A stretch of DNA of 64,000 bases from the human T2T-CHM13v2.0 reference genome, Homo sapiens: assembly GCF_009914755.1 (NCBI RefSeq), contig NC_060940.1, one strand, 5' to 3'. Numbering within the stretch: the stretch's first letter is position 1; each line of letters starts with the position of its first letter. Position numbers and translations under genes: made by a program. Positions 1 to 64,000 of this stretch are shown piece after piece. The notes beneath the pieces are model-generated. The model saw only the letters and a program-made list of their open reading frames with translations, was not told the DNA's origin and searched no databases.

Positions 1-3000
1 TGATTCAGTTCGATTCCTTACAATGATTCCCTACGATTCCTTTCTATGATGATTCCATTCGATTCCATTCATTGATGATTCCATTCGACTCCATTCGATG
101 ATGATTCCTTTCGATTCCATTTGACGATGTTTCCATTTGAGTCCATTCGATGATGATTCAATTCAGTTCTGTTCTATTGTGAATCCATTCGATTTCATTC
201 AATGCTTCTATTTGATTCCATTCGACGATGATTCCATCTCTTTCCCTTCGATGATTCCATTTGATTCCATTCAGTGATGATTCCATTTGATTCCATCTGA
301 TGATGATTTCACTTGATTCATTTCAATGATGATTCCATTCAAGTCCATTCGATGATTCCATTGGAGTCCAAACGATCATTCCATTCGATTCCATTCAATG
401 ATGATTCCATTCATGTCCATTCAATGAATCCTTTCAATTCCATTCGATGATGACTCCATTCGAGTACATTCGATGATTCCATTTGATTCCATTTGATGAT
501 GATTACATTCAATTCCATTCGAAGATGATTCCATTCAATTCCACTTGATGATGATTCCGTATGAATCCATTCGCTGATTATTCCATTCGATTCCATTCAT
601 TGACGATTCCATTCGATTCCATTCAATGATGATTCTCTTCTATTGCATTCGATGATTCCGTTCGATTCCATTCGATGATGATTCCATTAGATTCCATTCG
701 ATTGTTGCATTCGATTCCCTTCGATGATGATTCCTTTGAATTCCATTCGATTATGATTCCGTATGAATCCATTTGATGATTATTCCATTGGATTCCTTTC
801 GATGATGATTCCATTCGATTCCATTTGATGATGTTTCTCATGTATTCCATTTGATAATTCCTTTCAATTCCCTTCGATGATGATTCTTTCGAGTCAATTC
901 GATGATTCTATTCCATTCCCTTCGATGATGATTCCATTTCACTCCATTCGATGATTCCATTCGATTCAATTTGGTGATGATTCAATTCGATGACATTCGA
1001 TGACTCCATTCAATTTCATTTGATGATGATTACATTCGAGTCCATTTGATGATTGTATTCCTTTCCTTTTGATGATTATTCCATTCGTGTCTATTCAAAG
1101 ATTCCATTCTATTCCATTCAATGATGATTCCAATTGATTCCATTCAATGATTATGGCTATCGATTCCACTCGTTGATTCCATTTGATTCCATTCGATGAT
1201 TATTCCGTTAGATTCCATTAGGAGATTCCATTCGATTTTATTCAATGATTCCAATTGATTCCATTCAATGATGATTCCATTCCACTCCGTTCAGTGATTC
1301 CATTTGAGTCCATTTGAGGATTCCATTCGAGTCCATTTGATGATTCCATTCTTTTCCATTTGATGATGATTCCATTAGGGTCCATTCAATGATTCCATTC
1401 GAGTCCATTCGTTAATGTCTTTCGAGTCCTTTTGATCACTACATTCGAGTCCATTCAATGATTCTATTCGATTCCATTCCATGATGATTCCATTCGAGTT
1501 CATTCGATGATTGCATTCGAGTCCATTTGATGATTCCATAAGATTCCATTCGACAATGATTCCATTCGTGTCCATTTGATGATTCCATTTATTTCCTATC
1601 GATGAAGATTCCATTCGAGTGTATTCGATGATTCCATTCAAATCCATTCGATGATGATTCCATTCCAGTCCATTCGATCATTCCACTTGATTCCATTTGA
1701 TGACTATTCCATTCAAATCCATTTGATGATTCCATTCGATTCCATTCGATGTTACCATTCCAGTATATACGATGATTCCACTCGATTCCATTTGATGATT
1801 ATTCCATTGGAGTCGACTTAGTGAATCCTTTAGATTCTACTCGAAGATGATTCCATTCGAGTCCATTCGATGATACCATTCAATTCCATTCGTTGATGCT
1901 TCCATTCAAGTGCATTCGATGATATCATTCGATTCCATTTGATGATAATTCCATTTGATTCCATGTGATGATTCTATTCCATTCCATTCAATGATAATTC
2001 CATTCAATTCAGTGATTCCTCTGGACTCCATTTGATGATGATTCCATTCAATGATTCCATTCGATTCTATTCGAAAATGATTCCATTTGAATCCATTTGA
2101 TGATGATTCCATTCGATTCCATTTGATGATTCCATTCGATTCCATTCGACGATGATTCCATTCGATTCCATTTGATGATTCCATTCTATTCTATTCGATG
2201 ATGATTCCATTCGATTCCATTCGATGATGATTGGATTCGATTCCATTTGATGATTTCATTTGATTCCATTCGATGATGATTTCGATCAATTCCATTCGAT
2301 GATTCCATTCGATTCCATTTGATAATGATTACATCCGAGTCCATTCGATGATTCCATTTGAGCCCGTTCGATAATTCCATTTGAGTCCAATCAATGATTC
2401 CATTCATTTCCATTCAATGATTCCATTCGAGTCCATTTGATCATTCCGGTAGGGTCCGTTCGATGTTGATTCCATTGGAGTGCATTCGATGATTCCATTC
2501 GAGTCCATTTTAGGATTTGATTCGAGTCCTTTCGATGATTCCATTCGATTCCACTCGATGCGATGATGATTTCATTCGAGTCCATTCGACACTTCCAATC
2601 GATTCCATTTGATGTTTCCATTCGACTCCAATTGATGATTCCATTCAATTCCATTCGATGATGATTCCGTACGATTCCATTCTGTGATGATTCCATGTGA
2701 TTGCATTCAATGATGATTCCTTTCGATTGCATTCGATTATGATTCATTTCGTGTTCATTCTATGGTTCCACAGGTTTCACATCGTGTCCATTCCATTATT
2801 CCATTCTATTCCATTTGATGATGATTCCATTCGATTCCATTCATTGGTGATTCCACTCAATTCCATTCAATGATTCCATTCCATTTCTTTCAACAATGAT
2901 TCCATTAGTTTCTAATCGATGATCCACTTGATTCCATTTGACGATGATTCCATTCTTGTCCATTCGATGATTCCATTTGATTCCATATGATGATGATTCC

Positions 3001-4250
3001 ATTCGATTCCATACGATGATGATTCCATTCGAGTCCATTCAATGGTGATTCCATTCAATTCCATTCGATGATTCCTTTCGATTCCATTTGATGATGATGG
3101 CATTCGATTCCTTTCAATCATTCCCTTTGATTCCACTCAAAGGTGGTTTCATTCAAGTCCATTCGATAATTGCATTCGATTCCATTCTATGATGATTCCA
3201 TTCGAGTCCATTTGATGATTCCATTCAATTCAAGTCAATGATGATTCCATTCGATTCCATTCGATGATTCCATTGGATTCCATTCGATGATGATTCCATT
3301 CAAATCCATTCGATAATTCAATTCACGTCCATTCGATGATGATTCCAATCGAATCCATTCAAAGATTCCATTCAATTCCATTCGATGATTCCCTTAGATT
3401 CCATTCGATGATTCCACTTGATTCCATTTACGATGATTCCATTCGATTCCATGTGATGATTCCATTCAATTCTATTCAATGATGTTTCCATTTGATTCCA
3501 TTCGACCATGATTGCCTTTGATTGCATTCAATGATTCCATTCGGTTCCGTTTGATGATGATTCCGTTCGATTCCATTTGATGATTCCATTTGATTCCATT
3601 GGATGAGTCCATTCGATTACATTCGATGATTATTCCATTCGAGTGCATTAGATGATTCCATTCGAGTCCATTCGATGATTCCATTCGAGTCCATTCGATG
3701 ATTCCATTCGATTCCATTCAATGTTGATTCTGTTCAAATCCATTCGATGATTCCACTCGATTCCATTCGATGACTCCATTTGATCCCATTCGATGATTTC
3801 CTTTGATTCCCTTTGATGATCATTCCATTTGATTCAATTCGGTGATTTCATTTGATTCCATTCAGTGATGTTTCCATTCGACTCCATTCGATGATGATTC
3901 CATTCGACTACATTCGATTATGATTTCATTCAATTCCATTCGATAAAGATTCCCTTCGAGTCCAATCGATGATTCCATTCGATTCCATTCAACGATGATT
4001 TGATTCGTGTCCATTCGATGATTCCATTTGATTCCACTTGATGATGATTCCATTCGAGTCCATTTGATGATTCCATTCAATTCCATTCTCCGATGATTTC
4101 TTTTGAGCCCATTCAATGCTTCCACTCGATTACATATGATGATGACTCCATTCGATGAAACTCGATGATGATTCCATTCGCTTGCATTCGATGATGGTTC
4201 CACTTGAGTCCGTTAGAAGATTCTATTCAATTACATTCCATGACGATTCC
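1..4250 (+). repeat. Near-identical copy of 9035-13284 (offset 9,034 bp)
   Basis: ORF landmarks 411/9445, 623/9657, 1375/10409, 1906/10940 and 3862/12896 all differ by 9,034. The copies share private variants: GTCGAC at 1812/10846, CAGGTTTCACATCGTG, and a 5-bp insertion in GATGCGATGATG. Confidence 0.93.
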
Positions 4251-7200
4251 ATTCGAGTCCATTCGATGATTCCATTTGAATCCATTCGACGATGATTCCA
4301 TTTGATGCTATTCGATGATTCCATTGGATTCCATTCGATGATGATTCCATTCGACTTGATTTGATGTTTCTATTTGAGTCCATTCGGTTATTTTATTAGA
4401 CTACATTCGATGATGATTCCATTCGATGCCATTCAATGATTCCATTTGATTCCACTCAATGATGATTGCATTCGTGTCCATTCGATGATTCCATTTGGTT
4501 CCATTTGATGATGATTCCATTCGAGTCCATTCGATGATACCATTCAATTCCATTCGATGATCATTCCATTCGAATCCATTTGATGATTCCACTCAATTCC
4601 ATTTGATGACTCCTTTCATTCCCATTCGATGATTCCCTTCAGTTCCAATTGGATGATCTTTCCATTTGATTCAATATGGTGACTCCATTCTATTATATTC
4701 AATGATGATTCCATTCGACTCCATTAGATGATGACTCCATTCCATTCCATTCGATTGTGATTTCATTCGATTCCATTCGAAGATGATTCCATTCGAGTCC
4801 ATTTGATGATTCCATTCGATTCCATTCAATGATGATTCCACTCAAATCCATTGGATGATTCCATTCGTTTCCAATTGGTGATTTCATTAGATTCCATTCG
4901 AGGATGATTCTATTCGAGTCCATTCAATGATTCCATTGGATTCCGTTTGATAATGATTCCATTAGAGTTCATTCGATGATTCCCTTCGAGTCCATTCGAT
5001 TATTTCTTTTGATTCCATTTGATGATGATTCCATTCGATTCCGTTCAATGATTCCATTCCATTCCATTCGATGATGATTCCATTCGATAATGATTACATT
5101 CGAGCCCATGTGATGATTCCATTAGATTCTATTCAATGATGATTCCATTCGACCACATTCGATGATGGCATTCGAGTCCATTCGATGATTTCACTCGATT
5201 CCACTTGATGATGATTCCTTTTGAGTCCATTTGATGATTACATTCGAGTCCATGAGATGACTCCATTCGATTCCATTTCATGATGATGCAATTCGAGGCT
5301 ATTCGATCATCCCATTTTAGTGCATTCGGTGATTCTCTTTTATTACATTCGATGAGGGCTCCATTCGAGTCCATTCAATGATTCCATTAGATTCCACTCG
5401 ATGATGATTCCATTTGAGTCCATTCAAAGATTCCTTTCGAGTCCATTCGATAATTCTATTGGATTCCACTAGGTGATGATTCCTTTCGAGTCAATTCGAT
5501 GATTCCTTTCAAGTGCCTTCAATGATTCCATTCGATTCCATTCGATGACGATTCATTTCAAGTCCATTCAGTGGTTCCATTCTGTTGAATTTGATGGTTC
5601 CATTTGATTCCATTCGATGATGATTCCATTCGTGTCCATTGGATGATTCCATTCGATTCCTTTCGAGGAAGATTCCATTCGACTCCATTCGATGATTCCG
5701 TTCGATTCCATTCCATGATGATTCCATTTGATTCCATTCCATGATTCCATTCGATACCATTCGATGATGATTCCATTCGACTCCATTTGATGAATCCATT
5801 CAATGCTTCCATTCGAGTCCATTCGATGATTCCATTCGATTCCATTCCATGAAGATTCCATTCGAGTACATTTGATGATTCCATTTAATTCCATAGGATG
5901 ATGATTCTATTAGGGTCCGTTGACTATTCCATTCAATTCCATTCGAAGACTCCATTCGAGTCCACTCGATGATTCTATTTGATTCCATTTGATAATTCCA
6001 TTCGATTCCATTTGATGTTGATTCCATTCGAGTCCATTCGATCATTATTACATTTGATTCTATTCGATGATTCCATTCGATTCCATTTGATGAGGATTCC
6101 ATTCGAGACCATTTGATGATTCCATTCAATTCCATTGGATGATTCCAATATTTTCCATTAGATGATGATTCCATTCGATTCCATTCAATGATGATTCCAT
6201 CAGAATCCATTCGATGATGACTCCTTTTGCTTCCATTCAATGATCATTACATTCGGTTCCATTCGATGATGATTCCTTTGGATTCCATTCGATGATGCTT
6301 CCATTCGATTCCATTTGATGATGATTCTTTTCGATTCCATTTGATGATGATTCCATTTGATTCCATTCGATGGTGATTCCATTTGATGATTCCATTCGAT
6401 TGTATTCGATGATGATTCCACTCGATTCTATTTGACGATGACTGCATTCGATTCCATTTGATGATTCCATTTGATTCCATTCGATGATGATTCTGATCAA
6501 TTGCATTCGATGATCCATTCGATTCCATTTGATGGTTCCATTTGATTCCATTTGATAATGATTCCTTTCGAGTCCATTCGATGATTCCATTTGCGGATAT
6601 TCGATAATTCCATTTGAGTCCAACCGATGATTCCATTCGAGGCCATTCAATCATTCTTTTTGAGTCCTTTCGATAAAGATTCCATTTTAGTCCATTCAAT
6701 AATTCCACTGGAGTCCATTCGATGATTGCTTTTAATTCCATTCGATGATATTCCATTCGAGTCCATTCGATGATTCCATTCGTTGCTACTAGATGATGAT
6801 TCCATTCATGACCATTTAGTGATTCCATTCGATTTCATTCGTTGATGATTCCATTCGAGTCCATTCCATGATTCCATTCAAGTCCATTTGATGATTTCTT
6901 TGAATTCAATTCGATGATGATTCCATTCGAGTCCATTCGATGATTCCATTCAGTTCCATTCGATGATGATTCCTTTCGAGACCATATGATGATTCCATTT
7001 GATTTCATTCGATGATGATTCCATTCGATTCCATTCGATGATTCCATTCTATTCCATTCGATGATGATTCCATTCGAGTCCATTTAATGATTCCATTGGG
7101 TTCAATTCAATGATGATTACATTGGATTCTCTTCTATGATACCATTCAATTCCGTTCATTGACAATTTGATTCCATTCGATGATGATTCCATTTGAGTTC

Positions 7201-10200
7201 ATTCGATGATTCTATTCGATTCTCTTCGATGGTGATTCAATTCTATTATATTGGATGATTCCATTCGATTCCATTTGATGTTGATTCAATTCGATTCTAT
7301 TCGATGATGATTCCATTGGATTTCATTTGATGATTCTATTCGGTTCCATTCAATGATGATTGACTTCTCGTCCATTGGATGATTCCATTTCATTCCATTC
7401 GATGATGATTCCATTCGATTCCATTCGATGATTCCATTTGATTCCATTCGACGGTGAGCAATTCGATTCAATTCCATGATGATTCTATTTGATTCAGTTA
7501 GATGATGTTTCCATTCGAATCCATTCCATGATTATTCCATTGGAATCCATTCGGCGATGATTCCATATGAGTCAATTCAATGATGATTCCATATGGGTCA
7601 GTTCGATGATAATTCCATTTGATTTCATTCGATGCTTCTATTCAATTCCAGTCGATGATGATTCCGTTGGAGTCCATACGATGACTCCATTTGATTTCAT
7701 TTGATGATGATTCCATTCGATTCCATTCGATGACTCCATTCTGTTCCATTCGATGATGATTCCATTCGAGTCCATTCGATGATTCCATTCGAGTCCATTT
7801 CATGATTCCATTGGGTTCAATTCGATGATGATTACACTGGATTCCATTCTATGATTCCATTCAATTCCATTCGTTGATGATTCGATTCCATTCAATGATG
7901 ATTCCATTTGAGTTCATTCGATGATTCTATTCGATTCCGTTTGATGGTGATTCAATTCTATTATATTGGATGATTCCATTCGATTCCATTTGATGATGAT
8001 TCCATTCGATTCCATTCGATGATGATTCCATTTGATTCCATTTGATGTTGATTCTATTCGATTGTATTCAATGATGATTCCATTCGATTTCATTTGATGA
8101 TTCTATTCGATTCCTTTCGATGATTCTATTCCATTCCATTCGATGATGATTCAATTCTCTTCCATTGGATGATTCCATTTTATTCCATTCGACGATGACT
8201 CCATTTGATTCCATTCAATGATGATTCCATTCGATTCCATTCGGTGATTCCATTTGATTCCATTCGACGGTGAGCAATTTGATTCAATTCCATAATGATT
8301 CTATTTGATTCAATTAGATGATGTTTCCATTCGAATCCATTCGGTGATGATTCCATTGGTATCCATTCGACGATGATTCCATATGAGTCAATTCGATGAT
8401 GATTCCATACGAGTCCGTTGGATGATAATTCCATTTGATTTCATTCAATCCTTCTATTCGATTCCATTTGATGATGATTCCATCTGAATCCATTCTCCGA
8501 TTCCATTCGATTTCATTCGATGCTTCTATTTGATTTCATTCGAAGATGATTCCTTTCAATTCCGTTCATTAATTCCATTTGATTCCATTCGATGATGATT
8601 CCTTCCGATTCCATTGGATGATGATTCCATTCGAGTCCATTCGATGATTCCGTTCTAATCCATTCTATGATTCCATTCGAGTCCATTCGATGATTCCATT
8701 CGATTCCATTCAGTGATGATTCCATTTGATTCCATCTGATGATGATTTCATTTGATTCCATTCGATGATGATTCCATTGGAGTCCATTGAATGATTCAAT
8801 TCAATTCCATTCCATGTGGATTCCATTCGAATTCATTCGATTATTCCATTCAAATCCCTTCGTTGATTCCATCTGATTCCACTTGACGATGATTCCATTC
8901 AAGTCCAATCGATGATTCCATTCGGTTCCATTCAATGATTCCATTCGAGTCCATTTATGTATTATATTCGTGTCCACTTGATGACTCACTCCATTCAATT
9001 CCATTTAATGATGATTCCATTTGATTCCATTTGATGATTCAGTTCGATTCCTTACAATGATTCCCTACGATTCCTTTCTATGATGATTCCATTCGATTCC
9101 ATTCATTGATGATTCCATTCGACTCCATTCGATGATGATTCCTTTCGATTCCATTTGACGATGTTTCCATTTGAGTCCATTCGATGATGATTCAATTCAG
9201 TTCTTTTCTATTGTGAATCCATTCGATTTCATTCAATGCTTCTATTTGATTCCATTCGACGATGATTCCATCTCTTTCCCTTCGATGATTCCACTTGATT
9301 CCATTCAGTGATGATTCCATTTGATTCCATCTGATGATGATTTCACTTGATTCATTTCAATGATGATTCCATTCAAGTCCATTCGATGATTCCATTGGAG
9401 TCCAAACGATCATTCCATTCGATTCCATTCAATGATGATTCCATTCATGTCCATTCAATGAATCCTTTCAATTCCATTCGATGATGACTCCATTCGAGTA
9501 CATTCGATGATTCCATTTGATTCCATTTGATGATGATTACATTCAATTCCATTCGAAGATGATTCCATTCAATTCCACTTGATGATGATTCCGTATGAAT
9601 CCATTCGCTGATTATTCCATTCGATTCCATTCATTGACGATTCCATTCGATTCCATTCAATGATGATTCTCTTCTATTGCATTCGATGATTCCGTTCGAT
9701 TCCATTCGATGATGATTCCATTAGATTCCATTCGATTGTTGCATTCGATTCCCTTCGATGATGATTCCTTTGAATTCCATTCGATTATGATTCCGTATGA
9801 ATCCATTTGATGATTATTCCATTGGATTCCTTTCGATGATGATTCCATTCGATTCCATTTGATGATGTTTCTCATGTATTCCATTTGATAATTCCTTTCA
9901 ATTCCCTTCGATGATGATTCTTTCGAGTCAATTCGATGATTCTATTCCATTCCCTTCGATGATGATTCCATTTCACTCCATTCGATGATTCCATTCGATT
10001 CAATTTGGTGATGATTCAATTCGATGACATTCGATGACTCCATTCAATTTCATTTGATGATGATTACATTCGAGTCCATTTGATGATTGTATTCCTTTCC
10101 TTTTGATGATTATTCCATTCGTGTCTATTCAAAGATTCCATTCTATTCCATTCAATGATGATTCCAATTGATTCCATTCAATGATTATGGCTATCGATTC

Positions 10201-13200
10201 CACTCGTTGATTCCATTTGATTCCATTCGATGATTATTCCGTTAGATTCCATTAGGAGATTCCATTCGATTTTATTCAATGATTCCAATTGATTCCATTC
10301 AATGATGATTCCATTCCACTCCGTTCAGTGATTCCATTTGAGTCCATTTGAGGATTCCATTCGAGTCCATTTGATGATTCCATTCTTTTCCATTTGATGA
10401 TGATTCCATTAGGGTCCATTCAATGATTCCATTCGAGTCCATTCGTTAATGTCTTTCGAGTCCTTTTGATCACTACATTCGAGTCCATTCAATGATTCTA
10501 TTCGATTCCATTCCATGATGATTCCATTCGAGTTCATTCGATGATTGCATTCGAGTCCATTTGATGATTCCATAAGATTCCATTCGACAATGATTCCATT
10601 CGTGTCCATTTGATGATTCCATTTATTTCCTATCGATGAAGATTCCATTCGAGTGTATTCGATGATTCCATTCAAATCCATTCGATGATGATTCCATTCC
10701 AGTCCATTCGATCATTCCACTTGATTCCATTTGATGACTATTCCATTCAAATCCATTTGATGATTCCATTCGATTCCATTCGATGTTACCATTCCAGTAT
10801 ATACGATGATTCCACTCGATTCCATTTGATGATTATTCCATTGGAGTCGACTTAGTGAATCCTTTAGATTCTACTCGAAGATGATTCCATTCGAGTCCAT
10901 TCGATGATACCATTCAATTCCATTCGTTGATGCTTCCATTCAAGTGCATTCGATGATATCATTCGATTCCATTTGATGATAATTCCATTTGATTCCATGT
11001 GATGATTCTATTCCATTCCATTCAATGATAATTCCATTCAATTCAGTGATTCCTCTGGACTCCATTTGATGATGATTCCATTCAATGATTCCATTCGATT
11101 CTATTCGAAAATGATTCCATTTGAATCCATTTGATGATGATTCCATTCGATTCCATTTGATGATTCCATTCGATTCCATTCGACGATGATTCCATTCGAT
11201 TCCATTTGATGATTCCATTCTATTCTATTCGATGATGATTCCATTCGATTCCATTCGATGATGATTGGATTCGATTCCATTTGATGATTTCATTTGATTC
11301 CATTCGATGATGATTTCGATCAATTCCATTCGATGATTCCATTCGATTCCATTTGATAATGATTACATCCGAGTCCATTCGATGATTCCATTTGAGCCCG
11401 TTCGATAATTCCATTTGAGTCCAATCAATGATTCCATTCATTTCCATTCAATGATTCCATTCGAGTCCATTTGATCATTCCGGTAGGGTCCGTTCGATGT
11501 TGATTCCATTGGAGTGCATTCGATGATTCCATTCGAGTCCATTTTAGGATTTGATTCGAGTCCTTTCGATGATTCCATTCGATTCCACTCGATGCGATGA
11601 TGATTTCATTCGAGTCCATTCGACACTTCCAATCGATTCCATTTGATGTTTCCATTCGACTCCAATTGATGATTCCATTCAATTCCATTCGATGATGATT
11701 CCGTACGATTCCATTCTGTGATGATTCCATGTGATTGCATTCAATGATGATTCCTTTCGATTGCATTCGATTATGATTCATTTCGTGTTCATTCTATGGT
11801 TCCACAGGTTTCACATCGTGTCCATTCCATTATTCCATTCTATTCCATTTGATGATGATTCCATTCGATTCCATTCATTGGTGATTCCACTCAATTCCAT
11901 TCAATGATTCCATTCCATTTCTTTCAACAATGATTCCATTAGTTTCTAATCGATGATCCACTTGATTCCATTTGACGATGATTCCATTCTTGTCCATTCG
12001 ATGATTCCATTTGATTCCATATGATGATGATTCCATTCGATTCCATATGATGATGATGCCATTCGAGTCCATTCAATGGTGATTCCATTCAATTCCATTC
12101 GGTGATTCCTTTCGATTCCATTTGATGATGATGGCATTCGATTCCTTTCAATCATTCCCTTTGATTCCACTCAAAGGTGATTTCATTCAAGTCCATTCGA
12201 TAATTGCATTCGATTCCATTCTATGATGATTCCATTCGAGTCCATTTGATGATTCCATTCAATTCAAGTCAATGATGATTCCATTCGATTCCATTCGATG
12301 ATTCCATTGGATTCCATTCGATGATGATTCCATTCAAATCCATTCGATAATTCAATTCACGTCCATTCGATGATGATTCCAATCGAATCCATTCAAAGAT
12401 TCCATTCAATTCCATTCGATGATTCCCTTAGATTCCATTCGATGATTCCACTTGATTCCATTTACGATGATTCCATTCGATTCCATGTGATGATTCCATT
12501 CAATTCTATTCAATGATGTTTCCATTTGATTCCATTCGACCATGATTGCCTTTGATTCCATTCAATGATTCCATTCGGTTCCGTTTGATGATGATTCCGT
12601 TCGATTCCATTTGATGATTCCATTTGATTCCATTGGATGAGTCCATTCGATTACATTCGATGATTATTCCATTCGAGTGCATTAGATGATTCCATTCGAG
12701 TCCATTCGATGATTCCATTCGAGTCCATTCGATGATTCCATTCGATTCCATTCGATGTTGATTCTGTTCAAATCCATTCGATGATTCCACTCGATTCCAT
12801 TCGATGACTCCATTTGATCCCATTCGATGATTTCCTTTGATTCCCTTTGATGATCATTCCATTTGATTCAATTCGGTGATTTCATTGGATTCCATTCAGT
12901 GATGTTTCCATTCGACTCCATTCGATGATGATTCCATTCGACTACATTCGATTATGATTTCATTCAATTCCATTCGATAAAGATTCCCTTCGAGTCCAAT
13001 CGATGATTCCATTCGATTCCATTCAACGATGATTTGATTCGTGTCCATTCGATGATTCCATTTGATTCCATTTGATGAGGATTCCATTCGACTCCATTTG
13101 ATGATTCCATTCAATTCCATTCTCCGATGATTTCTTTTGAGCCCATTCAATGCTTCCTCTCGATTACATATGATGATGACTCCATTCGATGAAACTCGAT

Positions 13201-16059
13201 GATGATTCCATTCGCTTGCATTCGATGATGATTCCACTTGAGTCCGTTAGAAGATTCTATTCAATTACATTCCATGACGATTCCGTTCGAATCCATTTGA
13301 TGATTCCATTACACTCCATTCGACAATGATTCCATTCAATGTTATTCGATGATTCCATTCGATCTCATTCGATGATGATTCCATTCAACTCCATTCGATG
13401 TTTCCATTCGAGTTCATTCTATTATTCCATTAGATTCCATTAGATGATGATTCCATTCGATTCCATTTGATGATTGCATTCTATTTCATTTGATGATGAT
13501 TCCATTCGAGTCCATTCGATGATTCCATTCGAGTCCATTTAATGAATCCATTGGTTTCAATTCTATGATGATTATATTGGATTCCATTCGTTGATGATTT
13601 CATTCGATTCCATTCAATGATGATTCCATTCAATTCCATTCAATGATTCCATTCAATTCCATACGATGATGATTCCATTTGATTTGATTCAACAGTGAGC
13701 CATTCGATTCAATTCCATGATGATTCTATTTGATTCACTTGGTTGACATTTCCATTCGGTTCCATTCGATGATGATTCCATTTGATTCCATTCAAAGATG
13801 ATTCCATTCTAGCCCATTCAATCATTCCATTCGATTCTATTCAATGATGATTCCATTCATGTCGATTTGGTGATTCCATTTGACTTCATTTGATGATGAT
13901 TCCTTTCAAGTTCATTAGATGATTCCATTCGATTCCATTTGATGATGATCCCATTCGAGTCCATTCAGTGATTCCACTCGTTTCCATTCCATGATGATTC
14001 CATTCCATTCCATTCAATGATTCCATTCGATTCCGTTTGATGATGATTTCATTCGAGTCCATTTGATGATTCCATTTGATTCCATTCGATGATGATTCCA
14101 TTCGAGTCCATTCGATGATTCTATTCGAATCCATTTGATGATTTCTTTTGATTATATTTGGTGATGATTCCATTGGAGTCCATTCAATGATTCCATTCGA
14201 TTCCAATCGATGGTGGTTCCATTAGAGTCCATTTAATGATTCCATTTGATTCCAGTCTCTGATGTTTACATTCGAGTCCATACGATGATTCCACTCAATT
14301 CCATATGATGATGATTCCATTCGATTCCATTCGATGATTCCATTCTATTCTATTCAAAGGTGATTCCATTCGAGTACATTAGATGATTCCATTCGATTCC
14401 ATTCAATGATGATTCTATTTGTGTCCCTTAGATGATTCCACATGATTCCATTACATGATGATACTATTTGAGCCCATCCAATGATTCCCTTCGATTCCAT
14501 TCGATGAGGATTCCATTCGATTCAATTCATTGGTGATTCTATTCAATTCAATTCTTTGATTCAATTCCATTCCATTCGACAATGATTCCATTCGATTTCT
14601 TTCGATGATTCCACTCAATTTCACTTGACATTGATTCCATTCGATTCCATTCAATGATTCCATTTGATTCCAGTGGATGATGATTGCCGTCGATTCCATT
14701 CGATCACTCCATTCTGTTCCATTTGATGATGATTACATTCGATTCCATTTGATGATTCCATCTGATTCTATTCGAGGATTCCATTTGATTCCATTCGATG
14801 ATGATTCCATTCGAGTCCATTCGATGATTTCATTCGAGTACATCCAATGATTCCATTCGAGTCCATTTGATGATTCCATTTCATTCCATTTGATTATGAT
14901 TCTACTAGAGTCCATTCAATGACTCCATTCGAGTCCATTCAACAGTTCCATCCGAGTCCATTCGATGATTCCATTCGATTCCATTTGATCATTCCATTCG
15001 AGTCCATTTAATCATTACAGTCGAGTCCATTTGGTGATTCCACTGGATTTCTTTTGATAATGATACCATTCAATTACATTTGATGATGATCCCATTCAAT
15101 TTCATTTGATGATGATTCCATTAGAGTCCATTCCATGATTTCATTCGAGTCCCTTCATTGATTCCATCCGATTTCATTTCATGATGACTCCATTCGAGTC
15201 CATTCGATGATTCCACTCGATTCCATTAGATGATTCCATTGGAGTCCATTTGATTGTTCCATTCGATTCCATTCGATTCCTTTCGAAGATTATTCCATTT
15301 GAGTCCATTCGATGATGATTCCATTCCATTCCATTCGATGATTCCGTTTGATTCCATTCGATGATTCCCTGCGATTCCTTTCTATGATGATTCCATTCCA
15401 TTCCATTCAATGATTCCATTCGAATCTATTCCATGATGATTCCTTTCGATTCCATTCGCTGATGTTTCCGTTCAATTCCATTCGATGATGATTCCATTCG
15501 ATTCCATTCATTGAGGATTCCATTGGATTCCATTCAATGATGATTCCATTCTATTCCATTCAATGATTGCATTCAATTCCATTCAATGATTATGCCATTA
15601 GAGTAAATTCAACGATTCCATTCAATACCATTCGATGATGATTCCTTTTGAGTCCATTCAATGATTTCATTCAAGTCCATTTGATGATTCCTTTCAATTC
15701 CATTCCATGATGATTCCATTCGAGTCCATTCGATGATTCCATTCAATTGCATTCGATGATTCCATTATATTCCATTCAACGATGATTCCATTCGAGTCCA
15801 TTCGATGATTCCATTAGAGTACATTTAATGATTGCTTTGTTTTCAATTCGAAGATGATTACATTGGATTCCATTCTATGATTCCATTCGATTCCATTCAT
15901 TGATGATTCCACCCAATTCCATTCGATGATGATTCCATTCGATTTCAATGCTTCTACTCGATTCCATTCAATGATGATTCAATTCTATTCCGTTTGATGA
16001 TTCCATTAGATTCCATTCTATGATGATTCCATTCGAGTCCATTCGAAGATTTCATTCGA
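4231..16059 (+). repeat. One complete long higher-order unit of 11,829 bp
   Basis: 4231-~4820 recurs almost identically at 16060-~16650 (identical ORFs at 4401 and 16230, offset 11,829). The interval contains every segment of the 6,112-bp unit in order, plus extra blocks. Confidence 0.8.
8945..10810 (+). repeat. ~1.85-kb accessory HSat2 block ('block B'), absent from the 6,112-bp unit; copies at 1-1777, ~22820-24660, ~32712-34552 and truncated at ~55478-56370
   Basis: Diagnostic k-mers are TTTATGTATTATATTCGTGTCCAC, GATTCCCTACGATTCC, GGAGTCCAAACGATC and ATTATGGCTATCG. ORF landmarks occur at 411, 9445, 23319, 33211 and 55977. Confidence 0.88.
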
Positions 16060-19000
16060 TTACATTCCATGACGATTCCATTCGAGTCCATTCGATGATT
16101 CCATTTGAATCCATTCGACGATGATTCCATTTGATGCTATTCGATGATTCCATTGGATTCCATTCGATGATGATTCCATTCGACTTGATTTGATGTTTCT
16201 ATTTGAGTCCATTCGGTTATTTTATTAGACTACATTCGATGATGATTCCATTCGATGCCATTCAGTGATTCCATTTGATTCCACTCAATGATGATTGCAT
16301 TCGTGTCCATTCGATGATTCCATTTGGTTCCATTTGATGATGATTCCATTCGAGTCCATTCGATGATACCATTCAATTCCATTCGATGATCATTCCATTC
16401 GAATCCATTTGATGATTCCACTCAATTCCATTTGATGACTCCTTTCATTCCCATTCGATGATTCCCTTCAGTTCCAATTGGATGATCTTTCCATTTGATT
16501 CAATATGGTGACTCCATTCTATTATATTCAATGATGATTCCATTCGACTCCATTAGATGATGACTTCATTCCATTCCATTCGATTGTGATTTCATTCGAT
16601 TCCATTCGAAGATGATTCCATTCGAGTCCATTTGATGATTCCATTCGATTTCATTCAACGATGATTTGATTCGTGTCCATTCGATGATTCCATTTGATTC
16701 CACTTGATGATGATTCCATTCGAGTCCATTTGATGATTCCATTCAATTCCATTCTCCGATGACTTCTTTTGAGCCCATTCAATGCTTCCACTCGATTCCA
16801 TATGATGATGACTCCATTCGATGAAATTCGATGATGATTCCATTCGCTTGCATTCGATGATGATTCCACTTGAGTCCATTAGAAGATTCTATTCAATTGC
16901 ATTCCATGACGATTCCGTTCGAGTCCATTTGATGATTCCATTAGACTCCATTCGACGATGATTCCATTCGAGGTTATTCGATGATTCCATTCGATCTCAT
17001 TCGATGATGATTCCATTCAACTCCATTCGATGTTTCCATTCGAGTTCATTCTATTATTCCATTAGATTCCATTCGATGATGATTCCATTCGATTCCATTT
17101 GATGATTGCATTCTATTTCATTTGATGATGATTCCATTCGAGTCCACTCGATGATTCCATTCGAGTCCATTTAATGAATCCATTGGTTTCAATTCTATGA
17201 TGGTTACATTGGATTACATTCGTTGATGATTTCATTCGGTTCCATTCAATGATGATTCTATTCAATTCCTTTCAATGTTTCCATTCAATTCCATACGATG
17301 ATGATTCCATTTGATTTGATTCGACAGTGAGCCATTCGATTCAATTCCATGATGATTCTATTTGATTCAATTGGTTGACATTTCCATTCGATTCCATTCG
17401 ATGATGATTCCCTTTGATTCAATTCAAAGATGATTCCATTCTAGCCCATTCAATCATTCCATTCGATTCTATTCAATGATGATTCCATTCATGTCGATTT
17501 GGTGATTCCATTTGACTTCATTTGATGATGATTCCTTTCAAGTTCATTAGATGATTCCATTCGATTCCATTTGATGATGATCCCATTCGAGTCCATTCAG
17601 TGATTCCACTCGTTTCCATTCCATGATGATTCCATTCCATTCCATTCAATGATTCCATTCGATTCCGTTTGATGATGATTTCATTCGAGTCCATTTGATG
17701 ATTCCATTTCATTCCATTCGATGATGATTCCATTCGAGTCCATTTGATGATTCTATTCGAATCCATTTGATGATTTCTTTTGATTATAGTTGGTGATGAT
17801 TCCATTGGAGTCCATTCAATGATTCCATTCTATTCCAATCGATGATGATTCCATTAGAGTCCATTTAATGATTCCATTTGATTCCAGTCTCTGATGATTA
17901 CATTCGAGTCCATACGATGATTCCACTCAATTCCATATGATGATGATTCCATTCGATTCCATTCGATGATTCCATTCTATTCTATTCAATGGTGATTCCA
18001 TTCGATTCCATTCAATGATGATTCTATTTGTGTCCCTTAGATGATTCCACATGATTCCATTAGATGATGATACTATTTGAGCCCATCCAATGATTCCCTT
18101 CGATTCCATTCGATGAGGATTCCATTCGATTCAGTTCATTGGTGATTCAATTCAATTCAATTCTTTGATTCCATTCCATTCCATTCGACAATGATTCCAT
18201 TCGATTTCTTTCGATGATTCCACTCGATTCCACTTGACATTGATTCCCTTCCATTCCATTCAATGATTCCATTTGATTCCAGTGGATGATGATTGCCATC
18301 GATTCCATTCGATCACTCCATTCTATTCCATTTGATGATGATTACATTCGATTCCATTTGACGATTCCATCTGATTCTATTCGAGGATTCCATTTGATTC
18401 CATTCGATGATGATTCCATTCGAGTCCATTCGATGATTTCATTCGAGTACATCCAATGATTCCATTCGAGTCCATTTGATGATTCCATTTGATTCCATTT
18501 GATAATGATTCTACTAGAGTCCATTCAATGACTCCATTGGAGTCCATTCAACAATTCCATTCGACTCCATTTGATGATTCCATTCGATTCCATTTGATGA
18601 TTCCATTCGAGTCCATTTAATCATTACAGTCGAGTCCATTTGGTGATTCCACCGGATTTCTTTTGATAATGATACCATTCAATTACATTTGATGATGATC
18701 CCATTCAATTTCATTTGATGGTGATTCCATTAGAGTCCATTCGATGATTTCATTCGAGTCCCTTCATTGATTCCATCCGATTTCATTGGATGATGACTCC
18801 ATTCGAGTCCATTCGATGATTCCACTCGATTCCATTAGATGATTCCATTGGAGTCCATTTGATTGTTCCATTCGATTCCATTCGATTTCTTTCGAAGATT
18901 ATTCCATTTGAGTCCATTCGATGATGATTCCATTCCATTACATTCGATGATTCCGTTTGATTCCATTCGATGATTCCCTTCGATTCCTTTCTTTGATGAT

Positions 19001-19490
19001 TCCATTCCATTCCATTCAATGATTCCATTCGAATCTATTCCATGATGATTCCTTTCGATTCCATTCGCTGATGTTTCCTTTCAATTCCATTCGATGATGA
19101 TTCCATTCGATTCCATTCATTGAGGATTCCATTTGATTCCATTCAATGATGATTCCGTTCTATTCCATTCAATGATTGCATTCAATTCCATTCAATGATT
19201 ATCCCCTTAGAGTAAACTCAACGATTCCATTCAATACCATTCGATGGTGATTCCTTTTGAGTCCATTCAATGATTTCATTCAAGTCCATTTGATGATTCC
19301 TTTCAATTCCATTCTATGATGATTCCATTCGAGTCCATTCGATGATTCCATTCGATTGCATTCGATGATTCCATTATATTCCAGTCAACGATGATTCCAT
19401 TCGAGTCCATTCGATGATTCCATTAGAGTACATTTAATGATTGCTTTGTTTTCAATTCGAAGATGATTACATTGGATTCCATTCTATGAT
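13020..19490 (+). repeat. Local duplication with offset 3,632/3,609 bp (13020-15880 vs 16652-19490)
   Basis: ORF landmarks are 13886/17518 (3,632), then 14733/18342 and 15174/18783 (3,609, after a 23-bp monomer loss near 17995). Confidence 0.87.
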
Positions 19491-22400
19491 ACCATTTGAT
19501 TCCATTCAATGATGATTCCACTCAAATCCATTGGATGATTCCATTCGTGTCCATTCGGTGATTTCATTAGATTCCATTCGAGGATGATTCCATTCGATTC
19601 CATTCGATGATTCCATTCAATTCCATTCGATGATGATTCCATTCCAGTCCATATGATCATTCCATTTGATTTCATTCGATGATGATTCCATTCGATTCCA
19701 TTCGATGATTCCATTCTATTCCATTCGATGATGATTCCATTCGAGTCCATTCGATGATTCCATTCGAGTCCATTTAATGATTCCATTGGGTTCAATTCAA
19801 TGATGATTACATTGGATTCCGTTCTATGATTCCATTCAATTCCTTTCATTGACAATTTGATTCCATTCGATGATGATTCAATTTGAGTTCATTCGATGAT
19901 TCTATTCGATTCTCTTCGATGGTGATTCAATTCTATTATATTGGATGATTCCATTCGATTCCATTTGATGTTGATTCAATTCGATTCTATTCGATGATGA
20001 TTCCATTGGATTTCACTTGATGATTCTATTCGATTCCATTCAATGATGATTCACTTCTCGTCCATCGGATGATTCCATTTCATTCCATTCGATGATGATT
20101 TCCTTCGATTCCATGCGACGGTGAGCAATTCGATTCAATTCCATGATGATTCTATTTGATTCAATTAGATGATGTTTCCATTCGAATCCATTCCATGATT
20201 ATTCCATTGGAATCCATTTGGCGATGATTCCATATGAGTCAATTCAATGATGATTCCATATGGGTCCGTTCGATGATAATTCCATTTGATTTCATTCAAT
20301 GCTTCTATTCTATTCCAGTCGATGATGATTCCGTTGGAGTCCATACGATGATTCCATTTGATTTCATTTGATGATGATTCCATTCGATGATGATTACATT
20401 GGATTCCATGATTCCATTCAATTCCATTCGTTGATGATTCGATTCCATTCAATGATGATTCCATTTGAGTTCATTCGATGATTCTATTCGATTCCGTTCG
20501 ATGGTGATTCAATTCTATTATATTGGATGATTCCACTCGATTCCATTTGATGATTATTCCATTGGAGTCCACTTAGTGAATCCTTTAGATTCTACTCGAA
20601 GATGATTCCATTCGAGTCCATTCAATGATACCATTCAATTTCATTCTTTGATGCTTCCATTCAAGTGCATTCGATGATATCATTCGATTCCATTTGATGA
20701 TAATTCCATTTGATTCCATGCGATGATTCTATTCGATTCCATTCAATGATAATTCCATTCAATTCAGTGATTCCTCTGGACTCCATTTGATGATGATTCC
20801 ATTCAATGATTCCATTCGATTCTATTCCAAAATGATTCCATTTGAATCCATTTGATGATGATTCCATTAGATTCCATTTGATGATTCCATTCGTTTGCAT
20901 TTGACGATGATTCCATTCGATTCCATTTGATGATTCCATTCTATTCTATTCGATGATGATTCCATTCGATTCCATTTGATGATGATTGGATTCGATTCCA
21001 TTTGATGATTTCATTTGATTCCATTCGTTAATGATTTCGATCAACTCCATTCGATGATTCCATTTGATTCCATTCGATAATGATTACATCCGAGTCCATT
21101 CGATGATTCCATTTGAGCCCGTTCGATAATTCCATTTGAGTCCAATCAATGATTCCATTCATTTCCATTCAATGATTCCATTCGAGTCCATTTGATCATT
21201 CTGGTAGGGTCCGTTCGATGTTGATTCCATTGGAGTGCATTCGATGATTCCATTCGAGTCCATTTTATGATTTGATTCGAGTCCTTTCGATGATTCCATT
21301 CGATTCCACTCGATGATGATTTCATTCGAGTCCATTCGACACTTCCAATCGATTCCATTTGATGTTTCCATTCGAGTCCAATTGATGATTCCATTCAATT
21401 CCATTCGATGATGATTCCGTACGATTCCATTCTGTGATGATTCCATGTGATTGCATTCAATGATGATTCCTTTCGACTGCATTTGATTATGATTCATTTC
21501 GTGTTCATTCTATGGTTCCACAGGTTTCCATTCGATGACGTTTCCGTTCGTGTCCATTCCATTATTCCATTCTATTTCATTTGATGATGATTCCATTCGA
21601 TTCCATTCATTGGTGATTCCACTCAATTCCATTCAATGATTCCATTCCATTTCTTTCAACAATAATTCCATTACTTTCTATTCGATGATCCACTTGATTC
21701 CATTTGGCGATGATTCCATTCGTGTCCATTCGATGATTCCATTTGATTCCATATGATGATGATTCCATTCGATTCCATACCATGATGATTCCATTCGAGT
21801 CCATTCAATGGTGATTCCATTCAATTCCATTCGATGATTCCTTCCGATTCCATTCGATGATGATGGCATTCGATTCCTTTCAATCATTCCCTTTGATTCC
21901 ATTCAAAGGTGATTTCATTCAAGTCCATTCGATAATTGCATTTGATTCCATTCTATGATGATTCCATTCGAGTCCATTTGATGATTCCATTCAATTCAAG
22001 TCAATGATGATTCCATTTAATTCCACTCGATGATTCCATTGGATTCCATTCGATGATGATTCCATTAAAATCCATTCGATAATTCAATTCAAGTCCATTC
22101 GATGATGATTCCAATCGAATCCATTCAAAGATTCCATTCAATTCCATTCGATGATGATTCCCTTAGATTCCATTCGATGATTCCACTTGATTCCATTTAC
22201 GATGATTCCATTCGATTCCATGTGATGAATCCATTCAATTCTATTCAATGATGTTTCCATTTGATTCCATTGGACCATGATTGCCTTTGATTCCATTCAA
22301 TGATTCCATTCGGTTCCATTTGATGATGATTCCGTTCGATTCCATTTCATTATTCCATTTGATTCCATTGGATGAGTCCATTCGATTACATTCGATGATT

Positions 22401-25400
22401 ATTCCATTCGAGTGCATTAGATGATTGCATTCGAGTCCATTCGATGATTCCATTCGATTCCATTCGATGTTGATTCTGTTCAAATCCATTCGATGATTCC
22501 ACTCGATTCCAATCGATGACTCCATTTGATCCCATTCGATGATTTCCTGTGATTCCCTTTGATGATCATTCTATTTGATTCAATTCGGTGATTTCATTTC
22601 ATTCCATTCAGTGATGTTTCCATTCGACTGTATTCGATGATGATTCCATTCGACTCCATTCGATTATGATTTCATTCAATTCCATTCAATAATGATTCCC
22701 TTCGAGTCCATTCGATGATTCCATTCGATTCCATTCAACGATGATTTGATTCGTTTCCATTCGATGATTCCATTTGATTCCACTTGATGATGATTCCATT
22801 CGAGTCCATTTGATGATTCCATTCGAGTCTATTTATGTATTATATTCGTGTCCACTTCATGATTCCATTCAATTCCATTTAATGTTGATTCCATTTGATT
22901 CCATTTGATGATTCAGTTCGATTCCTTGCAATGATTCCCTACGATTCCTTTCTCTGATGATTCCATTCGATTCCATTCATTGATGATTTCATTCGACTCC
23001 ATTCGATGATGATTCCTTTCGATTCCATTTGACGATGTTTCCATTCGAGTCCATTCGATGATGATTCTATTCAATTCTGTTCTATTATGATTCCATTCGA
23101 TTTCATTCAATGCTTCTATTTGATTCCATTCGATGATGATTCCATCTCTTTCCCTTCGATGATTCCATTTGATTCCATTCAGTGATGATTCCATTTGATT
23201 CCATCTGATGATGATTTCACTTGATTCCTTTCAATGATGATTCAATTCAAGTCCATTCGATGATTCCATTGGAGTCCAAACGATCATTCCGTTCGATTCC
23301 ATTCAATGGTGATTCCATTCATGTCCATTCGATGAATCCATTCAATTCCATTCGATGATGACTCCATTCGAGTACATTCGATGATTCCATTTGATTCCAT
23401 TTGAAGATGATTCCATTCAATTCCATTCGAAGATGATTCCATTCAATTCCATTCGATGATGATTCCGTATGAATCCATTCTCTGATTATTCCATTCGATT
23501 CCATTCATTGACGATTCCATTCAATTCCATTCAATGATGATTCTCTTCTATTCCATTCGATGATTCCGGTCGATTCCATTCGATGATGATTCCATTAGAT
23601 TCCATTCGATTGTTGCATTCGATTCCCTTCGATGATGATTCCTTTGAATTCCATTCGATTATCATTCCGTATGAATCCATTTGATGATTATTCCATTGGA
23701 TTCCTTTCGATGATGATTCCATTCGATTCCATTTGATGATGTTTCTCTTGTATTCCATTGGATAATTCCTTTCAGTTCCCTTCGATGATTATTCTTTCGA
23801 GTCAATTCGATGATTCTATTCCATTCCCTTCGATGATGATTCCATTTCACTCCATTTGATGATTCCATTCGACTCAATTTGGTGATGATTCAATTCGATG
23901 ACATTCGATGACTCCATTCAATTTCATTTGATGATGATTACATTCGAGTCCATTTGATGATTGTATTCCTTTCCTTTTGATGATTATTCCATTCGTGTCT
24001 ATTCAAAGGTTCCATTCTATTCCATTCAATGATGATTGCATTTGATTCCATTCAATGATTATGGCTATCGATTCCACTCGTTGATTCCATTTGATTCCGT
24101 TCGATGATTATTCCGTTAGATTCCATTAGAAGATTCCATTCGATTTTATTCAATGATTCCAATGGATTCCATTCAATGATGATTCCATTCGACTCCATTC
24201 AGTGATTCCATTCGAGTCCATTTGATGATTCCATTCTTTTCCATTTGATGATGATTCCATTAGGGTCCATTCAATGATTCCATTCGAGTCCATTCGTTAA
24301 TGCCTTTCGAGTCCTTTTGATCACTACATTCGAGTCCATTCAATGATTCTATTTGATTCCATTCCATGATGATTCCATTCGAGTTCATTCGATGATTGCA
24401 TTCGAGTCCATTTGATGATTCCATATGATTCCATTCGACAATGATTCCATTCGTGTCCATTTGATGATTCCATTCATTTCCTATCGATGAAGATTCCATT
24501 CAAGTGTATTCGATGATTCCATTCAAATCCATTCGATGATGATTCCATTCCAGTCCATTCGATCATTCCACTTGATTCCATTTGATGACTATTCCATTCA
24601 AATCCATTTGATGATTCCATTCGATTCCATTCGATGTTACCATTCGAGTATATACGATGATTCCACTCGATTCCATTTGATGATTATTCCATTGGAGTCC
24701 ACTTAGTGAATCCTTTAGATTCTACTGGAAGATGATTCCATTCGAGTCCATTCGATGATACCATTCAATTCCATTCGTTGATGCTTCCATTCAAGTGCAT
24801 TCGATGATATCATTCGATTCCATTTGATGATAATTCCATTTGATTCCATGCGATGATTCTATTCGATTCCATTCAATGATAATTCCATTCAATTCAGTGA
24901 TTCCTCTGGACTCCATTTGATGATGATTCCATTCAATGATTCCATTCGATTCTATTCGAAAATGATTCCATTTGAATCCATTTGATGATGATTCCATTGG
25001 ATTCCATTTGATGATTCCATTCGATTCCATTCGATGATGATTCCATTCGATTCCTTTTGATGAATCCATTCTATTGTATTCGATGATGATTCCATTCGAT
25101 TCCATTCGATGATTATTGGATTCGATTCCATTTGATGATTTCATTTGATTCCATTCGATAAGGATTTCGATCAATTCCATTCGATGATTCCATTCGATTC
25201 CATTCGATAATGATTACATCCGAGTCCATTCGATGATTCCATTTGAGCCCGTTCGATAATTCCATTTGAGTCCAATCAATGATTCCATTAATTTCCATTC
25301 AATGATTCCATTCGAGTCCATTTGATCATTCCGGTAGGGTCCGTTCGATGTTGATTCCTTTGGAGTGCATTCGATGATTCCATTCGAGTCCATTTTAGGA

Positions 25401-28400
25401 TTTGATTCGAGTCCTTTCGATGATTCCATTCGATTCCACTCGATGATTTCATTCGAGTCCATTCGACACTTCCAATCGATTCCATTTGATGTTTCCATTC
25501 GATTCCAATTGATGATTCCATTCAATTCCATTCGATGATGATTCCGTACGATTCCATTCTGTGATGATTCCATGTGATTGCATTCAATGATGATTCCTTT
25601 CGATTGCATTCGATTATGATTCATTTCGTGTTCATTCTATGGTTCCACAGGTTTCCATTCGATGATGTTTCCATTCGTGTCCATTCCATTATTCCATTCT
25701 ATTCCATTTGAAGATGATTCCATTCGATTCCATTCATTGGTGATTCCACTCAATTCCATTCAATGATTCCATTCCATTTCTTTCAACAATGATTCCATTA
25801 GTTTCTATTCGATGATCCACTTGATTCCATTTGACGATGATTCCATTCGTGTCCATTCGATGATTCCATTTGATTCCATATGATGATGATTCCATTCGAT
25901 TCCATACGATGATGATTCCATTCGAGTCCATTCAATGGTGATTCCATTCAATTCCATTCGATGATTCCTTTCGATTCCATTCAATGATGATGGCATTCGA
26001 TTCCTTTCGATCATTCCCTTTGATTCCATTCAAAGGTGATTTCATTCAAGTCCATTCGATAATTGCATTCGATTCCATTCTATGATGATTCCATTCGAGT
26101 CCATTTGATGATTCCATTCAATTCAAGTCAATGATGATTCCATTCGATTCCACTCGATGATTCCATTGGATTCCATTCGATGATGATTCCATTCAAATCC
26201 ATTCGATAATTCAATTCAAGTCCATTCGATGATGATTCCAATCGAATCCATTCAAAGATTCCACTCAATTCCATTCGATGATGATTCCCTTAGATTCCAT
26301 TCGATGATTCCACTTGATTCCATTTACGATGATTCCATTCGATTCCATGTGATGATTCCATTCAATTCTATTCAATGATGTTTCCACTTGATTCCATTCG
26401 AACATGATTGCCTTTGATTCCATTCAATGATTCCATACGGTTCCATTTGATGATGATTCCATTCGAGTCCATTCGATGATTCCATTAGAGTACATTTAAT
26501 GATTGCTTTGTTTTCAATTCGAAGATGATTACATTGGATTCCATTCTATGATACCATTCGATTCCATTCAATGATGATTCCACTCAAATCCATTGGATGA
26601 TTCCATTCGTGTCCATTCGGTGATTTCATTAGATTCCATTCGAGGATGATTCCATTCGATTCCATTCGATGATTCCATTCAATTCCATTCGATGATGATT
26701 CCATTCCAGTCCATATGATCATTCCATTTGATTTCATTCGATGATGATTCCATTCGATTCCATTCGATGATTCCATTCAATTCCATTCTCCGATGATTTC
26801 TTTTGAGCCCATTCAATGCTTCCACTCGATTCCATATGATGATGACTCCATTTGATGAAATTCCATGATGATTCCATTCGCTTGCATTCGATGATGATAC
26901 CACTTGAGTCCGTTAGAAGATTCTATTCAATTACATTCCATGACGATTCTGTTCGAGTCCATTTGTTGATTCCATTAGACTCCATTCGACGATGATTCCA
27001 TTCGATGTTATTCGATGATGATTCCATTCAACTCCATTCGATGTTTCCATTCGAGTTCATTCTATTATTCCATTAGATTCCATTCGATGATGATTCCATT
27101 CGATTCCATTTGATGATTGCATTCTATTTCATTTGATGATGATTCCATTCGAGTCCATTCGATGATTCCATTCGAGTCCATTTAATGAATCCATTGGTTT
27201 CAATTCTATGATGATTATATTGGATTCCATTCGTTGATGATTTCATTCGATTCCATTCAATGATGATTCCATTCAATTCCATTCAATGATTCCATTCAAT
27301 TCCATACGATGATGATTCCATTTGATTTGATTCGACAGTGAGCCATTCGATTCAATTCCATGATGATTCTATTTGATTCAATTGGTTGACATTTCCATTC
27401 GATTCCATTCGATGATGATTCCATTTGATTCCATTCAAAGATGATTCCATTCTAGCCCATTCAATCATTCCATTCGATTCTATTCAATGATGATTCCATT
27501 CATGTCGATTTGGTGATTCCATTTGACTTCATTTGATGATGATTCCTTTCAAGTTCATTAGATGATTCCATTCGATTCCATTTGATGATGATCCCATTCG
27601 AGTCCATTCAGTGATTCCACTCGTTTCCATTCCATGATGATTCCATTCCATTCCATTCAATGATTCCATTCGATTCCGTTTGATGATGATTTCATTCGAG
27701 TCCATTTGATGATTCCATTTGATTCCATTCGATGATGATTACATTCGAGTCCATACGATGATTCCACTCAATTCCATATGATGATGATTCCATTCGATTC
27801 CATTCGATGATTCCATTCTATTCTATTCAATGGTGATTCCATTCGAGTACATTAGATGATTCCATTCGATTCCATTCAATGATGATTCTATTTGTGTCCC
27901 TTAGATGGTTCCACATGATTCCATTTCATGATGATACTATTTGAGCCCATCCAATGATTCCCTTCGATTCCATTCGATGAGGATTCCATTCGATTCAATT
28001 CATTGGTGATTCTATTCAATTCAATTCTTTGATTCCATTCCATTCCATTCGACAATGATTCCATTCGATTTCTTTCGATGATTCCACTCGATTCCACTTG
28101 ACGTTGATTCCCTTCGATTCCATTCAATGATTCCATTTGATTCCAGTGGATGATGATTGCCATCGATTCCATTCGATCACTCCATTCTATTCCATTTGAT
28201 GATGATTACATTCGATTCCATTTGACGATTCCATCTGATTCTATTCGAGGATTCCATTTGATTCCATTCGATGATGATTCCATTCGAGTCCATTCGATGA
28301 TTTCATTCGAGTACATCCAATGATTCCATTCGAGTCCATTTGATGATTCCATTTGATTCCATTTGATAATGATTCTACTAGAGTCCATTCAATGACTCCA

Positions 28401-31400
28401 TTGGAGTCCATTCAACAATTCCATTCGACTCCATTTGATGATTCCATTCGATTCCATTTGATGATTCCATTCGAGTCCATTTAATCATTACAGTCGAGTC
28501 CATTTGGTGATTCCACCGGATTTCTTTTGATAATGATACCATTCAATTACATTTGATGATGATCCCATTCAATTTCATTTGATGGTGATTCCATTAGAGT
28601 CCATTCGATGATTTCATTCGAGTCCCTTCATTGATTCCATCTGATTTCATTGGATGATGACTCCATTCGAGTCCATTCGATGATTCCACTCGATTCCATT
28701 AGATGATTCCATTGGAGTCCATTTGATTGTTCCATTCGATTCCATTCGATTCCTTTCGAAGATTATTCCATTTGAGTCCATTCGATGATGATTCCATTCC
28801 ATTCCATTCGATGATTCCGTTTGATTCCATTCGATGATTCCCTTCGATTCCTTTCTTTGATGATTCCATTCCATTCCATTCAATGATTCCATTCGAATCT
28901 ATTCCATGATGATTCCTTTCGATTCCATTCGCTGATGTTTCCGTTCAATTCCATTCGATGATGATTCCATTCGATTCCATTCATTGAGGATTCCATTTGA
29001 TTCCATTCAATGATGATTCCGTTCTATTCCATTCAATGATTGCATTCAATTCCATTCAATGATTATCCCCTTAGAGTAAACTCAACGATTCCATTCAATA
29101 CCATTCGATGATGATTCCTTTTGAGTCCATTCAATGATTTCATTCAAGTCCATTTGATGATTCCTTTCAATTCCATTCTATGATGATTCCATTCGAGTCC
29201 ATTCGATGATTCCATTCGATTGCATTCGATGATTCCATTATATTCCAGTCAACGATGATTCCATTCGAGTCCATTCGATGATTCCATTAGAGTACATTTA
29301 ATGATTGCTTTGTTTTCAATTCGAAGATGATTACATTGGATTCCATTCTATGATACCATTCGATTCCATTCAATGATGATTCCACTCAAATCCATTGGAT
29401 GATTCCATTCGTGTCCATTCGGTGATTTCATTAGATTCCATTCGAGGATGATTCCATTCGATTCCATTCGATGATTCCATTCAATTCCATTCGATGATGA
29501 TTCCATTCCAGTCCATATGATCATTCCATTTGATTTCATTCGATGATGATTCCATTCGATTCCATTCGATGATTCCATTCTATTCCATTCGATGATGATT
29601 CCATTCGAGTCCATTCGATGATTCCATTCGAGTCCATTTAATGATTCCATTGGGTTCAATTCAATGATGATTACATTGGATTCCGTTCTATGATTCCATT
29701 CAATTCCGTTCATTGACAATTTGATTCCATTCGATGATGATTCCATTTGAGTTCATTCGATGATTCTATTCGATTCTCTTCGATGGTGATTCAATTCTAT
29801 TATATTGGATGATTCCATTCGATTCCATTTGATGTTGATTCAATTCGATTCTATTCGATGATGATTCCATTGGATTTCACTTGATGATTCTATTCGATTC
29901 CATTCAATGATGATTCACTTCTCGTCCATTGGATGATTCCATTTCATTCCATTCGATGATGATTCCATTCGATTCCATTCGATGATTCCATTTGATTCCA
30001 TGCGACGGTGAGCAATTCGATTCAATTCCATGATGATTCTATTTGATTCAATTAGATGATGTTTCCATTCGAATCCATTCCATGATTATTCCATTGGAAT
30101 CCATTTGGCGATGATTCCATATGAGTCAATTCAATGATGATTCCATATGGGTCCGTTCGATGATAATTCCATTTGATTTCATTCAATGCTTCTATTCTAT
30201 TCCAGTCGATGATGATTCCGTTGGAGTCCATACGATGATTCCATTTGATTTCATTTGATGATGATTCCATTCGATGATGATTACATTGGATTCCATTCTA
30301 TGATTCCATTCAATTCCATTCGTTGATGATTCGATTCCATTCAATGATGATTCCATTTGAGTTCATTCGATGATTCTATTCGATTCCCTTCGATGGTGAT
30401 TCAATTCTATTATATTGGATGATTCCACTCTATTCCATTTGATGATTATTCCATTGGAGTCCACTTAGTGAATCCTTTAGATTCTACTCGAAGATGATTC
30501 CATTCGAGTCCATTCAATGATACCATTCAATTTCATTCGTTGATGCTTCCATTCAAGTGCATTCGATGATATCATTCGATTCCATTTGATGATAATTCCA
30601 TTTGATTCCATGCGATGATTCTATTCGATTCCATTCAATGATAATTCCATTCAATTCAGTGATTCCTCTGGACTCCATTTGATGATGATTCCATTCAGTG
30701 ATTCCATTCGATTCTATTCCAAAATGATTCCATTTGAATCCATTTGATGATGATTCCATTAGATTCCATTTGATGATTCCATTCGATTCCATTTGACGAT
30801 GATTCCATTCGATTCCATTTGATGATTCCATTCTATTCTATTCGATGATGATTCCATTCGATTCCATTTGATGATGATTGGATTCGATTCCATTTGATGA
30901 TTTCATTTGATTCCATTCGTTAATGATTTCGATCAACTCCATTCGATGATTCCATTTGATTCCATTCGATAATGATTACATCCGAGTCCATTCGATGATT
31001 CCATTTGAGCCCGTTCGATAATTCCATTTGAGTCCAATCAATGATTCCATTCATTTCCATTCAATGATTCCATTCGAGTCCATTTGATCATTCCGGTAGG
31101 GTCCGTTCGATGTTGATTCCATTGGAGTGCATTCGATGATTCCATTCGAGTCCATTTTAGGATTTGATTCGAGTCCTTTCGATGATTCCATTCGATTCCA
31201 CTCGATGATGATTTCATTCGAGTCCATTCGACACTTCCAATCGATTCCATTTGATGTTTCCATTCGAGTCCAATTGATGATTCCATTCAATTCCATTCGA
31301 TGATGATTCCGTACGATTCCATTCTGTGATGATTCCATGTGATTGCATTCAATGATGATTCCTTTCGATTGCATTCGATTATGATTCATTTCGTGTTCAT

Positions 31401-34400
31401 TCTATGGTTCCACAGGTTTCCATTCGATGACGTTTCCGTTTGTGTCCATTCCATTATTCCATTCTATTTCATTTGATGATGATTCCATTCGATTCCATTC
31501 ATTGGTGATTCCACTCAATTCCATTCAATGATTCCATTCCATTTCTTTCAACAATGATTCCATTAGTTTCTATTCGACGATCCACTTGATTCCATTTGGC
31601 GATGATTCCATTCGTGTCCATTCGATGATTCCATTTGATTCCATATGAGGATGATTCCATTCGATTCCATACCATGATGATTCCATTCGAGTCCATTCAA
31701 TGGTGATTCCATTCAATTCCATTCGATGATTCCTTCCGATTCCATTCGATGATGATAGCATTCGATTCCTTTCAATCATTCCCTTTGATTCCATTCAAAG
31801 GTGATTTCATTCAAGTCCATTCGATAATTGCATTCGATTCCATTCTATGATGATTCCATTCGAGTCCATTTGATGATTCCATTCAATTCAAGTCAATGAT
31901 GATTCCATTCAATTCCACTCGATGATTCCATTGGATTCCATTCGATGATGATTCCATTCAAATCCATTCGATAATTCAATTCAAGTCCATTCGATGATGA
32001 TTCCAATCGAATCCATTCAAAGATTCCATTCAATTCCATTCGATGATGATTCCCTTAGATTCCATTCGATGATTCCACTTGATTCCATTTACGATGATTC
32101 CATTCGATTCCATGTGATGAATCCATTCAATTCTATTCAATGATGTTTCCATTTGATTCCATTGGACCATGATTGCCTTTGATTCCATTCAATGATTCCA
32201 TTCGGTTCCATTTGATGATGATTCCGTTCGATTCCATTTCATTATTCCATTTGATTCCATTGGATGAGTCCATTCGATTACATTCGATGATTATTCCATT
32301 CGAGTGCATTAGATGATTGCATTCGAGTCCATTCGATGATTCCATTCGATTCCATTCGATGTTGATTCTGTTCAAATCCATTCGATGATTCCACTCGATT
32401 CCATTCGATGACTCCATTTGATCCCATTCGATGATTTCCTGTGATTCCCTTTGATGATCATTCTATTTGATTCAATTCGGTGATTTCATTTCATTCCATT
32501 CAGTGATGTTTCCATTCGACTGTATTCGATGATGATTCCATTCGACTCCATTCGATTATGATTTCATTCAATTCCATTCAATAATGATTCCCTTCGAGTC
32601 CATTCGATGATTCCATTCGATTCCATTCAACGATGATTTGATTCGTTTCCATTCGATGATTCCATTTGATTCCACTTGATGATGATTCCATTCGAGTCCA
32701 TTTGATGATTCCATTCGAGTCTATTTATGTATTATATTCGTGTCCACTTCATGATTCCATTCATTTCCATTTAATGTTGATTCCATTTGATTCCATTTGA
32801 TGATTCAGTTCGATTCCTTGCAATGATTCCCTACGATTCCTTTCTCTGATGATTCCATTCGATTCCATTCATTGATGATTTCATTCGACTCCATTCGATG
32901 ATGATTCCTTTCGATTCCATTTGACGATGTTTCCATTCGAGTCCATTCGATGATGATTCTATTCAATTCTGTTCTATTATGATTCCATTCGATTTCATTC
33001 AATGCTTCTATTTGATTCCATTCGATGATGATTCCATCTCTTTCCCTTCGATGATTCCATTTGATTCCATTCAGTGATGATTCCATTTGATTCCATCTGA
33101 TGATGATTTCACTTGATTCCTTTCAATGATGATTCAATTCAAGTCCATTCGATGATTCCATTGGAGTCCAAACGATCATTCCGTTCGATTCCATTCAATG
33201 GTGATTCCATTCATGTCCATTCGATGAATCCATTCAATTCCATTCGATGATGACTCCATTCGAGTACATTCGATGATTCCATTTGATTCCATTTGAAGAT
33301 GATTCCATTCAATTCCATTCGAAGATGATTCCATTCAATTCCATTCGATGATGATTCCGTATGAATCCATTCTCTGATTATTCCATTCGATTCCATTCAT
33401 TGACGATTCCATTCAATTCCATTCAATGATGATTCTCTTCTATTCCATTCGATGATTCCGGTCGATTCCATTCGATGATGATTCCATTAGATTCCATTCG
33501 ATTGTTGCATTCGATTCCCTTCGATGATGATTCCTTTGAATTCCATTCGATTATCATTCCGTATGAATCCATTTGATGATTATTCCATTGGATTCCTTTC
33601 GATGATGATTCCATTCGATTCCATTTGATGATGTTTCTCTTGTATTCCATTGGATAAGTCCTTTCCGTTCCCTTCGATGATTATTCTTTCGAGTCAATTC
33701 GATGATTCTATTCCATTCCCTTCGATGATGATTCCATTTCACTCCATTTGATGATTCCATTCGACTCAATTTGGGGATGATTCAATTCGATGACATTCGA
33801 TGACTCCATTCAATTTCATTTGATGATGATTACATTCGAGTCCATTTGATGATTGTATTCCTTTCCTTTTGATGATTATTCCATTCGTGTCTATTCAAAG
33901 GTTCCATTCTATTCCATTCAATGATGATTGCATTTGATTCCATTCAATGATTATGGCTATCGATTCCACTCGTTGATTCCATTTGATTCCGTTCGATGAT
34001 TATTCCGTTAGATTCCATTAGAAGATTCCATTCGATTTTATTCAATGATTCCAATGGATTCCATTCAATGATGATTCCATTCGACTCCATTCAGTGATTC
34101 CATTCGAGTCCATTTGATGATTCCATTCTTTTCCATTTGATGATGATTCCATTAGGGTCCATTCAATGATTCCATTCGAGTCCATTCGTTAATGCCTTTC
34201 GAGTCCTTTTGATCACTACATTCGAGTCCATTCAATGATTCTATTCGATTCCATTCCATGATGATTCCATTCGAGTTCATTCGATGATTGCATTCGAGTC
34301 CATTTGATGATTCCATATGATTCCCTTCGACAATGATTCCATTCGTGTCCATTTGATGATTCCATTCATTTCCTATCGATGAAGATTCCATTCAAGTGTA

Positions 34401-37400
34401 TTCGATGATTCCATTCAAATCCATTCGATGATGATTCCATTCCAGTCCATTCGATCATTCCACTTGATTCCATTTGATGACTATTCCATTCAAATCCATT
34501 TGATGATTCCATTCGATTCCATTCGATGTTACCATTCCAGTATATACGATGATTCCACTCGATTCCATTTGATGATTATTCCATTGGAGTCCACTTAGTG
34601 AATCCTTTAGATTCTACTGGAAGATGATTCCATTCGAGTCCATTCGATGATACCATTCAATTCCATTCTTTGATGCTTCCATTCAAGTGCATTCGATGAT
34701 ATCATTCGATTCCATTTGATGATAATTCCATTTGATTCCATGCGATGATTCTATTCGATTCCATTCAATGATAATTCCATTCAATTCAGTGATTCCTCTG
34801 GACTCCATTTGATGATGATTCCATTCAATGATTCCATTCGATTCTATTCGAAAATGATTCCATTTGAATCCATTTGATGATGATTCCATTGGATTCCATT
34901 TGATGATTCCATTCGATTCCATTCGATGATGATTCCATTCGATTCCTTTTGATGAATCCATTCTATTGTATTCGATGATGATTCCATTCGATTCCATTCG
35001 ATGATGATTGGATTCGATTCCATTTGATGATTTCATTTGATTCCATTCGATAATGATTTCGATCAATTCCATTCGATGATTCCATTCGATTCCATTCGAT
35101 AATGATTACATCCGAGTCCATTCGATGATTCCATTTGAGCCCGTTCGATAATTCCATTTGAGTCCAATCAATGATTCCATTCATTTCCATTCAATGATTC
35201 CATTCGAGTCCATTTGATCATTCCGGTAGGGTCCGTTCGATATTGATTCCATTGGAGTGCATTCGATGATTCCATTCGAGTCCATTTTAGGATTTGATTC
35301 GAGTCCTTTCGATGATTCCATTCGATTCCACTCGATGATTTCATTCGAGTCCATTCGACACTTCCAATCGATTCCATTTGATGATTCCATTCGAGTCCAA
35401 TTGATGATTCCATTCAATTCCATTCGATGATGATTCCGTACGATTCCATTCTGTGATGATTCCATGTGATTGCATTCAATGATGATTCCTTTCGATTGCA
35501 TTCGATTATGATTCATTTCGTGTTCATTCTATGGTTCCACAGGTTTCCATTCGATGATGTTTCCATTCGTGTCCATTCCATTATTCCATTCTATTCCATT
35601 TGAAGATGATTCCATTCGATTCCATTCATTGGTGATTCCACTCAATTCCATTCAATGATTCCATTCCATTTCTTTCAACAATGATTCCATTAGTTTCTAT
35701 TCGATGATCCACTTGATTCCATTTGACGATGATTCCATTCGTGTCCATTCGATGATTCCATTTGATTCCATATGATGATGATTCCATTCGATTCCATACG
35801 ATGATGATTCCATTCGAGTCCATTCAATGGTGATTCCATTCAATTCCATTCGATGATTCCTTTCGATTCCATTCAATGATGATGGCATTCGATTCCTTTC
35901 GATCATTCCCTTTGATTCCATTCAAAGGTGATTTCATTCAAGTCCATTCGATAATTGCATTCGATTCCATTCTATGATGATTCCATTCGAGTCCATTTGA
36001 TGATTCCATTCAATTCAAGTCAATGATGATTCCATTCGATTCTACTCGATGATTCCATTGGATTCCATTCGATGATGATTCCATTCAAATCCATTCGATA
36101 ATTCAATTCAAGTCCATTCGATGATGATTCCAATCGAATCCATTCAAAGATTCCACTCAATTCCATTCGATGATGATTCCCTTAGATTCCATTCGATGAT
36201 TCCACTTGATTCCATTTACGATGATTCCATTCGATTCCATGTGATGATTCCATTCAATTCTATTCAATGATGTTTCCACTTGATTCCATTCGAACATGAT
36301 TGCCTTTGATTCCATTCAATGATTCCATACGGTTCCATTTGATGATGATTCCATTGGAGTGCATTAGATGATTCCATCCGAGTCCATTTGATGATTCCAT
36401 TCGATTCCATTCGATGTTGATTCTGTTCAAATCCATTCGATGATTCCACTCGATTCCATTCGATGACTCCATTTGATCCCATTCGATGATTTCCTTTGAT
36501 TCCCTTTGATGATCATTCCATTTGATTCAATTCGGTGATTTCATTTGATTCCATTCAGTGATGTTTCCATTCAACTCCTTTCGATGATGATTCCATTCGA
36601 CTCCATTCGATTATGATTTCATTCAATTCCATTCGATAATGATTCCCTTCAAGTCCATTCGATGATTCCATTCGATTCCATTCAACGATGATTTGATTCG
36701 TGTCCATTCGATGATTCCATTTGATTCCATTTGATGATGATTCCATTCGAGTCCCTTTGATGATTCCATTCAATTCCATTCTCCGATGATTTCTTTTGAG
36801 CCCATTCAATGCTTCCACTCGATTCCATATGATGATGACTCCATTTGATGAAATTCCATGATGATTCCATTCGCTTGCATTCGATGATGATTCCACTTGA
36901 GTCCGTTAGAAGATTCTATTCAATTACATTCCATGACGATTCTGTTCGAGTCCATTTGATGATTCCATTAGACTCCATTCGACGATGATTCCATTCGATG
37001 TTATTCGATGATGATTCCATTCAACTCCATTCGATGTTTCCATTCGAGTTCATTCTATTATTCCATTAGATTCCATTCGATGATGATTCCATTCGATTCC
37101 TTTTGATGATTGCATTCTATTTCATTTGATGATGATTCCATTCGAGTCCATTCGATGATTCCATTCGAGTCCATTTAATGAATCCATTGGTTTCAATTCT
37201 ATGATGATTACATTGGATTCCATTCGTTGATGATTTCATTCGATTCCATTCAATGATGATTCCATTCAATTCCATTCAATGATTCCATTCAATTCCATAC
37301 GATGATGATTCCATTTGATTTGATTCGACAGTGAGCCATTCGATTCAATTCCATGATGATTCTATTTTATTCAATTGGTTGACATTTCCATTCGATTCCA

Positions 37401-37800
37401 TTCGATGATGATTCCATTTGATTCCATTCAAAGATGATTCCATTCTAGCCCATTCAATCATTCCATTCGATTCTATTCAGTGATGATTCCATTCATGTCG
37501 ATTTGGTGATTCCATTTGACTTCATTTGATGATGATTCTTTTCAAGTTCATTAGATGATTCCATTCGATTCCATTTGATGATGATCCCATTCGAGTCCAT
37601 TTGATGATTCCACTCGTTTCCATTCCATGATGATTCCATTCCATTCCATTCAATGATTCCATTCGATTCCGTTTGATGATGATTTCATTCGAGTCCATTT
37701 GATGATTCCATTTGATTCCATTCGATGATGATTACATTCGAGTCCATACGATGATTCCACTCAATTCCATATGATGATGATTCCATTCGATTCCATTCGA
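17900..37800 (+). repeat. Tandem pair of ~9.9-kb composite units (4,127-bp subunit plus a ~5.8-kb subunit)
   Basis: Offsets are 9,864 (18342/28206, 19484/29348), 9,892 (20661/30553 through 25805/35697) and ~9,993 (26790/36783 region). Many private SNPs are shared. Confidence 0.9.
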
Positions 37801-40800
37801 TGATTCCACTTGATTCCATTTACGATGATTCCATTCTATTCCATGTGATGATTCCATTCAGTTCTATTCAATGCTGTTTCCATTTGATTCCATTCGACCA
37901 TGATTGCCTTTGATTCCATTCAATGACTCCATTCGGTTCCTTTTGATGATGATTCCGTTCGATTCCATTTCATTATTCCATTTGATTCCATTGGATGAGT
38001 CCATTCGATTACATTCGATGATTATTCCATTCGAGTGCATTAGATGATTCCATTCGAGTCCATTCGATGATTCCATTCGATTCCATTCGATGTTGATTCT
38101 GTTCAAATCCATTCGATGATTCCACTCGATTCTATTCGATGACTCCAGTTGATCCCATTCGATGATTTCCTTTGATTCCCTTTGATGATCATTCCATTTG
38201 ATTCAATTCGGTGATTTCATTTGATTCCATTCAGTGATGTTTCCATTCGACTCCATTCGATGATGATTCCATTCGACTCCATTCGATTATGATTTCATTC
38301 AATTCCATTCGATAATGATTCCCTTCGAGTCCATTCGATGATTCCATTCGATTCCATTCAACGATGATTTGATTCGTGTCCATTCGATGATTCCATTTGA
38401 TTCCACTTGATGATGATTCCATTCGAGTCCATTTGATGATTCCATTCAATTCCATTCTCCGATGATTTCTTTTGAGCCCATTCAATGCTTCCACTCGATT
38501 CCATATGATGATGACTCCATTCGATGAAATTCGATGATGATTCCCTTTGATTCCATTCAAAGATGATTCCATTCTAGCCCATTCAATCATTCCTTTCGAT
38601 TCTATTCAATGATGATTCCATTCATGTCGATTTGGTGATTCCATTTGACTTCATTTGATGATGATTCCTTTCAAGTTCATTAGATGATTCCATTCGATTC
38701 CATTTGATGATGATCCCATTCGAGTCCATTCAGTGATTCCACTCGTTTCCATTCCATGATGATTCCATTCCATTCCATTCAATGATTCCATTCGATTCCG
38801 TTTGATGATGATTTCATTCGAGTCCATTTGATGATTCCATTTGATTCCATTCGATGATGATTACATTCGAGTCCATACGATGATTCCACTCAATTCCATA
38901 TGATGATGATTCCATTCGATTCCATTCGATGATTCCATTCTATTCTATTCAATGGTGATTCCATTCGAGTACATTAGATGATTCCATTCGATTCCATTCA
39001 ATGATGATTCTATTTGTGTCCCTTAGATGGTTCCACATGATTCCATTTCATGATGATACTATTTGAGCCCATCCAATGATTCCCTTCGATTCCATTCGAT
39101 GAGGATTCCATTCGATTCAATTCATTGGTGATTCTATTCAATTCAATTCTTTGATTCCATTCCATTCCATTCGACAATGATTCCATTCGATTTCTTTCGA
39201 TGATTCCACTCGATTCCACTTGACATTGATTCCATTCGATTCCATTCAATGATTCCGTTTGATTCCAGTGGATGATGATTGCCATCGATTCCATTCGATC
39301 ACTCCATTCTATTCCATTTGATGATGATTACATTCGATTCCATTTGATGATTCCATCTGATTCTATTCGAGGATTCCATTTGATTCCATTCGAAGATGAT
39401 TCCATTCGAGTGCATTCGATGATTTCATTCGAGTACATCCAATGATTCCATTCGAGTCCATTTGATTTTTCCATTTAATTCCATTTGATTATGATTCTAC
39501 TAGAGTCCATTCAATGACTCCATTCGAATCCATTCAACAATTCCATTCGAGGCCATTCGATGATTCCATTTCATGATTCCATTCGAGTCCATTTAATCAT
39601 TACAGTCGAGTCCATTTGGTGATTCCACTGGATTTCTTTTGATAATGATACCATTCAATTACATTTGATGATGATACCATTCAATTTCATTTGATGGTGA
39701 TTCCATTAGAGTCCATTCGATGATTTCATTCGAGTCCCTTCATTGATTCCATCCGATTTCATTTGATGATGACTCCATTCGAGTCCATTCGATGATTCCA
39801 CTCGATTCCATTAGATGACTCCATTGGAGTCCATTTGATTGTTCCATTCGATTCTATTCGATTCCTTTCGAAGATTATTCCATTTGAGTCCATTCGATGA
39901 TGATTCCATTCCATTCCATTCGATGATTCCGTTTGATTCCATTCGATGATTCCCTTCGATTCCTTTCTTTGATGATTCCATTCCATTCCATTCAATGATT
40001 CCATTCGAATCTATTCCATGATGATTCCTTTCGATTCCATTCGCTGATGTTTCCGTTCAATTCCATTCGATGATGATTCCATTCGATTCCATTCATTGAG
40101 GATTCCATTTGATTCCATTCAATGATGATTCCATTCTATTCCATTCAATGATTGCATTCAATTCCATTCAATGATTATCCCCTTAGAGTAAACTCAACGA
40201 TTCCATTCAATACCATTCGATGATGATTCCTTTTGAGTCCATTCAATGATTTCATTCAAGTCCATTTGATGATTCCTTTCAATTCCATTCTATGATGATT
40301 CCATTCGAGTCCATTCGATGATTCCATTCGATTGCATTCGATGATTCCATTATATTCCATTCAACGGTGATTCCATTCGAGTCCATTCGATGATTCCATT
40401 AGAGTACATTTAATGATTGCTTTGTTTTCAATTCGAAGATGATTACATTGGATTCCATTCTATGATACCATTCGATTCCATTCAATGATGATTCCACTCA
40501 AATCCATTGGATGATTCCATTCGTGTCCATTCGGTGATTTCATTAGATTCCATTCGAGGATGATTCCATTCGATTCCATTCGATGATTCCATTCAATTCC
40601 ATTCGATGATGATTCCATTCCAGTCCATATGATCATTCCATTTGATTTCATTCGATGATGATTCCATTCGAATCCATTCGATGATTCCATTCTATTCCAT
40701 TCGATGATGATTCCATTCGAGTCCATTCGATGATTCCATTCGAGTCCATTTAATGATTCCATTGGGTTCAATTCAATGATGATTACATTGGATTCCGTTC

Positions 40801-43161
40801 TATGATTCTATTCAATTCCGTTCATTGACAATTTGATTCCATTCGATGATGATTCCATTTGAGTTCATTCGATGATTCTATTTGATTCTCTTCGATGGTG
40901 ATTCAATTCTATTATATTGGATGATTCCATTCGATTCCATTTGATGTTGATTCAATTCGATTCTATTCGATGATGATTCCATTGGATTTCACTTCATGAT
41001 TCTGTTCGATTCCATTCAATGATGATTCACTTCTCGTCCATTGGATGATTCCATTTCATTCCATTCGATGATGATTCCATTCGATTCCATTCGATGATTC
41101 CATTTGATTCCATGCGTCGGTCAGCAATTCGATTCAATTCCATGATGATTCTATTTGATTCAATTAGATGATGTTTCCATTCGAATCCATTCCATGATTA
41201 TTCCATTGGAATCCATTCGGCGATGATTCCATATGAGTCAATTCAATGATGATTCCATATGGGTCCGTTCGATGATAATTCCATTTGATTTCATTCGGTG
41301 CTTCTATTCAATTCCAGTCGATGATGATTCCGTTGGAGTCCATACGATGATTCCATTTGATTTCATTTGATGATGATTCCATTCGATGATGATTACATTG
41401 GATTCCATTCTATGATTCCATTCAATTCCATTCGTTGATGATTCGATTCCATTCAATGATGATTCCATTTGAGTTCATTCGATGATTCTATTCGATTCCG
41501 TTCGATGGTGATTCAATTCTCTTATATTGGATGAATCCACTCGATTCCATTTGATGATTATTCCATTGGAGTCCACTTAGTGAATCCTTCAGATTCTACT
41601 CGAAGATGATTCCATTCGAGTCCATTCGATGATACCATTCAATTCCATTCGTTGATGCTTCCATTCAAGTGCATTCGATGATATCATTCGATTCCATTTG
41701 ATGATAATTCCATTTCATTCCATGCGATGATTCTATTCGATTCCATTCAATGATAATTCCATTCAGTTCAGTGATTCCTCTGGACTCCATTTGATGATGA
41801 TTCCATTCAATGATTCCATTCGATTCTATTCGAAAATGATTCCATTTGAATCCATTTGATGATGATTCCATTAGATTCCATTTGATGATTCCATTCGATT
41901 CCATGCGACGATGATTCCATTCGATTCCATTTGATGATTCCATTCTATTCTATTCGATGATGATTCCATTCGATTCCATTCGATGATGATTGGATTTGAT
42001 TCCATTTGATGATTTCATTTGATTCCATTCGTTAATGATTTCGATCAATTCCATTCGATGATTCCATTCGATTCCATTCGATAATGATTACATCCGTGTC
42101 CATTCAATGATTTCATTTGAGCCTGTTCGATAATTCCATTGGAGTCCAACCAATGATTCCATTCATTTCCATTCAATGATTCCATTCGAGTCCATTTGAT
42201 CATTCCGGTAGGGTCCATTCGATGTTGATTCCATTGGAGTGCATGCGATGATTCCATTCGAGTCCATTTTATGATTTGATTCGAGTCCTTTCGATGATTC
42301 CATTCGATTCCACTCGATGATGATTTCATTCGAGTCCATTCGACACTTCCAATCGATTCCATTTGATGTTTCCATTCGAGTCCAATTGATGATTCCATTC
42401 AATTCCATTCGATGATGATTCCGTACGATTCCATTCTGTGATGATTCCATGTGATTGCATTCAATGATGATTCCTTTAGATTGCATTCGATTGTGATTCA
42501 TTTCGTCTTCATTCTATGGTTCCACAGGTTTCCATTCGTGTCCATTCCATTATTCCATTCTATTCCATTTGATGATGATTCCATTCGATTCCATTCATTG
42601 GTGATTCCACTCAATTCCATTCAATGATTCCATTCCATTTCTTTCAACAATGATTCCATTAGTTTCTAATCGATGATCCACTTGATTCCATTTGACGACG
42701 ATTCTATTCTTGTCCATTCGATGATTCCATTTGATTCCATATCATGTTGATTCCATTCGATTCCATACGATGATGATTCCGTTCGAGTCCATTCCATGGT
42801 GATTCCATTCAATTCCATTCGATGATTCCTTTCGATTCCATTCGATGATGATGGCATTCGATTCCTTTCAATCATTCCCTTTGATTCCATTCAAAGGTGA
42901 TTTCATTCAAGTCCATTCGATAATTGCATTCGATTCCATTCTATGATGATTCCATTCGAGTCCATTTGATGATTCCATTCAATTCAAGTCAATGATGATT
43001 CCATTCGATTCCATTCGATGATTCCATTCAATTCCATTCGATGATGATTCCATTCAAATCCATTCGATAATTCTATTCAAGTCCATTCGATGATGATTAA
43101 AATCGAATCCATTCAAAGATTCCATTCAGTTCCATTCGATGATTCCCTTAGATTCCATTCG
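37800..43161 (+). repeat. Shortened higher-order unit of 5,362 bp (6,112 minus 570, 170 and 10 bp)
   Basis: Landmarks 37864/43226 and 38231/43593 differ by 5,362. Deletion junctions are visible at ~38530, ~38858 and ~39567. Confidence 0.85.
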
Positions 43162-45141
43162 ATGATTCCACTTGATTCCATTTACGATGATTCCATTCGA
43201 TTCCATGTGATGATTCCATTCAATTCTATTCAATGCTGTTTCCATTTGATTCCATTCGACCATGATTGCCTTTGATTCCATTCAATGACTCCATTCGGTT
43301 CCTTTTGATGATGATTCCGTTCGATTCCATTTCATTATTCCATTTGATTCCATTGGATGAGTCCATTCGATTACATTTGATGATTATTCCATTCGAGTGC
43401 ATTAGATGATTCCATTCGAGTCCATTCGATGATTCCATTCGATTCCATTCGATGTTGATTCTGTTCAAATCCATTCGATGATTCCACTCGATTCCATTCG
43501 ATGACTCCAGTTGATCCCATTCGATGATTTCCTTTGATTCCCTTTGATGATCATTCCATTTGATTCAATTCGGTGATTTCATTTGATTCCATTCAGTGAT
43601 GTTTCCATTCGACTCCATTCGATGATGATTCCATTCGACTCCATTCGATTATGATTTCATTCAATTCCATTCGATAATGATTCCCTTCGAGTCCATTCGA
43701 TGATTCCATTCGATTCCATTCAACAATGATTTGATTCGTGTCCATTCGATGATTCCATTTGATTCCACTTGATGATGATTCCATTCGAGTCCATTTGATG
43801 ATTCCATTCAATTCCATTCTCCGATGATTTCTTTTGAGCCCATTCAATGCTTCCACTCGATTCCATATGATGATGACTCCATTCGATGAAATTCGATGAT
43901 GATTCCCTTTGATTCCATTCAAAGATGATTCCATTCTAGCCCATTCAATCATTCCATTCGATTCTATTCAATGATGATTCCATTCATGTCGATTTGGTGA
44001 TTCCATTTGACTTCATTTGATGATGATTCCTTTCAAGTTCATTAGATGATTCCATTCGATTCCATTTGATGATGATCCCATTCGAGTCCATTCAGTGATT
44101 CCACTCGTTTCCATTCCATGATGATTCCATTCCATTCCATTCAATGATTCCATTCGATTCCGTTTGATGATGATTTCATTCGAGTCCATTTCATGATTCC
44201 ATTTGATTCCATTCGATGATGATTCCATTCGAGTCCATTCGATGATTCTATTCGAATCCATTTGATGATTTCTTTTGATTATAGTTGGTGATGATTCCAT
44301 TGGAGTCCATTCAATGATTCCATTCGATTCCAATCGATGGTGATTCCATTAGAGTCCATTTAATGATTCCATTTGATTCCAGTCTCTGATGATTACATTC
44401 GAGTCCATACGATGATTCCACTCAATTCCATATGATGATGATTCCATTCGATTCCATTCGATGATTCCATTCTATTCTATTCAATGGTGATTCCATTCGA
44501 GTACATTAGATGATTCCATTCGATTCCATTCAATGATGATTCTATTTGTGTCCCTTAGATGATTCCACATGATTCCATTAGATGATGATACTATTTGAGC
44601 CCATCCAATGATTCCCTTCGATTCCATTCGATGAGGATTCCATTCGATTCAATTCATTGGTGATTCTATTCAATTCAATTCTTTGATTCCATTCCATTCC
44701 ATTCGACAATGATTCCATTCGATTTCTTTCGATGATTCCACTCGATTCCACTTGACATTGATTCCCTTCGATTCCATTCAATGATTCCATTTGATTCCAG
44801 TGGATGATGATTGCCATCGATTCCATTCGATCACTCCATTCTATTCCATTTGATGATGATTACATTCGATTCCATTTGACGATTCCATCTGATTCTATTC
44901 GAGGATTCCATTTGATTCCATTCGATGATGATTCCATTCGAGTCCATTCGATGATTTCATTCGAGTACATCCAATGATTCCATTCGAGTCCATTTGATGA
45001 TTCCATTTGATTCCATTTGATAATGATTCTACTAGAGTCCATTCAATGACTCCATTGGAGTCCATTCAACAATTCCATTCGACTCCATTTGATGATTCCA
45101 TTCGATTCCATTTGATGATTCCATTCGAGTCCATTTAATCA
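39600..45141 (+). repeat. 5,542-bp spacing unit (6,112 minus a 570-bp deletion at ~43895)
   Basis: Landmarks 40460/46002, 41665/47207, 42666/48208 and 43593/49135 all differ by 5,542. Confidence 0.87.
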
Positions 45142-48100
45142 TTACAGTCGAGTCCATTTGGTGATTCCACCGGATTTCTTTTGATAATGATACCATTCAA
45201 ATACATTTGATGATGATCCCATTCAATTTCATTTGATGATGATTCCATTAGAGTCCATTCGATGATTTCATTCGAGTCCCTTCATTGATTCCATCCGATT
45301 TCATTGGATGATGACTCCATTCGAGTCCATTCGATGATTCCACTCGATTCCATTAGATGATTCCATTGGAGTCCATTTGATTGTTCCATTCGATTCCATT
45401 CAATTCCTTTCGAAGATTATTCCATTTGAGTCCATTCGACGATGATTCCATTCCATTCCATTCGATGATTCCGTTTGATTCCATTCGATGATTCCCTTCG
45501 ATTCCTTTCTTTGATGATTCCATTCCATTCCATTCAATGATTCCATTCGAATCTATTCCATGATGATTCCTTTCGATTCCATTCGCTGATGTTTCCGTTC
45601 AATTCCATTCGATGATGATTCCATTCGATTCCATTCATTGAGGATTCCATTTGATTCCATTCAATGATGATTCCGTTCTATTCCATTCAATGATTGCATT
45701 CAATTCCATTCAATGATTATCCCCTTAGAGTAAACTCAACGATTCCATTCAATACCATTCGATGATGATTCCTTTTGAGTCCATTCAATGATTTCATTCA
45801 AGTCCATTTGATGATTCCTTTCAATTCCATTCTATGATGATTCCATTCGAGTCCATTCGATGATTCCATTCGATTGCATTCGATGATTCCATTATATTCC
45901 AGTCAACGATGATTCCATTCGAGTCCATTCGATGATTCCATTAGAGTACATTTAATGATTGCTTTGTTTTCAATTCGAAGATGATTACATTGGATTCCAT
46001 TCTATGATACCATTCGATTCCATTCAATGATGATTCCACTCAAATCCATTGGATGATTCCATTCGTGTCCATTCGGTGATTTCATTAGATTCCATTCGAG
46101 GATGATTCCATTCGATTCCATTCGATGATTCCATTCAATTCCATTCGATGATGATTCCATTCCAGTCCATATGATCATTCCATTTGATTTCATTCGATGA
46201 TGATTCCATTCGATTCCATTCGATGATTCCATTCTATTCCATTCGATGATGATTCCATTCGAGTCCATTCGATGATTCCATTCGAGTCCATTTAATGATT
46301 CCATTGGGTTCAATTCAATGATGATTACATTGGATTCCGTTCTATGATTCCATTCAATTCCGTTCATAGACAATTTGATTCCATTCGATGATGATTCCAT
46401 TTGAGTTCATTCGATGATTCTATTCGATTCTCTTCGATGGTGATTCAATTCTATTATATTGGATGATTCCATTCGATTCCATTTGATGTTGATTCAATTC
46501 GATTCTATTCGATGATGATTCCATTGGATTTCACTTGATGATTCTATTCGATTCCATTCAATGATGATTCACTTCTCGTCCATTGGATGATTCCATTTCA
46601 TTCCATTCGATGATGATTCCATTCGATTCCATTCGATGATTCCATTTGATTCCATGCGACGGTGAGCAATTCGATTCAATTCCATGATGATTCTATTTGA
46701 TTCAATTAGATGATGTTTCCATTCGAATCCATTCCATGATTATTCCATTGGAATCCATTTGGCGATGATTCCATATGAGTCAATTCAATGATGATTCCAT
46801 ATGGGTCCGTTCGATGATAATTCCATTTGATTTCATTCGATGCTTCTATTCTATTCCAGTCGATGATGATTCCGTTGGAGTCCATACGATGATTCCATTT
46901 GATTTCATTTGATGATGATTCCATTCGATGATGATTACATTGGATTCCATTCTATGATTCCATTCAATTCCATTCGTTGATGATTCGATTCCATTCAATG
47001 ATGATTCCATTTGAGTTCATTCGATGATTCTATTCGATTCCGTTCGATGGTGATTCAATTCTATTATATAGGATGATTCCACTCGATTCCATTTGATGAT
47101 TATTCCATTGGAGTCCACTTAGTGAATCCTTTAGATTCTACTCGAAGATGATTCCATTCGAGTCCATTCGATGATACCATTCAATTCCATTCGTTGATGC
47201 TTCCATTCAAGTGCATTCGATGATATCATTCGATTCCATTTGATGATAATTCCATTTGATTCCATGCGATGATTCTATTCGATTCCATTCAATGATAATT
47301 CCATTCAATTCAGTGATTCCTCTGGACTCCATTTGATGATGATTCCATTCAATGATTCCATTCGATTCTATTCCAAAATGATTCCATTTGAATCCATTTG
47401 ATGATGATTCCATTAGATTCCATTTGATGATTCCATTCGATTCCATTTGACGATGATTCCATTCGATTCCATTTGATGATTCCATTCTATTCTATTCGAT
47501 GATGATTCCATTCGATTCCATTTGATGATGATTGGATTCGATTCCATTTGATGATTTCATTTGATTCCATTCGTTAATGATTTCGATCAACTCCATTCGA
47601 TGATTCCATTTGATTCCATTCTATAATGATTACATCCGAGTCCATTCGATGATTCCATTTGAGCCCGTTCGATAATTCCATTTGAGTCCAATCAATGATT
47701 CCATTCATTTCCATTCAATGATTCCATTCGAGTCCATTTGATCATTCTGGTAGGGTCCGTTCGATGTTGATTCCATTGGAGTGCATTCGATGATTGCATT
47801 CGAGTCCATTTTAGGATTTGATTCGAGTCCTTTCGATGATTCCATTCGATTCCACTCGATGATGATTTCATTCGAGTCCATTCGACACTTCCAATCGATT
47901 CCATTTGATGTTTCCATTCGAGTCCAATTGATGATTCCATTCAATTCCATTCGATGATGATTCCGTACGATTCCATTCTGTGATGATTCCATGTGATTCC
48001 ATTCAATGATGATTCCTTTAGATTGCATTCGATTGTGATTCATTTCGTCTTCATTCTATGGTTCCACAGGTTTCCATTCGTGTCCATTCCATTATTCCAT

Positions 48101-50012
48101 TCTATTCCATTTGGTGATGATTCCATTCGATTCCATTCATTGGTGATTCCACTCAATTCCATTCAATGATTCCATTCCATTTCTTTCAACAATGATTCCA
48201 TTAGTTTCTAATCGATGATCCACTTGATTCCATTTGACGACGATTCCATTCTTGTCCATTCGATGATTCCATTTGATTCCATATGATGATGATTCCATTC
48301 GATTCCATACCATGATGATTCCATTCGAGTCCATTCAATGGTGATTCCATTCAATTCCATTCGATGATTCCTTTCGATTCCATTCGATGATGATGGCATT
48401 CGATTCCTTTCAATCATTCCCTCTGATTCCATTCAAAGGTGATTTCATTCAAGTCCATTCGATAATTGCATTCGATTCCATTCTATGATGATTCCATTCG
48501 AGTCCATTTGATGATTCCATTCAATTCAAGTCAATGATGATTCCATTCGATTCCATTCGATGATTCCATTGGATTCCATTCGATGATGATTCCATTCAAA
48601 TCCATTCGATAATTCAATTCAAGTCCATTCGATGATGATAAAAATCGAATCCATTCAAAGATTCCATTCAGTTCCATTCGATGATTCCCTTAGATTCCAT
48701 TCGATGATTCCACTTGATTTCATTTACGATGATTCCATTCGATTCCATGTGATGATTCCATTCAATACTATTCAATGCTGTTTCCATTTGATTCCATTCG
48801 ACCATGATTGCCTTTGATTCCATTCAATGACTCCATTCGGTTCCTTTTGATGATGATTCCGTTCGATTCCATTTGATGATTCCATTTGATTCCATTGGAT
48901 GAGTCCATTCGATTACATTCGATGATTATTCCATTCGAGTGCATTAGATGATTCCATTCGAGTCCATTCGATGATTCCATTCGATTCCATTCGATGTTGA
49001 TTCTGTTCAAATCCATTCGATGATTCCACTCGATTCCATTCGATGACTCCAGTTGATCCCATTCGATGATTTCCTTTGATTCCCTTTGATGATCATTCCA
49101 TTTGATTCAATTCGGTGATTTCATTTGATTCCATTCAGTGATGTTTCCATTCGACTCCATTCGATGATGATTCCATTCGACTCCATTCGATTATGATTTC
49201 ATTCAATTCCATTCGATAATGATTCCCTTCAAGTCCATTCGATGATTCCATTCGATTCCATTCAACGATGATTTGATTCGTGTCCATTCGATGATTCCAT
49301 TTGATTCCACTTGATGATGATTCCATTCGAGTCCATTTGATGATTCCATTCAATTCCATACTCCGATGATTTCTTTTGAGCCCACTCAATGCTTCCACTC
49401 GATTCCATATGATGATGACTCCATTCGATGAAATTCGATGATGATTCCATTCGCTTGCTTTCGATGATGATTCCACTTGAGTCTGTTAGAAGATTCTATT
49501 CAATTACATTCCATGACGATTCCGTTCGAGTCCATTTGATGATTCCATTAGACTCCATTCGACGATGATTCCATTCGATGTTATTCGATGATTCCATTCG
49601 ATCTCATTCGATGATGATTCCATTCAACTCCATTCGATGTTTCCATTCGAGTTCATTCTATTTTTCCATTAGATTCCATTCGATGATGATTCCATTCGAT
49701 TCCATTTGATGATTGCATTCTATTTCATTTGATGATGATTCCATTCGAGTCTACTCGATGATTCCATTCGAGTCCATTTAATGAATCCATTGGTTTCAAT
49801 TCTATGATGATTACATTGGATTCCATTCGTTGATGATTTCATTCGGTTCCATTCAATGATGATTCTATTCAATTCCTTTCAATGTTTCCATTCAATTCCA
49901 TACGATGATGATTCCATTTGATTTGTTTCGACAGTGAGCCATTCGATTCAATTCCATGATGATTCTATTTGATTCCATTGGTTGACATTTCCATTCGATT
50001 CCATTCGATGAT
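43901..50012 (+). repeat. Canonical 6,112-bp higher-order repeat unit
   Basis: Landmarks 44013/50125, 44860/50972, 46002/52114, 46706/52818, 47207/53319 and 47692/53804 all differ by exactly 6,112. Confidence 0.93.
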
Positions 50013-53000
50013 GATTCCCTTTGATTCCATTCAAAGATGATTCCATTCTAGCCCATTCAATCATTCCATTCGATTCTATTCAATGATGATTCCATTCATG
50101 TCGATTTGGTGATTCCATTTGACTTCATTTGATGATGATTCCTTTCAAGTTCATTAGATGATTCCATTCGATTCCATTTGATGATGATCCCATTCGAGTC
50201 CATTCAGTGATTCCATTCGTTTCCATTCCATGATGATTCCATTCCATTCCATGCAATGATTCCATTCGATTCCGTTTGATGATGATTTCATTCGAGTCCA
50301 TTTGATGATTCCATTTGATTCCATTCGATGATGATTCCATTCGAGTCCATTCGATGATTCTATTCGAATCCATTTGATGATTTCTTTTGATTATAGTTGG
50401 TGATGATTCCATTGGAGTCCATTCAATGATTCCATTCGATTCCAATCGATGGTGATTCCATTAGAGTCCATTTAATGATTCCATTTGATTCCAGTCTCTG
50501 ATGATTACATTCGAGTCCATACGATGATTCCACTCAATTCCATATGATGATGATTCCATTCGATTCCATTCGATGATTCCATTCTATTCTATTCAATGGT
50601 GATTCCATTCGAGTACATTAGATGATTCCATTCGATTCCATTCAATGATGATTCTATTTGTGTCCCTTAGATGATTCCACATGATTCCATTAGATGATGA
50701 TACTATTTCAGCCCATCCAATGATTCCCTTCGATTCCATTCGATGAGGATTCCATTCGATTCAATTCATTGGTGATTCTATTCAATTCAATTCTTTGATT
50801 CCATTCCATTCCATTCGACAATGATTCCATTCGATTTCTTTCGATGATTCCACTCGATTCCACTTGACATTGATTCCCTTCGATTCCATTCAATGATTCC
50901 ATTTGATTCCAGTGGATGATGATTGCCATCGATTCCATTCGATCACTCCATTCTATTCCATTTGATGATGATTACATTCGATTCCATTTGACGATTCCAT
51001 CTGATTCTATTCGAGGATTCCATTTGATTCCATTCGATGATGATTCCATTCGAGTCCATTCGATGATTTCATTCGAGTACATCCAATGATTCCATTCGAG
51101 TCCATTTGATGATTCCGTTTGATTCCATTTGATAATGATTCTACTAGAGTCCATTCAATGACTCCATTCGAGTCCATTCAACAATTCCATTCGACTCCAT
51201 TTGATGATTCCATTCGATTCCATTTGATGATTCCATTCGAGTCCATTTAATCATTACAGTCGAGTCCATTTGGTGATTCCACCGGATTTCTTTTGATAAT
51301 GATACCATTCAATTACATTTGATGATGATCCCATTCAATTTCATTTGATGATGATTCCATTAGAGTCCATTCGATGATTTCATTCGAGTCCCTTCATTGA
51401 TTCCATCCGATTTCATTGGATGATGACTCCATTCGAGTCCATTCGATGATTCCACTCGATTCCATTAGATGATTCCATTGGAGTCCATTTGATTGTTCCA
51501 TTCGATTCTATTCGATTCCTTTCGAAGATTATTCCATTTGAGTCCATTCGATGATGATTCCATTCCATTCCATTCGATGATTCCGTTTGATTCCATTCGA
51601 TGATTCCCTTCGATTCCTTTCTTTGATGATTCCATTCCATTCCATTCAATGATTCCATTCGAATCTATTCCATGATGATTCCTTTCGATTCCATTCGCTG
51701 ATGTTTCCGTTCAATTCCATTCGATGATGATTCCATTCGATTCCATTCATTGAGGATTCCATTTGATTCCATTCAATGATGATTCCATTCTATTCCATTC
51801 AATGATTGCATTCAATTCCATTCAATGATTATCCCATTAGAGTAAACTCAAAGATTCCATTCAATACCATTCGATGATGATTCCTTTTGAGTCCGTTCAA
51901 TGATTTCATTCAAGTCCATTTGATGATTCCTTTCAATTCCATTCTATGATGATTCCATTCGAGTCCATTCGATGATTCCATTCGATTGCATTCGATGATT
52001 CCATTATATTCCATTCAACGATGATTCCATTCGAGTCCATTCGATGATTCCATTAGAGTACATTTAATGATTGCTTTGTTTTCAATTCGAAGATGATTAC
52101 ATTGGATTCCATTCTATGATACCATTCGATTCCATTCAATGATGATTCCACTCAAATCCATTGGATGATTCCATTCGTGTCCATTCGGTGATTTCATTAG
52201 ATTCCATTCGAGGATGATTCCATTTGATTCCATTCGATGATTCCATTCAATTCTATTCGATGATGATTCCATTCCAGTCCATATGATCATTCCATTTGAT
52301 TTCATTCGATGATGATTCCATTCGATTCCATTCGATGATTCCATTCTATTCCATTCGATGATGATTCCATTCGAGTCCATTCGATGATTCCATTCGAGTC
52401 CATTTAATGATTCCATTGGGTTCAATTCAATGATGATTACATTGGATTCCGTTCTATGATTCCATTCAATTCCGTTCATTGACAATTTGATTCCATTCGA
52501 TGATGATTCCATTTGAGTTCATTCGATGATTCTATTCGATTCTCTTCGATGGTGATTCAATTCTATTATATTGGATGATTCCATTCGATTCCATTTGATG
52601 TTGATTCAATTCGATTCTATTCGATGATGATTCCATTGGATTTCACTTGATGATTCTATTCGATTCCATTCAATGATGATTCACTTCTCGTCCATTGGAT
52701 GATTCCATTTCATTCCATTCGATGATGATTCCATTCGATTCCATTCGATGATTCCATTTGATTCCATGCGACGGTGAGCAATTCGATTCAATTCCATGAT
52801 GATTCTATTTGATTCAATTAGATGATGTTTCCATTCGAATCCATTCCATGATTATTCCATTGGAATCCATTTGGCGATGATTCCATATGAGTCAATTCAA
52901 TGATGATTCCATATGGGTCCGTTCGATGATAATTCCATTTGATTTCATTCGATGCTTCTATTCTATTCCAGTCGATGATGATTCCGTTGGAGTCCATACG

Positions 53001-56000
53001 ATGATTCCATTTGATTTCATTTGATGATGATTCCATTCGATGATGATTACATTGGATTCCATTCTATGATTCCATTCAATTCCATTCGTTGATGATTCGA
53101 TTCCATTCAATGATGATTCCATTTGAGTTCATTCGATGATTCTATTCCATTCCGTTCGATGGTGATTCAATTCTATTATATTGGATGATTCCACTCGATT
53201 CCATTTGATGATTATTCCATTGGAGTCCACTTAGTGAATCCTTTAGATTCTACTCGAAGATGATTCCATTCGAGTCCATTCAATGATACCATTCAATTTC
53301 ATTCGTTGATGCTTCCATTCAAGTGCATTCGATGATATCATTCGATTCCATTTGATGATAATTCCATTTGATTCCATGCGATGATTCTATTCGATTCCAT
53401 TCAATGATAATTCCATTCAATTCAGTGATTCCTCTGGACTCCATTTGATGATGATTCCATTCAATGATTCCATTCGATTCTATTCCAAAATGATTCCATT
53501 TGAATCCATTTGATGATGATTCCATTAGATTCCATTTGATGATTCCATTCGATTGCATTTGACGATGATTCCATTCGATTCCATTTGATGATTCCATTCT
53601 ATTCTATTCGATGATGATTCCATTCGATTCCATTTGATGATGATTGGATTCGATTCCATTTGATGATTTCATTTGATTCCATTCGTTAATGATTTCGATC
53701 AACTCCATTCGATGATTCCATTTGATTCCATTCGATAATGATTACATCCGAGTCCATTCGATGATTCCATTTGAGCCCGTTCGATAATTCCATTTGAGTC
53801 CAATCAATGATTCCCTTCATTTCCATTCAATGATTCCATTCGAGTCCATTTGATCATTCCGGTAGGGTCCGTTCGATGTTGATTCCATTGGAGTGCATTC
53901 GATGATTCCATTCGAGTCCATTTTATGATTTGATTCGAGTCCTTTCGATGATTCCATTCGATTCCACTCGATGATGATTTCATTCGAGTCCATTCGACAC
54001 TTCCAATCGATTCCATTTGATGTTTCCATTCGAGTCCAATTGATGATTCCATTCAATTCCATTCGATGATGATTCCGTACGATTCCATTCTGTGATGATT
54101 CCATGTGATTGCATTCCATGATGATTCCTTTCGATTGCATTCGATTATGATTCATTTCGTGTTCATTCTATGGTTCCACAGGTTTCCATTCGATGACGTT
54201 TCCGTTCGTGTCCATTCCATTATTCCATTCTATTTCATTTGATGATGATTCCATTCGATTCCATTCATTGGTGATTCCACTCAATTCCATTCAATGATTC
54301 CATTCCATTTCTTTCAACAATGATTCCATTAGTTTCTATTCGATGATCCACTTGATTCCATTTGGCGATGATTCCATTCGTGTCCATTCGATGATTCCAT
54401 TTGATTCCATATGATGATGATTCCATTCGATTCCATACCATGATGATTCCATTCGAGTCCATTCAATGGTGATTCCATTCAATTCCATTCGATGATTCCT
54501 TCCGATTCCATTCGATGATGATGGTATTCGATTCCTTTCAATCATTCCCTTTGATTCCATTCAAAGGTGATTTCATTCAAGTCCATTCGATAATTGCATT
54601 CGATTCCATTCTATGATGATTCCATTCGAGTCCATTTGATGATTCCATTCAATTCAAGTCAATGATGATTCCATTCAATTCCACTCGATGATTCCATTGG
54701 ATTCCATTCGATGATGATTCCATTCAAATCCATTCGATAATTCAATTCAAGTCCATTCGATGATGATTCCAATCGAATCCATTCAAAGATTCCATTCAAT
54801 TCCATTCGATGATGATTCCCTTAGATTCCATTCGATGATTCCACTTGATTCCATTTACGATGATTCCATTCGATTCCATGTGATGAATCCATTCAATTCT
54901 ATTCAATGATGTTTCCATTTGATTCCATTGGACCATGATTGCCTTTGATTCCATTCAATGATTCCATTCGGTTCCATTTGATGATGATTCCGTTCGATTC
55001 CATTTCATTATTCCATTTAATTCCATTGGATGAGTCCATTCGATTACATTCGATGATTATTCCATTCGAGTGCATTAGATGATTGCATTCGAGTCCATTC
55101 GATGATTCCATTCGATTGCATTCGATGTTGATTCTGTTCAAATCCATTCGATGATTCCACTCGATTCCATTCGATGACTCCATTTGATCCCATTCGATGA
55201 TTTCCTGTGATTCCCTTTGATGATCATTCTATTTGATTCAATTCGGTGATTTCATTTCATTCCATTCAGTGATGTTTCCATTCGACTGTATTCGATGATG
55301 ATTCCATTCGACTCCATTCGATTATGATTTCATTCAATTCCATTCAATAATGATTCCCTTCGAGTCCATTCGATGATTCCATTCGATTCCATTCAACGAT
55401 GATTTGATTCGTTTCCATTCGATGATTCCATTTGATTCCACTTGATGATGATTCCATTCGAGTCCATTTGATGATTCCATTCGAGTCTATTTATGTATTA
55501 TATTCGTGTCCACTTCATGATTCCATTCAATTCCATTTAATGTTGATTCCATTTGATTCCATTTGATGATTCAGTTCGATTCCTTGCAATGATTCCCTAC
55601 GATTCCTTTCTCTGATGATTCCATTCGATTCCATTCATTGATGATTTCATTCGACTCCATTCGATGATGATTCCTTTCGATTCCATTTGACGATGTTTCC
55701 ATTCGAGTCCATTCGATGATGATTCTATTCAATTCTGTTCTATTATGATTCCATTCGATTTCATTCAATGCTTCTATTTGATTCTATTCGATGATGATTC
55801 CATCTCTTTCCCTTCGATGATTCCTTTTGATTCCATTCAGTGATGATTCCATTTGATTCCATCTGATGATGATTTCACTTGATTCCTTTCAATGATGATT
55901 CAATTCAAGTCCATTCGATGATTCCATTGGAGTCCAAACGATCATTCCGTTCGATTCCATTCAATGGTGATTCCATTCATGTCCATTCGATGAATCCATT

Positions 56001-56381
56001 CAATTCCATTCGATGATGACTCCATTCGAGTACATTCGATGATTCCATTTGATTCCATTGGAAGATGATTCCATTCAATTCCATTCGAAGATGATTCCAT
56101 TCAATTCCATTCGATGATGATTCCGTATGAATCCATTCTCTGATTATTCCATTCGATTCCATTCATTGACGATTCCATTCAATTCCATTCAATGATGATT
56201 CTCTTCTATTCCATTCGATGATTCCGGTCGATTCCATTCGATGATGATTCCATTAGATTCCATTCGATTGTTGCATTCGATTCCCTTCGATGATGATTCC
56301 TTTGAATTCCATTCGATTATCATTCCGTATGAATCCATTTGATGATTATTCCATTGGATTCCTTTCGATGATGATTCCATT
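50013..56381 (+). repeat. Second ~6-kb unit, with its distal part replaced by a truncated block B (landmark spacing 6,020 bp)
   Basis: It follows the 6,112 register to ~54180, has a 16-bp insertion, enters block B at ~55478 and rejoins the standard unit at ~56370. Landmarks 53319/59339 differ by 6,020. Confidence 0.85.
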
Positions 56382-59300
56382 CGAGTCCATTCGATGATTC
56401 TATTCGAATCCATTTGATGATTTCTTTTGATTATAGTTGTTGATGATTCCTTTGGAGTCCATTCCATGATTCCATTCGATTCCAATCGATGATGATTCCA
56501 TTAGTGTCCATTTAATGATTCCATTTGATTCCAGTCTCTGATGATTACATTCGAGTCCATACGATGATTCCACTCAATTCCATATGATGATGATTCCATT
56601 CGATTCCATTCGATGATTCCATTCTATTCTATTCAATGGTGATTCCATTCGAGTACATTAGATGATTCCATTCGATTCCATTCAATGATGATTCTATTTG
56701 TGTCCCTTACATGGTTCCACATGATTCCATTAGATGATGATACTATTTGAGCCCATCCAATGATTCCCTTCGATTCCATTCGATGAGGATTCCATTCGAT
56801 TCAATTCATTGGTGATTCTATTCAATTCAATTCTTTGATTCCATTCCATTCCATTCGACAATGATTCCATTCGATTTCTTTCGATGATTCCACTCGATTC
56901 CACTTGACATTGATTCCATTCGATTCCATTCAATGATTCCGTTTGATTCCAGTGGATGATGATTGCCATCGATTCCATTCGATCACTCCATTCTATTCCA
57001 TTTGATGATGATTACATTCGATTCCATTTGATGATTCCATCTGATTCTATTCGAGGATTCCATTTGATTCCATTCGATGATGATTCCATTTGAGTCCATT
57101 CGATGATTTCATTCGAGTACATCCAATGATTCCATTCGAGTCCATTTGATGATTCCATTTGATTCCATTTGATTATGATTCTACTAGAGTCCATTCAATG
57201 ACTCCATTCGAATCCATTCAACAATTCCATTCGAGTCCATTCGAAGATTCCATTTCATGATTCCATTCGAGTCCATTTAATCATTACAGTCGAGTCCGTT
57301 TGGTGATTCCACTGGATTTCTTTTGATAATGATACCATTCCATTACATTTGATGATGATCCCATTCAATTTCATTTGATGATGATTCCATTAGAGTCCAT
57401 TCAATGATTTCATTCGAGTCCCTTCATTGATTCCATACGATTTCATTGGATGATGACTCCATTCGAGTCCATTCGATGATTCCACTCGATTCCATTAGAT
57501 GATTCCATTGGAGTCCATTTGATTGTTCCATTCGATTCCATTCAATTCCTTTCGAAGATTATTCCATTTGAGTCCATTCGACGATGATTCTATTCCATTC
57601 CATTCGATGATTCCGTTTGATTCCATTCGATGATTCCCTTTGATTCCTTTCTATGATGATTCCATTCCATTCCATTCAATGATTCCATTCGAATCTATTC
57701 CATGATGATTCCTTTCGATTCCATTCGCTGATGTTTCCGTTCAATTCCATTCGATGATGATTCCATTCGATTCCATTCATTGAGGATTCCATTGGATTCC
57801 ATTCAATGATGATTCCATTCTATTCCATTCAATGATTGCATTCAATTCCATTCAATGATTATCCCCTTAGAGTAAACTCAACGATTCCATTCAATACCAT
57901 TCGATGATGATTCCTTTTGAGTCCATTCAATGATTTCATTCAAGTCCATTTGATGATTCCTTTCAATTCCATTCTATGATGATTCCATTCGAGTCCATTC
58001 GATGATTCCATTCGATTGCATTCGACGATTCCCTTATATTCCATTCAACGATGATTCCATTCGAGTCCATTCGATGATTCCATTAGAGTACATTTAATGA
58101 TTGCTTTGTTTTCAATTCGAAGATGATTACATTGGATTCCATTCTTTGATACCATTCGATTCCATTCAATGATGATTCCACTCAAATCCATTGGATGATT
58201 CCATTCGTGTCCATTCGGTGATTTCATTAGATTCTATTCGAGGATGATTCCATTCGATGATTCCATTCAATTCCATTCGATGATGATTCCATTCCAGTCC
58301 ATATGATCATTCCATTTGATTTCATTCGATGATGATTCCATTCGATTCCATTCGACGATTCCATTCTATTCCATTCGAGGATGATTCCATTCGAGTCCAT
58401 TCGATCATTCCATTCGAGTCCATTTAATGATTCCATTGGGTTCAATTTAATGATGATTACATTGGATTCCGTTCTATGATTCCATTCAATTCCGTTCATT
58501 GACAATTTGATTCCATTCGATGATGATTCCATTTGAGTTCATTCGATGATTCTATTCGATTCTCTTCGATGGTGATTCAATTCTATTATATTGGATGATT
58601 CCATTCGATTCCATTTGATGTTGATTCAATTCGATTCTATTCGATGATGATTCCATTGGATTTCACTTGATGATTCTATTCGATTCCATTCAATGATGAT
58701 TCACTTCTCGTCCATTGGATGATTCCATTTCATTCCATTCGATGATGATTCCATTCGATTCCATTCGATGATTCCATTTGATTCCATGCGACGGTGAGCA
58801 ATTCGATTCAATTCCATGATGATTCTATTTGATTCAATTAGATGATGTTTCCATTCGAATCCATTCCATGATTATTCCATTGGAATCCATTCGGCGATGA
58901 TTCCATATGAGTCAATTCAATGATGATTCCTTATGGGTCCGTTCGATGATAATTCCATTTGATTTCATTCGATGCTTCTATTCTATTCCAGTCGATGATG
59001 ATTCCGTTGGAGTCCATACGATGATTCCATTTGATTTCATTTCATGATGATTCCATTCGATGACGATTACATTGGATTCCATTCTATGATTCCATTCAAT
59101 TCCATTCGTTGATGATTCGATTCCATTCAATGATGATTCCATTTGAGTTCATTCGATGATTCTATTCGATTCCATTCTATGGTGATTCAATTCCCTTATA
59201 TTGGATGATTCGACTCGATTCCATTTGATGATTATTCCATTGGAGTCCACTTAGTGAATCCTTTAGATTCTACTCGACGATGATTCCATTCGAGTCCATT

Positions 59301-62300
59301 CGATGATACCATTCAATTCCATTCGCTGATGCTTCCATTCAAGTGCATTCGATGATATCATTTGATTCCATTTGATGATAATTCCATTTGATTCCATGCG
59401 ATGATTCTATTCGATTCCATTCAATGATAATTCCATTCATTTCAGTGATTCCTCTGGACTCCATTTGATGATGATTCCATTCAATGATTCCATTCGATTC
59501 TATTCGAAAATGATTCCATTTGAATCCATTTGATGATGATTCCATTAGATTCCATTTGATGATTCCATTCGATTCCATTTGACGATGATTCCATTCGATT
59601 CCGTTTGATGATTCCATTCTATTCTATTCGATGATGATTCCATTCGATTCCATTCGATGATGATTGGATTCGATTCCATTTGATGATTTCATTTGATTCC
59701 ATTCGTTAATGATTTCGATCAATTCCATTCGATGATTCCATTCGATTCCATTCGATAATGATTACATCCGAGTCCATTCGATGATTCCATTTGAGCCTGT
59801 TCGATAATTCCATTTGAGTCCAACCAATGATTCCATTCATTTCCATTCAATGATTCCATTCGAGTCCATTTGATCATTCCGGTAGGGTACATTCGATGTT
59901 GATTCCATTGGAGTGCATTCGATGATTCCATTCGAGTCCATTTTAGGATTTGATTCGAGTCCTTTCGATGATTCCATTCGATTCCACTCGATGATGATTT
60001 CATTCGAGTCCATTCGACACTTCCAATCGATTCCATTTGATGATTCCATTCGAGTCCAATTGATGATTCCATTCAATTCCATTCGATGATGATTCCGTAC
60101 GATTCCATTCTGTGATGATTCCATGTGATTGCATTCAATGATGATTCCTTTCGATTGCATTCGATTATGATTCATTTCGTGTTCATTCTATGGTTCCACA
60201 GGTTTCCATTTGTGTCCATTCCATTATTCCATTCTATTCCATTTGATGATGATTCCATTCGATTCCATTCATTGGTGATTCCACTCAATTCCATTCAATG
60301 ATTCCATTCCATTTCTTTCAACAATGATTCCATTAGTTTCTAATCGATGATCCACTTGATTCCATTTGACGACGATTCCATTCTTGTCCATTCGATGATT
60401 CCATTTGATTCCATATGATGATGATTCCATTCGATTCCATACCATGATGATTCCATTCGAGTCCATTCAATGGTGATTCCATTCAATTCCATTCGATAAT
60501 TCCTTTTGATTCCATTCGATGATGATGGCATTCGATTCCTTTCAATCATTCCCTTTGATTCCATTCAAAGGTGATTTCATTCAAGTCCATTCGATAATTG
60601 CATTCGATTCCATTCTATGATGATTCCATTCGAGTCCATTTGATGATTCCATTCAATTCAAGTCAATGATGATTCCATTCGATTCCAATCGATGATTCCA
60701 TTGGATTCCATTCGATGATGATTCCATTCAAATCCATTCGATAATTCAATTCAAGTCCATTCGATGATGATTCCAATCGAATCCATTCAAAGATTCCATT
60801 CAGTTCCATTCGATGATTCCCTTAGATTCCATTCGATGATTCCACTTGATTGCATTTACGATGATTCCATTCGATTCCATGTGATGATTCCATTCAATTC
60901 TATTCAATGATGTCTCCATTTGATTCCATTCGACCATGATTGCCTTTGATTCCATTCAATGATTCCATTCGGTTCCGTTTGATGATGATTCCGTTCGATT
61001 CCATTTGATGATTCCATTTGATTCCATTGGATGAGTCCATTCGATTACATTCGATGATTATTCCATTCGAGTGCATTAGATGATTCCATTCGAGTCCATT
61101 CGATGATTCCATTCGATTCCATTCGATGTTGATTCTGTTCAAATCCATTCGATGATTCCACTCGATTCCATTCGTTGACTCCATTTGATCCCATTCGATG
61201 ATTTCCTTTGATTCCCTTTGATGATCATTCCATTTGATTCAATTCGGTGATTTCATTTGATTCCATTCAGTGATGTTTCCATTCAACTCCATTCGATGAT
61301 GATTCCATTCGACTCCATTCGATTATGATTTCATTCAATTCCATTCGATAATGATTCCCTTCGAGTCCATTCGATGATTCCATTAGATTCCATTCAACGA
61401 TGATTTGATTCGTGTCCATTCGATGATTCCATTTGATTCCACTTGATGATGATTCCATTCGAGTCCATTTGATGATTCCATTCAATTCCATACTCCGATG
61501 ATTTCTTTTGAGCCCACTCAATGCTTCCACTCGATTCCATATGATGATGACTCCATTCGATGAAATTCGATGATGATTCCATTCGCTTGCTTTCGATGAT
61601 GATTCCACTTGAGTCCGTTAGAAGATTCTATTCAATTACATTCCATGACGATTCCGTTCGAGTCCATTTGATGATTCCATTAGACTCCATTCGACGATGA
61701 TTCCATTCGATGTTATTCGATGATTCCATTCGATCTCATTCGATGATGATTCCATTCAACTCCATTCGATGTTTCCATTCGAGTTCATTCTATTATTCCA
61801 TTAGATTCCATTCGATGATGATTCCATTCGATTCCATTTGATGATTGCATTCTATTTCATTTGATGATGATTCCATTCGAGTCCATTTAATGAATCCATT
61901 GGTTTCAATTCTATGATGATTACATTGGATTCCATTCGTTGATGATTTCATTCGGTTCCATTCAATGATGATTCCATTCAATTCCTTTCAATGTTTCCAT
62001 TCAATTCCATACGATGATGATTCCATTTGATGTGATTCGACAGTGAGCCATTCGATTCAATTCCATGATGATTCAATTTGATTCAATTGGTTGACATTTC
62101 CATTCGATTCCATTCGATGATTATTCCCATTGATTCCGTTCAAAAATGATTCCATTCTAGCCCATTCAATCATTCCATTCGATTCTATTCAATGATGATT
62201 CCATTCATGTCGATTTGGTGATTCCATTTGACTTCATTTGATGATGATTCCTTTCAAGTTCATTAGATGATTCCATTCGATTCCATTTGATGATGATCCC

Positions 62301-62450
62301 ATTCGAGTCCATTCAGTGATTCCATTCGTTTCCATTCCATGATGATTCCATTCCTTTCCATTCAATGATTCCATTCGATTCCGTTTGATGATGATTTCAT
62401 TCGAGTCCATTTGATGATTCCATTTGATTCCATTCGATGATGATTCCATT
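56382..62450 (+). repeat. Near-canonical unit of 6,069 bp (6,112 minus 10, 10 and 23 bp), followed by a partial unit to the window end
   Basis: Landmarks 57012/63081 and 56730/62799 differ by 6,069. Small deletions lie at ~57251, ~58250 and ~61880. Confidence 0.88.
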
Positions 62451-64000
62451 CGAGTCCATTCGATGATTCTATTCGAATCCATTTGATGATTTCTTTTGAT
62501 TATATTTGGTGATGATTCCATTGGAGTCCATTCAATGATTCCATTCTATTCCAATCGATGATGATTCCATTAGAGTCCATTTAATGATTCCATTTGATTC
62601 CAGTCTCTGATGATTATATTCGAGTCCATACGATGATTCCACTCAATTCCATATGATGATGATTCCATTTGATTCCATTCGGTGATTCCATTCTATTCTA
62701 TTCAATGGTGATTCCATTCGAGTACATTAGATGATTCCATTCGATTCCATTCAATGATGATTCTATTTGTGTCCCTTAGATGATTCCACATGATTCCATT
62801 AGATGATGATACTATTTGAGCCCATCCAATGATTCCCTTCGATTCCATTCGATGAGGATTCCATTCGATTCAATTCATTGGTGATTCTATTCAATTCAAT
62901 TCTTTGATTCCATTCCATTCCATTCGACAATGATTCCATTCGATTTCTTTCGATGATTCCACTCGATTCCACTTGACATTGATTCCATTCGATTCCATTC
63001 AATGATTCCATTTGATTCCAGTGGATGATGATTGCCATCGATTCCATTCGATCACTCCATTCTATTCCATTTGATGATGATTACATTCGATTCCATTTGA
63101 TGATTCCATCTGATTCTATTCGAGGATTCCATTTGATTCCATTCGATGATGATTCCATTCGAGTCCATTCGATGATTTCATTCGAGTACATCCAATGATT
63201 CCATTCGAGTCCATTAGATGATTCCATTTGATTCCATTTGAAAATGATTCTACTAGAGTCCATTCAATGACTCCATTCGAGTCCATTCAACAATTCCATT
63301 CGACTCCATTCGATGATTCCATTCGATTCCATTTGATGGTTCCATTCGAGTCCATTTAATCATTACAGTCGAGTCCATTTGGTGATTCCACTGGATTTCT
63401 TTTGATAATGATACCATTCAATTACATTTGATGATGATCCCATTCAATTTCATTTGATGATGATTCCATTAGAGTCCATTCGATGATTTCATTCGAGTCC
63501 CTTCATTGATTCCATCCGATTTCATTGGATGATGACTCCATTCGAGTCCATTCGATGATTCCACTCGATTCCATTAGATGACTCCATTGGAGTCCATTTG
63601 ATTGTTCCATTCGATTCCATTCGATTCCTTTCGAAGATTATTCCATTTGAGTCCATTCGATGATGATTCCATTCCATTCCATTCGATGATTCCGTTTGAT
63701 TCCATTCGATGATTCCCTTCGATTCCTTTCTTTGATGATTCCATTCCATTCCATTCAATGATTCCATTCGAATCTATTCCATGATGATTCCTTTCGATTC
63801 CATTCGCTGATGTTTCCGTTCAATTCCATTCGATGATGATTCCATTCGATTCCATTCATTGAGGATTCCATTTGATTCCATTCAATGATGATTCCATTCT
63901 ATTCCATTCAATGATTGCATTCAATTCCATTCAATGATTATCCCCTTAGAGTAAACTCAACGATTCCATTCAATACCATTCGATGATGATTCCTTTTGAG

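What the first reader, a model, noticed from the sequence alone, without database searches (positions are those of the whole stretch)
4231..16059. An 11,829-bp long unit that contains the 6,112-bp HSat2 unit: candidate ancestral repeat
Seen: walking along the 6,112-bp unit (52.0-53.3 kb), the alignment to this interval jumps four times. The jumps are 758 bp (after ~15890, rejoining at the equivalent of ~4820), 2,013 bp (~4920 to ~6940), 105 bp (~7715 to ~7820) and 2,836 bp (~7975 to ~10811). Small indels add +23, -5 and -23 bp, so 11829-758-2013+23-105-2836-28 = 6112. Inference: the ~6.1-kb HSat2B period arose from a ~11.8-kb precursor by a few register-preserving deletions, and one intact precursor survives here. 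I do not know whether this has been described.
Basis: partly seen in the sequence, partly recalled or inferred. Interest (0 to 1): 0.8.

Follow-up and report, generated by a model that had tools for sequence, protein, structure and literature searches.

The report
Long-form chr16 HSat2 repeat unit
The 11.8-kb stretch is one of about a hundred copies of a long form of the chromosome 16 satellite repeat, and the common 6.1-kb unit looks like a cut-down version of that long form, so it is a tidy piece of satellite history but not a lone relic.

Summary
The 6,112-bp unit (43901-50012) maps colinearly at 97-98% onto a rotated 4231-16059. The jumps are 758, 2,013, 105 and 2,836 bp plus small indels, which sum exactly to 11,829-6,112.

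The claim that one intact precursor survives here is wrong.
- A 28-mer specific to the 2-kb extra block P occurs 99 times, all on chr16 at 39.63-52.12 Mb, in 45 clusters of 1-6.
- Full tandem 11,829-bp units exist, for example at chr16:48834508-48858756, 99.5% identical to this one.
- The commonest long form is 12,665 bp, which is this unit plus an 836-bp internal duplication.
- Long units make up about 6% of units (99 against 1,674 markers).

The direction of change is supported. A diverged HSat2 block on chr7 is about 9% from both families, and carries P, R and X in the long-unit order, running straight across the X|D and P|b boundaries. The 6.1-kb unit therefore lost these blocks.

In sequence the long family is a young, uniform clade on a derived stem, not a fossil. 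The 6,112-bp period is already published. I found no description of the long form.

The parts
4231..16059 (+). One 11,829-bp long-form HSat2B unit (L), block order Z-a-P-b-q-c-R-X-D-E-f
   Evidence: It matches in one ungapped diagonal, at 99.5%, two tandem units at chr16:48834508-48858756.
4231..4821 (+). Block Z (591 bp), private to long units; with f it forms the 758-bp difference
   Evidence: Equals 16060-16650 at 99.7%. No other window match of 100 bp or more above 92.6%.
4829..4910 (+). Block a (82 bp), shared with short units
4911..6931 (+). Block P (2,021 bp), absent from every short-type unit in the window
   Evidence: Longest other window match is 162 bp at 87.7%. 99 exact marker hits, all on chr16. 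A chr7 homolog at 90-93% in blocks of 250-544 bp.
6932..7721 (+). Block b, shared with short units
7722..7826 (+). Block q (105 bp), absent from the 6.1-kb unit
   Evidence: junction J3
7827..7978 (+). Block c, shared with short units
7979..8989 (+). Block R, private to long units. Together with 7704-7978 it contains b', an old paralog of b (7704-8481 against 6986-7665, 89-92%)
   Evidence: chr7 homolog of 8245-8955.
8990..10804 (+). Block X, present in long units and, at 97%, in the 9.9-kb units (22864-24190, 32778-34082, 55522-56363)
   Evidence: chr7 runs across the X|D boundary in one 924-bp diagonal at 90.8%.
10805..13284 (+). Block D, shared with short units
   Evidence: trees
13285..15899 (+). 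Block E, shared with short units
15900..16059 (+). Block f (160 bp), private to long units
16060..16650 (+). Second copy of Z, cut short. Here long-type sequence joins short-type sequence that resumes at the equivalent of 13002
   Evidence: The same junction recurs at chr16:45004763.
1..4250 (+). End of the upstream long unit (X-D), a copy of 9035-13284. That unit is 12,665-type but lacks E+f, giving a 9,870-bp spacing
43901..50012 (+). Reference 6,112-bp short unit used for the comparison

Best explanation
4231-16059 is one copy of a long structural form of the chr16 HSat2B nested tandem repeat. The base long form is 11,829 bp, with block order Z-a-P-b-q-c-R-X-D-E-f. A commoner derivative of 12,665 bp carries an internal tandem duplication of about 836 bp (L 8345-9184).

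About 100 long units, roughly 6% of all units, lie in 45 small clusters of 1-6 units across the whole 12.5-Mb array, among a majority of 6,112-bp and other shorter forms.

The long block order is the older one. The 6,112-bp unit arose from a long-type unit by loss of P and of R+X, and probably of f+Z and q. The likely mechanism is recombination or slippage between locally similar, in-register stretches of the satellite.

The long units seen today are not untouched relics. They descend from one long-type lineage that picked up its own substitutions and was then copied and spread recently, in part inside large duplications of array segments.

Shown: colinearity, copy number, tandem copies, and an outgroup that carries P, R and X. 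Inferred: the deletion mechanism, the order of the events, and the direction for f+Z and q.
For: 1. Colinear map and arithmetic.
2. The long unit contains everything the short units have. When 16651-64000 is mapped on L, only 343 bp stay unmatched in stretches of 30 bp or more. L holds about 3.9 kb that no short-type unit in the window has.
3. P marker: 99 of 99 exact hits on chr16, reversed-pattern control 0. Second P marker with up to 3 mismatches: 103 hits, of which the 100 listed are exact and on chr16.
4. Of 98 spacings between neighbouring P markers, 54 are under 14 kb. Of those, 40 are 12,613-12,673 bp and 7 are 11,819-11,833 bp, three of them exactly 11,829.
5. Two complete tandem 11,829-bp units at 99.5% in one diagonal, and the structure of the 12,665-bp form.
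6. The two copies of the 836-bp duplication differ at 11 substitutions plus a 4-bp indel. L's single copy agrees with copy 1 at 5 of these differences and with copy 2 at 7, in interleaved order. This fits the state before the duplication, not a collapse of it.
7. Outgroup chr7:59341001-59361000, minus strand, has long-order homologs:
   - L 5025-6971 (P into b)
   - 8245-8955 (R)
   - 9007-10088 (X)
   - 10057-10980, across X|D in one 924-bp diagonal at 90.8%, with a second copy at 10515-10968
   At X|D, chr7 follows L on both sides (88% and 93%), while U6 matches only on the right (35% and 99%).
8. chr7 is about equally far from long (9.04%) and short (8.60%) D consensus sequences, so it is not a recent offshoot of the long family.
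9. b' differs from b by 6.5-8.1%, against about 2% between long and short families, so R predates the split.
10. All four junctions in the 6.1-kb unit lie where the two L breakpoints are locally alike.
Against: - In sequence the long family is not basal. In the D tree rooted on chr7 it is one branch of a polytomy. The unrooted D tree is star-like.
- Long-short distance (1.7-2.3%) is about the same as short-short distance in D (2.0%).
- Most fixed differences are derived on the long side: 12 against 2 using b', 8 against 2 using chr7, and CpG losses 10 against 3.
- Long units differ from each other by only 0.2-0.8%, even 12 Mb apart. The surviving long lineage therefore expanded recently.
- A model in which all short copies form one clade is not rejected (p-AU 0.13), so branching order is open.
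- Only one outgroup block was examined. It is old and rearranged, at 80-82% overall identity against 74-76% off register. It gives no clear Z, f or q.
- Junction homology is weak evidence in a satellite, where in-register similarity is everywhere. I computed no chance baseline for it.
Confidence: 0.75

Rival explanations
1. The long unit is derived. A 6.1-kb-type unit gained Z+f, P, q and R+X by recombination with other HSat2 sequence, and the product was then amplified.
For: The long family sits on a long derived stem with a shallow crown and is not basal in the trees. It is a minority of units, 99 of about 1,674.
Against: - The chr7 outgroup has P, R and X in long order and crosses X|D and P|b.
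- It would need four separate insertions of non-duplicated sequence.
- No donor was found: both P markers hit only chr16 long units among all listed hits.
- b' is older than the long-short split.
- X also occurs in short-type 9.9-kb units at 97%.
Confidence: 0.1
2. The direction cannot be read from chr7. The chr7 block would be an old transfer from a chr16 long-type unit made after the long and short forms split, and has since diverged fast.
For: Only one outgroup block was examined. It is short (about 15 kb of HSat2), rearranged and only 80-82% identical overall.
Against: chr7 is slightly closer to the short consensus (8.60%) than to the long consensus (9.04%). It shares the long state at only 2 of 10 fixed differences. 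A descendant of the long lineage should share most of them.
Confidence: 0.1
3. One reading: a single intact ancestral unit that survived at this one place.
For: Within the 64-kb window P occurs only once.
Against: 99 to 103 copies genome-wide, tandem runs of the same 11,829-bp unit, and a further copy 9,870 bp upstream.
Confidence: 0.01
4. Assembly artefact in the T2T-CHM13 chr16 satellite.
For: None found. The region is highly repetitive.
Against: The same structure recurs about 100 times with consistent spacing and copy-specific substitutions.
Confidence: 0.02

Closest known systems
The 6,112-bp chr16 satellite repeat unit of T2T-CHM13 (reported by SRF, PMC10153287; the passage read credits Altemose 2022)
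   Same: Same array and same sequence family. The long unit holds all of this unit's sequence in the same order, at 97-98% identity.
   Different: The long unit has 5.7 kb more (Z+f, P, q, R+X). It is a separate sequence clade and makes up about 6% of units. The passages I read do not mention it.
Nested tandem repeats (NTRs) in HSat2/3 arrays, with periodicity that varies along an array (Altemose et al. preprint 10.1101/2021.07.12.452052, passages read)
   Same: A multi-kb unit built from diverged (CATTC)n-derived sequence and repeated in tandem, with several period classes in one array.
   Different: Here the relation between two period classes is resolved block by block and given a direction with an outgroup. 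Their Fig. S10 and supplement were not visible to me and may already list 11.8- or 12.7-kb peaks.
Structural variants of alpha-satellite higher-order repeats (same preprint; legend of the HOR structural-variant figure panel seen)
   Same: Canonical and variant unit lengths coexist. Variants arise by deletion or duplication of parts of the unit and cluster locally.
   Different: HSat2 has no discrete monomers, so the breakpoints fall in locally similar stretches, not at monomer boundaries.
HSat2A2 1.77-kb unit of chr1 (Altemose et al. 2014, PMC4022460, passages read)
   Same: A chromosome-specific multi-kb HSat2 unit.
   Different: A different subfamily and chromosome. I did not compare the sequences.

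Membership tests
HSat2B subfamily (Altemose 2014) | Carries the subfamily-specific 24-mer listed in Table 1 of PMC4022460 | tested here: met
   The 24-mer read occurs 22 times on the + strand of the window. This is a single-marker test only.
HSat2B subfamily (Altemose 2014) | Main location chr16, with minor sites on chr1, 2, 7 and 22 | tested here: met
   The window is chr16:41478001-41542000. A diverged homologous block was found on chr7.
Nested tandem repeat (NTR) | A multi-kb unit repeated head to tail | tested here: met
   Two complete 11,829-bp units in tandem at chr16:48834508-48858756, and 12,665-bp units in tandem at 48.24 Mb. Not met inside the window itself, where only 591 bp recur.
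Nested tandem repeat (NTR) | The unit is made of diverged simple-repeat-derived sequence, not of discrete equal monomers | tested here: met
   Any part aligns to any other at about 74%. The only large internal paralogy is b/b'.
Ancestral form of the 6.1-kb unit | Contains all sequence of the derived unit, in the same order | tested here: met
Ancestral form of the 6.1-kb unit | The extra blocks are present, in the same order, in an outgroup that split off before the two forms did | tested here: met
   Met for P, R and X. Inconclusive for Z, f and q. One outgroup only.
Ancestral form of the 6.1-kb unit | Long-unit copies branch outside, or at the base of, the short-unit copies in trees of shared segments | tested here: inconclusive
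   Polytomy in the D trees. Short monophyly not rejected, p-AU 0.13. In the b tree short-b monophyly has only 73% support.
Unique relic ('one intact precursor survives') | Single copy in the genome | tested here: not met
   99 and 103 marker hits

The most novel reading that the evidence does not exclude
The dominant 6.1-kb unit of the human chr16 heterochromatin block is a multi-deletion derivative of a unit of about 11.8 kb that predates the chr7/chr16 HSat2B split. The long form did not die out. It persists at about 6% of units, has produced a 12.7-kb duplication derivative, and has recently been re-amplified and scattered through the array. This would give a worked, outgroup-rooted example of how the unit length of a classical human satellite shrinks and regrows.
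Probability: 0.6. Interest if true: 0.4.

Novelty: new member of a known kind. Interest (0 to 1): 0.3.

Why it matters
[quoted passage not shown] A block-level map of its unit forms, with a direction of change, does three things. It gives markers for following array evolution across haplotypes and apes, such as the P, R and X words and the a|b and c|D junctions. It provides a concrete case of unit shortening by deletion, followed by takeover by the short form. It also shows that the array cannot be treated as a uniform 6.1-kb repeat. It bears on no gene and no known function, so the value is descriptive and evolutionary.

Tried and rejected
- Whole-window BLAST against itself timed out.
- BLAST with default or loose scoring either returned one hit or ran through the 74% satellite background, and was useless for block mapping. 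I replaced it with exact-word diagonals filtered by identity (onwards).
- Testing whether L is a dimer of two related ~6-kb halves: rejected. Apart from b/b' there is no colinear internal paralogy, and the longest other internal matches are at most 306 bp at 85%.
- A word from R/b' searched with up to 3 mismatches was not specific, because it also hits the paralog b in every unit (1,875 hits). It gave no usable R count, but it did reveal the chr7 block and a recombinant unit.
- Gapped chaining of chr7 against L and U6 at 86% or more picked up many background-level 80-120-bp hits. I rely only on the long blocks.
- A search with the chr7 P-homolog scored only 13 of 19,536 candidates, all on chr16. 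It says nothing about further outgroups.
- Junction-specific words for counting short units were either generic or specific only through SNPs. I used a shared E-end marker instead.
- The Altemose 2022 review was not held.
- Literature searches for a description of the long unit found none. The full text of the Science paper's supplement (Fig. S10) was not available.
Full report
**What the window is.** The window is chr16:41478001-41542000 of the assembly. It is T-rich HSat2 throughout. The HSat2B marker 24-mer of Altemose 2014 occurs 22 times. The window is not a uniform array. The commonest distances between identical 25-mers are 9,892, 22,766, 9,034, 6,112, 16,654 and 5,542 bp. Long near-identical diagonals exist at several of these offsets. 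Any HSat2 stretch aligns to any other at about 74% identity. All block mapping below therefore uses exact-word diagonals filtered at 93% identity or more.

**Check of the observation.** The 6,112-bp unit 43901-50012 maps onto the interval in eight diagonals at 96.7-98.2%. The offset changes are 758 (after wrapping by 11,829), 2,013, -23, 105, 2,836, +5 and +23. They sum to 5,717 = 11,829 - 6,112.

The wrap needs qualifying. In the window the 11,829-bp distance is carried only by a 591-bp block Z (4231-4821 = 16060-16650, 99.7%). After 16650 the sequence resumes at the equivalent of 13002, in short-type sequence. Before 4231 lies a copy of 9035-13284 at offset 9,034.

**Block structure.** I name the blocks as follows.

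| Block | Window coordinates | Note |
|---|---|---|
| Z | 4231-4821 | private to long units |
| a | 4829-4910 | shared |
| P | 4911-6931 | private to long units |
| b | 6932-7721 | shared |
| q | 7722-7826 | absent from the 6.1-kb unit |
| c | 7827-7978 | shared |
| R | 7979-8989 | private to long units |
| X | 8990-10804 | long units and 9.9-kb units |
| D | 10805-13284 | shared |
| E | 13285-15899 | shared |
| f | 15900-16059 | private to long units |

- I mapped the whole window on this unit. In 16651-64000 only 343 bp stay unmatched in stretches of 30 bp or more. The shorter units therefore hold almost nothing that the long unit lacks.
- Z, f, P, q and R have no counterpart at 93% or more in the short-type part of the window.
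- X is not private. It occurs at 97% in the 9.9-kb units (22864-24190, 32778-34082, 55522-56363). There it follows D(...13112) and precedes a second copy of D.
- The only large internal paralogy of the unit is b against b' (6986-7665 against 7704-8481, 89-92%). The unit is not a dimer of two related halves.

**The long unit is a family, not a survivor.**
- A P-specific 28-mer has 99 exact hits in the genome, all on chr16, + strand, 39.63-52.12 Mb. The reversed-pattern control gives 0.
- A second P word with up to 3 mismatches has 101 forward and 2 reverse hits. The 100 listed are exact and on chr16. Three are not listed.
- The 99 sites fall into 45 clusters of 1-6.
- Of 98 neighbour spacings, 54 are under 14 kb. 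Of those, 40 are 12,613-12,673 bp (modes 12,660 and 12,665) and 7 are 11,819-11,833 bp (three exactly 11,829). The rest are single cases: 6,794, 9,870, 11,617, 11,937, 12,239, 12,549 and 13,505 bp.
- chr16:48834508-48858756 holds two complete tandem 11,829-bp units. Each matches 4231-16059 in one ungapped diagonal at 99.5%.
- The 12,665-bp form at 48.24 Mb equals the same unit plus a tandem duplication of L 8345-9184.
- The two duplicated copies differ at 11 substitutions and a 4-bp indel. The window's single copy agrees with copy 1 at 5 of these differences and with copy 2 at 7, in interleaved order. This is what the state before the duplication should look like. A collapse of the duplication should show a single switch point instead. 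The 11,829-bp form is thus the base long form.
- An E-end marker shared by all forms has 1,671 forward and 3 reverse hits, so long units are about 6% of units.
- In the first 100 marker sites (39.56-40.31 Mb) there are 99 spacings. Of these, 26 are exactly 6,112 bp, 42 lie in 6.0-6.2 kb, 15 in 12.5-12.7 kb and 2 near 11.8 kb. The rest range from 1.6 to 13.6 kb.

**Local context.** The 20 kb upstream shows L 10360-16059, then Z-a-P-b-q-c-R, then the 836-bp duplication. This runs into window 1-4250 (= L 9035-13284). The order E-f-Z-a is therefore physically contiguous there. The upstream unit is 12,665-type but lacks E+f, which explains the 9,870-bp spacing of P and the 9,034-bp offset. The window's unit sits in a cluster of about 2.5 long units, bounded on the right by the cut-short Z. 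The same Z|13002 junction recurs at chr16:45004763. At chr16:40101078 a short-type unit switches into long-type sequence by a b|b' exchange. Exchange between the two families is thus visible at the edges of clusters.

**Sequence relations.** Copies fall into two classes by identity to the window's unit: 99-100% (long-type) and 96-98.5% (short-type).

| Comparison | Mean pairwise distance |
|---|---|
| long-long | 0.2-0.8%, including copies 12 Mb apart and near both array ends |
| short-short | 0.8-2.0% |
| long-short | 1.7-2.3% |

Two E copies were dropped from these distances because an indel shifts the ungapped comparison.

- The long copies form one clade: 99% in the b tree and 100/99 in the D trees.
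- The backbone of the trees is a polytomy.
- Holding all short copies together is not rejected (p-AU 0.13).
- Fixed differences lie mostly on the long stem: 12 against 2 using b', with 2 undecided; 8 against 2 using chr7; CpG losses 10 against 3.
- One aberrant b' copy at 52.05 Mb was left out of the b' count.

The long family is therefore a young, uniform expansion of one lineage, and it is no closer to the ancestral sequence than the short units are.

**Direction of the structural change.** The decisive evidence is an outgroup. A word search turned up one HSat2 block on chr7. I fetched chr7:59341001-59361000 and read it on the minus strand. It holds blocks of 200-924 bp at 89-93% identity, in the order of the long unit:
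- L 5025-5278, 5351-5894, 5854-6113, 6123-6372 and 6709-6971 (P, running into b)
- 7119-7317 (b)
- 8245-8590 and 8689-8955 (R)
- 9007-9145, 9485-9845 and 9907-10088 (X)
- 10057-10980 (X into D, one 924-bp diagonal at 90.8%)
- D up to 12313
- then a second partial copy, with 10515-10968 again crossing X|D, and part of E

For scale, P's longest match elsewhere in the window is 162 bp at 87.7%. L's longest internal match other than b/b' is 306 bp at 85%.

At X|D, chr7 follows L on both sides (88% and 93%), while the 6.1-kb unit matches only the right side (35% and 99%). At P|b, chr7 follows L at 91% on the left, where the 6.1-kb unit shows 79%, near background level. chr7 is about equally far from the long (9.04%) and short (8.60%) D consensus sequences, so it split off before the two families did.

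It follows that P, R and X and their adjacency were present before the long-short split, and the 6.1-kb unit lost them. Three further points support this:
- b' differs from b by 6.5-8.1%, several times the long-short distance.
- X survives in short-type 9.9-kb units.
- No donor for P was seen outside the long units.

All four junctions of the 6.1-kb unit lie where the two breakpoints in L are locally alike. This fits deletion by exchange between in-register stretches. In a satellite it is weak evidence, and I computed no chance baseline for it. For f+Z and q the chr7 block gives only background-level hits, so their direction is inferred by analogy.

**Limits.**
- Only one outgroup block was examined, and it is old and rearranged: 80-82% overall identity to the P region, against 74-76% off register.
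- No ape or other human haplotype sequence was available.
- Marker counts are exact-word counts and so are lower bounds.
- Only about 200 kb of the 12.5-Mb array was read directly.

**Literature.**
- The 6,112-bp chr16 unit is in print. The SRF paper's passage says it spans over a megabase and was reported previously.
[quoted passage not shown] Its Fig. S10 and supplement were not visible.
- Altemose 2014 places HSat2B on chr16, 1, 2, 7 and 22 (Table 1). This fits the chr7 block.
- Searches found no description of an 11.8- or 12.7-kb chr16 form or of its relation to the 6.1-kb unit. The 2022 review was not held.

**Verdict.** The long order is very probably the older one, and the 6.1-kb unit is a deletion derivative of it. 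This interval, however, is an ordinary member of a family of about 100 copies that expanded recently, not a lone intact precursor. The finding is a useful structural description of a known satellite, of modest interest.

Noticed in passing
chr16:41.88-47.94 Mb (outside the window; P marker sites): The pattern 'single long unit, then a run of 3-5 long units 23,359-23,408 bp later' recurs at six places: 41.88/41.90, 41.97/41.99, 42.97/43.00, 44.25/44.27, 46.47/46.49 and 47.91/47.94 Mb. This suggests that array segments of several hundred kb to Mb were duplicated as blocks.
   Followed up: partly
window 20408-40192: Two 9,892-bp units at about 99.4% to each other. Each is a 6.1-kb-type unit with an extra short-type X block and a second copy of D (offset 4,127-4,130 between the D copies), plus a small E-end/a/b fragment. 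In the chr7-rooted tree, the D copies next to X branch first, with weak support (88/85).
   Followed up: partly
window 16634-16650 and L019 (chr16:45004763): The junction where a cut-short Z block joins short-type sequence at the equivalent of 13002-13019 is found at both places. This edge of a long-unit cluster has therefore been copied along with its surroundings.
   Followed up: partly
L021, chr16:40101078: A unit that switches from short-type b (L 7010) into long-type b' (L 7703) and continues in long-type R-X-D at 99.5%. It is a recombinant between the two families through the old b/b' paralogy.
   Followed up: partly
chr16:52174371 (+) and 52193133 (-), outside the window: Two further exact P-marker sites lie beyond the last site seen with the first marker, one of them on the minus strand. 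The E-end marker has 3 minus-strand hits. The distal end of the array appears to hold an inverted piece.
   Followed up: no
L017, chr16:52047207-52052203: The long unit near the distal array end is 99.5% like L in Z-a-P-b, but it has its own deletions in R/X (L 7909-8231 and 9310-9505 missing) and a 67-bp unmatched stretch before f.
   Followed up: no
L023, chr7:59355977-59361000 (the first 5,024 bases on the minus-strand reading): This flank of the chr7 HSat2 block has no match to the chr16 unit at 85% or more. I did not examine what it is.
   Followed up: no
chr16:51298951-51387301, outside the window: A run of units spaced about 6,109 bp carries a variant of the b word that combines the short-type 5' change with the b'-type 3' base. 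This may be a local subfamily of short units.
   Followed up: no
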